From: Patescibacteria group bacterium | Lineage (GTDB): Bacteria > Patescibacteriota > Patescibacteriia > Magasanikbacterales > GWA2-37-8 | Length of the DNA stretch: 64,000 bases | Direction of reading: 5' to 3' | Assembly (NCBI GenBank): GCA_004321885.1 | Contig: SCQK01000007.1 | Span: 32,001 to 96,000 of the forward strand | Position numbers and translations under genes: made by a program | Shown here: positions 1-64,000 of the stretch, one piece after another | Layout: each line of letters starts with the position of its first letter | Numbering within the stretch: the first letter of the stretch is position 1 | Notes under the pieces: model-generated | Told to the model about the DNA's origin: nothing | What the model saw: the letters and a program-made list of their open reading frames with translations, nothing else | The model's database searches: none

Positions 1-50
1 ATTCGCCTTGGCAATGGCGATTTTGTACTTGGCGCCGTATAGTTTTTTCC

Positions 51-632
51 TTATTTTTTTGTTTCGCATAATTTTTCTAAATATCTGGCTATCACGTCCA
101 CCTCAATATTCACCCTATCCCGGACTTTTATATTTTTCAAATTCGTTATCTCGCGCGTGTGGCTAATGAGCGCCACGCGAAACCGCTCGCCCATGTCCTC
201 GGCAATAGTCAAACTGATGCCGTTTATCGCCACCGTGCCCTTGCGCGCCAAGTAAACGCGCAATTCCGGCGGCGAACTTATCACCAACTCGGCGTACTCG
301 CCGACTGTTTTAATTTCTTCCACCGCGCCCACGCCGTCCACATGCCCCAGCACAAAATGCCCGTCCAGCCGCTCGCCGACTTTTAGCGACTTTTCCAGAT
401 TTACGTCATCTCCAACTTTCAGCGCGGAAAAATTGGTCACGCGAAAGGTCTCGGGCATGATTTCTATTTGAAAACTGTCGCCGTCTAACGCGATTACTGT
501 CGTACACACCCCGTTTACCGCGATGCTGTCGCCGATTTTTATATCCGCCAAAAAATTCTTCACGGTAATCGTAAAGATATGGTTGGAAATTTCTTTTACT
601 ACGCCGACTGTTTCAATAATGCCGGTAAACAT
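51..632 (-). CDS. ribE: Riboflavin synthase alpha subunit. The ORF extends to 677, but the canonical N-terminus MFTGIIETVG begins at 632. The upstream 15 codons (MVDGFPRLSRGNDNC) are a translated copy of a palindromic element.
   Basis: MFTGIIE..VGVVK N-terminus, with two lumazine-binding repeats visible in the translation (..GDS.AVNGVCLTV.. twice). The palindrome cccccgacttagtcggggg lies at 646-664. Confidence 0.8.
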   Translation of the reverse strand: MFTGIIETVGVVKEISNHIFTITVKNFLADIKIGDSIAVNGVCTTVIALDGDSFQIEIMPETFRVTNFSALKVGDDVNLEKSLKVGERLDGHFVLGHVDGVGAVEEIKTVGEYAELVISSPPELRVYLARKGTVAINGISLTIAEDMGERFRVALISHTREITNLKNIKVRDRVNIEVDVIARYLEKLCETKK

Positions 633-677
633 ACAATTGTCATTCCCCCGACTTAGTCGGGGGAATCCATCAACCAT

Positions 678-2264
678 TCAAAACAACGTTCGCTCGGCCC
701 GCTGTTTGCTAAGCTCGGACAAAAACCGGCCCACAAATTCCTGGGGACTGCGGCCAAGCGCCACGAAATCGTATAGCAGAAGCGCCACCACCATGGCCGC
801 GTGAAGCTCTTCCCAGCGCTGTTCTCGCGCGCGCGTCCAGGCCGGATGGCTGGTGTTGATATAGGCCGTGTCTTCAAAAATTCGGCCGAGCTGGTCTTTA
901 TCAGCGCCGGTAAACGGCTCCAGCGCCAGCTTCAGGCCGGGCTTGCTTACCCGCTTTTGCCGCTCGCCATCGGGGTCGGATTTTAGGACTGAATTTTTTT
1001 CCCGCTCGCTATTTTTTTGTGCCGCATCGCCCAAACCCAAACGCAGCGTTTCTTCTTTTCCTTTTTTTTTCGCCTTTGAAGCATCAGCCCCAGCCGCCGC
1101 TTTTACCGTTAAGCGCCTCACACCGATGACGTCTTCCAGCTCCGGAAAATCACCGGCCAGATTTCCCAAAACATCTTCAATGCGCCTGGCTAGGGGTTTC
1201 ATGTTCGCCGGCGCTTTCACCGCGGCCTCGGTCGCGCTGTCTTCACCAAACATTTTAAGGATAGGTAAAATCGCTCCCTGAATCGCTTTACGGAAGCGAT
1301 AGTATTTTTTCAAACTGGCCGCGTCGGTCAAAAAACCGTCCTTGTTGGTGGTAAGCAACGTGGACAAAGCCGGAATTTCCACCAGCCCCACCAACTGATA
1401 GGCTGACTTGGGAGATACGCCCGCCCATTCCCAGCCGGTTTTAATCACTTTGCCGTAGGTGGAAACGGCCAGACCCGAAGCCAGGGAAAGCGGCGCCGGC
1501 TTGCCGCCGGTGATTTTATCCAGCCAGCCCGCCTCGCGGTCTTTGAAGGCGATAAATCCATACCCGATTGGTCTTCTTTGTTTGGGCAGGCGCACTTCAA
1601 ACCATTTGTCATTATGGCGGCCGATGTCATCGGGCAAAACCACGCGCCGGCCGTTCACGAAAAACTCCACGCCTTTTTTGTAAACGTGCCGCAAAATTTT
1701 TTCATTCATCCCATGGTTGAGCAGGGGATAAAAATGTTTGATGATGGCGCGTTCTATGAACCCTTCGCCCAAAATCTTTTCCGTCGGCGAACGCCCGCCG
1801 GCCGGACGAGCAGGTAAAACAATGCTCACGCTGGAGCCGCGCGGGTGCGGAATAGTATCGCTGGAGGGAACAAACTTCCACGGCGCGCGAAACAGACCCG
1901 ACAGCCGCCACTCCGAGGCGCAGCGGCCGCCATGGGGACCGCGCGTTTCCGTCACCACGCTGTCGGCTAAAATCAAAGACAGTTTGGCCCCCACGCCGGC
2001 AAAGCCGATGCCTTCGCCGCGCACTTTGTCCGAAGAAGCGATGTTGTGATATTCGCGAAACTGCGGCCGGCTCATGCCGCGCCCGTTGTCCACGCAGGTA
2101 ACGCGCGCCTGCCCCAGGTCGGTAAAAAAATCCACCCGCGTGGCGCCCGAATCCAGGGCGTTGGCCACTAACTCGGTGATAATCACTTCTTCTATCGGCG
2201 AACTATAGCTGTCGCGGATGTCTTCCAAGAGGTGCTTCAAATTTATCCGTGTTTCATTGGACAT
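678..2264 (-). CDS. GHKL-superfamily ATPase (HATPase_c-like N-terminal domain; MutL/Hsp90/MORC-like) with a long C-terminal region of unknown function. The gene is GC-rich relative to its neighbours.
   Basis: Motifs ELVANALDSGATRVD (N-box), DNGRGMS (G1 box) and IGFAGVGAKLS (G2-like). A 528 aa ORF with no frame conflicts. Confidence 0.6.
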   Translation of the reverse strand: MSNETRINLKHLLEDIRDSYSSPIEEVIITELVANALDSGATRVDFFTDLGQARVTCVDNGRGMSRPQFREYHNIASSDKVRGEGIGFAGVGAKLSLILADSVVTETRGPHGGRCASEWRLSGLFRAPWKFVPSSDTIPHPRGSSVSIVLPARPAGGRSPTEKILGEGFIERAIIKHFYPLLNHGMNEKILRHVYKKGVEFFVNGRRVVLPDDIGRHNDKWFEVRLPKQRRPIGYGFIAFKDREAGWLDKITGGKPAPLSLASGLAVSTYGKVIKTGWEWAGVSPKSAYQLVGLVEIPALSTLLTTNKDGFLTDAASLKKYYRFRKAIQGAILPILKMFGEDSATEAAVKAPANMKPLARRIEDVLGNLAGDFPELEDVIGVRRLTVKAAAGADASKAKKKGKEETLRLGLGDAAQKNSEREKNSVLKSDPDGERQKRVSKPGLKLALEPFTGADKDQLGRIFEDTAYINTSHPAWTRAREQRWEELHAAMVVALLLYDFVALGRSPQEFVGRFLSELSKQRAERTLF

Positions 2265-2312
2265 ATCTCGTTTCTCTTTTTAATTACCAAAAACTGACTC
2301 ATTTCTAATATG

Positions 2313-3116
2313 TTAGAAACTCTGCGCCAATACCTTCCGTACTTCATCAACCAACTCCGAGGCGCTGTAATTAAATCCGAACTTTTTCCAGAGCGCGTCG
2401 CCGGCCGCGCCATTTGCGTAAAGCCCGGCGCCGGCGGCGAGTAGCGGCTCGTTTTTTGCCAATAGTCCCACGATGAGTCCGGAGAGCACATCGCCAGTTC
2501 CGCCTTTGGTCATTCCTTGGTTGCCGATAACATTACACCAAACCTTGCCATTTTGGCAAACATAGCTTTGCCAGCCTTTTAGTACGATGACGCCGGGATA
2601 TTTTTTGGAAATCAGCCGCGCGTTTTGGGCGGTCGCTTTTTTCTTAAACATTGCCTGAAATTCTCCGGCATGCGGGGCAAGCACGCAATTTTTGTGCAGC
2701 AATTTCAAATCCACCACGCGTAAAGCGCCGGCGTCCAGCACAATTTTCTTTTCCGGAAAAGCGCGCAAAATTCCATTGACCAATTTTTTTGTTTTCTCGT
2801 TTGGCATCAGCCCGGGCCCCAGCAGTATCGCATCACTGTTCCACACTGTCATCCCGACTGAGTCGGGATCCCTTTCTTCAACACGAATAAACTCCGCCAA
2901 CCCCTCGCGCAATTTTTTTATCAACGCAAAATTTTCTTTACTCGCATACACATACACCAAATCAACTAACTTGGCCGCCATCGTCGCGCACAAAATTAGA
3001 GAGCCGTGATATTTTTCCGAGCCGGCGGCAATCAAAACAATCCCGTTCTCGCCCTTGCGGCTCTTTCGCGGCGGCTGGTACAATTTTTTCAACCAGTTTT
3101 TATCTATCTTAATCAT
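2313..3116 (-). CDS. nnr: ADP-dependent NAD(P)H-hydrate dehydratase (YjeF C-terminal domain). An in-frame palindromic element gives the insert RDPDSVGMT.
   Basis: GENGIVLIAAGSEKYHGS, APHAGEF and GGTGDVLSG motifs. The element cccgactgagtcggg lies at 2853-2867 inside the CDS. Confidence 0.8.
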   Translation of the reverse strand: MIKIDKNWLKKLYQPPRKSRKGENGIVLIAAGSEKYHGSLILCATMAAKLVDLVYVYASKENFALIKKLREGLAEFIRVEERDPDSVGMTVWNSDAILLGPGLMPNEKTKKLVNGILRAFPEKKIVLDAGALRVVDLKLLHKNCVLAPHAGEFQAMFKKKATAQNARLISKKYPGVIVLKGWQSYVCQNGKVWCNVIGNQGMTKGGTGDVLSGLIVGLLAKNEPLLAAGAGLYANGAAGDALWKKFGFNYSASELVDEVRKVLAQSF

Positions 3117-3122
3117 AACACA

Positions 3123-3155
3123 TTGTCATTCCGGCCCAAGAGCCGGAATCCAGTC
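3123..3155. repeat. Hairpin repeat of the TGTCATTCC..GGAATCC family (intergenic).
   Basis: The sequence cattgtcattccggcccaagagccggaatcc is a perfect stem-loop. Confidence 0.7.
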
Positions 3156-4248
3156 AATTTATTTTTCTCACAACTCCCTTCTCCGCGTCCACCTCCACCA
3201 TATCGCCGTCTTTGAAAACCTGCGTGGCGATTTTGGTGCCGATGACGCAGGGAATGCCGAGTTCGCGCGACAGAACCGCCGCGTGCGACAACACGCCTCC
3301 CTCGTCCGTTACTACTGCCGCGCTGTTTTTCACTATTTCCATCAGTTGAGGATTGGTAGAGCTGGCAACCAGAATATAATTATTTATTGCGATTTTTCCG
3401 GTGTTGTTCTCCAAAAGCAGAACCTTGCCTGCGGCTTTCCCGGCGCAGGCCGGATACCCTTTAATCAACTTCGGCGCTTCTTTTATCTTAAAAAATTCAT
3501 CGTCAATTTTTTTTACCATCGCCGGATTTGAAATAATAAGTTCGCGCTCGCCCCGCTCTACAAATAAATAAAAAAATCCGTTGCGCCGTTTATTCAGCTC
3601 ATTCAGTTCGCCCGCGCTCAATCGCTCTTTATCTAAAAATTTTTTCATTTCCGCGACAGAAAGCAAAGCCAGCAAATCGCCGCTAAACTTCTTTCGCCGC
3701 CCCACATTATTCGCCGCGTCCGCCAGCATTTTTTCTATTTCAGGATAAAATTGAGCCATTTTTTCGCGGTTACGACTAATAGTTTTTATATATTTCGGCA
3801 GGGCCTTTTCGTTATTCCCGACAAAACGCCAAAAACAATTGATAATGCCGATAGCGGCCATAAAATTCGGATACTGCGCGGTCAACGCTTTAAGAAATTT
3901 TTCCGGCCGTGAAGAAATATATCGCCTGTGCTTCAAAATTTCGTTTTGGCATCTGGCAAAAATTCTTTCTGCGGGTTCAAAAGCCATTTTAGTTAATTTG
4001 TCAAAATTCTTTTGCGCAAATTTTTTGGTGCGGTTGATTACTTTCTGCTCATCATACATGGAATGCCAAAAATTCACGCGCCCCTTGCCCGCCACGGCGC
4101 CATACGATATTTTTATCTGCTTTCTTAACAGCTTCGTGTAACCAAGCCCAACGGCGCTTAATGAAAACAACGACATGCATCTTTGAGTGGCAGGCCTCAA
4201 TTTATGCTTTTGAATCAATCTTTTTAGTTGGCCAAAATCAACGGCCAT
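3154..4248 (-). CDS. PEP-utilizing enzyme mobile (swivel phosphohistidine) domain protein. It has no ATP-grasp domain. Paralog 1 of 3.
   Basis: C-terminal motif AAVVTDEGGVLSHAAVLSRELGIPCVIGTK..DGDMVEVDAEKGVV, which matches the PEP-utilizers swivel domain. Confidence 0.65.
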   Translation of the reverse strand: MAVDFGQLKRLIQKHKLRPATQRCMSLFSLSAVGLGYTKLLRKQIKISYGAVAGKGRVNFWHSMYDEQKVINRTKKFAQKNFDKLTKMAFEPAERIFARCQNEILKHRRYISSRPEKFLKALTAQYPNFMAAIGIINCFWRFVGNNEKALPKYIKTISRNREKMAQFYPEIEKMLADAANNVGRRKKFSGDLLALLSVAEMKKFLDKERLSAGELNELNKRRNGFFYLFVERGERELIISNPAMVKKIDDEFFKIKEAPKLIKGYPACAGKAAGKVLLLENNTGKIAINNYILVASSTNPQLMEIVKNSAAVVTDEGGVLSHAAVLSRELGIPCVIGTKIATQVFKDGDMVEVDAEKGVVRKIN

Positions 4249-4278
4249 ATGCCGATAATATACACCACCCTGCTAAAT

Positions 4279-4307
4279 TTGACAAAAACGCGAATTTGTG
4301 CTATAAA
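4279..4307 (+). promoter_or_regulatory. Sigma70-like promoter (TTGACA, 17 bp spacer, TATAAA, with an extended -10 TG) upstream of the high-GC phosphatase gene.
   Basis: ttgacaaaaacgcgaatttgtgctataaa. This is nearly identical in architecture to the promoters at 20513 and 57328. Confidence 0.5.
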
Positions 4308-4552
4308 AAACTGCTTGTTTTGTGTGAATGAAACACCACGGGCTTACGCCCGGGGAACTGCGTTAGAATATTAGCCAATCTTGGCTAACTTTCCCTAAAC
4401 AAGAGCACTTTGAAAAGGGAAAAGTACTCTTGAAAAGCATTTTGATTGTCATTCTTGCCCGTGAGCAGGAATCCAGTCAGGATGCTTTTCAGGAGGATAG
4501 GAACCCCGATTAGTCCGGCAAGGAGCCGGACACCACTGACAAGGAGAGAGAA

Positions 4553-5149
4553 GTGAAGACAATCATCGTTGTGAGGCATCCCGAGAAGGACGGAGACAAG
4601 ATCACGGCACTCGGTGCCATGCAGGCCTTCGCGACCGCGCTGGCGCTCGGCGCCATGTTCCCGAAGATTACCCAGATCCTGTGGTCGGGCGCGAACCGCG
4701 CCTGGCAGGCAGCGATGGTGACCTTGGCCGCGCTCGGTGGCGATGGCCGCTGGCTCAAAGAGAGCCGCGGCTTCCACTTCGAACCGACATTCACGAACGT
4801 CTACGGCAAGGACGCCCCCGCGGCGTTCAAGGCCGAGACGGCCGCCATCAAGGAGCGACTCGGCAAGTCCGCCCTCACCGTCGCCGACGCATTGGAACAC
4901 AGCGAGTACGCGCGCCAGGGCCGAGTGGTTATGACGGACACACTCTTCAAGCTCGCCAGCACGATGAAGGACGACGACGTGGTGCTGGCCGTCAGTCACT
5001 CGCCGTGGTTGGAGCTCGCCGCACTCGACCCGGCGACCATGCCCTACGGCATCGGCGAGGCCGAAGCTGTGGCCTACCACATAGAGGACAGCAAAATCCT
5101 GACCATAGAGCGGGTGTTGTCCTCGCTGGCCGGCAAGGCCAACTGCTGA
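4553..5149 (+). CDS. Histidine phosphatase superfamily protein (phosphoglycerate mutase / SixA-like). It lies in a high-GC patch at about 4380-5260 that is probably horizontally acquired.
   Basis: IIVVRHPEKDGDKITALGAMQA resembles the RHG catalytic motif region. GC content is far above the flanking sequence. The patch splits a tandem paralog family. Confidence 0.55.
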   Translation: MKTIIVVRHPEKDGDKITALGAMQAFATALALGAMFPKITQILWSGANRAWQAAMVTLAALGGDGRWLKESRGFHFEPTFTNVYGKDAPAAFKAETAAIKERLGKSALTVADALEHSEYARQGRVVMTDTLFKLASTMKDDDVVLAVSHSPWLELAALDPATMPYGIGEAEAVAYHIEDSKILTIERVLSSLAGKANC

Positions 5150-5268
5150 CAGCGGACGTCTCCCTCCCTCGCCGGCCCCGCCCGGCGGCCCATTTCCCAA
5201 AACTCAAAGTGCAACGCGCCCACGGTTTCCCGCGGGCGCTTTGTTTTTTTAAAAAATTATCTATCAAT

Positions 5269-5721
5269 TCAGCTTAATCCCAAAGCCGGCTTCATTTTGC
5301 TTACGTCCACTTCCAATTTTTCAACACGCTCTTCCAGTTTCGTGGTCGCGTGGACGGTTAAAGTAAGCTCTTGGTCTTTCTTTTCCATCAGACCAACAAT
5401 CTTATCCAGTGAATTTGATAACTTGCCAATGTCATTCTTGGTCGCCATTGTCTCTTCCATACGTTCCAACCGTTCCGTATGGTCAACAACCGTGCGCGCG
5501 ATTAAATCAAGCCGCTCCTCATGATCCGCGAGTTTTTTATCAATCTTATCAAACCTCTCATCGTGCTCTTTGAATTTGGCATCATGCTCAATGAATTTTT
5601 GGTTAATTTTTCCAAAATTTCCATCATGCTCAACGAGTTTCTGATTCACTTTTTCAAGATTGCCTCCGAGCTCGTTGAGTTTTTGCATTATAGCGTCGGT
5701 CATATGGTCGTATTGTATCAT
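5269..5721 (-). CDS. Coiled-coil repeat protein of unknown function, with internal repeats (KxxEHDxxFxKINQKFIEHD).
   Basis: A 150 aa ORF. The nucleotide-level tandem repeats of about 45 bp at 5520-5660 encode repeated heptad-rich units. Confidence 0.45.
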   Translation of the reverse strand: MIQYDHMTDAIMQKLNELGGNLEKVNQKLVEHDGNFGKINQKFIEHDAKFKEHDERFDKIDKKLADHEERLDLIARTVVDHTERLERMEETMATKNDIGKLSNSLDKIVGLMEKKDQELTLTVHATTKLEERVEKLEVDVSKMKPALGLS

Positions 5722-5782
5722 TCACCAAAAACCGTGTCAAACTTGTCATGCTGAACTTGTTTCAGCATCTCCGTTCGCGGTT

Positions 5783-7258
5783 TCATATTTTTCTCACAAT
5801 CCCCTTCTCCGCGTCCACTTCCACCATATCCCCGTCTTTGAAAATCTTTGTAGCTATTTTTGTAGCAATAACGCACGGCTTTTTCATCTCGCGAGCCACA
5901 ATGGCCGCGTGACAAATGAGACCGCCTTCGTCCGTCACAATGGCGGCCGCCCTTTTCATCGCCGGCACCATATCCGGATCAGTCATGGAACTGACCAAAA
6001 TTTCTCCTTCCAACAAATTCTGCGCTTGGTATTCCATTTTTATCACTCTCACCCTGCCTTTTACTTTTCCGCGATAAGCCACAGCTCCTTTCACTTCCTT
6101 AACTTCTTCATGTCCAAGTCCCAGAAACTTATCAACAAATTTTCTCGCCTTATCTCCGCTGCCATCAACTATTTTTCCCCTACTAAGAAGGCAATAATAA
6201 TAGCCGAACCGTTCATTGATTACTTTTTTCAACCGCGGTCTACTTTTTTCATTCATCAGATAATCTCCCATCTGACGATAATTTAACTGCCGCAAAGATA
6301 TAACATCCATTCCAACTCGGTCGGCAATCGCCTGAAACAAAGGATAGGACCAAAGAATCGCGCGGCTCATTGCCGCCTTTCTGCCGTCGTTTGATATATT
6401 GATTCCTCGTAAATATTCTAAGATATTAAGTTCGGCGCGCGAAAATTTGTATTTTTTTAACAATTTTTGTCTTGCCCGCGAAATTTCACCCGGACCATTC
6501 AAAAGATTTTTCAATTCAACGGAAAAATTATTGTCTGAAAATGTTTTTCTAACCCCGGCGATAGCCAGGTTCAAATTTAAGGGTTGAACATGGTGGCTGA
6601 CCGGAACCCAATCAAAATTTCTAACGTAATTTTCAATTTGGCAATACAAAGCGGGGTGAAAACGTCCCAACTGTTCTATAACTTCTTCGTCGGTTTTTTT
6701 GAACAAAGATTCTAATTCATGTTGACGAACTTTCTTGGCAATATTTAATAAAGCAATCCGCTCGCGATTGTATTCTCCGAGCTCGGTGGAAGAAATCAAA
6801 ATTGACATGTCATCGGCCGGTACCGCGCACTTTAGTATGGTCGGCAATAGTGCACTAATCGCGCCATCCATAATTTTCGGAAAAGGATATAGCCCGAATT
6901 TTGCCGACAATAGCGCGACAAATTTATTAAGCAACCGGCTCAAAACATTTTTGTCAGCTTGGAAGCAATCCCGGAAACGAACTGAATGACAAAACTTAAG
7001 GAGTAGGGAGTCGGCACCTTTAATTACCGCGAGAATACGTGGAATTGAAGTCTTTTTTAACAGCCGCGCAATCCAATTCTTCGCGGCCAAATCATTTTTT
7101 GGATGATAATAAATTGATGTCAACTGCTTGTCCGTAATTGACACCCATCCGTCTAACTTTAAACCAACTCTCAATCCTTGCTCGCGAAAGCCCTTAACAA
7201 AAATGCTCATGTAAAAAGGCATTCTAATTCCGGCGGACATGAATTTTTTCCACTGCAT
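5783..7258 (-). CDS. PEP-utilizing enzyme mobile domain protein, paralog 2 of 3.
   Basis: C-terminus AAIVTDEGGLICHAAIVAREMKKPCVIATKIATKIFKDGDMVEVDAEKGIV. The 3' end shares nucleotide similarity with 3180-3260. Confidence 0.65.
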   Translation of the reverse strand: MQWKKFMSAGIRMPFYMSIFVKGFREQGLRVGLKLDGWVSITDKQLTSIYYHPKNDLAAKNWIARLLKKTSIPRILAVIKGADSLLLKFCHSVRFRDCFQADKNVLSRLLNKFVALLSAKFGLYPFPKIMDGAISALLPTILKCAVPADDMSILISSTELGEYNRERIALLNIAKKVRQHELESLFKKTDEEVIEQLGRFHPALYCQIENYVRNFDWVPVSHHVQPLNLNLAIAGVRKTFSDNNFSVELKNLLNGPGEISRARQKLLKKYKFSRAELNILEYLRGINISNDGRKAAMSRAILWSYPLFQAIADRVGMDVISLRQLNYRQMGDYLMNEKSRPRLKKVINERFGYYYCLLSRGKIVDGSGDKARKFVDKFLGLGHEEVKEVKGAVAYRGKVKGRVRVIKMEYQAQNLLEGEILVSSMTDPDMVPAMKRAAAIVTDEGGLICHAAIVAREMKKPCVIATKIATKIFKDGDMVEVDAEKGIVRKI

Positions 7259-7263
7259 ATTTT

Positions 7264-7932
7264 TTAGATTATTTCCACTGGCACGGTTGCCAGATTCTGA
7301 AATTTCTCGCCTTCTTCTTTGGCACCTATTACTTTATCATTGTAAACAAAATCTCCATAATGAATTGGCATCGCCATTTTTGGATTTATCATGGCCACGG
7401 CTTCGGCCGCTTCCTCGGCCGTCATCGTAAAAACGCCCGAAATCGGCAGCATGGCCACGTCAATGTTTTTTAGATTGGCCATCTCCGGTATTTTATCAGT
7501 ATCCCCGGCCACGTAAATTCGTTTTCCATCCAATTCAACAACGTAACCGACTTTATTTTCCTGGGGCGGATGAAATGGCACACCCGGAGAGCGAAATTTA
7601 TCAATATTATACGCCGGCACAGTCTCTATTTTAATTTTACCCAAGGATAAAAAATCCCCGGGCTTGACGTATTTTATTTCTTTTACCTCGAGACCGACTA
7701 ACTTCTCTTCACATTGCGCGGAAGCGATAACAGTGGTTTCTTCGTCGCAAATCTTTTTAATTTCATCAGGACTGCAGTGATCTTGATGTTCATGGGTGAT
7801 AAAAATATAATCCGCTTTTTCTATTTCCGACTCGGGCAAATTGAACGGGTCAAAAAATATGGTCACTCCTCCCCCTTTAATTTTTACTGCCGCGTGAAAT
7901 ACTTTTTTGATTTCCAATCCTTGATAGTCCAT
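7264..7932 (-). CDS. MBL-fold metallo-hydrolase.
   Basis: HEHQDH metal-binding motif. A 222 aa ORF. Confidence 0.7.
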   Translation of the reverse strand: MDYQGLEIKKVFHAAVKIKGGGVTIFFDPFNLPESEIEKADYIFITHEHQDHCSPDEIKKICDEETTVIASAQCEEKLVGLEVKEIKYVKPGDFLSLGKIKIETVPAYNIDKFRSPGVPFHPPQENKVGYVVELDGKRIYVAGDTDKIPEMANLKNIDVAMLPISGVFTMTAEEAAEAVAMINPKMAMPIHYGDFVYNDKVIGAKEEGEKFQNLATVPVEII

Positions 7933-7966
7933 ATGGGGGATGATTAAATTAATTTAGTATTTTCCT

Positions 7967-8200
7967 CACCACTCCCTTCTCCGCATCCACCCCAGCGCCA
8001 AAACTCGCTTCGCTCATTTGGTGCGGGGCATGCTTCCACCATTACTGTTCTATTCTCTTCACTATACCCTTGTTCGCATCAACTTCAACGAGGTCCCCGT
8101 CCTTAAAAACCTGCGTGGCGATTTTGGTGCCAATGACGCAGGGCTTTTTCATTTCGCGCGCCACAATTGCGGTACGCAAATAGTATACCTTCGTAGCAGT
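7967..8200 (-). pseudogene. Truncated remnant of a third PEP-utilizing swivel-domain paralog (C-terminal fragment only).
   Basis: The minus-strand translation ends ..KKPCVIGTKIATQVFKDGDLVEVDANKGIV. The nucleotide sequence is similar to the 3' ends at 3180-3260 and 5800-5880. There is no complete upstream ORF. Confidence 0.5.
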
Positions 8201-8517
8201 GTTTTTGCAACAAAAAACCGCCTTTACAGACGGCTTTTTGTTAAAAAATCATTGACTTCACAAATGTGACTCCGCCAGAGGCGGATTGATAACTGACACA
8301 AAATTTATTTCGCTTGCGCTCTTAAATTTTGGTCGTTATCAAAAAAACGCACAATGTCTATTCCTTCATCTTTGGCGACTGTTACCGCGATGGATTCCTG
8401 CTTGCGCAGGAATGACAGCGTGGACAATTTGCCAATCGACAGAGTATCACAGTGTTTCCACTGAGTATCTCCAGAAAGGAGGTGATCCATCCACAGCTTC
8501 CGCTACGGATGCCTTGT

Positions 8518-9285
8518 TCATGTTTCTCCCTATGTCGCCATAAGGCACGGACTATATCATCACCCGTTTTGAGAGAATTTTTTGCTTAGCCGGATGCCAT
8601 GAGCCGATAACTCGGATAAAATCTTGGAGCGAATTCGCTCTCACGAATATGCGCCAATAATCCGGGTCAACTCGCTTGCTGGGATTGTGAACTTTCCCGC
8701 AAACGATGCTCATTTTTTTCAACATCTGTTTAAGCTTGCATATCTTGGCTTTATCCTTTTGCACCAATTGTATATACAGCCGCGCTGTAATGTGGTGCGG
8801 AACGCCGCCTTCGGCGTCAAAGAATCCTCGAATATACGCTTTTTGTTCTTCGCGACTTTTTAGCCGCAATGGATCAAAACGGAAATCCAGAAATGACGCT
8901 AATGTTTCAAGAACATGGACATCTCTGTCTTTTCCTTCGCGATACATCCAAGACGAATAGCCAATCTTTTTTAGAAGTCGCTTTAGCGTTTTTAGCCAAC
9001 CGGTTCCCTTTTGTGAAAAACGGAATCTGCGGTTACTGCTAAATGTGCCGTCGTGCAATGCTCCTAAAAGATATGCTTTTATTTCTCCCCTTAACGGGGT
9101 TCGGCGTGTAGTCTCTGAGGGGTCAATCCCGACTAAGTCGGGACGACTTCCCTGCTGATTGACTGCACCGAAAACTTTTTCACTCATACTGCTATAGTGT
9201 AGCACAAGTAGTTTCGGATACACAGTGTTTCCAGCAAACAGCCGAATTTGTTTTTAGCGATTACTCGCTAAGAGTCGCAATTTGT
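8518..9285 (-). mobile_element. Insertion 1 in the 16S gene (near the 3' end, between CCTTGTT and ACGACTT). It carries a LAGLIDADG homing-endonuclease ORF and is probably a self-splicing intron.
   Basis: The exon sequence is interrupted and resumes at about 9285. The ORF 8552-9223 lies inside. Confidence 0.7.
8552..9223 (-). CDS. LAGLIDADG homing endonuclease, intron-encoded.
   Basis: Motifs YLLGALHDGTF and IRGFFDAEGG. An in-frame palindrome (SRPDLVGID) lies near the N-terminus. Confidence 0.75.
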   Translation of the reverse strand: MYPKLLVLHYSSMSEKVFGAVNQQGSRPDLVGIDPSETTRRTPLRGEIKAYLLGALHDGTFSSNRRFRFSQKGTGWLKTLKRLLKKIGYSSWMYREGKDRDVHVLETLASFLDFRFDPLRLKSREEQKAYIRGFFDAEGGVPHHITARLYIQLVQKDKAKICKLKQMLKKMSIVCGKVHNPSKRVDPDYWRIFVRANSLQDFIRVIGSWHPAKQKILSKRVMI

Positions 9286-9696
9286 TTACGACTTTACCCT
9301 AGTCACTGACCCTGCCTTAATTCCCCGAAGGAAACTTTGGGCATTGCCAGCTCCCGTGGTATGACGGGCGGTGAGTACAAGACCCGAGAACGTATTCAAC
9401 GCGCCGTGGCTGATGCGCGTTTACTAGCGATTCCGACTTCATGAAGGCGAGTTGCAGCCTTCAATCTGAACTGGGGCCGGTTTTGATGGGATTGGCTCCG
9501 CCTCGCGGCTTAGCGACCCATTGTACCGGCCATTGTAGCATGTGTGTAGCCCTGGACGTAAGAGCCATGCTGATTTGACGTCGTCCACCCCTTCCTCCCG
9601 GCCCGCTGTTCGCTTGCTTTCGCAAACGCCCAAAGGGCCGGGCGGTCTCGCGTGAATATTTAACACGCGACGTGGGTTGCGCTCGTTTCCCAACTT

Positions 9697-9985
9697 AATG
9701 GTACACCTCCGGATTATTATCTTCACGCAGACTATTCCTTCACCCTTTGCCGACTAAGTCGGCATGAGGGGCTGGCGTATTAGCGGAACTATAAATTCAA
9801 TCACATCCATGAATTCCGCTCTTGGCAAAATGCCTTAGTCGTTACAGGGTCAACCCACGATTTTATTTAAAATCGGGGCGACTTCCCTCGGAGTTCCCAA
9901 ATTCATATGGTATATTTTACCATTTTTACATGAATTTGATAATGAGGTTCTCCGATATGAGCCAGATTTCTCATATCTCTTTTCA
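9697..9985 (-). mobile_element. Insertion 2 in the 16S gene, about 290 bp with no ORF, interrupting the conserved region around position 1070-1100.
   Basis: GGGTTGCGCTCGTT..CCCAACTTAA is followed by about 290 bp of non-rRNA sequence before ATGTTCACGGCACGAGCTGACG resumes. It shares a cgacttccctcgg motif with the other two insertions. Confidence 0.55.
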
Positions 9986-10118
9986 GAGATAGGCCGCGAG
10001 ATGTTCACGGCACGAGCTGACGGCAACCATGCAGCACCTATCTAGCACCCTCGAAGGCGGCGGCCGTTTCCGGCAGCTTGCAGCTAGTAGTTGAGCCCAG
10101 GTAAGGTTCCTCGTTTGT

Positions 10119-10163
<45 letters not shown>

Positions 10164-10290
10164 TATTCCTTTGAGTTTTAACCTTGCGGCCGTACTCCCC
10201 AGGCGGCGCACTTAACGCGTTAGCTTTTTTGAACGGCACTGACAGGGTCGATACTGCCAATACCTAGTGCGCATAGTTTAGGGCGTGGAC

Positions 10291-11320
10291 TACCAGGGTC
10301 ATTTCACTTTACATTTCTGTAAAGATTGGACTATATCATTTTCTGTAAGCTTTCCACTTGCTTTTCTTGAGATTGACATACTCTCGTATTTTTTCCAAAG
10401 AAAAGCCCGTGTTTTTCGCTATTTCAGAAATCCAGCGTTCTTGAAGTTGAACATCGTTATACATCAGAATCACTTTGGGCAAAACTTCTTCAACCTTCGT
10501 ATAAGGCAGAATAATGCGAAGAAGTTTTTTTAGTTCCTCGGTGGAACGCAACCAAATTCTGAAGTATTTTTCTTTTTTTCCATTAACCTTTGTAATGGAT
10601 GCCACTCTGACCTTGATTTTCCAGACTGTTTGAAGATATTTGGCTAAAACTTGCACGGCTTTTTCATCAAAGCCATCGGTGCAGATGACGCCTTTTCTAC
10701 CATTTGAAATGATAGAACCGTCGTCAAACCACCAGATTGCCAGTGATAATGGGCTCATGAAATTTAACCACTTTCTTCGTATTTCCAATCTGTTGTTTTT
10801 ACAGGTCAGATTGTGCATTTCCGTCAATGCTTCCAGGGCCTTGCTTTGATAACGAAGTTTTGCTTGTTTGCTAAACCCGTTATCTTGTTCTTGAAGCCAG
10901 ACCGACTTATCCGAGGATATCTCGGACAGCTGCCTGACCTTCCAGTCAAAGTAGGCTTTCTGAATGACGGAGTGCCTGAAAGAAAATCTGGCGTTTTTGT
11001 ATGGCCGATGGATTTTTAACGACCCGTCGCCCAACAAAGAGCCGAGGATTATTTCTTTCACGCCATTTGACAAAGGCACATTAGAATAATTATTCATAAT
11101 TTATGAATGATAATTAAATGCGCCAACTATCTTTCATCAACTTCATAGTCTCTACGGGGTCGAACCGCATTTGGCGGACGACTTCCCTCGGGATTGTCCA
11201 AACTGATGGTAGTATTTTTTTGTTTGGAGTTTCCCCGATATAGCTGAATGCTCATCTCAACATTGCTGTTGAGAGGGACACCGTTTATGCCGACTTGTTC
11301 CGCCTTAGGCGAACAAGCGA
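10291..11320 (-). mobile_element. Insertion 3 in the 16S gene (around position 790-800), with a LAGLIDADG ORF.
   Basis: The exon breaks after GGACTACCAGGGT and resumes at ATCTAATCCTGTTCGCTCCCCACGC, 11322 onward. Confidence 0.7.
10336..11097 (-). CDS. LAGLIDADG homing endonuclease, intron-encoded.
   Basis: Motifs ILGSLLGDGSL and LAIWWFDDGS. Confidence 0.75.
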   Translation of the reverse strand: MNNYSNVPLSNGVKEIILGSLLGDGSLKIHRPYKNARFSFRHSVIQKAYFDWKVRQLSEISSDKSVWLQEQDNGFSKQAKLRYQSKALEALTEMHNLTCKNNRLEIRRKWLNFMSPLSLAIWWFDDGSIISNGRKGVICTDGFDEKAVQVLAKYLQTVWKIKVRVASITKVNGKKEKYFRIWLRSTEELKKLLRIILPYTKVEEVLPKVILMYNDVQLQERWISEIAKNTGFSLEKIREYVNLKKSKWKAYRK

Positions 11321-12493
11321 CAAAGGATCTATCTAATCCTGTTCGCTCCCCACGCTTTCGTCCATGAGTGTCAGAAACGTACCAGCAAGCTGCCTTCGCC
11401 TTTGGTGTTCTTGCGGATATCAACGCTTATTACGACTACACCCGCAATTCCGCTTGCCTCTTCCGTCCTCAAGTTTGGTAGTTTCAAAGGCAATCTTAGA
11501 GTTAAGCTCTAAGTTTTGACCCCTGACCCGCCAAACCACCTGCGGACGCTTTACGCCCAATAAATCCGGATAACGCTTGAGGTCTCTGTATTACCGCTAC
11601 TGCTGGCACAGAGTTAGTAACCTCTTATTCACGAAGTACCGTCACGAATTCTTCCCTCGTAAAAGCGGTTTACGACCCGAAGGCCTTCATCCCGCACGCG
11701 GCGTCGCTCCATCAGGCTTTCGCCCATTGTGGAATATTCTCGACTGCAGCCTCCCGTAGGAGTCTGGGCAGTGTCTCAGTCCCAGTGAGGCAGGTCACGC
11801 TCTCACGCCTGCTACTGATCATCGCCTTGGTGAGCCATTACCTCACCAACTAGCTAATCAGACATAGGCCCCTCTCCAAGCAGCTTGCGCTTTTAAATGC
11901 GAATGACTTTTGTCCCCGCATTGCCATCGGGTTTTAATTCGCCTTTCGGCGAGCTATCCCCGTCTCGGAGGTAGGTTACCAATGTGTTACTCACCCGTTT
12001 GCCGCTCGTAATTCCCTTGCGGGAACACGTCGCTCGACTTGCATGCCTTAAACACGCCGCCAGCGTTCATCCTGAGCTAGGATCAAACTCTTAAAAAGAG
12101 TTGATCTCGTTCTACCCGACTTCGCCAAAGCTACATCGGGTAAGATGAACGAGTTAATATATACGGATTTATTTATTTATACTCGGTCGCCTCTTCGGCA
12201 GCCGAGTTTCGAATAGACTTTATTTTGTGGTTTTTGTCACGTTTGTGTTGTCAATGAACTTCTTACCCTGTTCGCAGAGTAAGAAAAAAGAGTAATCAAA
12301 TCTTGATTCCTCTTTTCTCTTACCAGTATCCACCGAAGGCGGACTTAGAAGACAAGCTGAATTGTCGGAGGTGCTTTTGCTGAAGGATTTATATTAAATC
12401 TTAGCTTTCGCATTTTATCATATACCAAAATTTTGTCAAGGGGGTGGGTGTGGGCAGAATGTGGATAAAAAAACAATAAAAACCTGCTCTGTA

Positions 12494-12522
12494 TTGACAT
12501 CTGCGCTATTTTGATGTATGTT
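12494..12522 (+). promoter_or_regulatory. Sigma70-like promoter (TTGACA, 17 bp spacer, TATGTT), likely for the NUDIX gene.
   Basis: ttgacatctgcgctattttgatgtatgtt. Confidence 0.4.
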
Positions 12523-12591
12523 TATCGGTCCGCTAAAGTGGCCCACGATTAGCCGCTTGAGCGGCCCAAAACACACAAACAGGAGAACTTC

Positions 12592-13291
12592 TTTGAAAAC
12601 TGCATACGGCTACCCAATCGTAACCACCCGCAACATTCACCTGATTCTCAAGAAGCTTGGCATCAAACCGTGGGAAAAAACGGCCCCGGACACGACACTG
12701 GAAGAATACGCGAAGCGCGATCTGAACGATAAGCAGAGGGCGGAACTGCGCTTCGCGCCAAAACCAGACGTGGTTCGGTTCTACAAGAACCCCGCGACCG
12801 AGGAGCCCTTCACTGGCTTCTGCAATGTGGGGGATCCGTGGCTCACGGTCTTCGCGCTGGTGCCGTGGGACCCCGAGCCGTTGGTCGTCGTCACCGTGGA
12901 GTTCAAGCACGGCTTCGGGAAGGTCGTGCTGGTACCGCCCAGCGGAAACATCTCCCAGAAGGATCGCGGTTCATGGCCTCGCGCGGCCAAACGTGAGTTT
13001 GAGGAAGAGACCGGCTTCAAGCTGGCGCGGATTATCGCCCTCGCAAGTGGTAAGGAACAGGGAGCGAGCGTCCGCCAGTACACCGCGGGAATCTACTCCT
13101 TCCTGGGAATCCTAAAAGACCCGGTGGAGCGCCGGCCATCGCGGCTGGACGACAACGAACTGCTCAAGGTCGTCCTGGTACCCTTGTCGGATTGGCTAGA
13201 TATCATCGACAGAGGGGACACCTACGACATCGCGGCCGTCGTCCCCACCCACCTCGGCGTGCGCAAGCTCCAAAAACTCCGCATGCTATAG
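12592..13291 (+). CDS. NUDIX hydrolase, high-GC and probably horizontally acquired. The ORF opens at 12518, but a TTG start at 12592 preceded by AGGAG is more likely.
   Basis: Nudix box ..REFEEETGF... GC content is much higher than the genomic background. Confidence 0.55.
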
Positions 13292-13368
13292 TAACGCCGC
13301 GCCACTCCCCATACTCCTATGTGTGCTGTCCCCCCGCCGCAAGCGATTCCTCGCCCGGCGGATTTTTT

Positions 13369-14064
13369 TTAAGAAGAATGTCTCTTTCGCCACTCGGCGA
13401 TTTTTTTATGAGCGCCGGAGAGAAGAATTTTCGGCACTTTCCAGCCGTTGAAATCTTCGGGTCTGGTGTACTGCGGGTATTCAATCACTCCTTTAACAAA
13501 AGTTTCTTCCTTGAGAGAATCTTTGTTCCCCAAAACTCCCGGCGTCAAACGCGCGGTCGCTTCCACCACTGCCAGCGCGGCCAACTCGCCGCCGGCCAAA
13601 ACATAGTCCCCCACGGAAATTTTTTCGTCCGCGAGTTTATAGACGCGTTCGTCAAATCCCTCGTAGCGCCCACAAATCAAAATCAGGCGGTCAAGTTTGG
13701 AAAATTTCTCGGCCATCCGCTGGTCAAATTTTTTTCCTGCTGGATCTAAAACGATAATCCGCGTGTCATTGCGAGGAGCGGAGCGACGCGGCAATCCCAT
13801 GGGTTTGCTTCGGCCTTTCAGGCCTCGCAATGACAATGCGCCAATCGCTTTCAGACAATCAAAAATCGGCTGAACCTGTAAAACCATTCCCGCGCCGCCG
13901 CCATAGGGAGAATCGTCCACGTGGCCGTGCTTATCCAAAGTATGGTCGCGAAAATTACGCGCCCGCACCGAAATCGCGCCCGCTTTTTGCGCCCGCCCTA
14001 AAATACTCCGCGAGCAGTAGTCGTTTATTATTTCCGGAAAAATTGTGAGCACGTCAAATTTCAT
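13369..14064 (-). CDS. trmD: tRNA (guanine37-N1)-methyltransferase.
   Basis: MKFDVLTIFPE..YGGGAGMV..LICGRYEGFDERV is the characteristic TrmD signature. It lies downstream of rpsP and the KH gene. Confidence 0.85.
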   Translation of the reverse strand: MKFDVLTIFPEIINDYCSRSILGRAQKAGAISVRARNFRDHTLDKHGHVDDSPYGGGAGMVLQVQPIFDCLKAIGALSLRGLKGRSKPMGLPRRSAPRNDTRIIVLDPAGKKFDQRMAEKFSKLDRLILICGRYEGFDERVYKLADEKISVGDYVLAGGELAALAVVEATARLTPGVLGNKDSLKEETFVKGVIEYPQYTRPEDFNGWKVPKILLSGAHKKIAEWRKRHSS

Positions 14065-14122
14065 ATCTTTCTAACAAAACCGGCCGCCTGAGGCGACCGG
14101 TCTAAATGTCTATTGCTTCAGC

Positions 14123-14437
14123 TTAGATGTTCAAGCTGTCCACAGAGCTGGTGTCCACCGTTTGAGAAACGGGGTTGCGCGACATGCGGCCGCCTTCCGG
14201 TTCGTTGATTTTCAAGTTCACGCGGGCGTTGTTCTTGGCCCCCACGATCTTGAGCAACGTGCGGATGGAACGAGCCGTCTGTCCTTGGCGTCCGATCACG
14301 TATCCCATATCGGCTTGGTTGATGTCCAGAGTTATCAGGACTCCCCGTTCGTCTATGGTTCTCGTGGTCTTGACGTCACCAGGATTGTTGACTATCGCTT
14401 TCACGATTGTCTCCACAAACTGTTGGTCGGTTTCCAT
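14123..14437 (-). CDS. KH-domain RNA-binding protein (YlqC/KhpA-like).
   Basis: VIGRQGQTARSIRTLL carries the GxxG KH motif. It occupies the conserved position between rpsP and trmD. Confidence 0.7.
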   Translation of the reverse strand: METDQQFVETIVKAIVNNPGDVKTTRTIDERGVLITLDINQADMGYVIGRQGQTARSIRTLLKIVGAKNNARVNLKINEPEGGRMSRNPVSQTVDTSSVDSLNI

Positions 14438-14553
14438 AGTGTATCGGTATATCTTTATAATTCGCAGCCTGTCGACATGTGGTCGCCTTAGGCGGCCACC
14501 AGTGCTACTGTATAAAATATTAACACAAAAATTCTTTATCAGTCAATCTTGGT

Positions 14554-14922
14554 TTAAGCGGCCGGCTCGCCCGCCGGAGCTTCAGCGGAGGCGGGAGCGG
14601 CTTTTGGTTCGTTGGCCTTTTTCTTTTCCGCCAATTTGGCCGCACGCTTCTTGGAAATATACACGGCTTTTTTCTTCGGAGCGGCTGTGATTATCCCCTT
14701 GCTCAAAAATAAATTATGCACGGTGTCCGAGGTCTGCGCGCCCTGGCCGAGCCAGTATTTTATCCTGTCGGCTTTGACGACAAAACCATCCTCTTTGTGC
14801 GGATTAAAGTCGCCCAAATTCTCCAAAATTCTGCCCTGCGTGTCGCGGGCCTTTTCGGAAATTATCAGGCGGTATGTCGCGAAGTTTTTCTTTCCCACTC
14901 GTTGTAAACGGATTGTTAACAT
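14554..14922 (-). CDS. rpsP: 30S ribosomal protein S16, with a lysine/alanine-rich C-terminal extension.
   Basis: MLTIRLQRVGKKNFATYRLII is a bS16 N-terminus. Confidence 0.85.
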   Translation of the reverse strand: MLTIRLQRVGKKNFATYRLIISEKARDTQGRILENLGDFNPHKEDGFVVKADRIKYWLGQGAQTSDTVHNLFLSKGIITAAPKKKAVYISKKRAAKLAEKKKANEPKAAPASAEAPAGEPAA

Positions 14923-14930
14923 AAATAAAG

Positions 14931-14962
14931 ATATGGATTCCGGCTCTGCGGCCGGAATGACA
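14931..14962. repeat. GGAATGACA-family hairpin (intergenic).
   Basis: ggattccggctctgcggccggaatgacag. Confidence 0.6.
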
Positions 14963-15016
14963 GACGGAATTTGAGAGCGTGACTATCTTATTACAAAGCC
15001 GCTTGTTTGTCAACTT

Positions 15017-15062
15017 ACCCCTCCCTTACCCTCCCCTTATCAAGGGGAGGGGGCGGGAGGGG
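15017..15062. repeat. GGGGAGGG-family palindromic element overlapping the 3' end of smc.
   Basis: cccctcccttaccctccccttatcaaggggagggggcgggagggg. It supplies the terminal codons ..DTPPAPSP of SMC. Confidence 0.7.
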
Positions 15063-18000
15063 TATCGTATTGCTCGGCTTCTTCCATTTTCACGCTAAGC
15101 AGTTTGGAAACGCCGTCGCTGCCCATCACCACGCCGTAAAGCGCGTCGGCCGCGTGCATGGTCACGCGGTTGTGAGTGATGATAATAAACTGCGACTGCG
15201 ACGACAGTTCAGCCATAATCTGCGCGAAACGGCGAGTGTTGGTTTCGTCCAAAGCCGCCTCCACTTCGTCCAGTACCACAAATGGCGCCGGATTGAAATT
15301 GAGCACCGCGCAAATGAGGGCGATGGAGGCCAGGGTGCGTTCGCCGCCCGACAAAGCGTTGATATTGCGGATTTTTTTACCAGGTGGATTAATCGTGATA
15401 TCTATACCAGTAAGAACTTTTTTCACGCTGGATTCCTGCTCCCTGTTCGGAGCCAGGGACAAGTTTCGCGGGAATGACAATGTTGGGTCGGACTCAACTT
15501 GCCCTACTTCAACTACGTCTGCATTATTTTCTTCCTCGCCATACACTTCTTTCATATCAGCGCTGCCTCCTCCGAACAAGAGCTTCACGTAACGCTCAAA
15601 TTCTTTTCTTATTTTCTTAAACGCGGCGGCGCGTTTCTTTTTCATGATGTCGTCCAGTTCCTCTATCATTTTTTCCAAATCTTCAATAGCCGCGCGCAAA
15701 TCAGTAATCTGGCCGTCCAAAAAGTCAAACTTTTCCTTGGTGTCGGCGTGCTCTTTCACCACTTCCTCATCTATGCCGCCTATCAAACTTAATTGGTATT
15801 TTAATTTTTGTATCTCGGCCAGCGCCTCACCCATTTTTTCCGGCTCAATCTCTGGCGGACGGCGCTCAATCAACGCCTCCACCGACGCGTTCATTTCGGC
15901 GCGCGCCTCGGCAACAATGGCATCCTGGCGCGTGTCCAGTTTGGCCTGTTCTATTTTCAAATCATTACGGGTTGTCAAAATACCGTTAAGGGTATTCTGC
16001 TTTTTTTGCATTTCTTCCTGCAAAGAAAAGACGCGTTGTTTTTTCTCTTCTTCGCTCGCGTTAAATTTAGAAATTTTTTCCGCCAATTTGTCTATCTCAT
16101 CCTGTTTGGCGCTGATTTGCTTATCCAAAGCGGATTTTTCCAGAGACAATCCGGAAACAATCTCGCCATATTCTTTCGGGTCGGCTTCTTGCAGGGCCAA
16201 TTCTTGTTCCAAGCCCGCGATTTCCGCCTCCGCGGCGTTGGTTTCCGCGGCCAAAAGAGCGGCGCGGCCGTCGGCCGCGTCTTTTTTTGTCTGCGATTTG
16301 AGCGCCTCGGCCCGTTCGCTTTCTAGCCGCGTTTCCAGCTCAACCATTTTTTCTTTGGCCATTTTTATTTCCAATTGATATTCCGCGAATCTGTCCGGCC
16401 CCATGTAAAACTTGCGCGAAAAACCCAGCCCGGCCCTTTTCTGCTGGCGCCAGCCGCCCTTCATCACGCCGCTTTTTTCCACCAAATCGCCATCCAAAGT
16501 CGCCATACGCGCCCGGCCCACGCCCACGTGGTTGGCCGTTGCCAAATCATTCACAATAATGGTCTGTCCGAAAACAAAAGAAAAAATTTCGGCGAATTTC
16601 GCTTCGTATCTCACCAATTCGCTGGCCAGTCCCAAAACGCCGGCTTCTCGCAAAATCTTATCATCCGGCGGCGCTTCCCTGCCGGATATTTTTGTCAAAG
16701 GCAAAAAAGTGGCCACGCCCAGCCGGTTGGCGCGCAAAAATTCTATGGCCTGGCGCGCGGTCTCTTCGTCTTCCACTACAATGGCCGAGAGATACGAACC
16801 CGCGGCCACCTCCAAAGCCGGACGGTATTTTTCCTCGGCGCCGCCCAATTCAGAAATTAGCCCGTACACCTTGCCGAATTTATTTTTATTTTCCAAAACC
16901 GCCTGCACAGCCAAGAGGCCGGTGAACTGCCGGTAGTGTTTTTCCGACTGGTCGTCCAGCGCTTGTTTTTCCAGCCGCGTCACTTCCATCTGGGTATCCG
17001 CGCGCTCTTGCGCCAGCGCGTCCAGTTGTTTTTGTTTTTGCAAAAGCGCCCGCAGGGCCGCGGCCGACTCGCCGCGAATGGCGGCCAAGTCCTTGGTCAA
17101 AAAATCTTTTTTCAATTTCAGTTCGGCCAGCTTGTTCCGCAACCAACCCACGTTCTGCTTGCCAGCCAGGTTGTATTGCGCCTGCATCTGGCCTTCCTTG
17201 ATGGCGCGCTGGCGCTCCAAATCATTTTTTTCTTTGAGAACCATTTCGTAGCCGGATTGCAATTCGCCAAAAACTTCCTGACGTGATTTGGTGTGCGCCA
17301 AAGACGCCAGTTCGGTTTGCGCTGTTTCCAATTCACCAAAAGCCCGGCGGTATTCGCTTTCAACCCCGACCAACGAAGCGGCCAGCCGGTCAAGTTCTTT
17401 TTTATTCGCCAGATAAGCCGAGCTGTAATACCGTTCCTGCCACTCGCGCAAAGAGCGCTCCACTTCCTGCCTCTTCTCCAGTTTCTTCACCTGTCTGGAC
17501 AAAATTTTCAAGCGCGGCTCCACCTCTTGCATCAAGCGCCCGGCCTGTTCTATGTTCTCGCGCGTGCGCGCCAATTTAAGTTCGGCCTGGTGCTGTTTGA
17601 TTTGAAATTCTTTTATGCCCGAGGCTTCGTCCAAAAAATCCTTGCGCTCGGCCGGCCCCACGGTAAGCAAGCGGTCTATCATCCCCTGGCCGATGATGCT
17701 GTAAGAATGCTGGGCGAACTGGGCTTTGGCCAAAAGCAAATGCACGTCCAGCAAGCGCGCGGGGCGGTTGTTTATCAGATACTCGCCCTCGCCCGAACGA
17801 AACATCCGGCGCGTGATGGCGATTTCCGGATACTCGGACAATACTTTGCCGTCGCTGTTATCCAAAACCATGGTAACCTCGGCCGCGGATAACTGGCCTT
17901 TGGCTTCCGAACCGCCGAAAATTATGTCTTCATTTTTTTTGCCGCGCAAATTTTTCAAACTCTGTTCGCCCATCACCCAGCGCAAGGCGTCGGAGACATT

Positions 18001-18150
18001 GGACTTGCCGGCGCCGTTGGGGCCCACGATAGCTGTAACGTTGTTTCGCGCAGGCTCCCCAAAAGTGGCGCCAGTGGGCGCCATAAATTCAAAAACAGCC
18101 TTGTCGGCGAAAGACTTAAAACCTTTAATTTCCAGACGTTTCAGATACAT
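15040..18150 (-). CDS. smc: Chromosome segregation protein SMC.
   Basis: N-terminal MYLKRLEIKGFKSF with Walker A GPNGAGKSN, long coiled coils and a hinge. C-terminal LSGGERTLASIAL..VLDEVEAALD signature and Walker B. Confidence 0.9.
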   Translation of the reverse strand: MYLKRLEIKGFKSFADKAVFEFMAPTGATFGEPARNNVTAIVGPNGAGKSNVSDALRWVMGEQSLKNLRGKKNEDIIFGGSEAKGQLSAAEVTMVLDNSDGKVLSEYPEIAITRRMFRSGEGEYLINNRPARLLDVHLLLAKAQFAQHSYSIIGQGMIDRLLTVGPAERKDFLDEASGIKEFQIKQHQAELKLARTRENIEQAGRLMQEVEPRLKILSRQVKKLEKRQEVERSLREWQERYYSSAYLANKKELDRLAASLVGVESEYRRAFGELETAQTELASLAHTKSRQEVFGELQSGYEMVLKEKNDLERQRAIKEGQMQAQYNLAGKQNVGWLRNKLAELKLKKDFLTKDLAAIRGESAAALRALLQKQKQLDALAQERADTQMEVTRLEKQALDDQSEKHYRQFTGLLAVQAVLENKNKFGKVYGLISELGGAEEKYRPALEVAAGSYLSAIVVEDEETARQAIEFLRANRLGVATFLPLTKISGREAPPDDKILREAGVLGLASELVRYEAKFAEIFSFVFGQTIIVNDLATANHVGVGRARMATLDGDLVEKSGVMKGGWRQQKRAGLGFSRKFYMGPDRFAEYQLEIKMAKEKMVELETRLESERAEALKSQTKKDAADGRAALLAAETNAAEAEIAGLEQELALQEADPKEYGEIVSGLSLEKSALDKQISAKQDEIDKLAEKISKFNASEEEKKQRVFSLQEEMQKKQNTLNGILTTRNDLKIEQAKLDTRQDAIVAEARAEMNASVEALIERRPPEIEPEKMGEALAEIQKLKYQLSLIGGIDEEVVKEHADTKEKFDFLDGQITDLRAAIEDLEKMIEELDDIMKKKRAAAFKKIRKEFERYVKLLFGGGSADMKEVYGEEENNADVVEVGQVESDPTLSFPRNLSLAPNREQESSVKKVLTGIDITINPPGKKIRNINALSGGERTLASIALICAVLNFNPAPFVVLDEVEAALDETNTRRFAQIMAELSSQSQFIIITHNRVTMHAADALYGVVMGSDGVSKLLSVKMEEAEQYDTPPAPSP

Positions 18151-18297
18151 AACGCGTTTTATTATACCATAAATGCTTGCTGATAAAAAGGTCTTGTGAT
18201 ATAATATAAACAATGTTTTGCCATACAAAACACTATATCTCTAACTTAATTTTATATGAGAGGTCGTGAATCCGACGGTTTGCCAGGAGAAGAAACA

Positions 18298-18660
18298 ATG
18301 ATAACCAAAAAAGGTGATGACAAAAAGAATCCTTGGAAAAAACCACTAATCGCGGCGGGGATAGCGGCGGCAGGAGCAGCAGGAGCAATTGGCGGAGCGG
18401 AACTACATCGACATAGAGTAGATGCTGCCCATCAGCAAGGATTTCAGGAAGGAATTAAAGCAGGAATAAAACAAGAAAGGGAAGTAGTCGAAAAATCCAA
18501 GCAAGAGGCGGATTTGAAAGCGCTGAAAGAAGCTAACGTTGAAGTACCCTCTACGCGGCCAACTCAAGAAGCCGCCCTTAAAGTTCCTAAAAAAATCAAA
18601 CCCCGCCGCGCAACACCGCGGCCTGATGATGGATACGGTCCCCGCAAGGGTGGCTTGTAA
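18298..18660 (+). CDS. Small membrane-anchored protein of unknown function. An AGGAGA RBS precedes the ATG at 18298.
   Basis: A TM segment LIAAGIAAAGAAGAIGG followed by a charged coiled region. Confidence 0.45.
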   Translation: MITKKGDDKKNPWKKPLIAAGIAAAGAAGAIGGAELHRHRVDAAHQQGFQEGIKAGIKQEREVVEKSKQEADLKALKEANVEVPSTRPTQEAALKVPKKIKPRRATPRPDDGYGPRKGGL

Positions 18661-18671
18661 ACAATCGTTCA

Positions 18672-18712
18672 AAAGACAGCCACAAGCAACTGTGGCTGTC
18701 TTTTATTAACTA
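18672..18712 (+). terminator. Rho-independent terminator.
   Basis: gacagccacaagcaactgtggctgtc stem followed by ttttatt. Confidence 0.6.
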
Positions 18713-18770
18713 AATCACCCTTGACATCCCGCGCCAAGCGTAATATAATGAAAAATTCTGATTGACTTTA

Positions 18771-18804
18771 CCCCCTCTTAATCTCCCCCTTATCAAGGGG
18801 GAGA
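18771..18804. repeat. GGGGAGGG-family palindromic element (intergenic, upstream of the DHH gene).
   Basis: ccccctcttaatctcccccttatcaagggggag. Confidence 0.6.
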
Positions 18805-18817
18805 CAAACGACAAACT

Positions 18818-19807
18818 ATGCAGGCGAAATTTCAAGAACTAAACAATCTACTCCTTAAAGCTGAAAACATAGTTATCGCCATTCACCAAAATCCGGACGG
18901 CGATGCTTTGGGTTCGGCCGCGGCCCTGGCCGAGTATCTCTCTGACAAAGGAAAAAATTTCTCCATATATTGCGCCACCGCGCACCCGGAAAATTTCAAA
19001 TTTTTATCCCACGTCAATGCCATTACCGCGGAGGCCGCGGTTTTAAGCTTGGCTAATTTAATCGTGGTAATGGACTCAGGCGATTTGCGCTACGCCGGTC
19101 TGGATTCCCGCGATGGATTCCGGCTCCTGGGCCGGAATGACAGAAAGGGAGGGGGGAATGACAATCCAAAAATCATTAACATTGACCACCACATCAGCAA
19201 CGAGCAATTCGGATTTTTGAATATCACGGACAGCCAGGCCTCGGCCACGGCGCAGATAGTTTATGATTTTTTTCGCAGTGAGCGCGTGGCGATTTCACCG
19301 GCCATGGCCACGGCGCTACTCACCGGCCTGGTTTGCGATACGGACAACTTTACCAACGGCGGCACCACGCCCGCGTCTCTGGAAGCCGCCGGCCACCTCT
19401 TGCGCTCGGGGGCCAATCTGCCGCTGGTGCACAGATGGGTGATAAAAAATTCCTCGCTCAATCTGCTCAAACTCTGGGGCATTGTGCTGGAGCGGCTGGA
19501 AAAAATTGAGGAAAAAAATCTGGCCTACACCTATATCACCAACGAAGATTACTTGCGCTATGGCATCACCGAGCTAGGGGCCGAAGGCATTGCCAATTTG
19601 CTGAACAAGCTGGGCGGGGTGCAAATCTCCCTGCTTATCCGCGAAACCATGGACGGCAAAATCAAAGGCAGTTTTAGAACCACCTCGGACAATACCGACG
19701 TTTCGGCGCTGGCCAAAAAACTGGGCGGCGGCGGGCATGCCAAGGCGGCCGGTTTTACGACTGAAGGCACCATAGAAGACGTGCTCAACAAAATTTTGAC
19801 GATGTGA
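18818..19807 (+). CDS. nrnA: DHH-family phosphoesterase (NrnA-like oligoribonuclease / pAp phosphatase). It has an in-frame hairpin-repeat insertion (..RDGFRLLGRNDRKGGGND..).
   Basis: NPDGDALGS, DHH and GGGH motifs. The repeat ggattccggctcctgggccggaatgacag at 19116-19144 lies inside the CDS. Confidence 0.75.
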   Translation: MQAKFQELNNLLLKAENIVIAIHQNPDGDALGSAAALAEYLSDKGKNFSIYCATAHPENFKFLSHVNAITAEAAVLSLANLIVVMDSGDLRYAGLDSRDGFRLLGRNDRKGGGNDNPKIINIDHHISNEQFGFLNITDSQASATAQIVYDFFRSERVAISPAMATALLTGLVCDTDNFTNGGTTPASLEAAGHLLRSGANLPLVHRWVIKNSSLNLLKLWGIVLERLEKIEEKNLAYTYITNEDYLRYGITELGAEGIANLLNKLGGVQISLLIRETMDGKIKGSFRTTSDNTDVSALAKKLGGGGHAKAAGFTTEGTIEDVLNKILTM

Positions 19808-19868
19808 TAAAAATCTGCTAAACTAAACTAACGGATTCCCCCGACTAAGTCGGGAGAATGACAATTAT

Positions 19869-20459
19869 ATGGAACCAAAATCCCAATATCTTATCCCCAC
19901 GGTCATAGAAAAAACCCACTACGGCGAGCGGGCCTACGACATCTATTCGCGGCTCTTGCAAGACCGCATTGTTTTTTTGGGCACGCCCATAGACGACGGC
20001 GTGGCCAACACGGTCATTGCCCAGCTCTTGTTTTTGGACAATCAAAGCCCGGAAAAAGACATCAAGCTCTATATCAATTCCCCGGGCGGCTCGGTGACCG
20101 CCGGCATGGCCATCTACGATACGATTCGCTATATCAAAGCCGAGGTTTCCACCATTTGCATTGGCCTGGCCGCCAGCATGGCCTCGGTGATTTTGGCCGC
20201 CGGCGACAAAGGCAAGCGCTTTGCCCTGCCCAACGCCGAAATTATGATGCACCAGGTAATGGGCGGCATGGAAGGCCAGGCCAGCGACATCAAAATCCGT
20301 TCCGAGCGCATTTTGCGCATCAAGGACCGGCTAAACCAAATTTTGGCCAGCCACACCGGCAAAACCATACAGCAAATTGAAAAAGATACGGACCGCGACT
20401 ACTTTATGACGGCCCAAGAGGCCTTAAACTACGGCTTGATTGATAAGGTGATTGAATAG
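19869..20459 (+). CDS. clpP: ATP-dependent Clp protease proteolytic subunit.
   Basis: The catalytic Ser lies in [10 protein letters not shown] and the His in MMHQ. N-terminus [17 protein letters not shown]. Confidence 0.9.
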
Positions 20460-20512
20460 AAACGAATTTTTAGCTAAAATTAGCAAAATTTAAGCATTTC
20501 TGCCCTGCCCCC

Positions 20513-20541
20513 TTGACAAAAATAGCCATTTGTGCTATACT
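20513..20541 (+). promoter_or_regulatory. Near-consensus sigma70 promoter (TTGACA, 17 bp spacer, extended -10 TG with TATACT).
   Basis: ttgacaaaaatagccatttgtgctatact. Confidence 0.6.
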
Positions 20542-20548
20542 GTTTTGT

Positions 20549-20815
20549 TACGTACAATGAAAAGGCGGGTATATGAATTGCCCCGCCAACACAGTCGGAC
20601 ACGGATTTATGCATGCTATCCAGTTGTTCCAGACCCATATAGTATGTATCAACCCGTATCCACGACAAGCATGGAGGTGTGTTAGAGGGTGGCACTGGCG
20701 CAAGCTCGTCTGCTTCTTTAACACATCTTCTTGGATGCGGTTTCTAAGGGGGGGTTTCACTCCCCCAAAAACTATTAAAACCCCGTTGCCTTAATTGGCA
20801 ACGGGGTTTGTTTTC
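20549..20815 (+). ncRNA. Predicted orphan non-coding RNA of about 265 nt, class unknown. It runs from the consensus promoter to a strong intrinsic terminator.
   Basis: There is no credible ORF (only a Cys/Trp-rich 73 aa frame). It is GC-rich and hairpin-rich. The terminator is at 20777-20815. Confidence 0.4.
20777..20815. terminator. Bidirectional rho-independent terminator. It serves the putative ncRNA on the plus strand and the VanW gene on the minus strand.
   Basis: aaaaccccgttgccttaattggcaacggggtttgtttt, with a stem flanked by A and T runs. Confidence 0.65.
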
Positions 20816-20820
20816 GCGCA

Positions 20821-20864
20821 CTATGGCTCCACAGCCCCGACTAAGTCGGGGACTATGGAGCCAG
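20821..20864. repeat. Palindromic element of about 43 bp, identical to the copy at 39904-39944.
   Basis: ctatggctccacagccccgactaagtcggggactatggagccag. Confidence 0.8.
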
Positions 20865-22773
20865 CGGCTGTCGTTCCATCAATCGTACTGGTGGCTCCGC
20901 CAGCCGGCGGATCCGGCCCCACCATGCAAATCTGGGGCAAGGGCCGGTAATAGCTGTCAAACACCCGCTCAATCTGTTCCGAAGACGAGGTGACGCGCGT
21001 GTAAGTAAAACTGGCCACTGCCCCGCGGAACGCGTTCTGGCATTTTTTCTCGCCTGGTTTCAGCTTGTCGCTCTCAACTGTTTGCGGCTCGCCGGCCGGA
21101 ATCCACTTGCTTACCTTGGGGTGGTCATACCAGCCCTTGCGCCCGTCGCTCTTGCCCCACAAAGTAAAAACCAGACGCTGTTTCACATAGTCAATTTCGG
21201 TTTGCAAAAGCAGGTAGCCACCCGTGTCGTTTAAGAACCGAAAATCAATATCCGGCTCGTAAAGCGTGGCGTCCGTGCCCGGATTGCCGTTGACCGGGTC
21301 CGCGTAATAACCCACCACCAGGGAATGGTTGCGCCTTTGCGTTATCGGCATGCCCGAGTTCATGGCCATTCTAAAAAGCGTGGTGCCTATTTGGCACATG
21401 CCGCCGCCGATTTCGTTTTTTATTTCTTTGCCTTTTATCACGGCCTCGGGCAAAAAACCGACCGCGGCCGTGAACGGCCCGGCGAATTTAATGGCGGAAA
21501 ATTCTTCGCCGGGCGCGATGATAACCCCGTTTAGCCGCCGCACTGCCAAGGCGATATTTTTTATCCGGTTGGTGTGGCTGTCGCGAAAAGTGGAGACGCC
21601 GGCGCCGAGCCTGTCGGTGATGCCCAAATTGTTGGCGTCGGAAACTTTTATATCCGGCTCCATGATACTGACCGATAATGTCAGGGTCTGGGCCCGGCCT
21701 GCCCCTTCGTAATTGCGGGCGCGGAAAATAGCGTCAAGTTCGGCGTAGGTTTTTTCCATATCCAGACTGACGCCCGACTGACTGGCCTGAAATTCTTTCA
21801 CTTTGCCGTCCTCCATCAAAAATTTTGCGTTTTTGGCGGCCACATCCACCGCGGGCTTCACAAAATTCTCCAAATAGGCAAAAACCCTTTCTTTATTCAA
21901 GGCAAACACAAACTCATTGTCAGCCGCGCGCGTTTCCAGCCAATCGGCGTAAACGTTGTTTTTTATGTTCCAATCGCGCCGCTCCTTGGTGCGCGAATCA
22001 ATATAGTTCAAATTCAAATCTCCGGCTGTCAAAACCGCCGGTAATTTTGCCAGTATGGATTCCACGTCCGCTTTATTCACCGAGGGAGAAAAACCGCTTT
22101 GTTTTATTTCAATCGGCGCCAGGGTCAGAGCGGCCATTTTTTGCTCCATTTCCGCGCGCGCTTTGGCTATTTCAAAAATGGCGCCTTTTTTGGCCGGAAC
22201 AATTTCATAGGCGAGCGGCGACAGACTCGTAACTTTCACGTTGGCGTCGCGCGGATTTTCGGCCGCCGGGGCCAAATCGCTTTTAAGCTGTTCAACTAAT
22301 TTATTATCCGTCTGAATTTGCGCCTGAATTTTTTCCTTAAAAATCAAAAAAGAAGGCGGCAATAAAAGGTCTTTCCACCACGGCCCGCCCCGCCCGGCGC
22401 CGAACGCCAAGGCGGCGGTTTCGGCGCTTTTGACGCTGGCCAGCTCCACCGAAGAATCGCCGGCCGGCACCGCGTCTATTTTTAAATCAATTTTCTCGCC
22501 GCTTTTGGGATGATAATAAAAAAAATCAATGCCGTCTTTGGCGATTTTGTCGTTGTAAATTTCCAAAAATTCTGTCGCCTTTTCCGCGCTTAGGCCGCCC
22601 AAGTGATATTGGCCGATGTAAACGCCCGGATAAACTTTATTTTTATAAATCTGCTGATAGGCAAAAGCCGAGGCAACCGCAAAGAGCGCCAAACCAACCA
22701 GCGCAATGAGTGCGAACAGCGCGCTTTTGAGCATGGAATTTTTCTTTTCTGCGGGAGGATTTTTTTCAACCAT
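20821..22773 (-). CDS. VanW-family protein with an N-terminal membrane anchor. The C-terminal tail is encoded by a palindromic element.
   Basis: VanW core GGGMCQIGTTLFRMAMNSGMPITQRRNHS. N-terminal TM ALFALIALVGLALFAV. The last 30 codons overlap the element 20821-20864. Confidence 0.7.
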   Translation of the reverse strand: MVEKNPPAEKKNSMLKSALFALIALVGLALFAVASAFAYQQIYKNKVYPGVYIGQYHLGGLSAEKATEFLEIYNDKIAKDGIDFFYYHPKSGEKIDLKIDAVPAGDSSVELASVKSAETAALAFGAGRGGPWWKDLLLPPSFLIFKEKIQAQIQTDNKLVEQLKSDLAPAAENPRDANVKVTSLSPLAYEIVPAKKGAIFEIAKARAEMEQKMAALTLAPIEIKQSGFSPSVNKADVESILAKLPAVLTAGDLNLNYIDSRTKERRDWNIKNNVYADWLETRAADNEFVFALNKERVFAYLENFVKPAVDVAAKNAKFLMEDGKVKEFQASQSGVSLDMEKTYAELDAIFRARNYEGAGRAQTLTLSVSIMEPDIKVSDANNLGITDRLGAGVSTFRDSHTNRIKNIALAVRRLNGVIIAPGEEFSAIKFAGPFTAAVGFLPEAVIKGKEIKNEIGGGMCQIGTTLFRMAMNSGMPITQRRNHSLVVGYYADPVNGNPGTDATLYEPDIDFRFLNDTGGYLLLQTEIDYVKQRLVFTLWGKSDGRKGWYDHPKVSKWIPAGEPQTVESDKLKPGEKKCQNAFRGAVASFTYTRVTSSSEQIERVFDSYYRPLPQICMVGPDPPAGGATSTIDGTTAAGSIVPDLVGAVEP

Positions 22774-22774
22774 A

Positions 22775-23206
22775 CTATTCCCCTATCACCAAAATAGGGA
22801 TTTCGCGCTTGGCGCCGGCCTTGGGCAGGCGCACTGTCAAAACGCCGTTTTTGTATTCGGCTTTGGTCAGTTCCGCCTTCACGTCCACTGGCAAAACAAT
22901 GGTGCGCGAAAATTTTCCCCAATAGCACTCGCGGCAAAAATGCTCGGAACCGGCCGGAGACGGGTCGCGCCGCCAGCCGCGTATAGTAAGCAAATCATTG
23001 TGCAAATGCAACTCTATGTCGCCCGGCTCGGTGCCGGCCATGGTCGCTATTATTACCAGCTCGTCGTCTGTTTGCGCCACGTCCAAGACCAACTGGCCCT
23101 CGCTGTCCTGCTCTTCCCAGGCGCCGCTGTCTGGCGGACGCAAAAGAGAAAGGATGGACAGGTCGTCACCCTCGGCGCTAATCGGCAATTGTTTTTTTTC
23201 AAACAT
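22775..23206 (-). CDS. Hsp20 / alpha-crystallin family small heat-shock protein.
   Basis: Alpha-crystallin domain ..DVAQTDDELVIIATMAG..GVLTVRLPK. Confidence 0.75.
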   Translation of the reverse strand: MFEKKQLPISAEGDDLSILSLLRPPDSGAWEEQDSEGQLVLDVAQTDDELVIIATMAGTEPGDIELHLHNDLLTIRGWRRDPSPAGSEHFCRECYWGKFSRTIVLPVDVKAELTKAEYKNGVLTVRLPKAGAKREIPILVIGE

Positions 23207-23207
23207 A

Positions 23208-24107
23208 TTATTTTTGGCAGTTTCCACAAAAACTCGTTCCCCGGCCCGCAATTTTCCTTTTTTGAATTATACCCTTTTTGCACCGCAGGCACTTCATGCC
23301 CTGGCGGCCGTAGACTTTAAGAAACTCGGTAAACTTGCCTTTTTGCCCGCGCGCGTTCGCGTAATTCCTGAATGTCGTGCCACCGTATTTAAGGGCCTGG
23401 CGCAAAACCGATTTTATCGCCCTAAACAGCGCGGCCTTTTCTTTTTCCGTCAAACTCGCCGCCGGCCTTCCTGGCAAAACACCGGCGCTAAAACATATCT
23501 CATCGGCGTAAATGTTTCCGATGCCGGCGATAAGCGCCTGGTCCAAAAGCGCGGCTTTGAGCAGGGATTTTTCCCGGCCGGCCAGAATCCTCTTAAATTC
23601 CGCTAAATTAAACTTTTTTGAAAACGGCTCAATTCCGTAGGCGCGCTCAACTTTATTTTTCTCGGCTTCACCCGCCAAGCGCAAATAGCCGAAACGTCTC
23701 ATGTCATTAAAATACAACTTGGAGTCGTCGGAAAACACAAACGCGGCGCGCGTGTAAGCCGTTGGCAAAGTGTCCGGATTAATTACCGGCAAATTATGCC
23801 CGCCCCCACACCAAAATTTTTGGTGTGGGGGCCCGCCGGCTACTACTTTCTTCCCTGCCGCGTAGATTAGCTGTCCAGTCATTTTCAAGTGAACCAGCAA
23901 ATATTTTTTGGCCGACAGGCTAAATACCAACAGCTTTCCCAGCCGCTCTATTCTTACAAATTTTTTCCCTTTAATTTCAGAAACAAACTTTTCCGCATTT
24001 CCTTTTACCGGACTTTTTTTTGCAATCTCAATCTGCACGATTTTCTTGTTCAAAATACTCTTTTCCAGACCCTTGCGTATTGTTTCCACTTCGGGCAGTT
24101 CGGGCAT
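23208..24107 (-). CDS. mutM: Formamidopyrimidine-DNA glycosylase. It contains an in-frame palindromic insertion (..GGPPHQKFWCGGGHN..).
   Basis: MPELPEVETIRKGL N-terminus, C-terminal zinc finger CxxC..CxxC. The element cccgcccccacaccaaaatttttggtgtgggggcccgcc at 23796-23832 lies inside the CDS. Confidence 0.8.
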   Translation of the reverse strand: MPELPEVETIRKGLEKSILNKKIVQIEIAKKSPVKGNAEKFVSEIKGKKFVRIERLGKLLVFSLSAKKYLLVHLKMTGQLIYAAGKKVVAGGPPHQKFWCGGGHNLPVINPDTLPTAYTRAAFVFSDDSKLYFNDMRRFGYLRLAGEAEKNKVERAYGIEPFSKKFNLAEFKRILAGREKSLLKAALLDQALIAGIGNIYADEICFSAGVLPGRPAASLTEKEKAALFRAIKSVLRQALKYGGTTFRNYANARGQKGKFTEFLKVYGRQGMKCLRCKKGIIQKRKIAGRGTSFCGNCQK

Positions 24108-24229
24108 ATTTTTTCTGACTATAAGTTTGGCGAGCAAACTCATGTATTCCCGATAACTATATAATATCAAATATTGTTTCTGCCGTAAAGAAAAACTGGT
24201 CGCCTGCGGCGACCAGTTTTTCTTTTAGT

Positions 24230-26917
24230 TTACCAATCTTTCACCAGATAACTCCTCCACACGCTGGACTTGGCTTTGCTCGTCGTAATCACGCTTTGAA
24301 ACAGCGCCAACTGCGACGCAGGCCGGCGGAAGAAACTGGCCACGCGATAAGCGCGCAGTACCTGCTCCTCCACGGCCGGCACGTCAAACTTTTTCAAATT
24401 CGCCTTGTTCAAACCGCTGCGGAGCTGCTTTTCCAAATCCGATGGCACGCTTATCTTGAGCGAATCTTCTATCTGCTCCTGCAGGTTCGCGGCCGCGTCC
24501 CAATTATCCATCACATCGCTCGCGTTCATTTCGTCAAGCCTCACCTTGGCCGCTTCCCTTAAATTTTCAGTCCGGTCTTTCAAATCCTCAAGCAGGGCTT
24601 TCAGCTCGCTGACGTCTTTTTTGCTCTTGGCCAGGCGGTTAATTCTCGCCTCATAGCGCTTGATGGCGGCCGCCAATTTATTCACCGAAGCCTTCAAACT
24701 GGTCATGCCGCGCAAGCCGGACATAGACGCGTCGGCCTCTTGCAGCTTGTCAATAATCTGCTCCTGCACAAAATCAAACGGCTCTTGCTCCAGATAGTCG
24801 TTGGTTTTTAATTTGTCATAGGCCGTGCGCGCCTCGGCGATTTTATCGCCGATGACTTTAAGCTGGGCCTCGGCGTCCACGTTTAATTTTTCCATCAAAA
24901 CAACCACGCGCTTGTATTCTTTCTCGCGCCGCGCGATATTTTGCGTAATCATCGGGGCCACTTTCAGCAAACGGCTAAGCTGTTCCAGCCGCACCAGCCA
25001 TTCGTTCAGGCCGTCAAAAATATCAGCCAATGCTTCGCCGGCATCGCGCGCCTCTTCAAAGGTTTTGGCTTCTTTTATCTGCTCCACCAATTTCTGGCCG
25101 CTGTCCAGCAATTCTTTCAAAGATTGCGGCAGGCTGTAGCCGCGCTTTTCCAAGAGTGTGGCGCGATTTTTAAGCGATATGAATTGCCGCGACACCTCGG
25201 CCATCTTGCGCTTCAATTGCTTCAAGGCCTTCTCCTGCATTTCTCTGTCGCGCTCGGACATGTCGGTGTCGTTGTTGGAAATCAGCTCGTTCTTCAGGTC
25301 GCGCAAAATCTGCACATCGTCGCTAATCGCTTCCAAAGTGTCAAAGGCCGTCATATCCAGGGGCGTATTCTGTATTTTTTCGCGCAAGCCCGTGATTTTA
25401 TCCATGGACGCGGAGTCGCTCAATTTTTTGAACGTGCCCCACAAGGAATCCAATGTTCTGTTTAATGATTTCTTCTTTTGCTCTATGGTTTTAATTTGAT
25501 GCTCGGTTAATAGTTCTTTTACCTCAACCACAGTCTTGCACACGCCCGAAGACGAGCAATAGCCCGTACTGCCCTCGGTTTTATCCAGACACCAGGTGCC
25601 GCCCTTGGCCGCGCAAACCGCGATGGGGTCTTCGGTTTTTACCGGGCAGGCCGTGCCTTCGGTTACCTTTGAGCCATCGGAACAAATAATATAGGTAACG
25701 GGCTTGGGACAGACAGCCGTGCTTTCCACCGAAGAACCATCCGGACAAGTCTTGTAAGTGATGACCGGAATGATTTGAAGACTCGCGGTCGGACAGGCGG
25801 ATAATTTAGTTACCGCAGTGAAGTTATCCGGACAGATCATTTGGCCCGTTGGCGCGGCTTTCATGCAAACACTGCCGGCGCTCATGCACCAGCCGCTCAT
25901 GGCCGTACTACTATAGGTACCGGTAAATTCGCACCAAGTGGCGCCCTTGGCCTTGCAGTCCGTGGAATTAGACGGCGTCATCGGGCAAGCCCCCCAGCTA
26001 TCGGCAAAGCTGTTGTCCCAGCAGGTAACTTTGCCGCTGGGCGCGGCAGGCGCGCAAGTACTACCTTTTGGATTGCAGTAGCCGCCTGAACTCATGGAAC
26101 CGGAATAATTTGATTTGCACCAAACCCCCTGAAATTTTGTACAGTCAGATTCATTGCTGGGCCAGGTCATTGTTTCGTAATTCGTGGGGCATTTGGACCA
26201 GTCTGTCACTTTGGTAACTCCATCGGAACAAGTCATGGTAGTTGCCGGGCATTTAGAGCTGTCGGTTACCTTGGTGCCGTCGGAGCAAGTATAACTGTTG
26301 TCCGGACAAGAACTGCCCGCGGTTTGACACCAGCCCCCGCCATAAGAACTTGTACACCAACTTCGGCCCTTGGCCGTGCAGGTGGCCTGGTCATAAATAG
26401 GACAGGTGGTATTGTTTGTGGCGCACCAGCCAGTGCCGCCGCTGGTGCTCGCGCACCACTCCCCGTTTTGAGCCTTGCAGGACGCTTCATCATTGGCCGG
26501 ACAATTTTCGCCGGTATTCGCGCACCAGCCCGAACCGCCGTAAGAGCTCGTGCACCATTTTCTGCTTTTAGCCACGCAGGTCGCTTCGTCGTTTATCGGG
26601 CACCCATAGCCGCCGGTGGAACACCAGCCGCCCGTGGCCCCGCCGCTGTACGTGCACCATTCGCCGCTTTGGGCCGTGCACGAAGCCGCGTCATAAGCCG
26701 GGCACGGACTGGTGGAATATGAACACCAGCCAGTAACGCCGTCGGAATTCTTGCACCATTTACCATTGCCCGTGGTACAGGTGGTTTCCGGGCTCGTGGT
26801 GGTACCGCTGTTTGTGGAGGTGTCGGTTTGGGCCAAAACTACCCCGACCAAAAAAAGCGCTGACAAAATAAAACTTAGCGATATTAAAAAAAATCGCTTC
26901 CTGATGCCATTGTGCAT
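24230..26917 (-). CDS. Large secreted protein. It has a signal peptide, about 6 tandem Cys-rich repeats (C.A.xG.WC...GG.GWC....CP..D.A.C) and a long coiled-coil C-terminal half.
   Basis: An 895 aa ORF. N-terminal hydrophobic leader. GC-rich repeat region at 25850-26800. Heptad-rich C-terminus. Confidence 0.55.
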   Translation of the reverse strand: MHNGIRKRFFLISLSFILSALFLVGVVLAQTDTSTNSGTTTSPETTCTTGNGKWCKNSDGVTGWCSYSTSPCPAYDAASCTAQSGEWCTYSGGATGGWCSTGGYGCPINDEATCVAKSRKWCTSSYGGSGWCANTGENCPANDEASCKAQNGEWCASTSGGTGWCATNNTTCPIYDQATCTAKGRSWCTSSYGGGWCQTAGSSCPDNSYTCSDGTKVTDSSKCPATTMTCSDGVTKVTDWSKCPTNYETMTWPSNESDCTKFQGVWCKSNYSGSMSSGGYCNPKGSTCAPAAPSGKVTCWDNSFADSWGACPMTPSNSTDCKAKGATWCEFTGTYSSTAMSGWCMSAGSVCMKAAPTGQMICPDNFTAVTKLSACPTASLQIIPVITYKTCPDGSSVESTAVCPKPVTYIICSDGSKVTEGTACPVKTEDPIAVCAAKGGTWCLDKTEGSTGYCSSSGVCKTVVEVKELLTEHQIKTIEQKKKSLNRTLDSLWGTFKKLSDSASMDKITGLREKIQNTPLDMTAFDTLEAISDDVQILRDLKNELISNNDTDMSERDREMQEKALKQLKRKMAEVSRQFISLKNRATLLEKRGYSLPQSLKELLDSGQKLVEQIKEAKTFEEARDAGEALADIFDGLNEWLVRLEQLSRLLKVAPMITQNIARREKEYKRVVVLMEKLNVDAEAQLKVIGDKIAEARTAYDKLKTNDYLEQEPFDFVQEQIIDKLQEADASMSGLRGMTSLKASVNKLAAAIKRYEARINRLAKSKKDVSELKALLEDLKDRTENLREAAKVRLDEMNASDVMDNWDAAANLQEQIEDSLKISVPSDLEKQLRSGLNKANLKKFDVPAVEEQVLRAYRVASFFRRPASQLALFQSVITTSKAKSSVWRSYLVKDW

Positions 26918-27027
26918 ATTTCAATAAGTTAAATAAATACGCGTTCGCGAAAAGCGAACGGATATATTATACCACACTTTCCCGCGGCCTGCATGCAGGG
27001 TCGGATGACCCTGTGGATAAGTTTTAT

Positions 27028-27062
27028 CCCTCCCCTTGATAAGGGGAGGGTTGGGGAGGGGT
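27028..27062. repeat. GGGGAGGG-family palindromic element (intergenic).
   Basis: ccctccccttgataaggggagggttggggaggggt. Confidence 0.6.
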
Positions 27063-27064
27063 AA

Positions 27065-28363
27065 TCAATACCGGTAATGGCCGGGCTTATACGGCCCGTC
27101 CAGCGGCACGCCCAGATAATCGGCCTGCTCTTTCGTCATTTTAGTGAGTTTGACACCGATTTTTTCCAAATGCAAACGCGCCACTTCCTCGTCCATTTCC
27201 TTTGGCAGCATGTGCACGCCGATTTCATATTTTTTAGTCCAGAGTTCTATTTGCGCCAAAACCTGGTTGGAAAAAGAATTGCTCATCACAAAGCTGGGAT
27301 GGCCCGTGGCGCAACCCAAATTCACCAGCCGGCCTTCGGCCAATATATATATGGAATGACCTGGCCCGCCCGCCTTTGGCGGAAAATCATACCTGTCTAC
27401 CTGGGGTTTGATGTTGATTTTTTTCGCGTCCGAAGCGTTCAGTTCCGCCATTTGTATTTCATTATCAAAATGGCCGATGTTGCACACAATGGCCTGGTCT
27501 TTCATTTTTTTAATATGCTCCAGGGTGATGACATCGCGATTGCCCGTGGCCGTAACATAAATGTCGGCGCGGCCGAGCGTGTCTTCCACGGTCGCCACTT
27601 CATAACCCTCCATGGCCGCCTGCAAAGCGCAAATTGGGTCAATCTCGGTCACAATCACTCGGCACCCCTGCCCTCGCAAGGCCTGGGCGCTGCCCTTGCC
27701 CACTTCGCCGAAACCACACACCACCGCCACTTTACCGCCGATCATCACGTCAGTGGCGCGGTTGATGCCGTCTATCAAAGAATGACGACAGCCGTAAATA
27801 TTATCAAATTTGCTTTTAGTAACAGAGTCGTTGACATTAATAGCCGGGAAAAGCAACTTGCCTTGCTCAAAGCGCTGATACAAACGGTGCACGCCCGTGG
27901 TGGTTTCTTCAGACACGCCTTTTATTTCTTTCGCGAGTTCAGGGTGTTTTTCGTGCACAAGCAATGTCACATCGCCCCCATCATCTAAAAGCAAACTCGG
28001 CCCTTTGCCGCCGGTAAATTTCAACGTCTGCTCGGTGCACCACCAATATTCATCCTCGGTTTCACCTTTCCAGGCAAATACCGGCACGCCCGCCTCGGCC
28101 ATAGCCGCGGCCGCGTGGTCTTGGGTGGAAAAAATATTACAGCTGGCCCAGCGTACCTCGGCACCCAGCGCTCGTAGGGTTTCAATCAGCACAGCGGTTT
28201 GGATGGTCATGTGCAAAGAACCGGCAATGCGCGCGTTCGCGAGCGGCTTACTCGCCGAATATTTCTCGCGAATGGCCATCAGCCCGGGCATTTCTTTTTC
28301 CGCCATTTCAATTTCCTTTCTCCCCCACTCGGCCAACGAAATATCTTTTACTTTGTAATCGGA
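27065..28363 (-). CDS. ahcY: Adenosylhomocysteinase (S-adenosyl-L-homocysteine hydrolase).
   Basis: Diagnostic AhcY sequence throughout, including the NAD-binding [13 protein letters not shown] and the C-terminal ..PYKPGHYRY. Confidence 0.9.
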
Positions 28364-28374
28364 CATACGAAATT

Positions 28375-29316
28375 TTATTCTAATTTTAACTCCTCCCCAA
28401 ACGCTTTTTTGTAACGCTCGCAAAATTCTTTTTTGGTAAAATTATGCGCCTGGGTGCCGAAGGTTTCTATGGCGTAGCTGGCGGCCACGGCCCCCATCTG
28501 ACCGCACATTTTCCAGTTGTAGCCGCGCTCAAATCCGACTAAAAATCCGGCGCGATAAGCATCGCCGGCGCCGGTCGGGTCGTCAAACGACAACGGCGGG
28601 CAAGAACCTACTTTCACCTCCTCGCCTTCGGCTGTCTTGATGATAGACCCGCGCTCGCCCAAAGTGACAATCAGCACCTTGGCGTTTTTCAAAATCTCGT
28701 TCGCGTCCCAGCCCGTGCGCTCTTCCAATAATTTTATTTCATAGTCATTGCCAATCACGAAATGCGCCTGGCTGAGCATTTTTTGCAATTCTTCGCCGGT
28801 AAAGGCCGTGATTTGCTGACCCGGGTCAAACATGGCCTTGGCGCCGAAAGTGGCGCATTCGTGCATGTGCTTTTGCATGGCTTCTTTTTGCGTGGGCGAC
28901 ACGATGGCCAGCTCAAACTTTTCTTTCACCGCTTCCAGCGAATCCACGTTGGCCAGTGGGCCGTTGTAAAAAGCAGTAATCTGGTTGTCGTCGGCGTCAG
29001 TGGTGATATAGGCCGAAGCCGTGGATTGTTTTTTATCAATTTTAATATTGGCCGCGTCAATACCGTTTTTTTTCAAATAATCCAAATAATCACTACCGTC
29101 GGCGCCGACAGCCGACACCACCAACGGTTCCGCGCCGAGCAATTTCATGGTGTAAGCAATGTTACCGGCCGTGCCTCCCCAGCTACGTTCCAACCTATCC
29201 ACCACAAAACAAACATTCAAAATATGAATGTTGTCCGGCATGATGTGGTTCTTAAAGCTGTCCGGAAAATTCATGATGTTATCGTAAACCAACGACCCGG
29301 AAACGAGTATGGGCAT
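28375..29316 (-). CDS. PfkB-family carbohydrate/nucleoside kinase. Given the adjacency to ahcY, it is possibly an adenosine kinase.
   Basis: [13 protein letters not shown] PfkB signature 2. [10 protein letters not shown]-terminal motif. Confidence 0.7.
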
Positions 29317-29325
29317 AAATAAAAG

Positions 29326-29526
29326 TTAAGCTACTTTTTCTCCACTTTGCTCCTGCATTTCTTGTTGTGCTCTCCGCAAACGCTCTTGACCTTCAACTCT
29401 CATTTGTCTATCAATCGCTGTCTCGGGCTTCTCTTCCTTATGTCCTTGTTCTTCCGGCTCATGCCAGGCAGCGTCTTTTAACCTTATCCTTCTCATACCT
29501 TCGGGTGTAAATCTTTTTCCTATCAT
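29326..29526 (-). CDS. Small charged hypothetical protein.
   Basis: A 66 aa ORF that fits the gap between genes. No recognisable domain. Confidence 0.3.
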   Translation of the reverse strand: MIGKRFTPEGMRRIRLKDAAWHEPEEQGHKEEKPETAIDRQMRVEGQERLRRAQQEMQEQSGEKVA

Positions 29527-29552
29527 AAAAATTTAAGTTAAAAAATTAATAG

Positions 29553-30926
29553 CTATGGAATCGTAATGTCGCCAGACCAAATATTGTTCGGTCCGTATTC
29601 AAAATACGGCTGTTTGTCGGTCGTCACTTCTATATCAAAATGGTAGGTCTGCCCGGAAACAAACGGGTCAATGACGCGTGGCGCGCCTGAAGAGGACCGG
29701 CCGCGATAAAAGAAAAAAGACTTGGTTGAAAGGCGGTTTATTCTGGCCGCGAAAGTGGCGTCGTAATAATAGCAATCGCCGCACCCGCCATCAATGTCTA
29801 TCACGCCCAAAAAGTCGGCCCCGCCCGCATTACGCAAAATCATTTTTACATTGCCGTATCCCCTCTGCCCGCTAAACGTGCCCGGATTATCCGGCTCCAG
29901 GCGGTCAATAATAATATCCGGCAAAAGCACGCTGACGTAAATTTGACGGGTGACGGTCTGGCCGTAAAAATTTTTGGCGAATAGGCGATAATATCCGCTG
30001 TGGCTGGGACTGACTTCTGTATTGCCTGTGCCGGAAGTCGCCGATGAAGACGAATACACCTCTCTCGCTTCGCCGGCATCCCCAAGCCGGTCTTCTTCTA
30101 CGGCTATGCTTTGCGCGTCTCTCACTTCCCAAGACAAGCGCACCGGCCCGTATTCACGCTCCAACCGCTCGGGACTGGCGGAAAAAGACGCTATGGTCGG
30201 CACCGGATAATCCGGCAAACTGTATTCCTGCGGCGCGACCGCAATCATGAAAACGGCCCCGTCTTTATCATCTTTATCATAAACCGCGGCGGCGGAGGAA
30301 AGGCGCGCGCCAAGGGCCGCGTACCACGGCGATTTCTGGCTTAAAATCTTGCCGCTGTCCGCGCTCACCGCGTATTCTGTCTTGACGCTCCAAGGAATAA
30401 AATAAAACAGCTTAAAAGGTTCTTTGAGCGCCACTTTGTAAACCGGTTTGCCGTTTTGCGCGGCCAAAGACAGGCTGGCCACCTCGGCTTTGGCTTGTCT
30501 GGCTACGGCCAAAGCCCGGGCGTAAAATTCCGGCGGCGCGAGTTTCACCGCCATTTTCTTGCCGTCTTTGGTTAAATAAAGCTTGCCTTTTTCTATGGCC
30601 GCTGTTCCGTCAATCAATACCCCCGCTTCTTTGCCGGCAACATTAAATCGCGCGCTTGTTTGCCCGTTGTTTTTTGACACTGTCATTTCGTAAAACACAT
30701 TTTTATTCTGGGAAAGCAATAACGCCGGCCTGGGGGCTTGAACCGCCGCTACCGGCGCCGCTAACTTGGCCGCGGCTTTGATTTGAGCTCGTATCGGAAC
30801 CAGCGAAGGCGCCTTGGGCGCGAGGGTAATGGCAGACGCCAGACCGGGCGCGAATGCCGCCGCGAAAAATACGGATAAAATTATGATTGTCTGCATATAT
30901 TTTGTATATATCTTATATCTTACCAT
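29553..30926 (-). CDS. Secreted hypothetical protein with a signal peptide.
   Basis: N-terminal IIILSVFFAAAFAPGLASA. A 457 aa ORF. Confidence 0.5.
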   Translation of the reverse strand: MVRYKIYTKYMQTIIILSVFFAAAFAPGLASAITLAPKAPSLVPIRAQIKAAAKLAAPVAAVQAPRPALLLSQNKNVFYEMTVSKNNGQTSARFNVAGKEAGVLIDGTAAIEKGKLYLTKDGKKMAVKLAPPEFYARALAVARQAKAEVASLSLAAQNGKPVYKVALKEPFKLFYFIPWSVKTEYAVSADSGKILSQKSPWYAALGARLSSAAAVYDKDDKDGAVFMIAVAPQEYSLPDYPVPTIASFSASPERLEREYGPVRLSWEVRDAQSIAVEEDRLGDAGEAREVYSSSSATSGTGNTEVSPSHSGYYRLFAKNFYGQTVTRQIYVSVLLPDIIIDRLEPDNPGTFSGQRGYGNVKMILRNAGGADFLGVIDIDGGCGDCYYYDATFAARINRLSTKSFFFYRGRSSSGAPRVIDPFVSGQTYHFDIEVTTDKQPYFEYGPNNIWSGDITIP

Positions 30927-31018
30927 TAAAAGAAAAAATAGGCAAAAGGCGAATTTTGTGGTATATTATAGCCGCTCATTTTAACATATTTATTTCAACA
31001 TATTAAAATATCAATACT

Positions 31019-32671
31019 ATGGGGAGGAAAAAACACGGGGCGTTTGATAATTACAAAAAAATTGTTATTTTGAGCTGTCTGGCAGTGGCTTTAATCGCGG
31101 CGGCGGCCATCGCGACCAGATTTCTGACATACGGCGCCAACGCGAAAAGCGCGGCCGAATTCAGGGCAGCGGCCAACCAATATCTGGAAAGCGGCGACAA
31201 GTCGGCCAATCCGATTAATATCAGATACGGAAAGGCCTTTTATTATTACGTGCCGATACAAGTAAACGGCAAAATTAGTTTGGAATTTCCCGGCATCATG
31301 CTGGACAATAAAGCCAACCCCGTAACCAATGAATTGATTTTAAAAGAATTGTTCAAGTACCCGGCATTGGTGATGGAATTCGCCACTACGTTCAAAAAAT
31401 TTGACGCCGCGGCCAAAAGCAAAACAACGGCGGTCAGGCAATATTGCGGCATTGTCACGCGCGAAAAAATAAAACTCGGAGAAATAGTTTATTCCGGCAA
31501 TGTCGTAGGCGTTCTTTACCAGGGAACCAAACTATCTTTTGACGCCGTTTCTTTGGTTAAAAACGTGCCGGCCGGTTTGGCGGCCTTAGTCAAGGACCTA
31601 GCCAAAAGCGAGGTGCAGGACGCGATTGTTTCGTATTTTGTTCCGGCTGATTCCCGAGCGGCGTTGGACGCGGCTCAGAAAGCGTACGACAGCGCGGAAA
31701 AAGCCGCTAAGGCGTGCGCCGGATTGACTGACGCGTGGAACGTCATGCATTCAACCAGCGGCAAAATTGAAACCTTGAAAGCGGCGCTGGCGGTCCATAA
31801 TTTATCTGCAGTATTCAGCAATGAAGCCGAGGCAATGGCCAACCTGCGCGACGCGCTGGACAAAGTCAATAATTATCCGACTTTAATCACAAAAATAAGC
31901 AAAAAGGACTATGCGGCCGGAATGGCGGCGCTGGACAAATTGATAGAAAAGCTTGAGGCCGAACGGGATTATTGGCAAGCAAGAGACGTGAGCGTCGTCA
32001 GTAACGCCGAAACGTGGAAAGACGAACAATTAAGAAGAATCGCGCCAAAACCGGTCGCGACAGAGTCGAAAGCCGACACTCCTATTTTCCAAACCCCCGC
32101 TTCTCCGCCATCGCCGGTCACTTCTATTTTGAATCTATCCGACGATTATTCAACTTATACATACAGCAAACTGGCCAATTCCTGCTCTTCCTATAAAAAC
32201 AACATCTCTTCGAGCCAAGTGAGTTTGAGATGCGGAAACTCTTCGGCTCATTGGCGCGTGCATTGGGTTAAAAAAATCAACGTGTCCGGCTTTGACAAAC
32301 TGCAAGTAAAGGCCGACCTGGTTTTGGACGACCACACTTCGTTTTTTAGCGAATGCGACGGCCACGGAGTGAAGTATGATAATTATGTTGATTTGATAAT
32401 TGTCAATTCAGACCCCAACGCGACATTGAGCGCGGAATGCAATCGCGTCGTGTCAGACGCGGATTGGCCGAAATGCGCCGTCAATTATATTCATCCAACG
32501 GCGATAACACATTGCGGCGTGCCCAAATGCGGCACGAGCAAAAGCTGCGACTTTGAGGTTGATGTTGCGGGCCGGGACGCGGTGTACCTGGTTTTCTACA
32601 CCACCGACCCCTGGCTGGCTGACATTGAAGGAACCCTCTCTAACGCGAAAATTACTTTGATGTCAAAATAA
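31019..32671 (+). CDS. Membrane-anchored hypothetical protein with a Cys-rich C-terminal region.
   Basis: N-terminal TM IVILSCLAVALIAAAAIA. A 550 aa ORF. Confidence 0.5.
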   Translation: MGRKKHGAFDNYKKIVILSCLAVALIAAAAIATRFLTYGANAKSAAEFRAAANQYLESGDKSANPINIRYGKAFYYYVPIQVNGKISLEFPGIMLDNKANPVTNELILKELFKYPALVMEFATTFKKFDAAAKSKTTAVRQYCGIVTREKIKLGEIVYSGNVVGVLYQGTKLSFDAVSLVKNVPAGLAALVKDLAKSEVQDAIVSYFVPADSRAALDAAQKAYDSAEKAAKACAGLTDAWNVMHSTSGKIETLKAALAVHNLSAVFSNEAEAMANLRDALDKVNNYPTLITKISKKDYAAGMAALDKLIEKLEAERDYWQARDVSVVSNAETWKDEQLRRIAPKPVATESKADTPIFQTPASPPSPVTSILNLSDDYSTYTYSKLANSCSSYKNNISSSQVSLRCGNSSAHWRVHWVKKINVSGFDKLQVKADLVLDDHTSFFSECDGHGVKYDNYVDLIIVNSDPNATLSAECNRVVSDADWPKCAVNYIHPTAITHCGVPKCGTSKSCDFEVDVAGRDAVYLVFYTTDPWLADIEGTLSNAKITLMSK

Positions 32672-32672
32672 T

Positions 32673-34082
32673 TTAATATTCAAACGCCCCGACGTCAAAC
32701 CCGGCGCCGGCCGGACGCGCTTTGCCGGCAAAATCAACCGGCGGCGCGTCTGCGGCCGCTCCCTTGTCTATAGCCGGCGAGCCCGCAAGCAAACGAAAAT
32801 CCGCCGCGGCCGCGTTCACAAACAGCGGGTCGCCTTCAACATAACCGGCGCCCCTCACCTCGTTGTCTTCGGTGTCGGCTTTGTACTCGTGGATTAAATT
32901 ATTTTCCACGATAGTTTTCTGCGCCGCGGCGCTCAGCACGGATATTTCAAACGACCGGTTTTGACTGCATATATTGTTTCTAATGCGCACACCATCAGCC
33001 TCGGCGTTGTCCATCGCGATGCACCCGCCCCACTCGCCGCCGTTGTTGTAAAAAGTGTTGTTCGCGACAATGATGTCTTTCATCGGGTGGGGCCCGCCCT
33101 CGTCGCCGTTGTTCGTCACGGTCAGGCCGCGGAATTTATTGCCGTAGCCGATGTTGTTGTTAAAATTTATATTTTCCAAAAGTCCGCCCATTTCCGAAGC
33201 CACTTGATAGCCGTCGCTGTTGGAAATATTATAAACGACATTGCCGTACACTTTAATATTGTAGGTATGCTTCTCCCAGGCGTCTATATATATACCCGCG
33301 GCCGGTATATTATAAATCACGTTTTTATAAATCTTGCCGTTGCGCGAACCATCCTTTACAGTGATTCCCTCTTTATCTGTCGCAGCCGGAGAATCGTGCA
33401 CCTTATTATTAAAAATCGCGAACCCATCAGCGCCGCTTAGAGAAATCGCTTCCTGCATGGGCCCGACATTTGGTCTTACCACTTCATTGCCGCTGATAGT
33501 GATGTCCTGGCTATCCCACCAAACCCCGATACCCGAGGAGCGAGTATTATAGGTATAATTTTTTTCAATGATGACATGCGCGGAACGGCTGACAAAAATA
33601 CCGTTGCTCTCGTCGTCGCCTTTGGCGTTTATTATTCGCAGGCCAGAAACTTTGATATATGACTTGTCCACAATCTCAAACAATCCGTGCTGGTCCGAGG
33701 GCAGGGTGATGGAGGCGCCGTCTATGGTAACTTTTTCTCCCGGGTACGGCTTATAAGTGATATACTTATCGGCTGTTCCGGAATTTTGCGGCAAAACCCT
33801 TTCTTTATACGTACCTTTTCTGATGAGGACAGTGTCGCCGGCTTTTAGCTTTTTCGCGGCGTACGAAATAGTTTTCCAAGGTTTGGTCTTGGTGCCTGGA
33901 TTGGAATTTTTCCCGCCGGGCGAAACATAGTACGTCTTTCCGGTGGCGGCGACGGCAACCGCGCCGTTGGCCGGTTTGGGCTGCAGCACGAAAGAAAAAT
34001 ACAAAATCCCCAAAACGCCGGCGGCTAACAACGCGACACAAAATATGATGGTCTTTTTTTGCATATGATTGTATCTTATCAC
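32673..34082 (-). CDS. Secreted right-handed parallel beta-helix repeat protein (pectate-lyase-fold / glycoside-hydrolase-like).
   Basis: N-terminal TM/signal. Repeated ..I.NN.....G..I.... beta-helix rungs (ISGNEVV, IFNNKVHD, IYKNVIYN, VYGNVVYN, NFNNNIGYGN, ANNTFYNN, IRNNICSQN). Confidence 0.6.
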   Translation of the reverse strand: MIRYNHMQKKTIIFCVALLAAGVLGILYFSFVLQPKPANGAVAVAATGKTYYVSPGGKNSNPGTKTKPWKTISYAAKKLKAGDTVLIRKGTYKERVLPQNSGTADKYITYKPYPGEKVTIDGASITLPSDQHGLFEIVDKSYIKVSGLRIINAKGDDESNGIFVSRSAHVIIEKNYTYNTRSSGIGVWWDSQDITISGNEVVRPNVGPMQEAISLSGADGFAIFNNKVHDSPAATDKEGITVKDGSRNGKIYKNVIYNIPAAGIYIDAWEKHTYNIKVYGNVVYNISNSDGYQVASEMGGLLENINFNNNIGYGNKFRGLTVTNNGDEGGPHPMKDIIVANNTFYNNGGEWGGCIAMDNAEADGVRIRNNICSQNRSFEISVLSAAAQKTIVENNLIHEYKADTEDNEVRGAGYVEGDPLFVNAAAADFRLLAGSPAIDKGAAADAPPVDFAGKARPAGAGFDVGAFEY

Positions 34083-34153
34083 AGAAGCAAAAAAGAGTAA
34101 ATGTTTCCCGCTTTCATTGACTATCGCCCAATTTTTGCTATAATATCGCCGAT

Positions 34154-34245
34154 GGAGAGGTGGCCGAGTTGGCTGAAGGCGGCAGGTTGCTAACCTGTTG
34201 TAGGGCCTTAAAATCCTACCGTGGGTTCAAATCCCACCCTCTCCG
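34154..34245 (+). tRNA. tRNA-Ser (anticodon GCT), with a long variable arm.
   Basis: Acceptor stem GGAGAGG/CCTCTCC, anticodon loop cagguTGCTAAccug and T-arm GGGTTCAAATCCC. It is 92 nt. Confidence 0.85.
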
Positions 34246-34365
34246 CTCAATGAGATGGAATTGAACGTTTGAGAACAGTGCTTGGAATGCGCGTTTATGC
34301 GCTCTTTCCTGCACTTTCAGCGTCACTGATTGAATAGAGACTGGGACTTCGAACCCACGAGGTGA

Positions 34366-34593
34366 TCAGGGCACTTCATCGAGGAATGGCACCTCTATCT
34401 GTCCACCGTCTGGGCTGATCGCGCCGACGCGCCACCCTTCACGCTTCCTTTTCAACATCCAACGATAGACCCGCACAGCGTCGTAGACGCCCTGTGTGAG
34501 CGGTTTTTCTCCGGAATGTGTGAGTTCTTCAGCCTCGTTCTGTTTGAGCCGAAGGTGAAGATCTATTGCCTTCTTGTCAGTCTTCATGGGCAA
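34366..34593 (-). CDS. Small hypothetical protein within the island.
   Basis: A 75 aa ORF in the high-GC context. Confidence 0.3.
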   Translation of the reverse strand: MPMKTDKKAIDLHLRLKQNEAEELTHSGEKPLTQGVYDAVRVYRWMLKRKREGWRVGAISPDGGQIEVPFLDEVP

Positions 34594-34784
34594 AGACTTC
34601 TCCTAGAGTTATGTAGATCTCTCGATCGTAGTTCCAAGAAGTACCGGAGTCAAGCATATTTGTCACACCGGTGCGCGATGTGCTCCCTTGTGGGGGAGGA
34701 AATGGAACGCGCATGTTCGAAAATGTTCTTGACACATCCAATGCGGTTCCGGTACGGTAATACAAACAACCAAACGGAGGAGTC

Positions 34785-35678
34785 ATGGTCGGCAAGGTCG
34801 CGATCTTCGGGGTGTTTATGGGAACGTTCGCCGCTGGTTGTGGCGAACCGCTCGGCGGGAGCGATGACCAGGACGTCGAACAGGTCGTGCTTCAATATCT
34901 CCGGGATCACGATCCGGGCATCACGCGAGGGTCGCCGGAGTACATGGTCTTCCTTAAGGACATCCTGTGGGGTTTGCACCCCGACCTCTTGAATCACAGT
35001 CGCGGGACGAAGATTGGCGAGTTCGCCGCGGCGTATATTAGCAATGCTGTAGCGCCGCTATTGGATGATGAACAAGCTCCGAGGCCGACCATCCAGTCAC
35101 AGACTTCCGCCCTCACCAGCGGCTTCAACCGCAACGCCGTGGTGAACTATGCATATGCTTGGGCGAGCAACGGCGGCAAGAAAAGAAACGGTGCTTACGT
35201 CAGTTTCGACAATGACTGCACGAATTTCGCCAGTCAGGCGATCAAGGCCGGTGGAGTCCCGGCAATTGGTAGCGGCTCGTGCGGCTATGAGGAGACGACC
35301 TGGGAGTGGTACTCCCAGTTCTCCTTGGCTTGGTGGTGTCTCAAGAAGTGGGCCGTTTCCACCACGTGGGTCAGGGTCTCTGAGTTTTACCAGTACCACG
35401 TGCAGAACAAGCGTAACGCATCGACTGGCCTCTACTACCTTGGCAACCTGAACTCCTTGCGGTCTGCAGCTCGTCCGGGCGACATCATTCAGCTGCAGTT
35501 GGCTTCCAGCGGCACCCTGTTTCACTCGATGGTCGTGACCAAGAAGGACAGCACCGGCGAGATCTATTGCACCTATCACACCGGTCCCAACGGCTACGAT
35601 GTCGTTGACAAGCCGCTGGCCTCCATCGCAGCCAACTACGGGAACACGAGCTACTATCGTCTCAACAGGTTTGACTAG
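34785..35678 (+). CDS. Putative amidase-domain lipoprotein (Amidase_6-like cell-wall hydrolase).
   Basis: Lipobox FAAGCG. NAVVNYAYAWASNG...YVSFDNDCTNFASQAIKAGG is typical of the putative amidase domain. Confidence 0.55.
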   Translation: MVGKVAIFGVFMGTFAAGCGEPLGGSDDQDVEQVVLQYLRDHDPGITRGSPEYMVFLKDILWGLHPDLLNHSRGTKIGEFAAAYISNAVAPLLDDEQAPRPTIQSQTSALTSGFNRNAVVNYAYAWASNGGKKRNGAYVSFDNDCTNFASQAIKAGGVPAIGSGSCGYEETTWEWYSQFSLAWWCLKKWAVSTTWVRVSEFYQYHVQNKRNASTGLYYLGNLNSLRSAARPGDIIQLQLASSGTLFHSMVVTKKDSTGEIYCTYHTGPNGYDVVDKPLASIAANYGNTSYYRLNRFD

Positions 35679-35754
35679 CAAAGCGGCAACAACGCCCGCC
35701 CCGAAGCCCTATTCCACCTGCCCGTCGTCATTGTTTGTAAGTCGCACATATTCT

Positions 35755-36231
35755 ATGACATTTCGTCGTCGCATCGGTATCGTCTTCGTCTGCATCCTGC
35801 TCGGGTTCGTTGTTCTGTTCGTGGCAGGACCCGGTTTCATGGTGGTCGACAACAGGGACATCCGAGCCGCCGATGATGTCTCAGCGGAGGACATGGCCGC
35901 TTGGCTGGGAGATGCTGGCTGGCAGGCGGATGCTACAAAACATTACTATCTCATCAACGTATCGGGAGTTGTGCATTCTCTCTCGCCGCGATCGCTCAAA
36001 TACCTCGAGGCGCGCATCACAAATACCAAGGCGAATCTGCGCGTGTACGCCGTCACACCGTTATTGGGTTTTGTCGTTGAACCGTTTCGACTCGGAACGG
36101 TGAGCCTCCTGTTTCTGATAGAGACACCGGAAGAGCGAGACCTAGCGGACATCATGCGGCAGTTCAGCTTCTGTGTACGTCAAAGTGATCAGAGCGGGCT
36201 ATGTATGCCCGTGTTGTCGGGGACACGTTGA
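35755..36231 (+). CDS. Membrane hypothetical protein within the island.
   Basis: N-terminal TM IGIVFVCILLGFVVLFVAG. Confidence 0.35.
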   Translation: MTFRRRIGIVFVCILLGFVVLFVAGPGFMVVDNRDIRAADDVSAEDMAAWLGDAGWQADATKHYYLINVSGVVHSLSPRSLKYLEARITNTKANLRVYAVTPLLGFVVEPFRLGTVSLLFLIETPEERDLADIMRQFSFCVRQSDQSGLCMPVLSGTR

Positions 36232-37672
36232 ACTGGCCGGCTTCGGAGCGGAGCGACTGATCATACCCCGGCGCCAACGTGATCTGCGGCGATCCGGTGC
36301 TGAGCTCCACCTTGGCGACCACCGCCTCGATCACTGAGCGCCGTGTCACCGGGTCGTCGCTGGCCAGCTTGGCGTTCATGGATTCCACCACCTCAAGCAT
36401 GGTGGCTCCTCGCTCGTCATCCAACAGGTTCTCCGGTCTGTTCACCAAGAACCACTCGGTTGCCCGGATCTGCTGGAGGACTGCGCCGCGCTCCTGATCG
36501 TACTGGCTGTCGTCGACCAGGCCCCTGGCGTACTGACGAGCCAGATCCTTCAGCTTCTCGTCGAGCTCGCGCCGTTGCTGCCTGAGCAGGCGAATCCGCT
36601 CGCCCTGCTCCTTGCTTCTGGTCCGGCGTGCCTGGCGCTCCGCCCGGCGCAGGACAGGGACCATGGTGGCAGGCAAGTCCATTGCCAGCAGGTTGGCGCA
36701 GATCTCATTGTCAAGGTCGGCCGCTCGGGTGCAGAAGCTACAACCCTGCTGGTGGCAACGGTAGTAGTCGTGGATTCTGCCAGACTTCTTGATGTGTCGC
36801 TCGCCGGTCAGCGTCGCGGCGCACCTCGGGCATCTGACCTTGCCGGCCAGGACGAAGACCAGATGCTTCCGGCCGCCTCGCACACTGCCTCCGGCTTTTT
36901 GCCGAAAGACCTCCTGGCACCGGTCGAAGAGCTCTTTGGAAACCAAAGGTGGATGACTGCCCGGGTAGCTCCTGCCCCTGCTCATCATCACGCCGATGTA
37001 GAACGGATTCTTGAGCAGCCGGCACCATTGGTTAACCGGTACTTTCTTGCCGTGGACACCCACCAGGCCGCTGCTGTAGATCGTGTCCGCCAGCTGGCTG
37101 GCTGTCAGCTTTCCCGTAGCCCACAGTTCAAACGCTTCTCTCACCCTCGTTGCCCTCGCCGGATCCAGCACCACACGATCATTTTGCATCAAATAGCCCA
37201 GACAAGGGCGGCCGAACCATTTGCCCCGAAGAAGGCGCTCTTCGAGGCCCTTGCGAACCTCGGCCGAGAGGTTCGCGCTGTAGAACTCTGCTTGTGCTGC
37301 CATAATGTTTTCCAGAAACTCACCCATAGGGGTCGCTTCAAAGGATTCCACCACCGAAAACAGCTTTACTCCATATTCCTTGAGCTGGCCCTTCAAGATG
37401 AGATGATTAAAGACGTTGCGGGACAGCCGGTCGATCTTGTGGACGACGAGGCCACTGATGGACTTGTCCCGTTTGACGTGGCCGATGGCGGCCATGAGCC
37501 CCGGACGCCCGCGCAACTGCCTGCCCGAGCTGACGTCCTGGTACCTGGCGGCCACGATCAAACCACGTTCCTCGGCGTATCGCTGCATCAGCCGAAACTG
37601 AGCCGCGATGGAAAGCTCGCGTTCCGCCTGCCGAGTGGTGGAGACGCGAGCGTACAAAATGACTGCTGACAT
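36164..37672 (-). CDS. Large serine recombinase (resolvase catalytic domain, then a recombinase domain, a zinc ribbon and a coiled coil).
   Basis: N-terminal ILYARVSTTRQ catalytic-serine motif, DRLSRN, and a Cys cluster CPRC..C..C. It is 502 aa. Confidence 0.85.
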   Translation of the reverse strand: MSAVILYARVSTTRQAERELSIAAQFRLMQRYAEERGLIVAARYQDVSSGRQLRGRPGLMAAIGHVKRDKSISGLVVHKIDRLSRNVFNHLILKGQLKEYGVKLFSVVESFEATPMGEFLENIMAAQAEFYSANLSAEVRKGLEERLLRGKWFGRPCLGYLMQNDRVVLDPARATRVREAFELWATGKLTASQLADTIYSSGLVGVHGKKVPVNQWCRLLKNPFYIGVMMSRGRSYPGSHPPLVSKELFDRCQEVFRQKAGGSVRGGRKHLVFVLAGKVRCPRCAATLTGERHIKKSGRIHDYYRCHQQGCSFCTRAADLDNEICANLLAMDLPATMVPVLRRAERQARRTRSKEQGERIRLLRQQRRELDEKLKDLARQYARGLVDDSQYDQERGAVLQQIRATEWFLVNRPENLLDDERGATMLEVVESMNAKLASDDPVTRRSVIEAVVAKVELSTGSPQITLAPGYDQSLRSEAGQFNVSPTTRAYIARSDHFDVHRS

Positions 37673-37847
37673 AGGAGAGGGGTTAAGAGTAACTCCACCT
37701 ATGGTCGCAGCGCCCGAGCTGCTTTACAACCAAAAGAGAAACCACTATAATTGAAGTGTTTTTATGTTACTACATGCGGATAACACGCTGGGAGTCGGAC
37801 AACCGGAAGGAAACAACCGGGTACGAAGGACGTCCCAGAATCCCCGC

Positions 37848-39455
37848 ATGCGCGCAGTTGCAAAAATTTTTCTTCTTCTGGCCGGCTGGCTTATCGTCGT
37901 TTCCATTGTTTCCAATTCGTTTGACAACGACCTGGGCTGGCATTTGCGCTTTGGCCAAGACGCCCTAAGCGGCGATTTTCAGTACACCGACAGTTATACC
38001 TGGGGCTTTGCCGGGCGCGAGTGGGTAAACCACGAATGGGGGGCCGATATTTTATTTTGGATTATTTACAGCCGCGTCGGCTACTTCGCCCTGGCGCTTC
38101 TCATCGGCACGGTAATCTGGGCGGCATTTGTGCTGGCGCCTCTTATTTTTGCGCGTTTCAGTTTAGGCGCTCTCGCGATTTCGCTGCTCATGGCCCTGGC
38201 CGCGGGCTTTACTTTTGTCACGCGCGTCTCCATGGCGGCGCCGCTGTTTTTTGTTTTGCTCTGGTTTTCGCTGGAAAGAAAAAAATATTTTTTCCTGTGG
38301 CCGATTTTATTCTGGGCGTGGTCTTTTCTGCATGGTAGTTGGATACTGGGATTTATTTTAATAAACATTTATTTGGTTGGAGAAATAATTCCCTCCACTA
38401 TTAGAGCCTGCCCTGAACTTGTTTCAGGGGGAGGGACAAAAGGTGGAGTTGGCAAGAAGCTCTGCTGGCAAATCATTTCCGCGGCCGCGATTCTTCTCAA
38501 TCCGTACGGCATAAAACTCTGGCGCGAGGTGCTCTCCTATTTTATATACAGCGACTACAAGCGGCTGATTATTGAATGGCTGCCAAGCTACAGTTACCCC
38601 ATTCGCTGGTGGCCCATAATTATCGCGGGAGCGGCCGGCGTTTTGCTTTACCTGGGGTGGAAAAACAAAAAAGCGTCTTTGACCCACGTATTGTTATTTT
38701 TGGCCATATTTTTAGCCGCCATGCAATACAAGCGCAACAATATTTTGCTGACGCTCGTTTGCGCGCCGATTTTCGCAATAGCTTTGGAAGAAACAAAGAA
38801 GAAACTACTCTCAATTGCCATTCCGAACCCGAAGGGTGAGGAATCCCTTCGCCTTACGAGTAAGTTTAAGGGATTCCTCGCTCCGCTCGGAATGACAACG
38901 GCGATTGTCCTCTTCGCCGTCTCAGCCGTTTATTACCTTCCCCGCCTGCGGGCGCAAAATGACGTCTGGCAGGACAAAAATTTTTTGACCCGGCACGGCT
39001 TTCCGGTCAAAGCCGTTGATTTTGTAAAAAAACTACCGGCCGGAGCGAAAATTTTCAACGAATTCGGCTGGGGCGGTTTTTTTATCTGGCAAACGCCGCA
39101 AGTAAAAATGTATTTTGACGGACGGGGCGCGGCCACCTGGCGCGACGCCAATGGCGAATTCATGCTTAAAAAATATCTGCGCTACCTTGGCGAAAAAAAA
39201 CAGTTGCCCGAATTAAGCAAAACTCCGGCTGAATATATTTTGCTGGAAAAAAACAGGCTGGCCCTGCCGCCGCCCGGCTGGAGCGACAAACTGTTTTTCA
39301 AAAAAGAAAACTTGGCAAAAATAATGGAGCGCAAGCCGCCGTTGCTTGAAACCGACCTGACGAAAAGCAGTGATTGGAAACTGATTTACAGCGACGAGAT
39401 GACGAACATTTGGAAAAGAACCGCGGACATGAATTCCGGCTCAAGCCCGGAATGA
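37848..39455 (+). CDS. Polytopic membrane protein, possibly a GT-C-fold glycosyltransferase. It contains two in-frame palindromic insertions.
   Basis: More than 10 predicted TM segments. The elements at 38395-38445 (..RACPELVSGGGTKGGVG..) and 38866-38905 (..PKGEESLRLTSKFKGF..) are translated in frame. Confidence 0.5.
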   Translation: MRAVAKIFLLLAGWLIVVSIVSNSFDNDLGWHLRFGQDALSGDFQYTDSYTWGFAGREWVNHEWGADILFWIIYSRVGYFALALLIGTVIWAAFVLAPLIFARFSLGALAISLLMALAAGFTFVTRVSMAAPLFFVLLWFSLERKKYFFLWPILFWAWSFLHGSWILGFILINIYLVGEIIPSTIRACPELVSGGGTKGGVGKKLCWQIISAAAILLNPYGIKLWREVLSYFIYSDYKRLIIEWLPSYSYPIRWWPIIIAGAAGVLLYLGWKNKKASLTHVLLFLAIFLAAMQYKRNNILLTLVCAPIFAIALEETKKKLLSIAIPNPKGEESLRLTSKFKGFLAPLGMTTAIVLFAVSAVYYLPRLRAQNDVWQDKNFLTRHGFPVKAVDFVKKLPAGAKIFNEFGWGGFFIWQTPQVKMYFDGRGAATWRDANGEFMLKKYLRYLGEKKQLPELSKTPAEYILLEKNRLALPPPGWSDKLFFKKENLAKIMERKPPLLETDLTKSSDWKLIYSDEMTNIWKRTADMNSGSSPE

Positions 39456-39464
39456 CAATCGCGG

Positions 39465-40262
39465 CTAACCCCTGGCCAAAGTGAGCCAGTAAATTTTTTG
39501 CGCGCCGGCCGCTTTCAGCACGCGCGCGCATTCCTGCATGGTGGCGCCGGTGGTGTAGACATCATCAACCAGCAGAACGTATGCGGGCGCCGGAGCCGGT
39601 CCCTTCCACGCGAACGCGCCGGCCACGTTTTGCGTCCTTTCCTCTTTGCTTAACCTGGCTTGATGAGGAGTGTAGCGGGTGCGAACTAATACCCCCTCCT
39701 CTATCCTCCCCCTAATAGGGGGAGGGTTCTGTGTGAGTCCCTCCCCTTTTAGAGCCTGCCCTGAACTTGTTTCAGGGGGAGGGATACAGGGAGGGGTATT
39801 CAAAGAGTCCAAAAAAATTTTTGCCAACACTTTCGCCTGGTTAAAGCCGCGCTCGCGTTCGCGGCGCGGGTGCAGGGGAACTGGAAGAACTGACCAGCAT
39901 ATTGGCTCCACAGCCCCGACTAAGTCGGGGACTATGGAGCCAGCCACGCTAATTATCGTTCCGACCGAGCAGAGCGAACGGAGGAACCCCTTTTTCTCAC
40001 TTATTATTTTTTCAAAAACATTTTTAATGTCTTTGGCAAAGCCGTATTTGAATTGTTTTATCAGCCTGCCCACGGGCCCGTTTTCTTCATAAACAAAAAA
40101 AGACGCACCTCGGTCCAGGTGCGCGTCCGCGGGCCAAAGCGCGCACTCATTTTGGTGTTTGGCCCGGCAAAGCTTGCACCACCACTCCCCTTCCACGCCG
40201 CAATCCACGCACGAGACCGGGAAAAGAATATCTTTGAACCAGCGCGCGGAGGCGGCCAGCAT
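39465..40262 (-). CDS. comF: ComF-family protein (double zinc ribbon plus phosphoribosyltransferase domain), with two in-frame palindromic-element insertions.
   Basis: N-terminal CVDCG..C..C and C-terminal PRTase motif VLLVDDVYTTGATM. The elements at 39700-39805 and 39904-39944 are translated. Confidence 0.75.
   Translation of the reverse strand: MLAASARWFKDILFPVSCVDCGVEGEWWCKLCRAKHQNECALWPADAHLDRGASFFVYEENGPVGRLIKQFKYGFAKDIKNVFEKIISEKKGFLRSLCSVGTIISVAGSIVPDLVGAVEPICWSVLPVPLHPRRERERGFNQAKVLAKIFLDSLNTPPCIPPPETSSGQALKGEGLTQNPPPIRGRIEEGVLVRTRYTPHQARLSKEERTQNVAGAFAWKGPAPAPAYVLLVDDVYTTGATMQECARVLKAAGAQKIYWLTLARG
39904..39944. repeat. Copy of the 43 bp CCCCGACTAAGTCGGGG element inside comF.
   Basis: Identical to 20823-20864. 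Confidence 0.8.
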
Positions 40263-40263
40263 A

Positions 40264-40866
40264 CTATTGCCAGCTCACGGCGCCGACCAGCCACTCATTG
40301 CCGATTTTAAGCAAATTTACTTTATAGGAAACCTGTTTGGAAGACGTGGCGCCCGCTTTTTCCTCTACGCGCGTGGCCTGCAAAGCCACCCCGGCGCTGG
40401 CGCCGTCCCAGTCGCTAAGCGACGAAGCGATGACCTTGGTTGTAACGCCCAAAAATTCCACGGCCGGTTTTGTATTTTTAAGAGGCGCGCTGATTTTTTG
40501 CCACAAAACATCAGTTACCAAATTTTCCAGCTCGCGAATATTGTCATAATTATTGTCGGTGGAATATGTGCCATAGCGCTCCACGAAAATTTTGGCTATC
40601 TGCCTCACCCCGTTTTTTTGCGCTTCCAGCGACGTCGGTTTTTTCACCACCAGCGGCGTGGTGGTGGCCAAGGGATTTTGCACTCCCGCCGGCGTGCCGT
40701 CCGTGTAAGCCGCGGGTAAAACATTTTCAGTTTTGTTTTCTTCGGCCGGCGGCGCTGTCTCCGATTTTTTCTTTCCGGCATACGTTAAAAAAACGCTGAC
40801 ACCGATAATTATGATAACTATCGCTCCGACGAAAATGAAAATTCTGGCGCGTAGAGGCATATACAA
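40264..40866 (-). CDS. Membrane-anchored hypothetical protein.
   Basis: N-terminal TM IFIFVGAIVIIIIGVSVFL. Confidence 0.45.
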   Translation of the reverse strand: MYMPLRARIFIFVGAIVIIIIGVSVFLTYAGKKKSETAPPAEENKTENVLPAAYTDGTPAGVQNPLATTTPLVVKKPTSLEAQKNGVRQIAKIFVERYGTYSTDNNYDNIRELENLVTDVLWQKISAPLKNTKPAVEFLGVTTKVIASSLSDWDGASAGVALQATRVEEKAGATSSKQVSYKVNLLKIGNEWLVGAVSWQ

Positions 40867-40875
40867 AATTTATTA

Positions 40876-42747
40876 TCACTGATTTTCTTTTTCAAATTCT
40901 TTTTTGGCCGCTTCAATGTCCAGCAACTGCTGGGGATTGGTGGTCACAATCTGGTCTTCGGTGTAGGAGGCCACCACTTTAATGGCCGCGTGCTTGTTGC
41001 CGGCGAAAAAAATCCCCTCACCCACAGCGCTTTCCAAAAGCAGATATTTTTCGCCCTCGGTTAAAATAAACACTTTTTGCACCAAATCAATGGCCGCCGG
41101 CGACTGACGCAACAAAAGTTGCAGGGCCGAGTTCGTCACAATCGCCTGACCGTATTGCGAGCGCAAAAAATCATTCACATCCTGCGTGATGGTGGTAACG
41201 CCCAAAAAATATTTGCGGCAGCGCTTGACCAGGGCGAAAATAAAGCGAGCGCTGTCCTCGTGCTGCATCAGCCACCAGGCCTCGTCTATGGCCAGAATCC
41301 TTTTCTTGCGCTCCGAACGCACAACGTTCCAAATATAGTTGACGATGGCGTAAATGGCCAGGGGGCGCAACTCGTCTTCCAAATCGCGCACCGAAAAAAC
41401 CACCAGCTGATTTTTCACGTCCACGTTGGTGGGCGAATTAAACAGACCGCTAAACGTGCCCTCGGTAAATTTTTTCAATTTCAAGACCAGCTCGTTTGAC
41501 CCTTCCATGCCCTCCAAAATTTCCTCCAAATCCTGCATAATGGGCGGCGTCACCTTGGTCAAATCCGCGTCCGGCGTGATATCTTTTTTGGCGTAAGTTT
41601 CTATGAGCGCGCGGTCAATGATGGAATCCTGCTCGGTGGTAAGCCCGCCCAGCATGATGCGCAACAGCCCCTTCACGGTAATGACCGCCCCGCGGATAAT
41701 ATCATCCACGGAAATTTCCTGACCCACGGGCCGCGGCAAATCAAAGGGGTTCACCTTGCTTTCCGAAGATAAAGAAATATTTATATAGGTGCCGCCCACG
41801 GCATCGCACAAATGCTTGTATTCCATTTCCGGGTCAATCACGATAATGTCCGTGCCCATCATCATGGTGCGCAAAATTTCCAGCTTGATGGCATAACTCT
41901 TGCCGGCGCCGGAAGTGGCGAACACCACCATATTGGCGTTTTGCAAAGAAAAGCGGTCAAACAAAATCAGGCTATTGTTGTGTCGGTTGATGCCGTACAA
42001 GATACCGTCATCCGAGGTGAGCTCGGCGGAAATAAACGGAAAACTGGCCGCGATGGGGCTGGAGTTCATGTTGAAAGCGACCGCGATTTCATCGTTGCAT
42101 AAGGGCAGGGTGGAATTAAAACCCTGCTCGGACTGATAAAAAACCTTGCGCGAATAAATGAGCTTGCCGCCAAAAACATTTTCAATGTCTTCGCAGGTCT
42201 GGTCCAGCTCTTCTTTGGTTTTGGCGTAAACCGTAACATAAAACGCAAACTGAAAAAAATGCTCGGTGCCCTGGGTGAGATTGTCGCGCAGTTCTTCTAT
42301 GTCGCGCAGGGCGGTTTCGCGAATCGGGTCGCGCGGCGCGCCTTTTTCCGCGTCGGCGTTTATCTGCGCTTCCAGGGCGCCGACTTTATTGCGCAACTGC
42401 TTCAAAATTATAGCTGACTTGACCGGATAAAAAAACATGCCGATGTCCATGGTCACGGACATATTAAGAATGGGCGAACTCCAGCCCACCGAAATATAGC
42501 GCGGATAGGTGATGACAAAAATGGTGCGGCAAAAAATATCGCCCAGCTTCACGAAGCCGGTCTCCACGTTGAAAGCCGAGGGCGCGATGATGTCCTTAAT
42601 GGAAACCGTGCCCTCGCGATAAGCCCGCTCTTCGGCCAAAATCATGGTCTCGGCCGCGGCTTTCTTTTTTACCGCCTCTTCTTCTTTGCGCAGGCGGCTC
42701 TCGTCGGGCTGGCCGGTTGGTTTTACGATTTTTGGTGCAAAAGCCAT
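40876..42747 (-). CDS. virB4: VirB4/TrbE-family type IV secretion ATPase.
   Basis: Walker A VVFATSGAGKSY, with DUF87-like architecture. Confidence 0.75.
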   Translation of the reverse strand: MAFAPKIVKPTGQPDESRLRKEEEAVKKKAAAETMILAEERAYREGTVSIKDIIAPSAFNVETGFVKLGDIFCRTIFVITYPRYISVGWSSPILNMSVTMDIGMFFYPVKSAIILKQLRNKVGALEAQINADAEKGAPRDPIRETALRDIEELRDNLTQGTEHFFQFAFYVTVYAKTKEELDQTCEDIENVFGGKLIYSRKVFYQSEQGFNSTLPLCNDEIAVAFNMNSSPIAASFPFISAELTSDDGILYGINRHNNSLILFDRFSLQNANMVVFATSGAGKSYAIKLEILRTMMMGTDIIVIDPEMEYKHLCDAVGGTYINISLSSESKVNPFDLPRPVGQEISVDDIIRGAVITVKGLLRIMLGGLTTEQDSIIDRALIETYAKKDITPDADLTKVTPPIMQDLEEILEGMEGSNELVLKLKKFTEGTFSGLFNSPTNVDVKNQLVVFSVRDLEDELRPLAIYAIVNYIWNVVRSERKKRILAIDEAWWLMQHEDSARFIFALVKRCRKYFLGVTTITQDVNDFLRSQYGQAIVTNSALQLLLRQSPAAIDLVQKVFILTEGEKYLLLESAVGEGIFFAGNKHAAIKVVASYTEDQIVTTNPQQLLDIEAAKKEFEKENQ

Positions 42748-42752
42748 AGGTA

Positions 42753-43433
42753 TTATTCTACCTGCATCTGATTCGCCGGCGCCAGGTATTGGCTAAACGC
42801 CACGTCCGGATTATACGTTGAATAAAATAATTCTATCAGGGATTGCGTGTCCAGGCGCGCCACTTCCAGGTTCATTGAAGCCAAACCCCCTTCCACCTGG
42901 CGCACGCGCGCGTCTAAATCTTTTTTTCTCTGCAAAAACCGGTCTTCTTTGAGAGTGATGATAGTAGCCGGATTAATCGTCTCCATCGCGCGCGGCCAAA
43001 AGCCGCGTTTTTTGTTAGAAAGCGGGTCGTAGGGCACAATCACGAAAAACTGTTTGCTCATGATTTTGCCGAGCGACACCAGCTCGGTGATAAACGAGCG
43101 GTAATCGGCCGTCTGCGCGCGTAAAAGCTCGTTGCTTTGCTCGCGCTCTTTGGTTAGTAATTTTTCCAGATAGGGCTTGATATATAACTGACGCGATTGC
43201 ACCACCACCTGCAGGGGAAAATCCAGGGAGTTCAAAAAAGAAACATACGACGACACCAGCGCGTTTTGCTCTTCCTCGCTTTTGAGCGCGAAATTAACGC
43301 TGGAAACCATCAGCAGGGCGCGCAGGGTGCCGTCTTTCATGACAACAGTGTCTGATTTGATTTCAGAAAAAGGCAGATGATTCTGCGCGGACGGAATAGC
43401 TCTTTTTTTGGCCAGCGTTTTTTTATTTTGCAT
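42753..43433 (-). CDS. Hypothetical protein immediately upstream of VirB4 (possibly a split VirB4 N-terminal domain or a T4SS accessory protein).
   Basis: A 226 aa ORF tightly coupled to virB4. Confidence 0.4.
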   Translation of the reverse strand: MQNKKTLAKKRAIPSAQNHLPFSEIKSDTVVMKDGTLRALLMVSSVNFALKSEEEQNALVSSYVSFLNSLDFPLQVVVQSRQLYIKPYLEKLLTKEREQSNELLRAQTADYRSFITELVSLGKIMSKQFFVIVPYDPLSNKKRGFWPRAMETINPATIITLKEDRFLQRKKDLDARVRQVEGGLASMNLEVARLDTQSLIELFYSTYNPDVAFSQYLAPANQMQVE

Positions 43434-43441
43434 ATGTTTTT

Positions 43442-43476
43442 CCCTCCCCTTGCGAAGGGGAGGGTTAGGGAGGGGT
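43442..43476. repeat. GGGGAGGG-family palindromic element (intergenic).
   Basis: ccctccccttgcgaaggggagggttagggagggg. Confidence 0.6.
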
Positions 43477-43477
43477 C

Positions 43478-43906
43478 TTACTCGGGTTTGTAATATCCCC
43501 CGGTATTCACAATCAAAGACAAATCCCTGATTCTGTTATACGACAATCGCGGCATGGCCTTGGCCGCTTCTTCTATTTTTTTCTCCGCGTTCGCTTCGCG
43601 CAATTTTTTCAAATCGGCGTTGGAATATTTTTTCTGCCAGATGCGCAGGCTGGGCCGGCGCGCGGTGCCGGCGATATTTAGGATAAAATAATGAAACGGC
43701 TGGCCGTTGATTTTGACAAAAGCGAAGGTCAGCGACAAGCCGCCGAAAAGCGCGGTGAGGAAAATAAACAAAGCCATGTCGGCCAATTTGAAAGACAAAA
43801 ATATCAACAGACTGCCTGCGAGCAAAATGATAAACTGCCTGGTGGTGATGGGCCCAAAAATTTTGTCTTCCACGTCTATGAATTGCGGCACCGTGAATTG
43901 ATCCAT
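43478..43906 (-). CDS. PrgI/VirB3-like small membrane protein of conjugative type IV secretion systems.
   Basis: MDQFTVPQFIDVEDKIFGPITTRQFIILLAG followed by two TM helices resembles PrgI-family proteins. Confidence 0.55.
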   Translation of the reverse strand: MDQFTVPQFIDVEDKIFGPITTRQFIILLAGSLLIFLSFKLADMALFIFLTALFGGLSLTFAFVKINGQPFHYFILNIAGTARRPSLRIWQKKYSNADLKKLREANAEKKIEEAAKAMPRLSYNRIRDLSLIVNTGGYYKPE

Positions 43907-43907
43907 A

Positions 43908-45038
43908 CTATAATTCTTTCTCCATCGCCACTATCGCTTTTATTTCTTCTATCTTTATCCCGCCTTTTTCCGTCGCTGTCTGCGCCAGGGTTTTTCTGTC
44001 GGCCAACGCGCCGCACACCGCGTCCATGTATTCCAAATAAAGAGGGCTCTGTTTCCAGGCGGCCTGCGCGTCCATATATAATAGGTAGGATTCGTCGCGC
44101 AGGTTGATGAATTTTTGTTTCAGGCGCTGGCCCGCCTCGGCGCAGTTTTGCGCCAAACGGCGAAAATCCGTCAGACTAATATATTTTACCTCATCTATGG
44201 GTCCCATTTCAACAGGCGGAGCGGAAATATCCCGCATGCTCTGTTTTACCGGCGCGCTTCCTAACTTGAACGACGAGGATTGTGTAGCCCCCTCCCCTCT
44301 TAGGGAAACCGTCATCTTCCCCTCCCCTTGATAAGGGGAGGGCTCGCCACCACACCAAAATTTTTGGTGTGGTGGCGAGGGAGGGGCAGTCGCAACCGGC
44401 TTCTCTTCAGGCGCCAAAAGCGCGTGCAAAAGCTCGTTGGCTTTTTTCTTGCTCTCGGGCACAGTTGGTCCCCCCCCTCCTTTAGAAGGAGGGGGCAAGG
44501 GGGTGGTCTTGACCTTTTCTGAATGTTCAAACGGGTTAAACGGAGTTGCTGTCGCCGGCAACAATACCTCTTCGCACGCTCCCGCCGCTTTCTCGGCCTG
44601 ATTGGCCGTAAAACCCATGCCACCGTCTTTTATGGAACGCAATAAAATATTTTTCGTTTCTTCGGGCGAGCGCACGTCTTTGAGGCGCAACTGAATAATA
44701 CTGCGCAAGCGATTGATAAAGTTGGGCGGCACTGGAAAATTTATTTTTTTGAGCGCCTGGTCCACCTGGCTTAGGCGCGGCTCGCTCAATTTCGGCGCGT
44801 CGCCCTTGGCCGGCGCCGGCTCTTCCAAAGGCGACCGAAAATCATTATTCGCTTTCTTCGTTCCCATCATCGGCGCCGTGGGATACGGCGGTCGTTTTGG
44901 CGCTACTTTCACTCCCTCCCCTTTTAGGGGAGGGGCAGGGAGTGGGGTATTGTGCGCCGCTTGTCTTACCTGCGACAAAGGCATGCGCACAAAACTGCCG
45001 TCGGCCTTTTTTACCAAAATTGTTGGTTCGTTTGGCAT
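43908..45038 (-). CDS. Proline-rich hypothetical protein carrying at least four in-frame palindromic-element insertions.
   Basis: Translated elements: PLPAPPLKGEGVKV, PLPPPSKGGGGPT and SPPHQKFWCGGEPSPYQGEG. The ORF extends to 45101 through a further element. Confidence 0.45.
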   Translation of the reverse strand: MPNEPTILVKKADGSFVRMPLSQVRQAAHNTPLPAPPLKGEGVKVAPKRPPYPTAPMMGTKKANNDFRSPLEEPAPAKGDAPKLSEPRLSQVDQALKKINFPVPPNFINRLRSIIQLRLKDVRSPEETKNILLRSIKDGGMGFTANQAEKAAGACEEVLLPATATPFNPFEHSEKVKTTPLPPPSKGGGGPTVPESKKKANELLHALLAPEEKPVATAPPSPPHQKFWCGGEPSPYQGEGKMTVSLRGEGATQSSSFKLGSAPVKQSMRDISAPPVEMGPIDEVKYISLTDFRRLAQNCAEAGQRLKQKFINLRDESYLLYMDAQAAWKQSPLYLEYMDAVCGALADRKTLAQTATEKGGIKIEEIKAIVAMEKEL

Positions 45039-45093
45039 ATTATTTACCCCTGCCTCCCTCCCCCTTAAATAAAGGGGGGGACAGGAGGGGGTA

Positions 45094-46425
45094 TTATTCA
45101 CTAACTAATTTTAAGTCTTTCGCCACCTGCGCGGCCAAGGATTCCACGCTGTCAAATTTTTTGGGCAGGCGCAAATAACGTTCGGTGCGCGCTTCTATTT
45201 TTTTTCCATACAAATCGCCCGCAAAATTCAAAACATGAACTTCCAGGCAGTCTTTTTTTGTTAAAGAATTATATCCATAATATAGCAAGCCGGAATACCC
45301 CTTCCCCTGCCCCTCCCCTAAAAGGGGAGGGTGGCTATCGGTGGTTCCTCCCCTTTTTAGGGGGAGGACAAAGGAGGGGGTATTCGCAATGAAAGCGACG
45401 GAGCACGTATACAATCCCCTGGGCAAATTTTTGGCCAGCGCCACGTCCAAGTTGGCCGTGTGAATCCCTACTTTATCCCCTTGTCCATAGCCGGGCAAAA
45501 CCGCGCCGGCCACCACGCGCGAACGGTGTAAAAACACAATTCTGGTTACGGCCGCCGCCAGCGCCGCCGCTCCCAAAATTTGCGTGGCCGATAACGCGTT
45601 GCCATTTAAATAATAATCCAAAATAATGGCGGACACGGGCCAGGACAGCTCGCACAAAGTCGCCACCGAAGCGGTGATTTTTTTCAGGCCGAAATAGTAC
45701 AAAAACATGGCCGCGGCTCCGGATGTAAAAACTATAATGATTAAAGTCGTCCACTGGGCCGCGCCCACCGACGGCAGAGAGGAAAAATAGCGCGCCGCCG
45801 GAATCGCCATAATCAAAACCGTGAGCCCAAAGCGCAAAGCCGCCAGCAGGCCATAGCTGATATTTTTTAGGGAATATTTTCCAAAGGTGGTGGCCGAACC
45901 CCAGGCAAACGCGGCCAGCATGGAAAAACCGGCGGCAATGGGAACAGCCGACATCGCGCTAGAAACCGCGAACGGATTTTTGAAAGTAACAAAATATCCC
46001 GCGACCAGCGCGAGCGGGGCGTAAAAATAAAACGAGCGCGGAAATCGCTCGCGTAAAAATATGGCGGCCAAGATAATCGCGAAAATCGGCTGAAATTTTT
46101 GCAAAAGAATCACTACGGAAATATCTTTGAAGCCCGTGGCAAACAAGGCCTTGGTGATAAAAATCGTGCCCAAAGCCCCGCCAAACAAGGCCACCCAAAA
46201 AATTGCGACCCACTCTTTGCGTTTTATCAGTTTTAACTGGGCGCGGTAAACAACCAAAAACGGCAACAAGGCGACAAAACCGAGCAGGTGCTCCAAAAAC
46301 ACCAGCAAGGCCGGTTGCAAGGAATACAAACGGGGTCGCAAAAAAGTGCCGTCCAAACTCCACAGCAGAGCGGCCAGCGCCACGGCCATTGCCCCGATAA
46401 TCACGCTATTTTTTTTCATAATCAT
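45094..46425 (-). CDS. Putative fusion of an EamA/DMT-family 10-TM transporter with a C-terminal riboflavin kinase domain. The kinase domain carries an in-frame palindromic insertion.
   Basis: About 300 aa of paired EamA-like TM repeats, then GQGDKVGIHTANL...GLYTCSV..EVHVLNFAGDLYGKKIEARTERYLR (RFK motifs). The element at 45298-45385 encodes ..TTDSHPPLLGEGQGKGYSGL... Confidence 0.55.
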   Translation of the reverse strand: MIMKKNSVIIGAMAVALAALLWSLDGTFLRPRLYSLQPALLVFLEHLLGFVALLPFLVVYRAQLKLIKRKEWVAIFWVALFGGALGTIFITKALFATGFKDISVVILLQKFQPIFAIILAAIFLRERFPRSFYFYAPLALVAGYFVTFKNPFAVSSAMSAVPIAAGFSMLAAFAWGSATTFGKYSLKNISYGLLAALRFGLTVLIMAIPAARYFSSLPSVGAAQWTTLIIIVFTSGAAAMFLYYFGLKKITASVATLCELSWPVSAIILDYYLNGNALSATQILGAAALAAAVTRIVFLHRSRVVAGAVLPGYGQGDKVGIHTANLDVALAKNLPRGLYTCSVAFIANTPSFVLPLKRGGTTDSHPPLLGEGQGKGYSGLLYYGYNSLTKKDCLEVHVLNFAGDLYGKKIEARTERYLRLPKKFDSVESLAAQVAKDLKLVSE

Positions 46426-46481
46426 TTGTCATGCTGAACCACCAGCTGGCGGTTGTTTCAGCATCTTCGCTTTCTTCGTCA

Positions 46482-46593
46482 CCCCACTGTCATTCCGAGC
46501 GGAGCGAGGAATCCCTTATACTACGTTAACAGTTTCTATATCCCCCTTCTTCAAATGCAACACAATCGCCAGCGCCTCGCACAGCCACGAGGC
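46482..46593. repeat. 112 bp direct repeat (copy 1). It includes a MITE-like hairpin and a duplicated 3' gene tail.
   Basis: About 90 percent identical to 47237-47348. On the minus strand it encodes ..EALAIVLHLKKGDIETVNVV with a stop, as a remnant. Confidence 0.75.
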
Positions 46594-46723
46594 GCGTTGT
46601 CTCACACATTAATAATGATTGTGAATAAAAACTGTGGACAAAACGCCTTGACAAAAAACTCTTTTCTTGATATATTAGATTCGGATAGTAACGATGAAAA
46701 GACCCTCGTAAGAAGATACGTGC

Positions 46724-47218
46724 TTACGGGGTGCTTTTTTTATACTCAACTTTATTCCTCAAATCACTAACAAAACTAATTTTGCCGCCGGCCACTTTCC
46801 GCAATAAGTACGAGCAACTGGACGGCGCGGGCGCGATCAAGTGGCAAAACTTATTTTGTTTTCGCAAATAGTCAACTAAACAATGAAAATCACCATCGCC
46901 GCTGACAATTACGGCCTGATCATAATTCTGATATTCTATCATCGTGTGTAAAACCAATTCGGCGTCACAATTCCCTTTTACTTCACCGTCTTTCAATATT
47001 AGAGTTGGTTTAAATATCAAAATGTAACCAACCTCCTGAAGAAATTTATACAACTCCTCATTGCCAAATAAAAAACCAATGAACATAAACGCCTTCGCGA
47101 CGCTATATTTGTCTTTCAAATACCTGCGAAAACGAAAATAATCCAGCTTCCAACCAATGCGCTGCATACTGAAATATAGATTCTGACTGTCTATAAACGC
47201 GAAATTGTTTTCTTTCAT
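46724..47218 (-). CDS. NYN-domain (PIN-like, LabA-type) protein.
   Basis: AFIDSQNLY, DAELVLHTM and VIVSGDGDFHCLV motifs. Confidence 0.65.
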   Translation of the reverse strand: MKENNFAFIDSQNLYFSMQRIGWKLDYFRFRRYLKDKYSVAKAFMFIGFLFGNEELYKFLQEVGYILIFKPTLILKDGEVKGNCDAELVLHTMIEYQNYDQAVIVSGDGDFHCLVDYLRKQNKFCHLIAPAPSSCSYLLRKVAGGKISFVSDLRNKVEYKKSTP

Positions 47219-47236
47219 ACTTCGTTTCCCTCCCCG

Positions 47237-47348
47237 CCCCACTGTCATTCTGAGCGGAGCGAGGAATCCCTTACACTACGTTAACAGTTTCTATATCCCC
47301 TTTTTTCAAATGCAACACTATCGCCAGCGCCTCGCGCAGCCAAGAGGC
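47237..47348. repeat. 112 bp direct repeat (copy 2), overlapping the authentic 3' end of the gene 47271-48254.
   Basis: See copy 1. Confidence 0.75.
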
Positions 47349-48254
47349 ATAAGCCTCGCGCTCCTCTTGTCCGCGATAAATATTCTGCAAGAATTTTTCC
47401 GCCTCCAAAATTGCCGTGTCCTGATTGTAGCCACGGCCGGAAAAATCTTTGAGCAAAACCGATAATTTTCTGCTTTCATCTCCGGCATCGCTCGTCGGCA
47501 CGCTCTCGTTGCTTTGCTCCAACGATTGTATGATGTTCCGGCTCATGGCGTCAAAATCCGCGTCGCTCTTGCCGCCCAAAAATTCCCCCAGATAAAATCG
47601 CGCCGGCACGCCGGTCACGATGGCGCTATAAAAATAATTCTGCAATAAAAATTGTCTTTCATTCGCGCCAAACTGGCCAAACATCTTCCACACCGCCTGC
47701 AAGAGCATGGAAAAAATAAAAGCGTCATCCCAAAAATATTGTTTTTTAATATCTTCTGATTTCGAAACAGCGGGTAGTGTGCGCACAAACATTTCGCCGA
47801 TTTCTTTATCCGCGCCATTTCGCAAAAAATCCCCGAGCGTCGCCACAAAAACCAAATCATTATAAAATCCGCCTTCGCCTTTCAAAATAATTTTCAATTC
47901 TTCTTTTTCGTATGGCTTGACGCCAGCGCCCAAACCCAGAGCCGCTGAAATAAACGATAGCTGTAGCGCCAATGCGCCGGCGATTTCGCTATCGTCTGGC
48001 TTATCCATAAATTCGGCGACCAATTCGGAATCCAAAAACAAAATTATTTCTTTTTCAATCACGTCCATTGCTCCGGATAACTCTTCCTTAGTCGCTCGCG
48101 CGCCAATTTGCGAAGCGTAATCAAACATTTTCTCGTTTGCGCCCTTGGCAATCAAATCCGCTTTGGCTTTTTCCAATTCCAAAAACGCCTCGCGAACATC
48201 CTGCCACGAACACCTTCTAAACTCGCATACTTTGCGCCTGCCGAGGGTGAACAT
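47271..48254 (-). CDS. Hypothetical protein.
   Basis: A 327 aa ORF with no recognisable domain. Confidence 0.45.
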   Translation of the reverse strand: MFTLGRRKVCEFRRCSWQDVREAFLELEKAKADLIAKGANEKMFDYASQIGARATKEELSGAMDVIEKEIILFLDSELVAEFMDKPDDSEIAGALALQLSFISAALGLGAGVKPYEKEELKIILKGEGGFYNDLVFVATLGDFLRNGADKEIGEMFVRTLPAVSKSEDIKKQYFWDDAFIFSMLLQAVWKMFGQFGANERQFLLQNYFYSAIVTGVPARFYLGEFLGGKSDADFDAMSRNIIQSLEQSNESVPTSDAGDESRKLSVLLKDFSGRGYNQDTAILEAEKFLQNIYRGQEEREAYASWLREALAIVLHLKKGDIETVNVV

Positions 48255-48263
48255 AAAGCAATT

Positions 48264-48578
48264 TTATTCCTCTCCTTCGTCAGATTTATCAAAAAAATTT
48301 TCAACCAACTCTGACAAATCAAGACGCCTTCTTTCTTCTGCACTCTTTTTATTAAATTCTAAAACAGAATGCAAATCTTGTTGTTGCCTTGATGTCAAAT
48401 TTCGACTCTCCAGTTCTTTAACGACCAGTTCCGTCGGCGCCTTCAAATTATCATATATGTATCTTTCATTACTATTCGGGGCTACACGCGCGCATAACAT
48501 TCTAAAAACATCCTTAGTTGTATTTTTTTTGAGCTCTGATTTAAAATACCCTTCATTTTCTTTTGTATCGATAGTCAT
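48264..48578 (-). CDS. Small acidic hypothetical protein.
   Basis: A 104 aa ORF. Confidence 0.35.
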   Translation of the reverse strand: MTIDTKENEGYFKSELKKNTTKDVFRMLCARVAPNSNERYIYDNLKAPTELVVKELESRNLTSRQQQDLHSVLEFNKKSAEERRRLDLSELVENFFDKSDEGEE

Positions 48579-48600
48579 AATTATTTTTCATCTATAACTT

Positions 48601-49794
48601 TCAAGCAAGTGGTTGCGCGAAATTACTAAAAATAAAATCTTTCTTCTTTTCGTCAAAATATAATAATGGCTCTCCGGATTTATAATAATCCATATAAATA
48701 TCATTCACTTGCAGCAAATTTGAAAATAAAGGTTCGCTGTGGTAATCCGTTCCGTCCAATTTAATAACGGATTTAATGTAGGCCGCCGCCTGTTCGGCTG
48801 ACACCTTCGCGAACCATTTCTTTAAATTCCGCGTGTCTTCATCCGTAAGGGGAACATGCAAAATGGCATACGTTATGTCCGCAGTCAGATTTGATTTTGT
48901 TATATCAATGTTATTTATGTCAATCCCAATAATGCTTCCGTTCATTATATGCAAATATAACTTCAAGATAATTCCGATTATCAGGCCGTCCGCTTCGCTG
49001 GTCAAATTAAAATATTTATCATTACTCAAAAAATCTAAAAGTTGCATTTCGTTCAAATCCGACTGTGCAAAATTAACAAAGATGGTAATCCAAAAATGAA
49101 TCGTATATAAATCCATTTCATTCTGCGGACCGATTATTGTCTGATTGTCCAACAGAAAACCAGCTAATTCCAAACTGCGTTTGGTTCGAACATCAAACAA
49201 ACTGGAGTCGCTCTTAAGCATGTCCGCCAAAATCGCTTCAATATCAAACCCGATTTCAATCGCCAAGACGATCAAACTGCTATGTAAAAAATAATCTTGT
49301 TCCGTAGAATTAAGCCGGCCAAAAAAATAACAGCATAAAACGACATAAATCCGCCGCAAGAACGCGGCCAGTTCCGCATCTATTCCTTCAAAAAATAACC
49401 CGGCTGCGGAATTTTTTGCCAGCTGGCGTAATAAAATCAAAACCTCATTCTGCTTGCCGAAATTTATCGCTACATAAACCGTGCGAATTAATTTATCGCG
49501 CTGAAGCGAATCCTTCGTGTCGGTCGGTTTGAATTTTTTTATTTCTTCCAATGTCAATTCACCGACCGCGGGATTTCGGCCGCGCATTGTTTTTACCAGA
49601 TTTTCACAATCGCCAAAATTTTCCTTTTTCGTCGTGGAGGTCAGCGGATAAAACTGATACGCCAAAGCTTCTTCCCAGGGAAGTAAATCAAAACCTTTGA
49701 TTAGTTGCTCAAATTCGCTCTTGTCTTTCGCTGAAATATTAAGCAAACTAACAAAGGAAGACAGCGTAAAATTTTCTCTGACAATTTTAGCCAT
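48601..49794 (-). CDS. Hypothetical protein.
   Basis: A 397 aa ORF. Confidence 0.45.
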   Translation of the reverse strand: MAKIVRENFTLSSFVSLLNISAKDKSEFEQLIKGFDLLPWEEALAYQFYPLTSTTKKENFGDCENLVKTMRGRNPAVGELTLEEIKKFKPTDTKDSLQRDKLIRTVYVAINFGKQNEVLILLRQLAKNSAAGLFFEGIDAELAAFLRRIYVVLCCYFFGRLNSTEQDYFLHSSLIVLAIEIGFDIEAILADMLKSDSSLFDVRTKRSLELAGFLLDNQTIIGPQNEMDLYTIHFWITIFVNFAQSDLNEMQLLDFLSNDKYFNLTSEADGLIIGIILKLYLHIMNGSIIGIDINNIDITKSNLTADITYAILHVPLTDEDTRNLKKWFAKVSAEQAAAYIKSVIKLDGTDYHSEPLFSNLLQVNDIYMDYYKSGEPLLYFDEKKKDFIFSNFAQPLA

Positions 49795-49801
49795 AAATTA
49801 A

Positions 49802-51649
49802 TTATTTTCTCTTTCGCGATTTCGGCTTTTTAGGAGGCGTTTGAACTTTAATATTATCTAACAATTGCCTCTTGGCTTCCGCGGAAAATAATTTTAACAT
49901 CTTAATAATTGCACCAATGCCCTCCGGCGGGCTCAATTGCGATACGCGCAGTATTAAACTGTCGTCGGCCTTGCCCAATAATTTTTCCAGGTATTCTTCC
50001 AAAACATAACGCTGGTTGTCTATGGTAATTTCCCCGGCCACTCCTTTTTCAAAATAAATCTCGGCCGCTTGCGCCGCATCATCGCCGAATAGCTTATTGA
50101 ATAGCCCGGTAAAATTTGTTAGCAGCTCATGGGATAAACTTTTAATTTCTTCTTCGCCTGCCTGTTCCTCGCCTTCTTCTCCCTCCTCCAACGCCTCTCT
50201 GGCCTGCTCCTCATCAGTGGCGCCCTTATGTTCCACCATGGCCGCCGCGTCCTTAATATCTCCCATTTTTACCCTCGCGTTTAAATAGGCGACGAGCTCT
50301 TTAATGTTATAAAAATATTGTTCTTCCACCGGAAAGCCTTCTCTTTCTTTTTTCAAATTCCTGCATCTTATCTTTAAGCATATTTTTTTATTCCCCCAGT
50401 CAAATCTCTCGTTGATCGCTTCGCCAGCAGTGAAAAAATCAGTGCCAGCGGCCTTGGCCAAGCACATCAGCCAATCGCGCGGATTATTGTATAAAAAAGG
50501 CGCGATAATATCCGTAAATATTTTATCATCGGCTTCATCCTGCTCAAGACCATAGCCCCTTATATCTCTTAAGGCTTCGTCATACGTGCTGTGCAGGCCT
50601 TGATAAATCTGACCGCGACGATTATTTCCAATGTCAATGATACGATAATCTTCTTTCGGGCCGTTTGTCCCGTCTTCCTTCGGCCTTTCCAATTTTTGCG
50701 TATAAACGACAAAATTTTCCTTTGGCCCCAGGGCCACGGCCGCGTTCTGAGTGCGGGCGAGGGTTCTCTCATGCTGTCTTTCGTTGGAAATATTTTTCCT
50801 GTGCATTTGCAATAATGGCAATTCAAATTCCACCGTGGTGCCGGTATATTCGTTAAATTTCCCTATCTCGTGCACGTGGCCTTCGGCCAAAAATGGAATG
50901 CCTTTTTTTCTAAGATCGGTCCGAGCATCATTTTTGGACATGGTCTCGCAAACCGGCAGCCATAAAAATTCAGCCGCTCCGTTCACCTTGGTTTCTCCGC
51001 TGGCAAGAAATAACGTATGCGAAGCATTTTCAATGTGGTGCTTATCCAAAGCGCTATCGCGCAAGCCGCCAATGTACTGAAAGCCAATCTGATTTGCCCT
51101 GATTTTATCCAGATACCCCTGTGTATCAAAATCAACCAAAGTGTCAAGCGGACATTTTTCGCGCAGGTCAATCGGCCCTTTTTTTGATTGCACGACGAGC
51201 TCTTCACCGTTAAAATATTTTTCTATTAGCGTCTGGTCGTTAATCTTGTTCAGTCCAAGCATTCTATTCATTTCTCTTATGCACGCAAGCTGGGCCAATT
51301 GGCGCAGGTCTGCTTTTAGCTTTTTGCCCGCGACCTCAATCTTTACCGTCATTTCAGCTTTGTCGGCAATGCCTTGATATATATCCGCGGGGTTGTAGCC
51401 GCCGCGCCAGATTTCGTTCGCTTCTAAAAAGTCGCGCATGCGATGGTGCTCCACCAAAAAATCCGAATCATAGCCGGTCATTGATAATAATTCAACATCA
51501 GCCACTTTCGCCGTATCCGAGGTGGCGTTTTTCCAGCCTATTTTTTCGCCCAACTTATGATAAATATGGTCCATGATGGAACCGGTTTTCCCTTCCGATG
51601 CCGGGCGCTGTTTTTTTTCAACTTCTGGGTTATGTATTTCGCTAGCCAT
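49802..51649 (-). CDS. Hypothetical protein with an acidic Glu-rich C-terminal segment. A possible metallophosphoesterase-like GHVHE motif is low confidence.
   Basis: A 615 aa ORF, translationally coupled to the VirB6-like gene. Confidence 0.45.
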   Translation of the reverse strand: MASEIHNPEVEKKQRPASEGKTGSIMDHIYHKLGEKIGWKNATSDTAKVADVELLSMTGYDSDFLVEHHRMRDFLEANEIWRGGYNPADIYQGIADKAEMTVKIEVAGKKLKADLRQLAQLACIREMNRMLGLNKINDQTLIEKYFNGEELVVQSKKGPIDLREKCPLDTLVDFDTQGYLDKIRANQIGFQYIGGLRDSALDKHHIENASHTLFLASGETKVNGAAEFLWLPVCETMSKNDARTDLRKKGIPFLAEGHVHEIGKFNEYTGTTVEFELPLLQMHRKNISNERQHERTLARTQNAAVALGPKENFVVYTQKLERPKEDGTNGPKEDYRIIDIGNNRRGQIYQGLHSTYDEALRDIRGYGLEQDEADDKIFTDIIAPFLYNNPRDWLMCLAKAAGTDFFTAGEAINERFDWGNKKICLKIRCRNLKKEREGFPVEEQYFYNIKELVAYLNARVKMGDIKDAAAMVEHKGATDEEQAREALEEGEEGEEQAGEEEIKSLSHELLTNFTGLFNKLFGDDAAQAAEIYFEKGVAGEITIDNQRYVLEEYLEKLLGKADDSLILRVSQLSPPEGIGAIIKMLKLFSAEAKRQLLDNIKVQTPPKKPKSRKRK

Positions 51650-51650
51650 A

Positions 51651-54600
51651 TTATGTTAATTTTTTCAATTGTTCGCTGTCCAATCCTCTAATTAGCTTGA
51701 ATAGCTCCTGAATGTTCTTGATTCCCTGATCCCTTAGCCCCTGATCGTTTTGGGCGTTATTACGGTGCTGAAGTTCAATTTTACTGGACTCCGTCACATT
51801 AAATTCTTTAATATGCCTGACCGCCTCGGCCCCAAGATTATATTTTTGCAAGAAACCTTTAATGGCGGCGGCTTGTTCGTTATTAAGCAACGTAGCGCTG
51901 GCCCGCATTGTTTTGCGCACGCTTTCAATTACTTGTTGCGCTTCTCCACCAAAAGTAGTAGCGACTTCCTGCGCCAGCATATTCATTGTGGCGTCATCAA
52001 TCCAACTTTGTTCAAATAAGCCTTTCAAAATTGTCTGGGCCACCATTTTATCTTCCCAGGTCTGCTTGCCTTTCCCTTTAAGTGTAACATGGTTCATATG
52101 CCCGCGATGCGCCTGGAGCAACTGGTCGTAATTCATGTCCTTGAAATTCTTGAAAAATCCTTCCACCACGGCTTCTTCGGCGGCGGTGTTTGGCACATCA
52201 ATGCCCATATTGCCCCAAATATTCGCTTGCCCGGCCTTAGAAATCATGTCCTGGCGCGTGCCGCGATACAAAGTGTATTGATGATCGCGCAAGGCCAGCT
52301 GATGAGCCGCGTAAAGAGCGGGGTTGGCCGCGCCAGCTTTTCCCCAAACCGCGCTTAATTGTCCGCGCGACTGGGTGAGCGATCCCGACAAAGACTTGCC
52401 GATTTCTTCGACATTAGCCGCCGATCCGGCTTGCCGGAGCTGGCCCAATATTTGCTGTAATACATTGATTTCGGTTTTGGCTAAAAAATTTTCATCCATT
52501 TGCTGTTTGCCAAAAAGGACCTTAAAATTATTTTCAAGAGCGGTACCTTTCGTTGAACTAAGAAATGCTTGCGCGGCTGTTGCGTCAATTTTGCCGCCGA
52601 CTTTAATTTTTTCCATTGCCTTTGTCAGAGTTTCCAAACTCGCGGCCAATTCCTGTATTTTTTGTTGATTGGCGCCGCCGCTAAAAATACCGGCCGCGCT
52701 TTCCATCCCCTTCAATTTATTTTCATCAGCTTCTATTTCAGATTCTAAATTTCCAATCTCGTCAGCCAGCCTAACCCCTCTTTCAGTTTCATCGTCCGTC
52801 GGATTCGCTTTATTATTCAATACACCATACTCTCTTTTCATTTCTTCTAATGCACTCTTTTTAGAATCCAGACCAGTTCTCATTCCTTCAGCTTTTTCCC
52901 CGGCCGCCAACGCGGAAGCCACGCCCTGCAAAGATTGAATTCGCGTTTCGATGGGAGCCGATTCCGCTTCCAGCTTTCCCTTCCCTTTTTCATTTAACGC
53001 GCTTTGCGCGGCCAAAAGATTCTTCTCCTCTTCCGAACTTAATCCTTCTTGTTCAGACTTACTGCGCGCCAAGGCGCTAACATATTGTTCGCCCTGACTG
53101 GTATTTATCAGCCCGCCCCTAACGCTCGCTTCAATAAATTTAATCAGCTCCTCGGCAATTTGCCCGCCCAGTTCGCCCATTTTTTTAGCTTCCACTGTGT
53201 GCCGAAATCTTTGGAAAAACGCCGCCCTATTTCTCTTCGCTCCCATTTCTTCCAACCCGATTTCCGCCTCGGCCCGCGCTTTATGCGCCTGAATTTGTTC
53301 GCTGACTGTTCCCAAACCATATTTGTCTTTTTCACCAATTTGGAATTCGCCGTTCTTAAATCGCGCATTGCCTTTCACCGCGCGGCGGCCGTATGCCTTG
53401 TATTCGGTGGTTTTTTCTTCCGAACGCGCTTGTTCTGCCTCAAGCATGCCCTTTTCTATGCGATCCAACGCGTTAATGGACGGCCCTTCAAAGGCCTGAA
53501 ATAAATATTTTGGATCGGCGCTGATTCTTTTGTCCATCAATTCTTCGCGCACCTTGGCGAACTCCTGCACTCTCTTCAATTGTTTCCGGCTGCGCAAAAG
53601 CTTTTCGTGCCTCCCATGGAAGAAACGCTGAAACGGACCGCGACCCTCGTCAACGACCTGCTCTGTGTACCATTCATCCCCCTCTCGCACAAGCTTCGCG
53701 CCTTTTTTAATATCGGCCGCGGCCGCTTTTTTCGCCTCCTCTTCTGTCGCCACGGCTACTCCGCTTTTGTCGGTAATAAGATTTTTTTTCTTCTTAAAAT
53801 CATACTTCATCTGCGTTATCGCCTTACCATTCTCATCATATAATTTTCCGCTCTCATCGGCTGTTACACGAGCATTTTGTTCATCTTCGGTCAAAGCGTC
53901 TTTAGAATCTACTATTTTATTATTCTCGTCACGCTTAACTTTATGCCATGCTTTGCTTTTTTCGTCATATTCCATCTTATAACCCATCAATTCTTCATTT
54001 CTGGACAACCTGGATTTAATGTTCAATTCTTCCTCCTTCGTTTCCAACCGCGGCCCGCCGGCACGCCAGGCTCGCCAGCCCTCCACAATTGACCTTTGCA
54101 AATCGCCTTTGATTCTTTCAACTCTATTAGCCAATAAACCCTGATACAATCCTTTTCCTGTTAATTTTGCCAAACCAATCCCCGCTTTCTTAGCCCCCTC
54201 AACCCCCTTTTTCGCCGCCCAGCGCGCCGCGGTGTACCCGCTCGCCACCGCCGCCACCTTCTTGCCGAAGTCCGTCACTTTGCCCATCATGGCCCCGCCG
54301 GTTACGCCCAGCGCCTGGGTCACTTTCGCCCCAATCAAAAGCATGCCAATGGCAATGGCGAAGTTGGCCATGGCCGGCCATGTCATTGCCGCCGTAATTC
54401 CGGCGCTCTGGCCGCCAACTTTAATGTTTGACGCGCCCGCTGATTCAATGCCCTCATCGGTAATTTGAACCGGAACCGAATTATTGCTGGGGTCAGCTAT
54501 CTCTTTGCTTACTGTCCCGGACCCCACCACGGCAAAAGACAACCAAAGAAAAAACGCCAAAATCGGCCCGACAATCACGTGATTGCCAAACTCGGTCCAC

Positions 54601-55415
54601 CACTGGCTGGCGTATTTTTGCGTTTGCGGTATGACATTCAAAACAAAAGCCAAAGGGGATAAAATGATAAGCACCCAAAGCACAATCATACGCGCCAAAA
54701 GAATCACCAGATAAACACCCATGGTCACCATAGCCATCCCCGCAAAAGCGACTGCGGCAACCGAAGCCATAAATATGCCGGACATCTTGTAATTCTCCGG
54801 TTGCGTGCCGCCGGCAAATCTTTGTATATCATTAAAATTGAAGGCGTTTATAAGATTGCCGCCGGCCGTGGCCGCCACGCCATTGATAAAAGTTATCATC
54901 ACCACCTGGGCCAGGTCTATAATCAACCCGGCAATGGTGCGGCTGAAATTTACAAGTATCGCGGCAAACAATAATTTCACCAGTAATTTTTTGTATTCAT
55001 ATTGCTCTATGCCCAAAATTGTGCCAAAGGCGATAACGAGCAGGATAATTACAAAAAACATGTTGGTAACATCGCGCACCAACACCCACCCAGTAGTTAC
55101 CGCCGTTGAATCTATAAATCCATTGTATCCCCCAATTTGAATGGTAAAACGCAGAATGAAAATTGTAATCTTCATGAACAACGCCGCCATCCACATGGTA
55201 AAAGTAGTGCCGGCGCTCATTATGGCATCAAAAAATCCATCAGCCTGCGCCACTTCGGCGCCCATCACCCACATCAACAAAACAGTCGTGGCCACCATCA
55301 CAAACGAAACCATGCCCAACTTCCTGCTGGGTTTCAAAAATCGCAAAACAGCGCTCGCGGCCGCGCGCGCTTTTACGCAAACTTTACTCGCCTTTTTCCA
55401 AAGGGAGACAAGCAT
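51651..55415 (-). CDS. Giant VirB6/TrbL-like polytopic membrane protein with a long C-terminal coiled-coil domain (1254 aa).
   Basis: The N-terminal region of about 450 aa has more than 8 TM helices, followed by about 800 aa that are heptad-rich. Confidence 0.55.
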   Translation of the reverse strand: MLVSLWKKASKVCVKARAAASAVLRFLKPSRKLGMVSFVMVATTVLLMWVMGAEVAQADGFFDAIMSAGTTFTMWMAALFMKITIFILRFTIQIGGYNGFIDSTAVTTGWVLVRDVTNMFFVIILLVIAFGTILGIEQYEYKKLLVKLLFAAILVNFSRTIAGLIIDLAQVVMITFINGVAATAGGNLINAFNFNDIQRFAGGTQPENYKMSGIFMASVAAVAFAGMAMVTMGVYLVILLARMIVLWVLIILSPLAFVLNVIPQTQKYASQWWTEFGNHVIVGPILAFFLWLSFAVVGSGTVSKEIADPSNNSVPVQITDEGIESAGASNIKVGGQSAGITAAMTWPAMANFAIAIGMLLIGAKVTQALGVTGGAMMGKVTDFGKKVAAVASGYTAARWAAKKGVEGAKKAGIGLAKLTGKGLYQGLLANRVERIKGDLQRSIVEGWRAWRAGGPRLETKEEELNIKSRLSRNEELMGYKMEYDEKSKAWHKVKRDENNKIVDSKDALTEDEQNARVTADESGKLYDENGKAITQMKYDFKKKKNLITDKSGVAVATEEEAKKAAAADIKKGAKLVREGDEWYTEQVVDEGRGPFQRFFHGRHEKLLRSRKQLKRVQEFAKVREELMDKRISADPKYLFQAFEGPSINALDRIEKGMLEAEQARSEEKTTEYKAYGRRAVKGNARFKNGEFQIGEKDKYGLGTVSEQIQAHKARAEAEIGLEEMGAKRNRAAFFQRFRHTVEAKKMGELGGQIAEELIKFIEASVRGGLINTSQGEQYVSALARSKSEQEGLSSEEEKNLLAAQSALNEKGKGKLEAESAPIETRIQSLQGVASALAAGEKAEGMRTGLDSKKSALEEMKREYGVLNNKANPTDDETERGVRLADEIGNLESEIEADENKLKGMESAAGIFSGGANQQKIQELAASLETLTKAMEKIKVGGKIDATAAQAFLSSTKGTALENNFKVLFGKQQMDENFLAKTEINVLQQILGQLRQAGSAANVEEIGKSLSGSLTQSRGQLSAVWGKAGAANPALYAAHQLALRDHQYTLYRGTRQDMISKAGQANIWGNMGIDVPNTAAEEAVVEGFFKNFKDMNYDQLLQAHRGHMNHVTLKGKGKQTWEDKMVAQTILKGLFEQSWIDDATMNMLAQEVATTFGGEAQQVIESVRKTMRASATLLNNEQAAAIKGFLQKYNLGAEAVRHIKEFNVTESSKIELQHRNNAQNDQGLRDQGIKNIQELFKLIRGLDSEQLKKLT

Positions 55416-55428
55416 TCCAGTGTGATTA

Positions 55429-55791
55429 TTATGCGACTATATTATACCACAAAAAAAGCTCCGTAACAACGAAGCTGGGGATAAAAATACACGGGAAGCA
55501 GCCCGAGAGCTGAATGGGAGACGAGCCGTCGTTCCAGTCAATCTTTACATCTCGTATGGGCATCTGGTTCATGTCGGCATAAGCGTAAAATTTGAGGGTA
55601 ACGCGGGAGGGAGAGACGGGTATTGTTACGTCAGCGCTGGTTTTGTCGTTGATGGTGAGGCCTTCGGCGCCCTCAAAACAGATGCCGTTCCGGCAATTTA
55701 CCGCATCCAAGCTGTATACATTGTTTAATTTGGCAAACAAATAATTCAAATCGTTAAACAACCCTTTTTCCACCTGGCACTGGCTTTGCAC
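55429..55791 (-). pseudogene. Internally deleted fragment of the Cys-rich secreted paralog family.
   Basis: ..EKGLFNDLNYLFAKLNNVYSLD[deletion]AVNCRNGICFEGAEGLTINDKTSADV.IPVSPSRVTLKFYAYADMNQMPIRDVKIDWNDGSSPIQLSG is nearly identical to a segment of 58457-59842 but lacks both ends. Confidence 0.6.
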
Positions 55792-55885
55792 GCAGAGGTT
55801 GTTTCTACAAATACCGGTGATGATGTCACGATCGGATTTGCTTTTTTGAAAAAATAATGTATAGTATAATTACTGTTAAAATTTT

Positions 55886-56284
55886 ATGACTGATTTAGCC
55901 AGGCAACTGGAATTTTGGCTTTCGTCGGCCTCAAAAAATTGGCAGACCGCACTTTCTCTGTATAAATTAGGCCATTATGACATGTGCTTATTTTGCTGTC
56001 ATTTGACTTTAGAGAAAAAACTTAAAGCTATTATTGTCTACCTATTGAAAAAAGTACCACCGCCGATTCACGATTTAAATCGTTTAGCGCAAATCGCGGG
56101 GTTAAATGTTTCTCTCACACAACAAGAACAGCTTAATGAAATAACGAAATTTAATATCCAAGCCCGTTACGATGATATAAAATTGGCTTTTTACAAAAAA
56201 GCTACCAAATTATTCGCAAAAAAATATTTGGAAATAACACAAGAATTAATTTTATGGCTGGAAAAAAAATCGGGCGAGAAGTAA
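55886..56284 (+). CDS. HEPN-domain protein, the toxin-like partner of a HEPN/MNT pair.
   Basis: A 132 aa ORF. It overlaps the downstream nucleotidyltransferase gene. HEPN-like helical content with ..ARYDD.. near the C-terminus. Confidence 0.55.
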   Translation: MTDLARQLEFWLSSASKNWQTALSLYKLGHYDMCLFCCHLTLEKKLKAIIVYLLKKVPPPIHDLNRLAQIAGLNVSLTQQEQLNEITKFNIQARYDDIKLAFYKKATKLFAKKYLEITQELILWLEKKSGEK

Positions 56285-56592
56285 TGGAAAAAGTCGGTAA
56301 ATTAAAAAAATCTATTGAAGCGGACGGCATAAAAGTGCACAGTATATTTGTGTATGGCTCGTATGCGAAAGGGAATGCGCACAAATGGAGCGACATAGAT
56401 GTTTGTGTCGTTTCAAAAAATTTTGGGACAAAAATTAAAGAGCCGCAGAATTATTTATGGTCTAAGCGCGTAGTTTTACACGATTATTCTTTAGAACCGA
56501 TTGGATTTAGCTATAAAGATTTTAGATTTAGTAATTCACCTTTAATTAGCGAGGTACGTCGTACTGGCGTAAATATCGGCGATAAGGTATGA
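56254..56592 (+). CDS. Minimal nucleotidyltransferase (MNT) domain protein. The start may be at 56284.
   Basis: VYGSYAKG..SDIDV NTase motif. Confidence 0.6.
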   Translation: MAGKKIGREVMEKVGKLKKSIEADGIKVHSIFVYGSYAKGNAHKWSDIDVCVVSKNFGTKIKEPQNYLWSKRVVLHDYSLEPIGFSYKDFRFSNSPLISEVRRTGVNIGDKV

Positions 56593-56752
56593 ATCAACAA
56601 TTCTTGCGCCAGGTAATGATTGGCAGGGGCGACGGCTCGACACCGGTTCAACTTGACGGCTGCTTCCTCAATCATCTGTGGAAATTTATCCACCGAAATT
56701 ATGTATAGGCTAAGATACTCCCAAAATTCACAACCTCGTCAGACTTTTATTT

Positions 56753-56950
56753 TTGACGGAACTCCACATACCGCAGTATATCAAGTGTCAAATTGAGGAT
56801 TTAAATCCGCATTATCTTATACCTCGTTATCCTGATTTGGAATTCAAACCAAAATTTAGTTTTACCCACAACGAAAAGAACGCGAAAAAAATAATTAATT
56901 CCGCCGAAAAAATTGTAGTATGTCTAAAAAGCAAGTTAGAAAGATACTAA
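56753..56950 (+). pseudogene. C-terminal fragment of a second HEPN gene (N-terminus missing).
   Basis: Only 65 aa, with ..YLIPRYPD.. HEPN-like C-terminal motif, immediately upstream of a second MNT gene. Confidence 0.4.
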
Positions 56951-57249
56951 CAAAATTTGAAAATGAATTATCCAAAAAAATCAAAGTGGATAATATTTTT
57001 ATTTTTGGCAGCGCTGCCAGAGGCGAAATGACCAGAGACAGTGACTTGGATTTAATTGTCATTTCCAACAATTTCGACAAAATGGACTTCATGAAACGGT
57101 TGCAATTATTGTCGCGGGCCAGCGCGTGCTGCGCCGACAAGATTGCGATGGACGTGGTTGGATACACAATCAAAGAATTTAGGGACATGGACAAAGTTGA
57201 ATCGTTATCCTTAAAGAGAATCATGCGCGAAGGATATTTTGTGCGATGA
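56920..57249 (+). CDS. Minimal nucleotidyltransferase (MNT) domain protein, second copy.
   Basis: IFGSAARGEMTRDSDLDLIV. Confidence 0.6.
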   Translation: MSKKQVRKILTKFENELSKKIKVDNIFIFGSAARGEMTRDSDLDLIVISNNFDKMDFMKRLQLLSRASACCADKIAMDVVGYTIKEFRDMDKVESLSLKRIMREGYFVR

Positions 57250-57327
57250 GATAAGTTGTGAAACTCATTAAAAAACTTATCCACTCTTTTTTCTTGACAC
57301 CGCTTGGCTAAAAATGCGACAATACCC

Positions 57328-57356
57328 TTGACAAAAGGGTGTTTTTGTGTTATGTT
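57328..57356 (+). promoter_or_regulatory. Sigma70-like promoter (TTGACA, 17 bp spacer, TATGTT) within the left inverted-repeat arm.
   Basis: ttgacaaaagggtgtttttgtgttatgtt. A mirrored copy lies on the minus strand near 60560-60595. Confidence 0.45.
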
Positions 57357-57432
57357 GTATGGTTCTTTCACAAAGTGCTAAGTAGGCCAGTATATGGCCT
57401 GGTTAGCCACAAAAGAAGGTTTGGGTAAAGAG

Positions 57433-57572
57433 TGTCATTGCGAGAAGGGAGCGTAAGCGACCGACGCCTGTCCGCCTCTGGCGGAAAGCAATCCCAGTCA
57501 ATTACGAAAGGCCTGCCTGTCGGCAGGCAGGGATTGCCGCGTCGCTCACTGCGTTCGCTCCTCGCAATGACA
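57433..57572. repeat. MITE-like element of about 140 bp with imperfect terminal inverted repeats of about 30 bp (TGTCATTGCGAG...CTCGCAATGACA), in the 5' leader of a lipoprotein gene.
   Basis: tgtcattgcgagaagggagcgtaagcgac ... gtcgctcactgcgttcgctcctcgcaatgaca. A second copy lies at 60357-60496. Confidence 0.7.
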
Positions 57573-57613
57573 AACAACGTTTTTCCCCGCTTCGGCGGGG
57601 AAGGAGAAAGTCC

Positions 57614-58009
57614 ATGCTGAAGAAATTGATCGCCACCCTCCTCTGCGTCGCGTTCGCGATGCTCGCCGCGTCCTGCGGCGATGATGGCAAGACCCCGCCC
57701 CCGTCCGACGCGCGGGTCTCGCCCGAACTCCGCGCGGACGGTTGTCCGCCCGGACGAAAAAGGGACAACGTGTCCGGCGAGTGCGTGCTCGCCGACGGGC
57801 TTGTGCCAGACACGAAGAAACCCACGCCGGATACGGGTGTGTGCCCCACACTGCCGAAGGAGGAGGTTGCGTGCAAATTGGGCAAAACCACTGTCGTCAG
57901 TTGCACACTGACAAAGTGGAAACCTGGTGGCTGTGTCGACGTGTGGTGCGCGTGCAACACCGACCCTGGTTGTAACGGGTGGTGGCGCCGCGCTGACTGC
58001 GGCCTCTAA
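57614..58009 (+). CDS. Small Cys-rich lipoprotein (variant A), high-GC.
   Basis: MLKKLIATLLCVAFAMLAASCGDD with a lipobox. 13 Cys in the mature part. Confidence 0.6.
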   Translation: MLKKLIATLLCVAFAMLAASCGDDGKTPPPSDARVSPELRADGCPPGRKRDNVSGECVLADGLVPDTKKPTPDTGVCPTLPKEEVACKLGKTTVVSCTLTKWKPGGCVDVWCACNTDPGCNGWWRRADCGL

Positions 58010-58089
58010 CCTTCAAAAACTGCACTGAGCAAGACGTTCGGTGCAGTAAAAATTGTATTCTTTAAAAGAAGAACCTAAAAAGAAGAAAC

Positions 58090-58455
58090 TTACAAGACGA
58101 ACTTTAAAAGATTTTTTAATTCTTTTTCCTCTTCTATAAACTTTTTTTTCATCCTGCGAGCGGCGGCATAGCTGATTTGAAAGTCATTTTTTAATTGACG
58201 GGCGGTGTAATTTGAATCGCTTAAATAATTTTCAAACGCGGATAACCATTTTACCAAAGGTATTCTTGTCTTGTGGAATACTACCTCGGAGATGTCGGAA
58301 AATCTCCTTAAACAATTTTGACAAGTGTATTTTTTTATTTTCCTTTTATCTCTAATGGTGTAAACTCTCTTTGAGAAACAATCAGGACAAACCAGACCGC
58401 GAGGCCAATTCATTCTGCGCAGTGCCTGAAGGATTTGCGTTTCAGAATATATCAT
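58090..58455 (-). pseudogene. N-terminal fragment of an IS1595-family transposase (zinc-ribbon plus HTH only; DDE domain absent).
   Basis: CPDCFSKRVY....YTCQNCLRRFS zinc ribbon followed by PLVKWLSAFENYLSDSNYTARQLKNDFQISYAAARRM, typical of the IS1595 N-terminal region. It is only 121 aa. Confidence 0.5.
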
Positions 58456-58456
58456 A

Positions 58457-59842
58457 TCATTTCGGAGCTACAATGATGGATTTGGGAGAGGAGCCGCCGA
58501 AGGGGGTCCAGGCACCACTATCTAAAGGAAAACATTCATCATCGTAAGTATTCCCGGTGATTTGTCTTCTATCATAACACCCCGTCTTCCCCGGGCTATT
58601 CGCGTCACCGCACACCCCATTACACCACCCCCAATTATCCTTGACCTGTACCTTGGGGGTGTATTTGCAACAGCCTTCTTTGAAAGCGAGGTCGGACGGG
58701 CATTGAGAAGCCGGAACAAAGTTGGCGCTGTCTTTGACGCACTGATAGGAATAGTCGGCGCGGAAGTACGCGTTGTCGCAGGTTTTGTCCACAATCTGGC
58801 CGAAGTTGGGGGCGATGTTTTCCGGCAGGCATTGGTCTATGTTTTTGCAGTCATTCACTGACTGGCACTCTTTGTTTGTTGGTTTCTCAGTACCATACAC
58901 TTCTTTGTGCGTCACGGTATTATAAGAAGCTGTTTTTATATAGCAATATTTCTTGGCGTTAAATTCCCCGCCAACGGATTGGAAATCGCATTTCGTGCCT
59001 GTGGTTTTGCCTCGGTGATTGCGGAAGTAGCCCGAGAGCTGAATGGGAGACGAACCATCGCCCCAGTCAATTTTTACATCTCGTATGGGCATCTGGTTCA
59101 TGTCGGCATAAGCGTAAAATTTGAGGGTAACGCGGGAGGGAGAGACCGGTATTTTCACGTCATCACTGGTTTTGTCGTTGATGGTGAGGCCTTCGGTGCC
59201 CTCAAAACAAATGCCATTCCGGCAATTTACCGCTAAAATTTTCGGAGCCAAAGCCGCAGAAGATTGCTCGGTCGCATTGAAAAGATTATTTTGCGAAGAA
59301 ACGCGCGCCTGATAAACTCCAGCCTCATCCAAGCTGTATACATTGTTTAATTTGGCAAACAAATAATTCAAATCGTTAAACATCCCTTTTTCTATCTGGC
59401 TGTCCGAAAGCTGGCTTAGCAGCGGAGGCGCCGGCCTGGAAAAATCAAGCGTGCCGTCCACGGCGCCGCTCGCGGTCTTGTTCGTCTGCCCGCCTGGATT
59501 GATATTTTTGGAACTGTAAGGCGCGCCGGTCACAGTTTGGCTGGTGTTTTGCTGGCGAGGGCCGTACAGTAATTTAATATCTTCCTTATCCGTTAAAGGA
59601 GGATTAGTGATATTTAGACTGCCAAACGGAGACATCAGGGTTTTGAAAATATAGTCGGCCAATTTATCCACACCTGTCGGCGAGGTATGCAAATTAACAG
59701 TAAAATTTCCGCCTTCCCAAATTCTGTTTGTTTTGGCCGTATTGGCCCTGTAAGCCGCGTCCGCGATTTGCATAAATTTTCTTAAAGTAGTATTGCGTAT
59801 TCTCTTGAAAAGAGAAGGGATTCTCTGCTCAAGGGAACGCAC
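58457..59842 (-). CDS. Cys-rich secreted protein, a member of a paralogous family that also includes 60699-64000 and the fragment 55429-55791.
   Basis: It shares a C-terminal stretch of about 60 identical residues (NIAPNFGQIVDKTCDNAYFRADYSYQCVKDSANFVPASQCPSDLAFKEGCCKYTPKVQVKDNWGWCNG) with the large paralog. Confidence 0.6.
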   Translation of the reverse strand: MRSLEQRIPSLFKRIRNTTLRKFMQIADAAYRANTAKTNRIWEGGNFTVNLHTSPTGVDKLADYIFKTLMSPFGSLNITNPPLTDKEDIKLLYGPRQQNTSQTVTGAPYSSKNINPGGQTNKTASGAVDGTLDFSRPAPPLLSQLSDSQIEKGMFNDLNYLFAKLNNVYSLDEAGVYQARVSSQNNLFNATEQSSAALAPKILAVNCRNGICFEGTEGLTINDKTSDDVKIPVSPSRVTLKFYAYADMNQMPIRDVKIDWGDGSSPIQLSGYFRNHRGKTTGTKCDFQSVGGEFNAKKYCYIKTASYNTVTHKEVYGTEKPTNKECQSVNDCKNIDQCLPENIAPNFGQIVDKTCDNAYFRADYSYQCVKDSANFVPASQCPSDLAFKEGCCKYTPKVQVKDNWGWCNGVCGDANSPGKTGCYDRRQITGNTYDDECFPLDSGAWTPFGGSSPKSIIVAPK

Positions 59843-59893
59843 CGCGAGGCGATGCGTGAGAAGGTTAGGATGGGTGGGCGAGGTGGGGCGACG

Positions 59894-60316
59894 TCACTGC
59901 TTGGTGCAGGTGACATACTTGTCAGCTGTTTGACAAGATGTCGACTGTGCCGAAGCACAGGGAGCAACCGCCCCCCCCCCGTTCGTACAAGGGAAACGAC
60001 AGCCAGAGCCGTCTTTGTTCTCTGTCCCATCTGGAGAACATTGACGGATTTCTGATCCGGTGCACACCCACGTACCACCTTTCGGGCACTTCCCAGACGT
60101 GGTGTCCGGCGTGGGCGTTCCCTTGTCGCACTTCCCCTGCGCCGAGACGACGCAGGTAGGAAACGAGTCGCCGACGAGCCCGTCGGCGCGGAGAGTGTCC
60201 GCAATGCGCGCGTCGGACGGGGGGGCGGAGCCGGTGTCATCGCCGCAGGACGCGGCGAGCGTCGCGAACGCGACGAGCGTCGCGCAAAGGAGGATAGCGT
60301 TCAATTTCTTCAGCAT
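59894..60316 (-). CDS. Small Cys-rich lipoprotein (variant B), high-GC.
   Basis: MLKKLNAILLCATLVAFATLAASCGDD. The leader and 5' UTR mirror variant A, while the mature region is divergent. Confidence 0.6.
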   Translation of the reverse strand: MLKKLNAILLCATLVAFATLAASCGDDTGSAPPSDARIADTLRADGLVGDSFPTCVVSAQGKCDKGTPTPDTTSGKCPKGGTWVCTGSEIRQCSPDGTENKDGSGCRFPCTNGGGAVAPCASAQSTSCQTADKYVTCTKQ

Positions 60317-60356
60317 GTTCCTTCTCCTTCCCCACCGAAGCGGGGGTTTCGTTGTT

Positions 60357-60496
60357 TGTCATTGCGAGGAGCGAACGTAGTGAGCGACGCGGCAATCCCT
60401 GCCTGTCGACAGGCAGGCTTTTCGTAATTGACTTGGATTGCTTTCCGCCAGAGGCGGACAGGCGTCGGTCGCTTACGCTCCCTTCTCGCAATGACA
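60357..60496. repeat. Second copy of the MITE-like element of about 140 bp, in inverted orientation.
   Basis: tgtcattgcgaggagcgaacgtagtgagcgac ... ctcccttctcgcaatgaca. Confidence 0.7.
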
Positions 60497-60698
60497 CCCA
60501 TTACCCAAACCTTCTTTTTGTGGCTAACCAGGCCATATACTGGCCTACTTAGCACTTTGTGAAAGAACCACACCTTATACCACAAAACTGGGGTTTTGTC
60601 AACCTCGCCAAGAGGCCCCGCCTCCGGCAGGGTCAAGGGTATTGTCGCATGGCGGAGTGAACTCGTCAAGAAAAGATGTGATAAGTGACGATGTTTTT

Positions 60699-63600
60699 TT
60701 ATTTGGGAGCCACGATGATGGATTTGGAGAAAGAAGTAAATGCACCAGTATCATCTGTACACTCATCTTTTCCTCCATTCCAAAAACCCTGATAACACCC
60801 CCCGTCCTTCCCACCCGGACAACTCCCGTTACACCACCCCCAGTTATCCTTGACCTGCACCTTGGGGGTGTATTTGCAACAACCTTCTTTGAAAGCGAGG
60901 TCGGACGGGCATTGAGAAGCCGGGACAAAGTTAGCACTGTCTTTGACGCACTGGTAGGAATAATCAGCTCGGAAGTAGGCGTTGTCGCAGGTTTTGTCCA
61001 CAATCTGGCCAAAGTTGGGGGCGATGTTTTCCGGCAGGCATTGGTCGATGTTTTTGCAGTCGGTATCAGAACCGACTGTCTGGCAGGTTTTCGTCATGGG
61101 CCTCCTTATCTCGTGTTTATCTTCCGGCTGCACATAGGCGTCGGTTACAATGGTGCAGCGATTTTCTTTCACATCCTGATTAAGCGGATTGGGTACACTC
61201 TCACATTTGCCATCCACCTTCCCTCGGTGATTGCGGAAGTATCCATCAAGGACAACCGGCGCCGAGCCATCGTTCCAGTCTATCTTTACATTCCTGATGG
61301 GCATTTGGTTCATATCGGCATAGCCGTAAAATTTGAGGGTAACGCGGGAGGGAGAGACCGGTATTTTTACGTCAGCGCTGGTTTTGTCGTTGAGGGTGAT
61401 GCCGGCTGGCCCTTCGGTGCAAATGCCGCCCTGACAGTTGACAGACAGGACTTTGGGGGCTTTGAGAAAATTACTTAATGTCTCGGTGCGGTTAATTCCT
61501 TTGACTTCGTATGCATCTGAATTATATCGCTTATATATACCGAGATTATCTAGAGCAAATAAATTGTTGACTTTGGCGAATAGACTGTCAAGACGCGACA
61601 CGGAATTTATGCCTGCCGGCAAACCCGCGGGGGCTGGTTTGGTGAAATCAAGAGTGCCGTCCGGATTGCCACTAATTGTTCTGTTGACATAGCCGCCCGC
61701 ACCTGTGCTGCTTTTCGCGCCATACGGAGCGCCCACAATGCTCTGGATGGCATTCTGCTGGCGCGGGCCATAAAGTAACCGCAGGTCTTCTTTTTCCAAA
61801 GAAGGAGGATTGTTGATGTTGAGAGAGCCAAATGGTTCGGTGAGAGTTTTGAAGATGTAATCCGAGCCAGAGCCGGAAAAAGAGACGGAATATTTGCTTC
61901 CCTCCCAAATCCGGTTGGTCCAGGCCGTGCTCTGCCTGTCGGCAACATCGGCGATTTGGTCGCAGTATTCTCTTAATCGCGCCGTCACTTTTATATTTAT
62001 TGGAAAATAAGATTGGCCCGACTGCTCCTCATTTGGCCACCAGCCAGGACCGCCGCCGGCCAAACATTTTGCCACACCGACTTTAATCAGCTTTTTGTCT
62101 TTGTCAAACACCAAAACCACTTCCAAAGATTGCTGTCTGTCTTCTTTGCCGTTATCGCACAAATCGCCGGCGTCTTTGGCGGTCACCTGCATAACACTGT
62201 CTTTCAAACTATCTCCGTATTCGGGAAAAAATCCGGACTGGTCTTTAATGTAGTCGCGTTGCAGAACCCCGGCTCCCGCGTCCCGGTTATCGGAGAAAAA
62301 TCTCATTATGGTGTAATCGTTAAATTGTTTGATGCGCGTTTCCGCCAGCGGCGGCCGCGTGTTGATGGGTTTCTCAAATATTAAAGAATGTTCTTTTTCC
62401 GTATCACACAGTTCGGTTGAGTTGTAAGCGTCTCCTTTCAGCGAACCATCCGCGTTTTCTTCCGCCACCACGCATCCTGATTTGCCCGCCTGGTCAATGT
62501 AATTTTTTCCGTACAATGTTCTGACCCGTTTCGTAATATCGCTCTTGGCGCCATTACGGATAATATATGTGCCGCGCACCACATTATTGTCACCGCCGAT
62601 ATTTATGAACATGTCGGCCTCAATTTCCACCTGGTCTATATCATACAAATGAATGTCGTAATCAGCCACTTGTGAAAAAGTAACTCTGTTAAATAGACTG
62701 CCATATTTCCAAGACGCGGGATTGGGGTCTTTATGGCCGGGAAAATTAAACTCCTGCGGGTCATCTGCTTTGGCGAACGGCGTATAACCGACCATTTTTG
62801 ATGAAACAGAACCTGGTTTGATTATCGTCTCTGCCTTCAATGAATAAACAATGCCCTGGGGCACGAGTGTTCTGCTAAACGGAGACGGCATCAATGGCAA
62901 AAGAGACACGCCATAGCATTCTGACGGGTCGCAAAAATAATGTGCGTCATCGCTATTTGTAAAATATTGACGCGGCTGTTGGTCGCTGCCGGGGACTTGA
63001 TTATAGAGCGACTCTCCGATTTTTGGATTCACAGTGCTATTGATTGTAAGGTCGTTGGAATAAAAGGCGACTATTTGGCCTACTACACTTTTATAAATAG
63101 TGGCGCATCTTTGAATCTTTTCCTTGCTACAAAACCTTCCAAAAAAAGTCGGATAAGCGCTGTAATCGCCCCTATTCCCCGCTTCTCTGGCGCAATAATA
63201 CCGTCCATAGGCCGCGGGCTTGTAGCCGGCTTCGTCAAACTGGTTGTCCACGTCCAATGCCCCATTCAAGGTCTGCACCGGCAGCCAGGACAGGCACTGA
63301 AAGTTGGTCTGCTCGGAATTTATCGGGCGAGACATATCTTTTTCCAGACAAAAACCACGCCAGCCGATGAAGCGGTTTTCTTTTTTCTTGATTTCGCAAG
63401 TGCCGGATGTCTGGCCCGCGCAATCATCGTCAGTCGCGCAGGGCTTGGTGTCATAAGAGCCGCCCAGACAATAGCCCTGGGGCACGGCATTACCTTTGTT
63501 CGGATTGGTGTAGCCCCAGTATTTTACAGTGCTGTCTCCGTAATTTACCTTCGTGTAATCGCATTCGCAGGCAGAAGCGGTTTTGGTGTCCGTGGTTTCA

Positions 63601-64000
63601 ATAGCGCCGCTCTCATTGCACTTGTTGGCATTGACAAAGGCCTGGGATTTTACCAGATTGGCGGTGTTGGGATAGGGCGATTCTTTTTCCGGATAGGCGC
63701 GGCAGGTGTGGTTGGGCGCCTGGTCCATGATATTGCTGTCCGGGCCAGACGGGCTTTGCATACAGAGGTTGTTTTTGCAAATGCCGGCGCTGTTTTTGCC
63801 GCAGGGTTTGTTGTTGGCGCCCTGGGCGCAATTATAATCATTTGGCTTGGCCGGGTCTTTGCAGTTTAGCCCGCCGCAAGGAATCATTTTCACCAAACGC
63901 CAGTCCGGATTTTTGCTGTCGCCTAAATTGCGCTGGTCCAATTCTTCGGGCGGATACAAGCCCAGCAAACTAAAACCAGAATAGTCCAGTCCCTTCCACG
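60699..64000 (-). CDS. Large Cys-rich secreted protein of the same paralog family. The N-terminus lies beyond the window edge, so the CDS is partial.
   Basis: More than 1089 aa with no upstream stop before position 64000. The C-terminal domain is near-identical to 58457-59842. Confidence 0.6.
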   Translation of the reverse strand, partial: WKGLDYSGFSLLGLYPPEELDQRNLGDSKNPDWRLVKMIPCGGLNCKDPAKPNDYNCAQGANNKPCGKNSAGICKNNLCMQSPSGPDSNIMDQAPNHTCRAYPEKESPYPNTANLVKSQAFVNANKCNESGAIETTDTKTASACECDYTKVNYGDSTVKYWGYTNPNKGNAVPQGYCLGGSYDTKPCATDDDCAGQTSGTCEIKKKENRFIGWRGFCLEKDMSRPINSEQTNFQCLSWLPVQTLNGALDVDNQFDEAGYKPAAYGRYYCAREAGNRGDYSAYPTFFGRFCSKEKIQRCATIYKSVVGQIVAFYSNDLTINSTVNPKIGESLYNQVPGSDQQPRQYFTNSDDAHYFCDPSECYGVSLLPLMPSPFSRTLVPQGIVYSLKAETIIKPGSVSSKMVGYTPFAKADDPQEFNFPGHKDPNPASWKYGSLFNRVTFSQVADYDIHLYDIDQVEIEADMFINIGGDNNVVRGTYIIRNGAKSDITKRVRTLYGKNYIDQAGKSGCVVAEENADGSLKGDAYNSTELCDTEKEHSLIFEKPINTRPPLAETRIKQFNDYTIMRFFSDNRDAGAGVLQRDYIKDQSGFFPEYGDSLKDSVMQVTAKDAGDLCDNGKEDRQQSLEVVLVFDKDKKLIKVGVAKCLAGGGPGWWPNEEQSGQSYFPINIKVTARLREYCDQIADVADRQSTAWTNRIWEGSKYSVSFSGSGSDYIFKTLTEPFGSLNINNPPSLEKEDLRLLYGPRQQNAIQSIVGAPYGAKSSTGAGGYVNRTISGNPDGTLDFTKPAPAGLPAGINSVSRLDSLFAKVNNLFALDNLGIYKRYNSDAYEVKGINRTETLSNFLKAPKVLSVNCQGGICTEGPAGITLNDKTSADVKIPVSPSRVTLKFYGYADMNQMPIRNVKIDWNDGSAPVVLDGYFRNHRGKVDGKCESVPNPLNQDVKENRCTIVTDAYVQPEDKHEIRRPMTKTCQTVGSDTDCKNIDQCLPENIAPNFGQIVDKTCDNAYFRADYSYQCVKDSANFVPASQCPSDLAFKEGCCKYTPKVQVKDNWGWCNGSCPGGKDGGCYQGFWNGGKDECTDDTGAFTSFSKSIIVAPK

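Follow-up and report, generated by a model that had tools for sequence, protein, structure and literature searches.

The open reading frame (ORF) at 43908-45038 of the window, by which we mean the whole 64-kb stretch of patescibacterial DNA analysed here, is a real gene. Palindromic elements lie in the linkers of its product, and the same elements occur in other genes and other genomes. We consider it likely that the predicted disordered linkers of this protein have absorbed dispersed palindromes that spread by insertion, that are stop-free and in frame, and that were kept where they were tolerated.

A conserved gene in a T4SS-like cluster

43908-45038, minus strand: conserved hypothetical protein of a Patescibacteria T4SS-like cluster, 376 aa from the ATG at 45038

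A homology search with the ORF product returned 199 full-length homologues (best E 4e-66; coverage 99-100%). The nearest was only 50% identical (MAFFT alignment), and an exact-protein look-up with both start variants of the ORF gave no match. Alignments of the homologues revealed three conserved blocks, at aa 1-29, 85-160 and 275-376. In the AF2 model of the product (mean pLDDT 75.7), these blocks had pLDDT values of 79-98, with the central and C-terminal ones at 89-98, and the segments between them, which are variable among the homologues, had values of 45-62. The protein is thus modelled as three folded domains, helical or small, with long disordered linkers between them.

Codon usage outside the repeats and the orthologous T4SS loci had both been proposed as checks by an earlier reading of this DNA (the original prediction), and both pointed to a gene. 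By codon log-likelihood with the repeats excluded, the frame of the ORF carried a coding signal of +0.34 bits/codon, and the other five frames scored -0.58, -0.13 and at most 0.11 bits/codon. Each of the four segments outside the elements was biased in frame, and the codons of the elements themselves gave negative values. The ORF lies immediately upstream of PrgI-like, TraC-like and VirB4-like genes. This order is kept in the window and in the orthologous loci L248 and L249 of other Patescibacteria, and the position of the ORF in a VirB4/PrgI/TrbL-type cluster is conserved in all three. The unknown cluster genes near the ORF had no NCBIfam or PHROGs match.

These results decide against the idea, also raised in the original prediction, that the ORF is a non-coding, repeat-filled spacer whose stop-free arms happen to give an open frame. 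The elements are stop-free by composition, as that idea requires, and the product has no match in Pfam, NCBIfam or PHROG that would liken it to a named T4SS protein, nor a PDB match with E below 1 for its AF2 model (Foldseek). However, the full-length homologues, the three blocks conserved in one frame and the codon bias in each non-element segment refute it, and the conserved gene order and the confident AF2 domains also stand against it; we regard it as practically excluded. The companion proposal, a tolerant linker-rich protein that gathers insertions, agrees with what we found, as the three intragenic sites described below all fall in the variable segments of pLDDT 45-62.

All homologues start at the position of the ATG at 45038 (MPNEPTILVKK). 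Judged from these alignments, this ATG is most likely the start codon, and the listed start, the GTG at 45101, is unlikely. In practice, the ORF should be annotated as a real gene from the ATG at 45038.

Palindromic sites in the gene and across the window

We distinguished two types of element. Type A consists of a hairpin, CCCTCCCCTT-nnn-AAGGGGAGGG, plus one or two outer arms ending in TACCCC/GGGGTA; it is 37-49 nt long, or longer if nested, with nested composites of 87-108 nt. Type B, a palindrome of 29 nt, has CCACACCAAAA-W-TTTTGGTGTGG as its basis and ends in YCC/GGR. The half-sites of the elements read CCCCACACCAAAA ... TTTTGGTGTGGGG and TACCCCNCCC ... GGGNGGGGTA. Each arm uses two bases, C/T versus G/A in type A and C/A versus G/T in type B, and therefore holds no stop codon in any frame on either strand; all six frames of type B elements are stop-free. 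Peptides predicted to span the element junctions include PLKGEGVK, PHQKFWCGGEPSPYQGEGK and, in PNPase, GKVNPHTKIFGVGVNMIEAGAQ. The following sites lie in or beside the ORF.

44904-44951, minus strand: type A element, hairpin CTCCCTCCCC-TTTTA-GGGGAGGG plus a G-rich outer arm GCAGGGAGTGGGGTA
44466-44510, minus strand: diverged type A element, CCCCCTCCTT-TAG-AAGGAGGGGG plus CAAGGGGGTGG
44286-44390, minus strand: 105-nt (35-codon) composite of a decayed hairpin, a type A hairpin, a nested type B palindrome and an outer arm GGAGGGGCA
44343-44379, no strand assigned: type B palindrome, perfect 18+1+18 nt (37 nt), CTCGCCACCACACCAAAA-T-TTTTGGTGTGGTGGCGAG, 100% complementary
45045-45093, no strand assigned: complete two-armed type A element, 49 nt, TACCCC...GGGGTA

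The four G/C-rich palindromic sites that had been predicted for this region were all found, and the peptides quoted for them are correct for the minus-strand frame. The further claim that all four are translated is not supported for the copy at 45045-45093, which most likely lies in the leader, before the ATG at 45038. The coding sequence thus contains three element sites (four to five hairpins) rather than four. The leader copy fills the 55-nt spacer from the stop codon of the EamA-riboflavin kinase gene (45094-45096) to the ATG at 45038, and since homologues start at this ATG, it is probably untranslated. Its 3' arm gives a GGAGG/AGGGG Shine-Dalgarno-like sequence, with the GGGG run ending 9 nt upstream of the ATG, and it folds at -30.5 kcal/mol.

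Each intragenic site encodes a peptide in a poorly ordered segment of the model. The element at 44904-44951 encodes aa 30-45 (NTPLPAPPLKGEGVKV) in linker 1 (pLDDT 54-58); it matched an HMM built solely from copies in other genomes at E 1.5e-5, and its RNA fold was -24.3 kcal/mol (z -4.9). The diverged element at 44466-44510 encodes aa 177-191 (KTTPLPPPSKGGGGP), in a segment of pLDDT 53 directly after a conserved PFNxF motif, with a weak HMM match (E 0.62) and a fold of -23 kcal/mol (z -1.9). The composite at 44286-44390 encodes aa 217-251 (TAPPSPPHQKFWCGGEPSPYQGEGKMTVSLRGEGA; pLDDT 45-50), and this peptide falls in columns that are gapped in nearly all of 24 aligned homologues. It comprises a decayed hairpin at 44290-44310, then a type A hairpin (CCCCTCCCCTTGATAAGGGGAGGG) at 44319-44342 (HMM E 3.5e-8), and the type B palindrome at 44343-44379, which is nested inside the type A element, after its hairpin and before its outer arm; the whole folds at -68.9 kcal/mol (z -8.0). 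This type B copy departs from the canonical 29 nt plus 4 bp, being 37 nt long with GGAGGG on both flanks. The hairpins inside the ORF are predicted to fold in mRNA at -23 to -69 kcal/mol. Neither the L248 nor the L249 orthologue has type A or type B palindromes; the insertions in the ORF were judged against homologues at most 50% identical rather than against same-species empty sites.

In total, the window holds 11-12 element sites, and 7 of 11 overlap coding sequence. Those outside the ORF and its leader include the following.

43441-43477, no strand assigned: type A element, hairpin plus TTAGGGAGGGGTC, in the spacer between the PrgI-like and TraC-like genes; HMM E 2e-12
45296-45382, minus strand: two-hairpin type A composite, 87 nt, 29 codons; fold -57.4 kcal/mol, z -5.6
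39691-39798, minus strand: type A composite with a further nested palindrome, 108 nt, in frame in a ComF-like phosphoribosyltransferase
23802-23832, minus strand: type B palindrome, in frame in Fpg/MutM, peptide GGPPHQKFWCGGGH
15016-15064, minus strand: complete type A element, 49 nt, overlapping the 3' end of SMC
27025-27063, no strand assigned: intergenic type A element, a short way past the stop codon of the AdoHcy hydrolase gene
18770-18804, no strand assigned: intergenic type A variant, TACCCCCTCTTAA plus TCTCCCCCTTATCAAGGGGGAGA, 13 nt upstream of the start of a DHH-family gene

Several of these sites correspond to extra sequence relative to homologues. The PrgI/TraC-like spacer is 44 nt with its element in the window versus 1 nt in L248, and alignment of the ComF-like protein with two orthologues revealed a clean 29-residue insertion at 39691-39798. 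The loop of Fpg that bears the type B copy is 26 residues longer than in MutM 1l1t; this copy has the same core as the palindrome at 44343-44379 and is flanked by a direct repeat, CCCG...CCCG. The 87-nt composite is in frame in the riboflavin kinase domain of the EamA-Flavokinase fusion (aa 348-377), and the element at 15016-15064 provides the last residues of SMC (TPPAPSP) and its stop codon. The G-rich tail GGGGAGGG-TTA-GGGTGGGG formally matches a G-quadruplex motif.

The core CCCTCCCCTTnnnAAGGGGAGGG occurred six times in the window with at most 3 mismatches, versus 0.00 in 100 shuffles, and the outer arm GGGAGGGGTA 15 times with at most 1 mismatch, versus 1.98 expected. Given 11-12 sites per 64 kb, three sites within 1.13 kb had a Poisson P of ~0.001 (post hoc), and the location of 6 of 11 sites within 43.4-45.4 kb had a P of ~3e-6. 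Simple tolerance does not fully explain this clustering within 2 kb.

Spread across genomes and insertion signature

The genome-wide and cross-genome spread of the elements had not been seen in the original prediction. At least 120 stretches of GTDB genomes, spread over several phyla, contain the exact type A core together with the same outer arm. Filamentous cyanobacteria, Nostoc among them, have abundant type A copies, and the complete genomes of two isolates, Nostoc sp. C117 and Nostoc linckia NIES-25, contain elements. An HMM built from 118 type A copies of other genomes recovered the copies in the window, with E values down to 1.6e-13 for the intergenic element at 27025-27063, which is the best match in the window to the other-genome consensus. 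The type B core was found in at least 120 metagenome stretches; 53 of 122 copies lay in open stretches of at least 150 aa, and the hosts of type B copies are unrelated housekeeping genes. A full-text literature search with the element sequences, the peptides and the combination of CPR and palindromic repeats, which did not extend to the SDR families of Elhai et al. 2008 (Genome Res 18:1484), returned no description.

This spread bears on whether slippage or template switching could have formed the palindromes in situ, within Pro/Gly-rich linker DNA of low complexity. Homologues have Pro-rich (CCN-rich) linkers, and two of them, P0006 and P0008, bear a different short palindrome (PLSRGEG) in the same linker, as might be expected of local formation. 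However, identical 23-nt cores recur at unrelated loci of the window, including intergenic ones, and in other phyla, the window copies are recovered by an HMM made from other genomes alone, and type B shows a direct-repeat signature at a fixed 33-nt offset. We consider in situ formation very improbable.

An artefact of assembly or chimerism in a metagenome-assembled genome appears still more remote. A 2-kb Logan contig from SRR8426592, found through the PrgI neighbour, ends exactly at the centre of the type B palindrome of the ORF, and such repeats therefore disturb assemblers. However, this separate assembly is otherwise an exact substring of the window, matching 42325-44362 including two type A elements, although it may share source reads with the window. 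In addition, the frames of five well-known protein families run intact through elements, and elements are present in the complete isolate genomes named above.

A third alternative sees the palindromes not as neutral insertions but as cis-regulatory structures that are under local selection in the T4SS-like operon. Such structures might serve in the processing or stability of mRNA, make translation pause or sequester a Shine-Dalgarno sequence in a hairpin. Local selection would account for the clustering at 43.4-45.4 kb, and the hairpins are very stable. The G-rich arm puts a GGAGG 8-9 nt upstream of the ATG at 43433, and at the ATG at 45038 an AGGGG run ends 9 nt upstream and a GGAGG lies ~16 nt upstream. 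In the window, each of the six one-sided type A copies has its C-rich arm on the sense strand, and type A copies elsewhere are found more often in convergent than in divergent spacers (21 versus 5). Against this, the orthologous operons lack the elements, and the same elements occur in unrelated genes and spacers. Copies in other genomes have no orientation bias (15 sense versus 13 antisense), and we therefore do not build on the strand bias of six out of six. The terminator scan called no type A or type B element as an intrinsic terminator; a T-run follows none of them, and the majority are located inside ORFs or operons. At gathering score, Rfam had no match in the window or in 12 element-bearing loci, and a search at E-value level gave nothing beyond weak generic hairpin matches. 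We think a cis-regulatory origin unlikely, although it is the most serious of the alternatives to insertion into tolerant linkers.

Consistent with insertion, type B carries a direct-repeat signature. Identical 4-mers lay exactly 33 nt apart in 42 of 94 distinct metagenome copies, whereas permutation gave 11.4 +/- 2.8, with a maximum of 22 in 5000. The direct-repeat signal fell on a single diagonal, and inverted matches were at chance level. As the element is 29 nt long and the duplication 4 bp, each type B insertion amounts to 33 bp, a quantum of exactly 11 codons. Gaps of exactly 11 residues lay opposite the type B peptide in alignments of PNPase with 5yjj and of the Der GTPase with 4dcs. 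Two of the four type B hosts tested, both Mur ligases, did not give a clean 11-residue gap; for MurD, MurC and MacB, alignments in variable regions were ambiguous and did not resolve the exact insertion size. In the flanks of type A, we sought a target-duplication diagonal and found none.

Scanning 38 ORFs of the window, we found no transposase, whether Y1/RAYT or DDE, but only a large serine recombinase and LAGLIDADG endonucleases. Near type A copies elsewhere, 130 flanking ORFs with 204 Pfam families showed no enrichment and no transposase or RAYT. We infer, rather than show, that type A is mobile, that some enzyme mobilises the elements, and that the inserts are translated and selectively neutral.

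Taken together, we propose that this genome bears families of very small palindromic repeats that spread by insertion. A type B insertion would leave a 4-bp target duplication and add 33 bp, or 11 codons. Because the arms are stop-free, insertion into coding sequence would not create a null allele but add an in-frame peptide that is rich in Pro, Gly and Leu, and selection would retain copies that land in surface loops, termini and disordered linkers. The ORF product offers ~160 residues of linker, and for this reason it may have accumulated three insertion sites, one of them nested.

More tentatively, types A and B might together form a class of palindromic transposable elements that has so far gone undescribed, ultra-small (29-49 nt), cross-phylum in distribution and suited to coding DNA, a possibility that we hold to be open to considerable doubt. 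If so, such elements have colonised essential genes (PNPase, Der, Mur ligases and Fpg) in CPR genomes, which are densely packed with genes and leave little intergenic space. CPR proteins would then repeatedly gain linker and loop sequence from them, and among known bacterial elements with a transposition signature, type B would be the smallest. In CPR/Patescibacteria, with their small and gene-dense genomes, many proteins contain unexplained insertions. If tiny, stop-free, frame-preserving palindromes prove general, they would explain part of this odd protein architecture, give annotators a simple way to spot and mask inserts, account in part for the fragmentation of metagenome-assembled genomes, in which hairpins break assemblies, and push the lower size limit of known mobile DNA further down. 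Type B makes a concrete prediction, a fixed 33-bp increment with a 4-bp duplication, which strain-level polymorphism could test and which could guide a search for the enzyme responsible.

Comparison with known repeat families

Fungal mitochondria contain mobile G+C clusters, or double-hairpin elements, which are short G+C-rich palindromes that spread in a compact genome and also occupy protein-coding genes; there they are either bypassed or translated in frame. They belong to another domain of life and have other sequences, and no relation is implied.

Among bacterial repeats, the SDRs of Nostoc are reportedly 21-27 nt dispersed repeats, some of them palindromic, and are said to be inserted precisely into conserved sequences and into each other; their description is reported from cyanobacteria. 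For SDRs, we know of no report of occurrence across phyla, of in-frame copies in CPR genes or of an increment fixed at 11 codons. Given its abundance in filamentous cyanobacteria such as Nostoc, type A may overlap an SDR family, a likeness of description rather than of sequence. Where PMC4390886 and PMC3116915 cite Elhai et al. 2008, Nostoc SDRs are called 'very small mobile repeated elements'.

REPs and REPINs are highly repeated, non-autonomous, G+C-rich imperfect palindromes of 20-40 nt that are mobilised by RAYTs (PMC3116915; PMC3733652). REPs often form doublets or mosaics, are enriched at 3' ends and between convergent genes, are extragenic by definition and carry a GTAG or CGTC tag (PMC3116915; PMC3733652). 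The elements described here are likewise short, G+C-rich, highly repeated palindromes. By contrast, most of the sites in the window overlap coding sequence, GTAG follows the arm in only a few copies, the elements end in TACCCC or CCC, and direct repeats flank type B. To our knowledge, HUH/Y1 transposition gives no such repeats.

Bacterial MITEs, such as the Correia elements of Neisseria, have terminal inverted repeats and short target duplications and are non-coding, with occasional in-frame fusions to host ORFs (PMC10969869). Known MITEs are about 50-500 bp long and usually traceable to an IS family (PMC10969869), whereas the 29-nt unit of type B is far below this range and has no known parent IS. 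The elements here are palindromic over their whole length, and so have inverted termini. Target duplication was seen for type B only, in the 42 of 94 metagenome copies and the Fpg copy of the window; it was not found for type A, nor in canonical form for the type B copy of the ORF.

The closest match for how the system works appears to be the Rickettsia palindromic elements (RPEs), which are about 100-150 bp long, encode 30-50 residues and are confined to Rickettsia (PMC10969869). Like RPEs, the elements described here are dispersed palindromes that occur in frame in unrelated genes, including housekeeping genes, and also between genes, and they would add a peptide segment tolerated by the host protein. 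They are repeated at several unrelated loci (11 sites in 64 kb) and lie in frame where homologues lack the segment (the ComF-like protein, Fpg, the ORF composite, PNPase and Der). They differ from RPEs in size, with units of 29-49 nt and ~11-16 residues that are often nested, in their presence in Patescibacteria and several other phyla in the same sequence form, and in the 4-bp direct repeat and fixed 11-codon increment of type B. By this analogy, which is one of description and not of sequence, we read them as ultra-small, coding-compatible mobile repeats that would function like Rickettsia palindromic elements at a much smaller size.

The palindromic sites and their host gene

Four palindromic sites lie within or abut the minus-strand ORF 43908..45101, confirming those that the original prediction had placed in this region.

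Palindromic sites in and beside the ORF
44286-44390, minus strand, overlaps coding sequence: 105-nt composite of a decayed hairpin, hairpin CCCCTCCCCTTGATAAGGGGAGGG, the perfect 37-nt palindrome CTCGCCACCACACCAAAATTTTTGGTGTGGTGGCGAG and then arm GGAGGGGCA
44466-44510, minus strand, overlaps coding sequence: type A site, CCCCCTCCTTTAGAAGGAGGGGG with a G-rich tail
44904-44951, minus strand, overlaps coding sequence: type A site, CTCCCTCCCCTTTTAGGGGAGGG with GCAGGGAGTGGGGTA
45045-45093, intergenic: complete two-armed element of 49 nt, TACCCCTGCCTCCCTCCCCCTTAAATAAAGGGGGGGACAGGAGGGGGTA

We use type A for the hairpin with outer arms and type B for the CACACCAAAA/TTTTGGTGTG palindrome. Chance would yield far fewer such elements: the type A core (≤3 mismatches) was found 6 times in the window versus 0.00 in shuffles, and the outer arm 15 times versus 1.98 expected. 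Their predicted RNA folding energies range from -19 to -69 kcal/mol. The type B copy in the ORF is atypical, being a 37-nt palindrome with GGAGGG on either side, lying inside a type A element. A Logan contig, assembled separately, is contained letter for letter within 42325-44362 and ends at the centre of this palindrome.

The original prediction had allowed that the ORF might not be a gene, its frame being made by the repeats. Homology, codon usage and gene order refute this. Among 5.8 billion protein clusters searched, 199 homologues were found; the best (300-420 aa) had E values of 4e-66 to 1e-60 at 98-100% coverage, and every named one came from Patescibacteria or Magasanikbacteria. Under a codon model trained on 12 well-identified window genes, with element codons masked, the ORF scored +0.34 bits per codon in frame and the other five frames -0.58, -0.13 and at most 0.11. 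In all four non-element segments the in-frame score was the highest; element codons scored -0.2 to -0.4. The gene occupies the same position in the orthologous clusters of two other Patescibacteria genomes (loci L248 and L249), where the order matches that of the window: TrbL-like, two unknown genes, the studied gene, PrgI, TraC-like, VirB4-like ATPase, a 200-aa protein and ComF-like. No Pfam, NCBIfam or PHROG family and no fold in the PDB matched the protein. The ORF is a real gene, and its linkers are long and disordered.

Three blocks are conserved in the alignments, at aa 1-29, about aa 85-160 and aa 270-376; after the second (NRLRSIIQLRLKD...KDGGLGLT) comes a short PFNxF motif near aa 171-176. 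The segments between them vary in length and sequence and are often Pro-rich. In an AlphaFold2 model built with a 93-sequence alignment, pLDDT was 79-89 for aa 1-29, 96-98 for aa 85-160 and 275-376, and 45-62 for aa 31-80 and 161-270. All three intragenic sites fall in these low-confidence, non-conserved segments, in agreement with the proposal of a tolerant, linker-rich protein that accumulates insertions.

Element-encoded segments of the protein
aa 30-45: NTPLPAPPLKGEGVKV
aa 177-191: KTTPLPPPSKGGGGP
aa 217-251: TAPPSPPHQKFWCGGEPSPYQGEGKMTVSLRGEGA

About 66 of the 376 residues are element-derived. The columns of aa 217-251 are gapped in nearly all 24 aligned homologues, and no type A or B palindromes were found in the orthologous genes of L248 and L249. 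Homologue N-termini all coincide with ATG 45038 (MPNEPTILVKK), so the 21-codon extension up to GTG 45101 is unlikely, and the element at 45045-45093 would lie in the leader. Of the elements that the original prediction took to be translated in one frame, the three intragenic sites encode in-frame peptides, and the leader copy is probably not translated.

Element sites and other features across the window

The 64 kb contain 11 element sites, 7 overlapping coding sequence and 4 intergenic.

Element sites other than the three within the ORF
15016-15064: SMC 3' end, where the element supplies the final residues and the stop codon
23802-23832: type B copy in Fpg/MutM, peptide GGPPHQKFWCGGGH
39691-39798: 108-nt composite in the ComF-like protein
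45296-45382: 87-nt composite in the riboflavin kinase domain of the EamA fusion
18770, 27025, 43441 and 45045: intergenic

The Fpg/MutM loop holding the type B copy is 26 residues longer than in MutM 1l1t, and the catalytic N-terminus and zinc finger are intact. The ComF-like composite aligned as a clean 29-residue insertion relative to both orthologues; the same protein (39465-40262, minus strand) has a second insertion of ~25 residues (VGTIISVAGSIVPDLVGAVEPICW) at aa ~105-130, found in neither orthologue. The PrgI/TraC-like spacer is 44 nt in the window versus 1 nt in L248.

Three sites fall in the studied ORF's 1.13 kb (P ~0.001) and six in 43.4-45.4 kb (P ~3e-6); both values are post hoc and were computed with 12 sites, the final count of 11 making them slightly smaller. 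This strong local clustering, together with Shine-Dalgarno-like GGAGG/AGGGG in G-rich arms 8-9 nt upstream of ATG 43433 and ATG 45038, leads us to keep a regulatory role for the palindromes as a minor rival to repeat invasion. In 43434-43477 the 3' arm of the type A hairpin places GGAGGG 8 nt upstream of ATG 43433, and in 45039-45093 it places AGGGG 9 nt upstream of ATG 45038. As these sequences would be paired inside the hairpins, translational control is possible.

The EamA and riboflavin kinase fusion gene and an NYN gene (45094-47248) separate the studied ORF from the 327-aa cluster gene. Because L248 and L249 have those two cluster genes side by side, the segment appears to have been inserted into the T4SS-like cluster. 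A direct repeat of ~105 nt (46487-46595 and 47241-47345), which takes in the motif GTCATTC[CT]GAGCGGAGCGAGGAATCC as well as the 3' end of gene 47271..48254, flanks the NYN-domain gene 46724..47248. In L249 the PrgI/TraC spacer is filled by a palindrome of the TCATTCTGAGG...CCTCAGGATGA type that is related to this repeat.

A third palindrome family, ATTCCCCCGACT-nA-GTCGGGGGAAT, occurs near the 5' end of the riboflavin synthase ORF (642-666), inside the NAD(P)H-hydrate dehydratase ORF (2851-2869) and between the DHH and ClpP genes (19838-19856). A/T-flanked perfect hairpins at 18671-18704, 20778-20809 and 24187-24225 (for example, AAAGAAAAACTGGTCGCCTGCGGCGACCAGTTTTTCTTT) look like ordinary bidirectional intrinsic terminators with no relation to types A or B. 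The 16S rRNA match (9238-12098, minus strand) spans 2861 nt versus a 1533-nt model, indicating large insertions, one containing a LAGLIDADG_2 ORF (10336..11097). Just downstream of the 16S 3' end is a group I intron match (8528-9297, minus strand) with a LAGLIDADG_3 ORF (8552..9223). Possible signs of integrated mobile DNA and of a toxin-antitoxin pair are a large serine recombinase (36164-37672, minus strand; Resolvase, Recombinase and zinc ribbon) and a HEPN-domain gene (55886-56592, plus strand) whose downstream neighbour is a small, overlapping ORF.

Types A and B in other genomes

Exact copies of the type A core were found in at least 120 stretches from genomes of GTDB species and on six viral contigs. 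Carriers among the matches listed are mostly filamentous cyanobacteria, with Cellvibrio, Alphaproteobacteria, Bacteroidota, Turneriella, Chthonomonadaceae, Nitrospinota and Patescibacteria. These copies share the outer arm with the window copies (consensus CCCTCCCCTTnnnAAGGGGAGGG-TTA-GGGTGGGGTAA), and an HMM built from 118 non-window copies retrieved the window copies at E 1.6e-13 to ~1e-5 and no additional sites there. Elsewhere type A is mostly intergenic: 24 of 134 listed copies lie in open stretches of ≥150 aa, versus 78% of random positions, and its spacers are convergent in 21 cases versus divergent in 5. In some real proteins, among them a MacB-type transporter and an RluA-like protein, copies occupy linkers or termini. 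The genes next to type A copies are unrelated (130 ORFs with 204 Pfam families), transposases are not enriched by Pfam among these ORFs, and we found no target duplication signature for type A. One arm is C/T-only and the other G/A-only, so stops are possible only in the loops. Several genomes carry extra DNA exactly between hairpin and outer arm, such as a 21-nt segment in Nostoc (L002, L065, L081 and L115), and the type B palindrome occupies this junction at 44343-44379 of the window; the junction may be a preferred nested-insertion site.

At least 120 metagenome stretches, many of them sampled in groundwater and sediment, carry the type B core; 53 of 122 listed copies lie in open stretches of ≥150 aa. 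When 94 distinct copies were aligned in register, the palindrome proper measured 29 nt (YCC-CCACACCAAAA-W-TTTTGGTGTGG-GGR), and its 4-nt flanks were identical in direct orientation in 42 copies, compared with 11.4 +/- 2.8 for permuted partners (maximum 22 in 5000). Inverted identity occurred in 10, versus 12.3 by chance, and the signal was confined to one diagonal, offset by exactly 33 nt. Examples are TTTA/TTTA, TAAA/TAAA, TCAA/TCAA and CAGG/CAGG, with CCCG/CCCG at the window's Fpg copy. We read this direct repeat as a putative 4-bp target duplication, with which each insertion would add 33 bp, or 11 codons. Among the ten type B host ORFs that were tested are PNPase, Der GTPase, two Mur ligases, DNA methyltransferases, an AAA ATPase and a Wzy-type protein. 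PNPase against 5yjj and Der GTPase against 4dcs each showed a gap of exactly 11 residues facing the type B peptide, and these alignments confirm the predicted increment; for the two Mur ligases the alignments were ambiguous. Only C and A occur in the left arm and only G and T in the right, so no stop arises in any of the six frames, and these frames yield the six peptides that were observed (PHQKFWCG, PHQNFWCG, PHTKIFGVG, PHTKNFGVG, PTPKFLVW and PTPKILVW). Orthologous methyltransferase-like genes on two metagenome contigs (L206 and L196) carry type B at the same position with the central base flipped (PHTKIFGVG versus SHTKNFGVG), so the centre of the palindrome changes or inverts after insertion.

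Proposed origin and relation to known repeats

Ultra-small, non-autonomous palindromic repeat families have probably spread through this genome. Element composition, together with length for type B, would make insertions in coding DNA non-disruptive, and selection would keep those copies that fall in linkers, loops, termini or short spacers. The best-supported account is a gene with disordered linkers invaded by dispersed palindromic repeats, in which the mobility of type A and the translation of the inserts are putative.

For mobile repeats of such small size the closest precedent is Elhai et al. 2008, and type A, abundant in Nostoc, may overlap with the families reported there. Full-text literature searches by sequences, peptides and topic found no description of the elements. 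In-frame palindromic repeats are a known kind, with a moderate probability that the type B signature points to something undescribed so far. The proposed account matches the way in which the in-frame Rickettsia palindromic elements (PMC10969869) work, but the elements here have units three to five times smaller and occur in several phyla.

Follow-up and report, generated by a model that had tools for sequence, protein, structure and literature searches.

An uninterrupted open reading frame on the minus strand of the window, the whole 64-kb stretch of DNA analysed here, joins a DMT/EamA-type transporter to a riboflavin kinase (RFK). It begins with ATG and has zero internal stops; its length is 443 codons, as the first-pass annotation had stated, and the two peptides quoted there, GDKVGIHTANL and EVHVLNFAGDLYGKKIEARTERYLR, are both found in the translation. 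The identical public protein is recorded as 'hypothetical protein EPN28_01850 [Patescibacteria group bacterium]' on a 214.5-kb contig. The features are:

45094..46425, minus strand: whole fusion ORF, 443 aa plus stop (public protein TAN33536.1)
45529..46425, minus strand: EamA/DMT transporter module, residues 1-299, ten predicted TM helices and two EamA repeats (Pfam, AF2, Foldseek)
45517..45528, minus strand: junction HRSR, residues 300-303 (AF2 secondary structure and 120-homologue alignment)
45103..45525, minus strand: riboflavin kinase domain (Flavokinase, PF01687), residues 301-441 (Pfam, phmmer, Foldseek)
45451..45462, minus strand: HTAN, residues 322-325, counterpart of the PTAN motif (homologue alignment)
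45241..45243, minus strand: Glu395 in LEVH, corresponding to the catalytic Glu of C. ammoniagenes FADS, E268 (homologue alignment)
45292..45386, no strand assigned: in-frame composite palindromic insertion of about 93 nt (homologue comparison, AF2)
45045..45097, no strand assigned: another copy of the element family at the 3' end of the gene (repeat comparison)
51..677, minus strand: riboflavin synthase RibE with two Lum_binding repeats (E 1.8e-45), unlinked context

The N-terminal part had been described as about 300 aa of a 10-TM EamA transporter, and this description holds. PF00892 (EamA) was matched in two stretches (E 1.1e-27), and the AF2 model of residues 1-299 contains ten long helices, from H4-33 to H280-299. 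Foldseek placed this half among DMT folds, with LicB (7paf, E 1.4e-6, TMt 0.76) as the best match and YddG (5i20, TMt 0.71), TPT (5y78) and CST (6i1r) as further matches. In NCBIfam only TIGR00950 was matched, below its threshold. The EamA module has a mean pairwise identity of 76% among 120 homologues and many invariant polar and aromatic residues. Lys and Arg residues number 2, 5, 3, 2 and 2 plus the tail in the successive predicted cytoplasmic segments and 2, 1, 1, 1 and 0 outside, and the totals, read by eye, are about 16 inside versus 5 outside. This positive-inside charge bias predicts an N-in/C-in topology, which would place the kinase in the cytoplasm.

The C-terminal riboflavin kinase domain is complete. 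In the HMM search, residues 301-441 matched PF01687 with E 2.1e-19 and a score of 70.4 bits (gathering cut-off 19.6), and the match runs from position 3 to position 120 of the 124 in the profile; both halves thus lie well above the Pfam cut-offs. Among PDB entries, phmmer found the RibF of T. maritima (1mrz, E 1.6e-8) and human RFK (1q9s, E 2.7e-8). The AF2 model of the whole protein combines the DMT fold with an RFK barrel (pLDDT 79.9, pTM 0.74), and Foldseek recognised the six-stranded beta-barrel of RFK (1q9s, E 6.7e-6, TMt 0.67; also 5a88, 1nb0 and 1n06). The PTAN motif holds the ATP phosphates and Mg2+, and the role of the catalytic Glu is likewise described (PMC9299109). T323, A324, N325, E395, H397 and R419 are invariant in all 120 homologues listed; the first position of the PTAN motif is R, K, P or H in the fused family and H in this protein. 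The Gly-rich flap and the LR.PKKF segment are also retained in the kinase family of the 120 homologues, and mean pairwise identity of the kinase domain is 66%. Catalytic competence of the domain, judged from this residue pattern, is the best explanation. The FMNAT half (PF06574) is absent from the fusion protein, in which Pfam finds EamA and Flavokinase only, and the NCBIfam RibF models match with their C-terminal halves alone, far below cut-off.

The two domains are separated by about four residues from the end of TM10 to the first kinase strand, with neither a stop nor a change of frame. The first-pass annotation had named an interruption at this point as evidence against a fusion and had proposed a search of related genomes. 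The homologue set is made up of the 120 listed clusters (90% identity level), drawn from assemblies of NCBI, JGI, ENA and Logan. The same EamA plus Flavokinase architecture (PF00892 and PF01687, about 415 aa) is present in 120/120, which are 58-68% identical and come from many independent assemblies; the linker of about four residues is kept throughout, and the junction is conserved in the alignment. In the GTDB species loci, the fusion, either whole or cut off by the contig end but extending into the kinase, was found in 34/40, and split pairs in 3. The fusion is conserved across Patescibacteria, and chance is no explanation for it because the two-domain ORF recurs in all 120 listed clusters. 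The conserved gene is named only 'EamA family transporter' at NCBI and only 'riboflavin kinase' at UniRef.

Linkage of EamA and RFK also recurs in unfused form. In three species (loci L036, L037 and L038), a Flavokinase gene of 121-122 aa (E 2.6e-29) comes first and is followed, 15-35 nt downstream, by an unfused EamA gene that is called orthologous to the carrier half described here (46% identical, E 1e-72). The kinase of these RFK-EamA pairs is only 24% identical to the fused kinase domain, so a single ancestral event does not simply account for both linkages. At another locus (L045), an RFK gene belonging to the fused clade starts 4 nt after the end of a distant EamA gene. There are thus three arrangements, involving two RFK clades and two EamA subfamilies, and as separate genes the two partners adjoin in both orders. 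Locus L044 has the kinase alone in the syntenic slot, which shows that retention of the kinase does not require the carrier. Kinases of the fused clade also occur as soluble proteins of 121-129 aa (P0122, P0124, P0129 and P0130), and in P0172 the same clade is joined to an unrelated membrane protein (Wzy_C plus Flavokinase). A reading of the short RFKs P0126-P0132 as 'membrane-anchored' forms in their own right was rejected: at least P0121 and P0123 are pieces of fusion proteins, and P0127 probably is too.

RibE, reported earlier in the window, is indeed encoded there, at a distance of 44 kb from the fusion and with no linkage to it. A conserved RFK-RibE-RibH mini-operon exists in relatives; a stand-alone RFK precedes RibE in four of them and is missing before RibE here, and the window contains no RFK-like sequence other than the fused domain. 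The presence of RibE means that scavenging is not the whole story for riboflavin in this organism; the cell may also produce the vitamin itself, starting from late precursors at the least. The E. coli proteins RibA, RibB, RibD and TrxB and the FMNAT half of E. coli RibF served as tblastn queries and had no match in the window or among 43 loci, together about 700 kb, and none of RibA, RibB and RibD was found within 6-8 kb on either side of the relatives' mini-operons. Rfam scans found no FMN riboswitch (RF00050) in the window or in seven related loci, and a promoter and terminator scan around the fusion gene gave no signal exceeding shuffled expectation. A nitroreductase of the FMN-dependent type lies directly upstream on the same strand in three loci (L005, L008 and L011). 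No flavin gene is consistently adjacent across the fusion loci examined, and a conserved flavin operon around the fusion was rejected, the neighbours being variable and mostly housekeeping genes (tRNA synthetases, PfkB and AdoHcyase). In Parcubacteria, riboflavin synthesis genes, ribK/ribL/ribF, a riboflavin transporter and an FMN riboswitch were all unfound, and the FAD enzymes MurB and TrxB are conserved (Nelson & Stegen 2015, PMC4508563).

Several known systems combine a carrier with phosphorylation. PnuC, a facilitator, is paired with the cytoplasmic kinase NadR for trapping. RibM transports riboflavin by energy-independent facilitated diffusion, and RibC of B. subtilis turns intracellular riboflavin almost quantitatively into FMN and FAD (PMC3239331). 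The fusion resembles RibM/PnuX and PnuC in its proposed logic of carrier plus phosphorylation, but these have a Pnu fold and not a DMT fold, a separate soluble kinase and often an FMN riboswitch. LicB is a DMT choline importer whose N- and C-termini both face the cytoplasm; its partner is LicA, a choline kinase encoded in the same operon (PMC8890701). Like LicB, the carrier half has ten TM helices, and the kinase is proposed here to play the role that LicA plays in lic, where the imported substrate is phosphorylated. Unlike the fusion, LicA is separate, has a protein-kinase-like fold and acts on choline, and the fusion is only 18% identical to LicB. RibN is a DMT/EamA-type protein; unlike RibN, the fusion carries a kinase, and the window and related loci scanned have no FMN riboswitch. 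RibN is a single-component riboflavin importer reported only from alpha- and gamma-Proteobacteria, often with an FMN riboswitch (PMC4418817). Kinship with ImpX was rejected, since ImpX is related to the SLC52 transporter RFT2 and not to EamA (PMC4418817). On the kinase side, the protein is like monofunctional RFKs and the RFK module of RibF in its beta-barrel, Gly-rich flap, xTAN motif, Glu in LEVH and C-terminal helix. It differs from RibF in lacking the FMNAT half, and from known RFKs in that its N-terminus is welded to a 10-TM carrier, that the first PTAN residue is R, K or H, and that the copy in this genome has a disordered insertion of about 27 aa.

Our data suggest that the protein is probably a flavin uptake system, with riboflavin as the most probable substrate, in which the carrier and the trapping enzyme form one polypeptide. 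The 10-TM DMT/EamA carrier would move the vitamin across the membrane, and the kinase, tethered to the cytoplasmic end of TM10, would phosphorylate the emerging substrate to FMN using ATP. Phosphorylation on emergence would make uptake irreversible and concentrative. A fermentative Patescibacterium with a reduced genome would thereby gain ATP-driven accumulation, and the fused domain would provide a riboflavin kinase, an activity that earlier work reported as missing in Parcubacteria genomes. We infer the substrate, the inward direction and the coupling of the two modules from comparative evidence, namely the conservation of the fusion, the RFK-EamA pairs in three species, the pair at L045, the invariant catalytic residues and the topology. 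Counted against this explanation are the many EamA proteins that are exporters, the lack of an FMN riboswitch and of a constant flavin neighbour in the loci covered, the presence of RibE, the identity of only 24% between the kinase of the RFK-EamA pairs and the fused domain, the kinase that stands alone at L044, and the lack of an FMN adenylyltransferase in about 700 kb of sampled CPR DNA. A bolder proposal is tentative and probably goes too far. It holds that riboflavin passes directly from the cavity of the DMT carrier into the active site of the tethered kinase and leaves the protein solely in the form of FMN, a non-PTS 'vectorial phosphorylation' energised by ATP and not by an ion gradient. 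In much of the Patescibacteria the protein would then be the long-sought riboflavin transporter as well as the one riboflavin kinase, and it would define a new transporter family.

Another explanation is that a housekeeping riboflavin kinase is merely anchored in the membrane, the EamA half carrying an unrelated solute and the fusion having no mechanistic meaning. The housekeeping neighbours, the soluble and Wzy_C-fused members of the same kinase clade and the retention of the kinase alone at L044 would all fit this, and RibE implies an internal source of riboflavin that itself needs a kinase. However, three different EamA-RFK arrangements with two RFK clades and two EamA subfamilies would be difficult to account for if carrier and kinase did not share a substrate. 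Conservation of the EamA module is also unusually high, as expected for one specific substrate, and the four-residue linker is maintained throughout. We regard simple anchoring as unlikely.

A flavin carrier with a different substrate or the reverse direction is improbable as well. The conserved mini-operon, in loci where RibA, RibB and RibD are unseen, suggests salvage of late precursors, and the carrier might import 6,7-dimethyl-8-ribityllumazine or 5-amino-6-ribitylaminouracil for RibH/RibE; import of a deazaflavin or export of FMN produced at the membrane may also be considered. The RibA/B/D negative covers only the sampled loci (about 700 kb), and the catalytic and flavin-site motifs of the Flavokinase domain are canonical. 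Export would be in keeping with many members of the EamA family, and YddG is among the best structural matches, but a cytoplasmic ATP-dependent kinase on the carrier fits a substrate that is trapped once imported. The case for FMN export is weakened by the under-representation of extracytosolic flavinylation systems in CPR (PMC8238504).

The kinase domain might instead lack catalysis and serve as a flavin sensor, gating or regulating the transporter. An RFK-like domain has been recruited for regulation in archaeal RbkR (PMC5397151), and the presence of R, K or H in place of P at the first PTAN position in the fused family would fit this reading. The invariant Thr, Asn and catalytic Glu (120/120), together with the Gly-rich flap and LR.PKKF, form a pattern typical of an active enzyme, and a sensor is very unlikely. 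An artefact of assembly, frameshift or gene calling that joined two neighbouring genes has a negligible probability and was rejected: split EamA/RFK pairs do exist in other genomes and the repeat elements of this genome could confuse assembly, but every one of the 120 listed clusters, as well as 34 GTDB species representatives, has the ORF in continuous form, with a conserved, stop-free junction.

Literature searches found no paper describing an EamA-flavokinase fusion. Flavin cofactors are universal, yet the Parcubacteria survey found neither a kinase nor a transporter; the fusion offers a kinase and a plausible carrier in one protein and may be the 'missing' riboflavin kinase and transporter of Patescibacteria/CPR. 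The Parcubacteria flavin puzzle is now directly testable. If flavin import coupled to FMN trapping is correct, the protein would add a riboflavin transporter family to the nine bacterial ones listed in 2015 and would be a rare natural case of a secondary-carrier fold covalently coupled to a substrate-trapping enzyme. This is relevant to vitamin scavenging by ultra-small symbionts with weak membrane energetics and to the design of media for CPR cultivation.

The kinase domain of this genome also carries the in-frame palindromic insertion noticed in the first-pass annotation; it leaves the ORF intact and is absent from most orthologues. It consists of two units of about 39 nt placed head to head with AATAC...GTATT ends, and the unit layout is CCCTCCCC-loop-GGGGAGGG-N3-GGGGAGGGG-TATT. 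The insertion encodes residues ~346-376, within a surface hairpin between the strands 337-345 and 377-386, and the encoded segment is lacking in at least 90% of the 120 homologues; KKP59254.1 is one homologue without it. Residues 349-374 have pLDDT below 50 in the AF2 model and are predicted to be disordered. The copy at the 3' end of the gene overlaps the stop codon (45094-45096) and runs downstream inside the listed ORF 43908-45101. About 12 copies of the element were counted in the window versus 2 in 636 kb of other CPR loci, and the element is rich in G/C tracts, with four G-runs. The best explanation is that the insertion is a passenger in a permissive surface hairpin, outside the mechanism. 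Rickettsia palindromic elements (RPEs) are short palindromic repeats that have spread within a genome and are found in frame inside coding genes at permissive surface sites. Like RPEs, the element is palindromic, multi-copy within its genome, in frame in a protein-coding gene and absent from most orthologues, and it differs from them in its unrelated sequence, its much shorter unit, its four G-runs and its CPR host.

The first-pass annotation had described a single 443-codon frame joining an EamA-like carrier to a riboflavin kinase, and this description held. The frame at 45094-46425 on the minus strand is one ORF with an ATG start and no internal stop, and Pfam finds in it two EamA repeats (PF00892, E 1.1e-27) and a full-length Flavokinase domain (RFK; PF01687), which spans residues 301-441 and covers positions 3-120 of the 124-position profile (70.4 bits where the gathering score is 19.6; E 2.1e-19). 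Each half is a genuine member of its group, the carrier of the DMT/EamA superfamily and the kinase of the Flavokinase family. The RibF models of NCBIfam align by their C-terminal kinase part only, with scores far under the cut-offs, indicating that the FMN adenylyltransferase (FMNAT) half is missing. Because this domain was searched for and is absent, the fusion is not a RibF. The identical protein is on public record as TAN33536.1, 'hypothetical protein EPN28_01850 [Patescibacteria group bacterium]', from a 214.5-kb contig. NCBI labels for the fusion are 'EamA family transporter', 'DMT permease' and 'hypothetical protein', the UniRef label is 'riboflavin kinase', and the names in each database conceal the other half.

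The same fusion occurs in related genomes. Both Pfam domains are present in all 120 of the best homologues listed (NCBI, JGI, ENA and Logan assemblies), which are 58-68% identical to the fusion and typically 415 aa long. Mean pairwise identity among them is 76% in the carrier and 66% in the kinase, which points to purifying selection on both halves. Scanning one genome from each GTDB species for the pattern yielded 40 loci; 34 hold the fused ORF or a contig-truncated piece extending into the kinase domain, three (L036-L038) have separate EamA and RFK genes, and L027, L032 and L039, being incomplete or ambiguous, were left out of the call. All informative locus titles name Patescibacteria lineages (Magasanikbacteria, Nomurabacteria, Paceibacterota, Kerfeldbacteria); 12 of the 40 bear generic TPA titles ('uncultured Gammaproteobacteria' or 'uncultured Saccharibacteria') and share synteny with Patescibacteria-titled loci.

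In the AlphaFold2 model (27-sequence alignment, mean pLDDT 79.9, pTM 0.74), ten long helices precede a beta-barrel that has a helix at its C-terminus; residue 299 is the last of TM10, and kinase strand 1 begins at residue 304. Foldseek against the PDB matched the N-terminal part to the DMT choline importer LicB (7paf, E 1.4e-6, TMt 0.76), and also to YddG (5i20) and TPT (5y78), and the C-terminal part to human RFK (1q9s, E 6.7e-6, TMt 0.67). Counted by eye, the N-terminus, even-numbered loops and segment after TM10 together hold about 16 Lys/Arg residues, against 5 on the opposite side. This bias predicts an N-in/C-in topology, which is that of LicB (PMC8890701), and with it the ATP-dependent domain is predicted to be cytoplasmic, held tightly beneath the carrier.

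The fusion probably imports riboflavin or a very close flavin. The DMT module would bring the flavin into the cell and the tethered kinase would phosphorylate it immediately, as a covalent version of metabolic trapping. That the kinase is merely anchored to the membrane by a carrier of an unrelated solute seems unlikely, since EamA-RFK linkage is seen in three ways. Besides the fusion, L036, L037 and L038 encode an unfused carrier orthologue (46% identity to the fusion's EamA, E 1e-72) and, co-oriented with it and 15-35 nt upstream, a Flavokinase of 121-122 aa as a gene of its own. Here the kinase comes before the carrier, opposite to the order in the fusion, and this kinase shares only 24% identity with the fused domain, which places it in another RFK clade. 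L045 shows the third arrangement: P0130, an RFK from the fused clade (40% identity), lies 4 nt downstream of a distant EamA (27% identity over 124 aa). Mere anchoring is favoured by soluble forms of the fused clade, by a kinase-only locus and by a form joined to another membrane protein: L044 (326-1543 and 4001-4366) has a stand-alone kinase only, in the syntenic slot after AdoHcyase and PfkB that holds the EamA fusion in five other species, and P0172 (553 aa, metagenomic) combines Wzy_C (O-antigen-ligase-like) with a Flavokinase of this clade.

In three loci a nitroreductase-family gene lies immediately upstream of the fusion, with spacing from a 1-nt overlap to a 9-nt gap:
L005 658-1245, fusion's strand, nitroreductase-family gene
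L008 9410-9991, fusion's strand, nitroreductase-family gene
L011 3773-4468, fusion's strand, nitroreductase-family gene
The nitroreductase family is FMN-dependent, and these gene pairs are possible operons of an FMN producer and an FMN consumer. The remaining neighbours of the fusion loci are variable housekeeping genes. No FMN riboswitch, a feature of the RibN family, was found in the window or in the related loci scanned. The L045 pair forms an apparent operon with pdxS and pdxT (1630-4369; Logan SRR22387830), coupling vitamin B6 synthesis genes with EamA/RFK. An AdoHcyase-PfkB pair, which flanks the fusion in other species, is at 27065-29316 in the window, 16 kb from the fusion. P0172 represents a second kind of membrane-protein fusion for the fused kinase clade.

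RibE had also been reported in the window and is indeed there, though 44 kb from the fusion:
51-677, minus strand, riboflavin synthase RibE
The slot upstream of RibE is occupied by a 528-aa HATPase-type protein with no stand-alone kinase, and apart from the fused domain the 64-kb window has no RFK-like sequence. A mini-operon of Flavokinase, RibE and RibH (lumazine synthase) is kept in four related CPR contigs:
L042 7581-9042, Flavokinase-RibE-RibH
L043 7664-9182, Flavokinase-RibE-RibH
L046 5216-7045, Flavokinase-RibE-RibH
L047 5653-7176, Flavokinase-RibE-RibH
No RibA, RibB or RibD lies within +/-6-8 kb of these mini-operons, which suggests salvage of late riboflavin precursors. This hint favours another alternative, quite unlikely in our judgement, that the system serves a different ribityl compound or exports FMN. 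In the window genome RibH would lie outside the window. The CPR DNA sampled, about 700 kb in total, showed no RibA, RibB, RibD or FMNAT. The mini-operon sits amid many paralogous 'PEP-utilizers mobile domain' proteins.

With the C-terminal 148 aa of the fusion as query, T. maritima RibF (1mrz) is matched at E 1.6e-8 and human RFK (1q9s) at E 2.7e-8. T323, A324 and N325, counterparts of the PTAN motif, are invariant in the 120 homologues, as are E395, H397, R419 and F424; E395 is the counterpart of E268, the catalytic Glu in C. ammoniagenes FADS. Binding of ATP phosphates and Mg2+ by the PTAN motif and the role of the catalytic Glu have been described (PMC9299109). The Pro of the motif is R, K or H in the fused family and H in the window protein. 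By these residues the kinase looks catalytically competent, and their invariance makes it very improbable that the domain is a non-catalytic regulatory sensor. An artefact of assembly or frameshift is excluded for practical purposes, because the fusion is conserved and the junction between the two domains, where no stop or frameshift was found, is kept stop-free in the alignment of homologues.

The flavin-importing fusion favoured here is functionally like PnuC and NadR, a carrier and a kinase that are separate proteins. The same pairing, again in two separate proteins unlike the fusion, is seen in LicB with LicA (PMC8890701) and RibM with RibC (PMC3239331). A 2015 survey of riboflavin transporters covered nine bacterial families, none placed in CPR and none fused to a kinase (PMC4418817). 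A full-text literature search found no description of an EamA-flavokinase fusion; it is present in databases and hitherto uninterpreted. According to Nelson and Stegen, Parcubacteria retain MurB and TrxB yet have no riboflavin synthesis, no ribK/ribL/ribF, no transporter for riboflavin and no FMN riboswitch (PMC4508563). The fusion is an obvious candidate to fill part of this gap, and turns an explicit open question into a directly testable one.

The palindromic insertion proposed within the kinase was confirmed as in-frame: positions 45292-45386 hold two ~39-nt units, head to head, with ends AATAC...GTATT, and the ORF has no internal stop. The roughly 27 extra residues (IANTPSFVLPLKRGGTTDSHPPLLGEG, aligned after residue 345) are absent from at least 90% of homologues and sit in the kinase hairpin joining strands 337-345 and 377-386, distant from the PTAN motif, flaps and catalytic Glu; pLDDT is below 50 at residues 349-374. 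At this site P0002, the closest homologue, carries a remnant of half the length (HPLLGEG), and P0012 and P0073 have different insertions there, marking the hairpin as a permissive hot-spot. The unit, CCCTCCCC-loop-GGGGAGGG-N3-GGGGAGGGG-TATT, is a C-tract/G-tract hairpin with one more G-tract after it, and its four G-runs could form a G-quadruplex. The family is expanded in this lineage, with about 12 copies in the 64-kb window (7 within 43.4-45.4 kb), whereas other CPR loci, 636 kb in all, have only 2. Copies of the ~39-nt repeat in the window:
15016-15065
18770-18807
27027-27065
39686-39725
39770-39801
43441-43481
44316-44342
44473-44511
44913-44953
45045-45097
45292-45331
45346-45386
Several are in frame within ORFs (at least three in 43908-45101, two in 39465-40262) and encode 'PL.GEG'-type peptides; others are intergenic, just past stop codons. 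They resemble the in-frame palindromic elements of Rickettsia.

Two direct repeats of 129 nt, 90% identical, at 46465-46593 and 47220-47348 lie either side of a gene for an NYN-domain protein (46724-47248). Of the two copies, the upstream one forms the genuine 3' end of gene 47271-48254; the other, just before the fusion gene, is a duplicated pseudo-3'-end. The NYN gene has the look of an insert enclosed by the duplicated copies. A 35-nt element, CCCCACTGTCATTCCGAGCGGAGCGAGGAATCCC, may be a REP- or terminator-like hairpin:
46488-46522, window
47243-47277, window
38863-38897, window
12792-12827, Magasanikbacteria locus L029
The region 34154-45101, which follows the fusion gene immediately on its strand, may be an integrated or conjugative-type module, whose T4SS-like set includes unknown proteins:
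34154-34245, tRNA
36164-37672, fusion's strand, large serine recombinase
40876-42747, fusion's strand, VirB4/TraG-type ATPase of the T4SS-like set
43478-43906, fusion's strand, PrgI-like protein of the T4SS-like set
The 16S rRNA gene (8528-12098 region) measures 2861 nt (~2.9 kb) for a 1533-position model:
10336-11097, LAGLIDADG_2 ORF within the 16S rRNA gene
8528-9297, group I intron at or just past the 16S rRNA 3' end, holding a LAGLIDADG_3 ORF (8552-9223)
Such 16S rRNA genes, lengthened by introns and LAGLIDADG ORFs, are typical of CPR bacteria.

Follow-up and report, generated by a model that had tools for sequence, protein, structure and literature searches.

A compact NYN-nuclease and hairpin-RNA cassette between 112-bp direct repeats in a Patescibacteria gene cluster: probable duplication of an insertion target

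Analysis of a 64,000-nucleotide stretch of a Patescibacteria group bacterium genome (contig SCQK01000007.1; hereafter the window) indicated that two 112-bp direct repeats flanking an NYN-domain nuclease gene are probably the duplicated insertion target of a foreign two-gene cassette of about 640 bp (46594-47236). The duplication would have been made or renewed when the cassette integrated between a host gene for a hypothetical protein (geneA) and a gene for an EamA transporter fused to riboflavin kinase. The cassette is 643 bp long and consists of the NYN gene and a convergent hairpin RNA gene. The features of the locus are as follows:

45094-46425, minus strand: downstream host gene, EamA transporter fused to riboflavin kinase (Pfam EamA 1e-27, Flavokinase 2e-19)
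46482-46593, minus strand: repeat copy B (T2), made of a non-functional remnant of the geneA 3' end that stays in frame (46516-46593), a palindromic half-element (46488-46515) and CCCCAC
46594-46647, no strand assigned: cassette 3' tail, from the -35 box to copy B; 12-55 nt long elsewhere and not conserved
46648-46676, plus strand: sigma-70-type promoter TTGACA-17-TATATT with extended TG (11/12 match), reading towards the NYN 3' end
46683-46745, plus strand: predicted small RNA of about 60 nt, with a 5' AACGAUGAAAAG motif, a long hairpin and a U-run
46724-47218, minus strand: NYN-domain (LabA/COG1432-type, PIN-like) nuclease gene, 164 aa, identified with Pfam NYN
47219-47236, minus strand: cassette 5' end, 18 nt with a GGAGGG ribosome-binding site, read from the sequence
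47237-47348, minus strand: repeat copy A (T1), made of the functional geneA 3' end (47271-47348), a palindromic half-element (47243-47270) and CCCCAC
47271-48254, minus strand: upstream host gene geneA, an open reading frame for a 327-aa hypothetical protein with no Pfam match

The initial annotation had noticed the 112-bp direct repeats at 46482-46593 and 47237-47348, and they are indeed 93.75% identical, differing at 7 of 112 positions. A repeat search, which returned one two-copy direct family, extended them at lower identity to 129 nt (46465-46593 versus 47220-47348, 90%), the weaker similarity of copy A continuing to 47220 and that of copy B to 46465. The repeat score has a z of 94 relative to shuffled flanks, with the reverse-complement control scoring 8 versus 91. 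The coding part of copy A comprises the last 25 codons and the stop codon of geneA and is followed by the 28-nt motif TGTCATTCTGAGCGGAGCGAGGAATCCC at 47243-47270. The downstream copy had been described as an in-frame remnant with a stop, and both frame and stop are kept in copy B (ASWLCEALAIVLHLKKGDIETVNVV versus ASWLREALAIVLHLKKGDIETVNVV). The coding parts of the two copies are separated by six substitutions, five of them at third codon positions. The source is a metagenome-assembled genome, and the contig of an independent Logan assembly (run SRR8426592) breaks inside a 31-nt exact repeat shared with 38867-38897, as might be expected of an assembly artefact such as an assembly-graph loop or a strain chimera. 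The probability of such an artefact is negligible, however, because the seven mismatches make the copies distinct paths in any assembly graph and thereby rule out a repeat collapse or loop. In addition, the Logan assembly is 100% identical over 46489-50326 and therefore holds copy A, the NYN gene and most of copy B (105 nt).

Each repeat also contains a MITE-like hairpin, and the initial annotation had suggested recombination mediated by this repeat element, a suggestion that the data do not bear out. The motif of 28-31 nt belongs to a dispersed element with a third occurrence in the window at 38867-38897; the full palindromic form of about 86 nt lies at 38812-38897, and the repeats hold the half-element. 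Three occurrences in the window, two in the repeats and one in the palindrome, speak for recombination between copies of the element as the origin of the duplication. However, the motif accounts for only about a quarter of each 112-nt repeat, the other 80 nt or so being geneA coding sequence that is unique in the window, and sequence upstream of the elements would not be duplicated by such an exchange. The half-element is also genome-specific, and none of the further loci that were fetched contains the motif; these include 19 NYN loci that are themselves flanked by repeats, of unrelated sequence. Recombination between the elements is thus already contradicted by the data and is extremely improbable. 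The hairpin is a mere part of the duplicated target and not the cause of its duplication.

The gene between the repeats had been assigned to the NYN family, and this assignment stands: Pfam PF01936 matches residues 18-152 of the 174-aa reading with 54.1 bits (cut-off 24.2; E = 3e-14). The small RNA gene that also lies there had been overlooked. Translation likely starts at 47218 and not at 47248; the protein then has 164 aa, in agreement with the gene call of the Logan assembly. The NYN protein has no other Pfam, NCBIfam or PHROG match, and PADLOC returned weak matches only (NYN, E = 6e-7, and HEC-09). The family profile matches PDB 2QIP with E = 4e-16, and residues D10, D85, E87, D108, and D110 are invariant in an alignment of 36 NYN sequences. 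The domain and its conserved acidic residues are those of LabA and VPA0982 (PDB 2QIP) in the NYN.COG1432 group, and LabA/COG1432 NYN proteins are among the largest PIN-like groups. Compared with this group at large, the subfamily found here is a tight clade (55-72% identity) in uncultivated lineages. The published PIN-like classification lists NYN.COG1432 as "function unknown" and names neither an associated RNA nor mobility for it (PMC5499597).

The 18 nt at the cassette 5' end are too short for a promoter, and the NYN gene is promoterless. Across the family, NYN and the gene upstream of it point the same way in 62 loci versus 13, often at a distance of a few tens of nucleotides. In one repeat-flanked copy (L083), a premature stop interrupts the IDSQN motif of NYN, which would fit, and does not prove, counter-selection of an active nuclease.

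Analysis of the region convergent to the NYN gene revealed a predicted RNA whose 5' end would lie at AAUCACGAUG; the 3' arm of its hairpin, like its intrinsic terminator, overlaps the NYN stop codon (46724-46726). Of 146 family loci, 111 have an equivalent promoter (at least 10 of 12 positions) on this strand and 11 have one on the opposite strand. The RNA of the window folds with -17.1 kcal/mol (z = -2.9), and about 140 of 150 loci contain a positional homologue. For 146 unique sequences the hairpin z is -4.0, and the UUYYGU loop is found in about 100 of them. RNAalifold on a plain MAFFT alignment gave no structure because two RNA subtypes were misaligned, and the structure was taken from a covariance-model alignment instead. 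This alignment has 95.6% of cells paired and double changes in 11 of 11 pairs, and 0 of 500 shuffles reach these values. The covariance model matched 73 times in 728 kb, always antisense and immediately behind an NYN gene, with no match elsewhere. The RNA of the window scores only 8.4 bits against the model, which was built from one subtype, yet this is the top match and lies at the expected place; the variant loop recurs in L166, the locus with the closest NYN relative, where the stem shows compensatory changes. Rfam searches gave no match in the window locus (E up to 1) or in the RNA region of L016 (E up to 5), and returned only a tmRNA and a tRNA from 15 related loci at gathering thresholds. 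The hairpin RNA is not among the described families. In silico, the promoter, the terminator, the stop-codon overlap, the conservation, and the covariation together point to a putative antisense RNA overlapping the NYN mRNA.

Comparison across genomes showed that the cassette recurs as a discrete unit. Its GC content is 38%, compared with 46.5% for geneA, 50.7% for the EamA gene and 49% for the window. The NYN family has more than 7600 homologues, and the NYN and RNA genes occur together in more than 10 phyla, mostly in uncultivated lineages such as CPR and Omnitrophota; phyla with homologues include Patescibacteria, Omnitrophota, Elusimicrobia, Planctomycetes, Chloroflexota, Nitrospirae, Proteobacteria, Bacteroidetes, and Actinomycetota. 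Elsewhere the cassette forms a discrete block of 580-720 bp in unrelated contexts. Seven pairs of cassettes share 86-96% nucleotide identity between unrelated flanks with sharp boundaries, the homology spanning from -80 to +2 relative to the ATG up to +72 to +149 relative to the stop codon. On the left the cassette ends 1-124 nt ahead of the ATG and on the right 12-55 nt past the -35 box, and the boundaries in the window read ...GTGGGG|CGGGGAGG and ...CAACGC|GCCTCG. Neither terminal inverted repeats nor conserved ends were found at the repeat-defined ends of nine loci or at the homology boundaries of the seven pairs. In two loci the cassettes form arrays separated by repeated sequence, namely L041, with four NYN genes together with PemK and SocA genes, and L056.

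The NYN gene is the only open reading frame of the cassette, and no transposase of a recognised family was found. No genome was seen to hold several identical copies, and the window has one. Plasmid records contain only NYN relatives of about 30% identity, phage records contain none, and IMG/VR gave 2 matches in 2.9 million contigs. The cassette insertion put forward in the initial annotation is supported by the lower GC content, by the unrelated contexts in many phyla, by a related locus without NYN (L002, below), and by flanking direct repeats that are far commoner than around neighbouring genes. In these comparisons, the cassette behaves as a self-contained unit that moves horizontally between phyla far removed from one another.

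An integrative element usually rebuilds the 3' end of the gene it targets and comes to lie between direct repeats, and a large serine recombinase gene (36164-37672) lies 9 kb away as a candidate; the repeats might accordingly be read as attL and attR of a small integrative element that brings along a copy of the targeted gene end and is served by a site-specific recombinase in trans. We consider this very improbable indeed. Neither the cassette nor its immediate surroundings contain an integrase or other recombinase gene, in the window as in the loci for which neighbour genes were listed; in the window, the scan covered the open reading frames around the locus and the serine recombinase gene. 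The repeats are unrelated in sequence, range from 23 to 119 bp between closely related cassettes and have no common att core. Serine integrases use short, defined cores.

The empty arrangement of the insertion site is found in related loci. The geneA product is recorded at NCBI as hypothetical protein EPN28_01860 (Patescibacteria group bacterium), and only two homologues were found, at 35-36% identity, both with a C-terminal LHLKKGDI motif. The first lies in L002, where geneA is syntenic with a five-gene cluster whose order matches the window (1182, 631, 392, and 336 aa, then EamA/flavokinase). The EamA/flavokinase gene of L002, 57% identical in protein sequence to that of the window, starts 8 nt past the geneA homologue, so that both flanking genes are adjacent without NYN. 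The second lies in L003, where the next cluster gene follows 4 nt after the geneA homologue; no NYN match is present in either locus. The databases hold no close relative of this genome, and the empty site is therefore known only at 36-57% protein identity. An exact look-up of the EamA protein with either start codon, made for an empty allele in the same sample, gave no match. A second series of empty sites concerns L025, in which NYN sits between the dCMP deaminase gene and nrdR: in five related loci (L168-L173) these genes either share 4 nt or are separated by 3 nt. The 58-nt repeat of L025 was not found in the empty sites of these relatives.

These arrangements bear on whether NYN could be native to the operon and the repeat a coincidental local duplication unlinked to mobility. 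Most NYN homologues have no repeats, and the nearest NYN relatives of the copy in the window are likewise found in T4SS-like clusters, both of which would suit a native gene. Against this stand the empty arrangement in L002 and L003, the 11-point GC deficit of the cassette, its sharp boundaries in unrelated contexts, and a tenfold enrichment of repeats over control genes; a native gene is therefore very improbable.

This enrichment was determined across the family. Flanking direct repeats of 23-119 bp were detected in 20 of 149 cassette copies (12 of the 77 loci from genomes and 8 of the 72 from metagenomes) at a score of at least 20, with no reverse-complement control above 16. Control open reading frames of similar size in the same loci were repeat-flanked in 2 of 156 cases, one of which is itself an NYN gene, giving a roughly tenfold enrichment (Fisher p 3e-5 to 4e-6). 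The repeats are unrelated in sequence between loci, and 13 of the 20 occur exactly twice in their own locus. The L097 repeat is a dispersed three-copy sequence and was set aside as no clean target duplication, as were L108, L083, L055, L056, and L057, which have extra full or partial repeat copies. Folding indicated no hairpin preference (DNA z below -2 in 3 of 20 repeats versus 2 of 18 control windows), and matches beyond the repeat edges, at 28-32%, were at the background level for microhomology.

According to the initial annotation, NYN genes lacking the duplication and having different flanks would suggest a coincidental local duplication. Formally, most homologues are of this kind, yet this is not a valid test, because duplications recur at about ten times the control-gene rate. 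About 87% of cassette copies have no detectable flanking repeat, and several cassettes that are 86-96% identical to a copy elsewhere show no target duplication, however short, where the homology ends. Repeatless copies, including recently diverged ones, indicate that duplication is not an obligatory product of insertion. Comparison of the syntenic pair L058 and L065 (78-80% nucleotide identity) revealed that the cassette and its left junction are common to both, whereas a single mismatch in 44 positions separates the repeats of L058, and in L065 a methyltransferase gene occupies the place of the second copy. The repeats there are thus much younger than the cassette.

The same may apply to the window. 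In L166, a locus from the Hainich groundwater wells, NYN lies directly upstream of a homologue of the gene at 43908-45101, which follows the EamA gene in the window; this arrangement and the T4SS-like context of the closest relatives suggest that NYN may be older than the repeats in this cluster. Accordingly, it is possible, if rather unlikely, that NYN already followed geneA, as in L166, and that a donor geneA-EamA fragment then added the EamA gene together with the last 112 bp. The donor would be a closely related strain with the gene order of L002, and the fragment would be taken up and enter by homology-facilitated illegitimate recombination, through a single homologous crossover on the downstream side and a single illegitimate joint at the cassette 3' end. 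Such an origin agrees with the kept frame and stop of copy B and the prevalence of third-position changes, as expected from a functional allele, and pooled repeat differences over six loci fall 2, 3, and 9 on the three codon positions (p = 0.017). It also agrees with the 72% identity and shared RNA variant of the L166 NYN, with the gene inserted in L065 exactly at the cassette 3' end, and with the varying space between geneA and the next cluster gene among relatives. However, six substitutions are a weak codon signal, partly expected from selection on the functional copy. A single insertion would also take fewer events than addition on the EamA side, L002 shows the adjacency of geneA and EamA to be old in this clade, and the repeat enrichment at 19 other, unrelated NYN loci, sharp at both ends, is left unexplained.

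Insertion of the cassette with duplication of its target, the reading that we prefer, has parallels in several known systems. The direct repeats of IS1549/IS1634 insertions are likewise long and variable (8-514 bp), and the IS1634 family comprises elements of 1.5-2 kb with a DDE transposase and terminal inverted repeats (PMC2266710). The range of 23-119 bp found here is comparable, and the mechanism behind the IS1634 repeats is not established. Unlike these elements, the cassette is about 0.65 kb long, has no inverted or conserved ends, encodes only an NYN/PIN-like nuclease, and in most copies lacks a repeat. As with a classical insertion sequence, the element is found at different sites when matched across genomes (the 86-96% pairs with unrelated flanks). 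Integron gene cassettes also resemble it in holding a promoterless single open reading frame, co-oriented with its neighbours and followed by an imperfect palindrome, and in forming arrays (compare L041 and L056). In contrast to integron cassettes, the boundaries here have no GTTRRRY cores and the palindrome is a separate antisense RNA gene with a promoter on the opposite strand; unlike attC sites, the flanking repeats are locus-specific sequence.

Free-standing homing endonuclease genes are similar in that a single nuclease gene is wedged between conserved, packed genes, with empty sites in relatives and a patchy phyletic distribution (compare L002, L003, and L168-L173). NYN is the only domain found in the cassette, which contains no homing-endonuclease fold; to our knowledge, the NYN fold is not a known one, and homing does not duplicate its target. 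The arrangement of the two cassette genes is that of type I toxin-antitoxin loci such as yonT/SR6, in which a convergent small RNA with a strong promoter overlaps the 3' end of the protein gene; txpA/RatA and bsrG/SR4 are further type I loci with 3'-overlapping antisense RNAs. Both kinds of module are compact, horizontally mobile, and built of two genes. Apart from the nucleases SymE and RalR, the known toxins of type I systems are small hydrophobic peptides, whereas the cassette protein is a 164-aa soluble NYN nuclease. The strongly conserved loop and the conserved internal-loop nucleotides of the RNA point to recognition by a protein rather than simple antisense pairing.

On the basis of this architecture, we infer that the NYN gene and the RNA may form a selfish nuclease-toxin/antisense-RNA module of type-I-like organisation. 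The promoterless NYN gene would be read through from the host operon, and the convergent hairpin RNA of about 60 nt would be made from its own strong promoter and end at its intrinsic terminator. Entry may occur at widely staggered breaks or via two offset illegitimate joints, and only insertions that leave the ends of tightly packed host genes duplicated, and not deleted, would survive. The repeats could later support RecA-dependent loop-out and re-entry, which would keep them similar and would intermittently expose both copies to coding selection. That NYN, possibly with the hairpin RNA, is instead the mobility enzyme of a minimal autonomous element of about 650 bp is unlikely; such an element would lack inverted ends, integrate without a promoter at the ends of host genes and leave long, variable target duplications.

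This locus leads to a tight LabA-type subfamily with a conserved, structured small RNA that is missing from Rfam. The cassette offers a testable handle on the role of NYN proteins, either as a toxin with an RNA antidote or as a nuclease with an RNA cofactor. We found no description in the literature of an NYN cassette with frequent long flanking duplications of local sequence, and the only documented precedent found for an enrichment of such long and variable duplications is IS1549/IS1634, for which no mechanism has been established. If the duplications are the work of the nuclease, the cassette would be a new kind of mobile element, and with NYN as the mobility enzyme it would be a new class and the first case in which a PIN-like/NYN fold protein drives a transposon-like or homing-like element. 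If the nuclease is not responsible, the cassettes would be natural markers of illegitimate or homology-facilitated integration. The lineages concerned are thought to depend on DNA uptake, and the cassettes provide a way to study how small accessory genes enter the packed operons of streamlined genomes while the ends of neighbouring genes are spared.

Analysis of the region around the NYN gene, where all genes lie on the minus strand, revealed a two-copy direct repeat that duplicates the end of the upstream gene, geneA. The features, in minus-strand order, are as follows:

47271-48254, minus strand: geneA, hypothetical protein of 327 aa
47237-47348: repeat copy A (core), comprising the last 25 codons and stop of geneA, a 28-nt motif (GGGATTCCTCGCTCCGCTCAGAATGACA) and GTGGGG, followed by a 17-nt degenerate tail with purine-rich ribosome-binding-site sequence
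46724-47218, minus strand: NYN gene, 164 aa (the Logan gene call has the same length; Pfam E = 3e-14)
46648-46676, opposite strand to NYN: near-consensus promoter, TTGACA-17-TATATT with extended TG (11/12 match)
46482-46593: repeat copy B (core)

The repeat search aligned 46465-46593 with 47220-47348 at 90% over 129 nt, with the core at 93.75% over 112 nt. Copy B preserves both frame and stop, and five of the six substitutions in its coding part are synonymous third-position changes. The 112-bp repeats described in the initial annotation were confirmed. The Logan assembly of run SRR8426592 matches 46489-50326 at 100%, and the repeat structure is not an assembly artefact. The Logan contig ends within a 31-nt stretch common to copy B and a third copy of the motif (38867-38897).

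The span between the repeats (46594-47236) has a GC content of 38%, compared with 49% for the window, 46.5% for geneA and 50.7% for the downstream gene. Copy A and the NYN gene are just 18 nt apart, a gap that contains a GGAGGG ribosome-binding site, and the gene therefore lacks a promoter of its own. Downstream of the opposing promoter, about 60 nt lead through a predicted long hairpin to a U-run (-17.1 kcal/mol, z = -2.9), with the NYN stop codon located in the 3' arm of the hairpin. This second cassette gene, for a predicted small RNA, was absent from the initial annotation.

Comparison with relatives revealed the empty arrangement. Among 5.8 billion proteins, geneA has only two detectable homologues (36% and 35% identity). 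In the first locus (L002), the whole cluster is syntenic with the window (proteins of 1182, 631, 392 and 336 aa), and the EamA/riboflavin-kinase gene (57% identical) begins 8 nt past the geneA homologue; in the second (L003), a homologue of window gene 43908-45101 follows after 4 nt. No NYN match was found in either locus. The geneA C-terminal motif LHLKKGDI, located inside the repeat, is kept in both homologues, indicating that the coding part of the repeat is genuine host sequence, present once in relatives. A second series of empty sites comes from L025, where dCMP deaminase and nrdR flank NYN; five Omnitrophota loci related to it have these two genes overlapping by 4 nt or 3 nt apart. The analysis shows a foreign two-gene cassette within a conserved operon, with the end of the upstream gene duplicated.

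Of 150 loci, about 140 have the same arrangement opposite NYN: a -35/-10 promoter and, some 8 nt further on, AAUCACGAUG, then a long hairpin whose loop reads UUYYGU, and a U-run. This hairpin either borders the NYN stop codon or overlaps it, and the variable C-terminal residues of the NYN family (KKxTP, PHKDGT) are translated hairpin. Promoters matching at least 10/12 occur on the RNA strand in 111/146 loci versus 11/146 on the sense strand, and the 146 unique RNAs fold with a mean z of -4.0. A covariance model built from one RNA subtype gave 73 matches in 728 kb, each antisense to and directly after a NYN gene, and none elsewhere. In its alignment, 95.6% of cells pair and all 11 pairs show compensatory double changes, values reached by 0/500 shuffles, with slid controls far lower. 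No matching Rfam family was found. The window RNA, a loop variant, scores only 8.4 bits against this one-subtype model; the RNA of L166, the locus with the nearest NYN relative, shares the variant loop with compensatory stem changes, so that the variant represents a conserved subtype and not decay. The cassette is thus shown in silico to carry a conserved, structured antisense RNA gene.

More than 7600 proteins are homologous to the window NYN, and copies with 55-65% identity are spread over Patescibacteria, Omnitrophota, Elusimicrobia, Planctomycetes, Chloroflexota, Nitrospirae, Bacteroidetes, Actinomycetota, Gamma- and Deltaproteobacteria, and others. In seven locus pairs, a block of 580-720 bp is shared at 86-96% nucleotide identity between unrelated flanks, starting -80 to +2 relative to the ATG and ending +72 to +149 after the stop; the RNA gene and its promoter fall inside it in every pair. 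The cassette thus recurs and moves as a unit. The cassette ends share no common sequence and no inverted repeats between elements, and the cassette is essentially absent among sequenced plasmids and phages. NYN is co-directional with its upstream neighbor (62:13) and its downstream neighbor (61:15), often within a few tens of nucleotides of the upstream stop codon. In two pairs of near-identical cassettes (L128/L149 and L107/L117), the right homology limit falls exactly at an ATG or ATGA that looks like the initiation codon of the unrelated host gene downstream, and the cassette may supply or preserve a translational coupling signal for the next gene.

The cassette insertion proposed in the initial annotation is thus supported by the low-GC foreign unit, the empty arrangement in both geneA relatives and the same cassette in unrelated flanks. 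Its alternative, recombination mediated by the MITE-like hairpin of the repeat, is unsupported, since the motif covers only 28-31 of the 112 nt and the repeats are unrelated from locus to locus.

Long stretches of local sequence are often duplicated on the two sides of NYN cassettes. A comparison of the 300 nt before NYN with the stretch 40-450 nt after it gave direct repeats with scores of 20 or more in 12/77 genome and 8/72 metagenome loci (23-119 bp, median 50; 90-100% identity), against a maximum of 16 in the reverse-complement control. The same scan of 156 similar-sized ORFs from these loci gave two matches, one of them another NYN gene (Fisher p 3e-5 to 4e-6). Thirteen of the 20 repeats have exactly two copies in their locus, and in six of the 20 the upstream gene ends with a stop codon that is inside the upstream copy or no more than 9 nt away from it. 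Tests for hairpin preference of the repeats and for microhomology at their junctions detected neither. In L083 (4001-4504), 37-bp flanking repeats are 100% identical and NYN is cut short by a stop codon (CAA to TAA) within the invariant motif IDSQN; this insertion looks recent, with the nuclease nevertheless already inactivated. Arrays also occur: in L056 (3889-5544) three copies of a single 58-78-nt repeat separate two different NYN cassettes, and L041 (2400-8100) contains four NYN genes with PemK-toxin and SocA/Panacea-antitoxin genes and a 146-nt separating repeat. Cassettes within these arrays are divergent, in an integron-like or toxin-antitoxin-island-like organization. Other cassettes adjoin a tmRNA gene (L024, 4614-4959) or a tRNA gene (L038, 4666-4736), and in L039 a 42-nt repeat (420-461 and 2316-2357), similar by eye only to part of a tRNA gene, brackets a larger, 1.9-kb unit containing NYN; in such loci NYN may be carried on a tRNA-targeting integrative element.

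Several observations do not fit simple target duplication at insertion. Most cassette copies have no flanking repeat, nor is a short duplication seen at the boundaries of cassette pairs that are closely similar. The syntenic loci L058 and L065 (78-80% nucleotide identity) have the cassette and left junction in common, and the L058 repeat copies differ at 1/44 positions; the repeats there are at least tenfold younger than the cassette. L065 carries a 249-aa methyltransferase gene (4595-5416) where L058 has its second repeat copy (4600-4702). In these two Peribacteria loci, the DNA directly after the cassette 3' end differs, and further insertions may be especially frequent at this boundary. The empty sites of the L025 relatives lack its 58-nt repeat, and the last 14 nt ahead of nrdR in L025 are still similar to the end of the deaminase gene in those relatives. 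The window NYN's nearest relative (L166, 72% identity) lies immediately upstream of a homologue of window gene 43908-45101, with a TraC-like neighbor at 80% identity, and the NYN of L167 lies between T4SS pilin genes. Repeat copies differ preferentially at the third position of codons, with 2, 3 and 9 differences at first, second and third positions over six loci (p = 0.017). Taken together, the repeat-less copies, L058/L065, L025, the L166/L167 contexts and the codon bias suggest that the repeats are dynamic, and they may have been made or renewed by recombination after the cassette first arrived. Candidate routes are gene conversion, RecA loop-out with re-entry of a cassette-plus-repeat circle between strains, and homology-facilitated illegitimate recombination. 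That NYN itself makes the breaks seems improbable.

The window NYN and its nearest relatives in L166 and L167 all reside in T4SS-like clusters. The five-gene cluster at 47271-55415 (minus strand; 1254, 615, 397, 104 and 327 aa), whose order is kept in L002, gave no Pfam match. It adjoins PrgI and TraC-like genes in the window, L003 and L166, with TraG-like genes recorded only for the L003 protein on a larger contig, and looks like an uncharacterized module of a T4SS-like apparatus in Patescibacteria. Elsewhere in the window, the 28-nt motif occurs as a full palindromic element of about 86 nt (38812-38897; two inverted arms, 22-nt spacer; DNA fold -24.6 kcal/mol, z = -4.6). It is an in-frame insertion within the ORF of a membrane protein of 563 aa (37764-39455, plus strand). 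The last codons of geneA (ETVNVV*) resemble the spacer of this element, so part of the geneA C-terminus may derive from it. GC content in the window peaks at 58.6% over 36-38 kb, a stretch that contains a large serine recombinase of 502 aa (36164-37672, minus strand; Resolvase, Recombinase and zinc-ribbon domains), which may mark an integrated element beside this membrane gene. The window also has six or more copies of a second kind of short, G/C-rich palindrome (CCCTCCCCTTTTAGGGGAGGG and variants), at 44290-45390 (ORFs 43908-45101 and 45094-46425) and 39465-40262; they are in frame within coding regions, including the EamA/riboflavin-kinase fusion, and translated as PLLKGEGQG-like peptides. 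This element also adjoins NYN in L166 (2840-3000).

The only documented precedent found for variable long repeats is IS1549/IS1634, whose repeats span 8-514 bp and have no model for their mechanism (PMC2266710); unlike the NYN cassette, these elements are of the DDE type and their ends are inverted. Integron cassettes and free-standing homing endonuclease genes follow a similar cassette logic, but the NYN cassette lacks their defining features. The gene pair resembles type I toxin-antitoxin loci with 3' overlap (yonT/SR6), although the cassette protein is no small peptide. The PIN-like classification lists this NYN group as of "function unknown", mentioning neither RNA partner nor mobility (PMC5499597), and our literature search found nothing combining NYN with target duplication, transposition or antitoxin RNA.

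In this type-I-like architecture, the nuclease would be expressed by read-through and restrained by the convergent RNA; conservation of nucleotides in the loop and internal loop hints instead that the protein recognizes the RNA directly. Surviving integrations would be those that duplicate, and do not delete, the ends of tightly packed genes. We rate the unit as a mobile toxin/antisense-RNA-like gene cassette; there is a modest chance that it represents a new class of mobile element driven by a nuclease. The locus is one case of an apparently undescribed, widespread mobile NYN-plus-small-RNA cassette, which may be a selfish or addictive module, and this would account for its retention.
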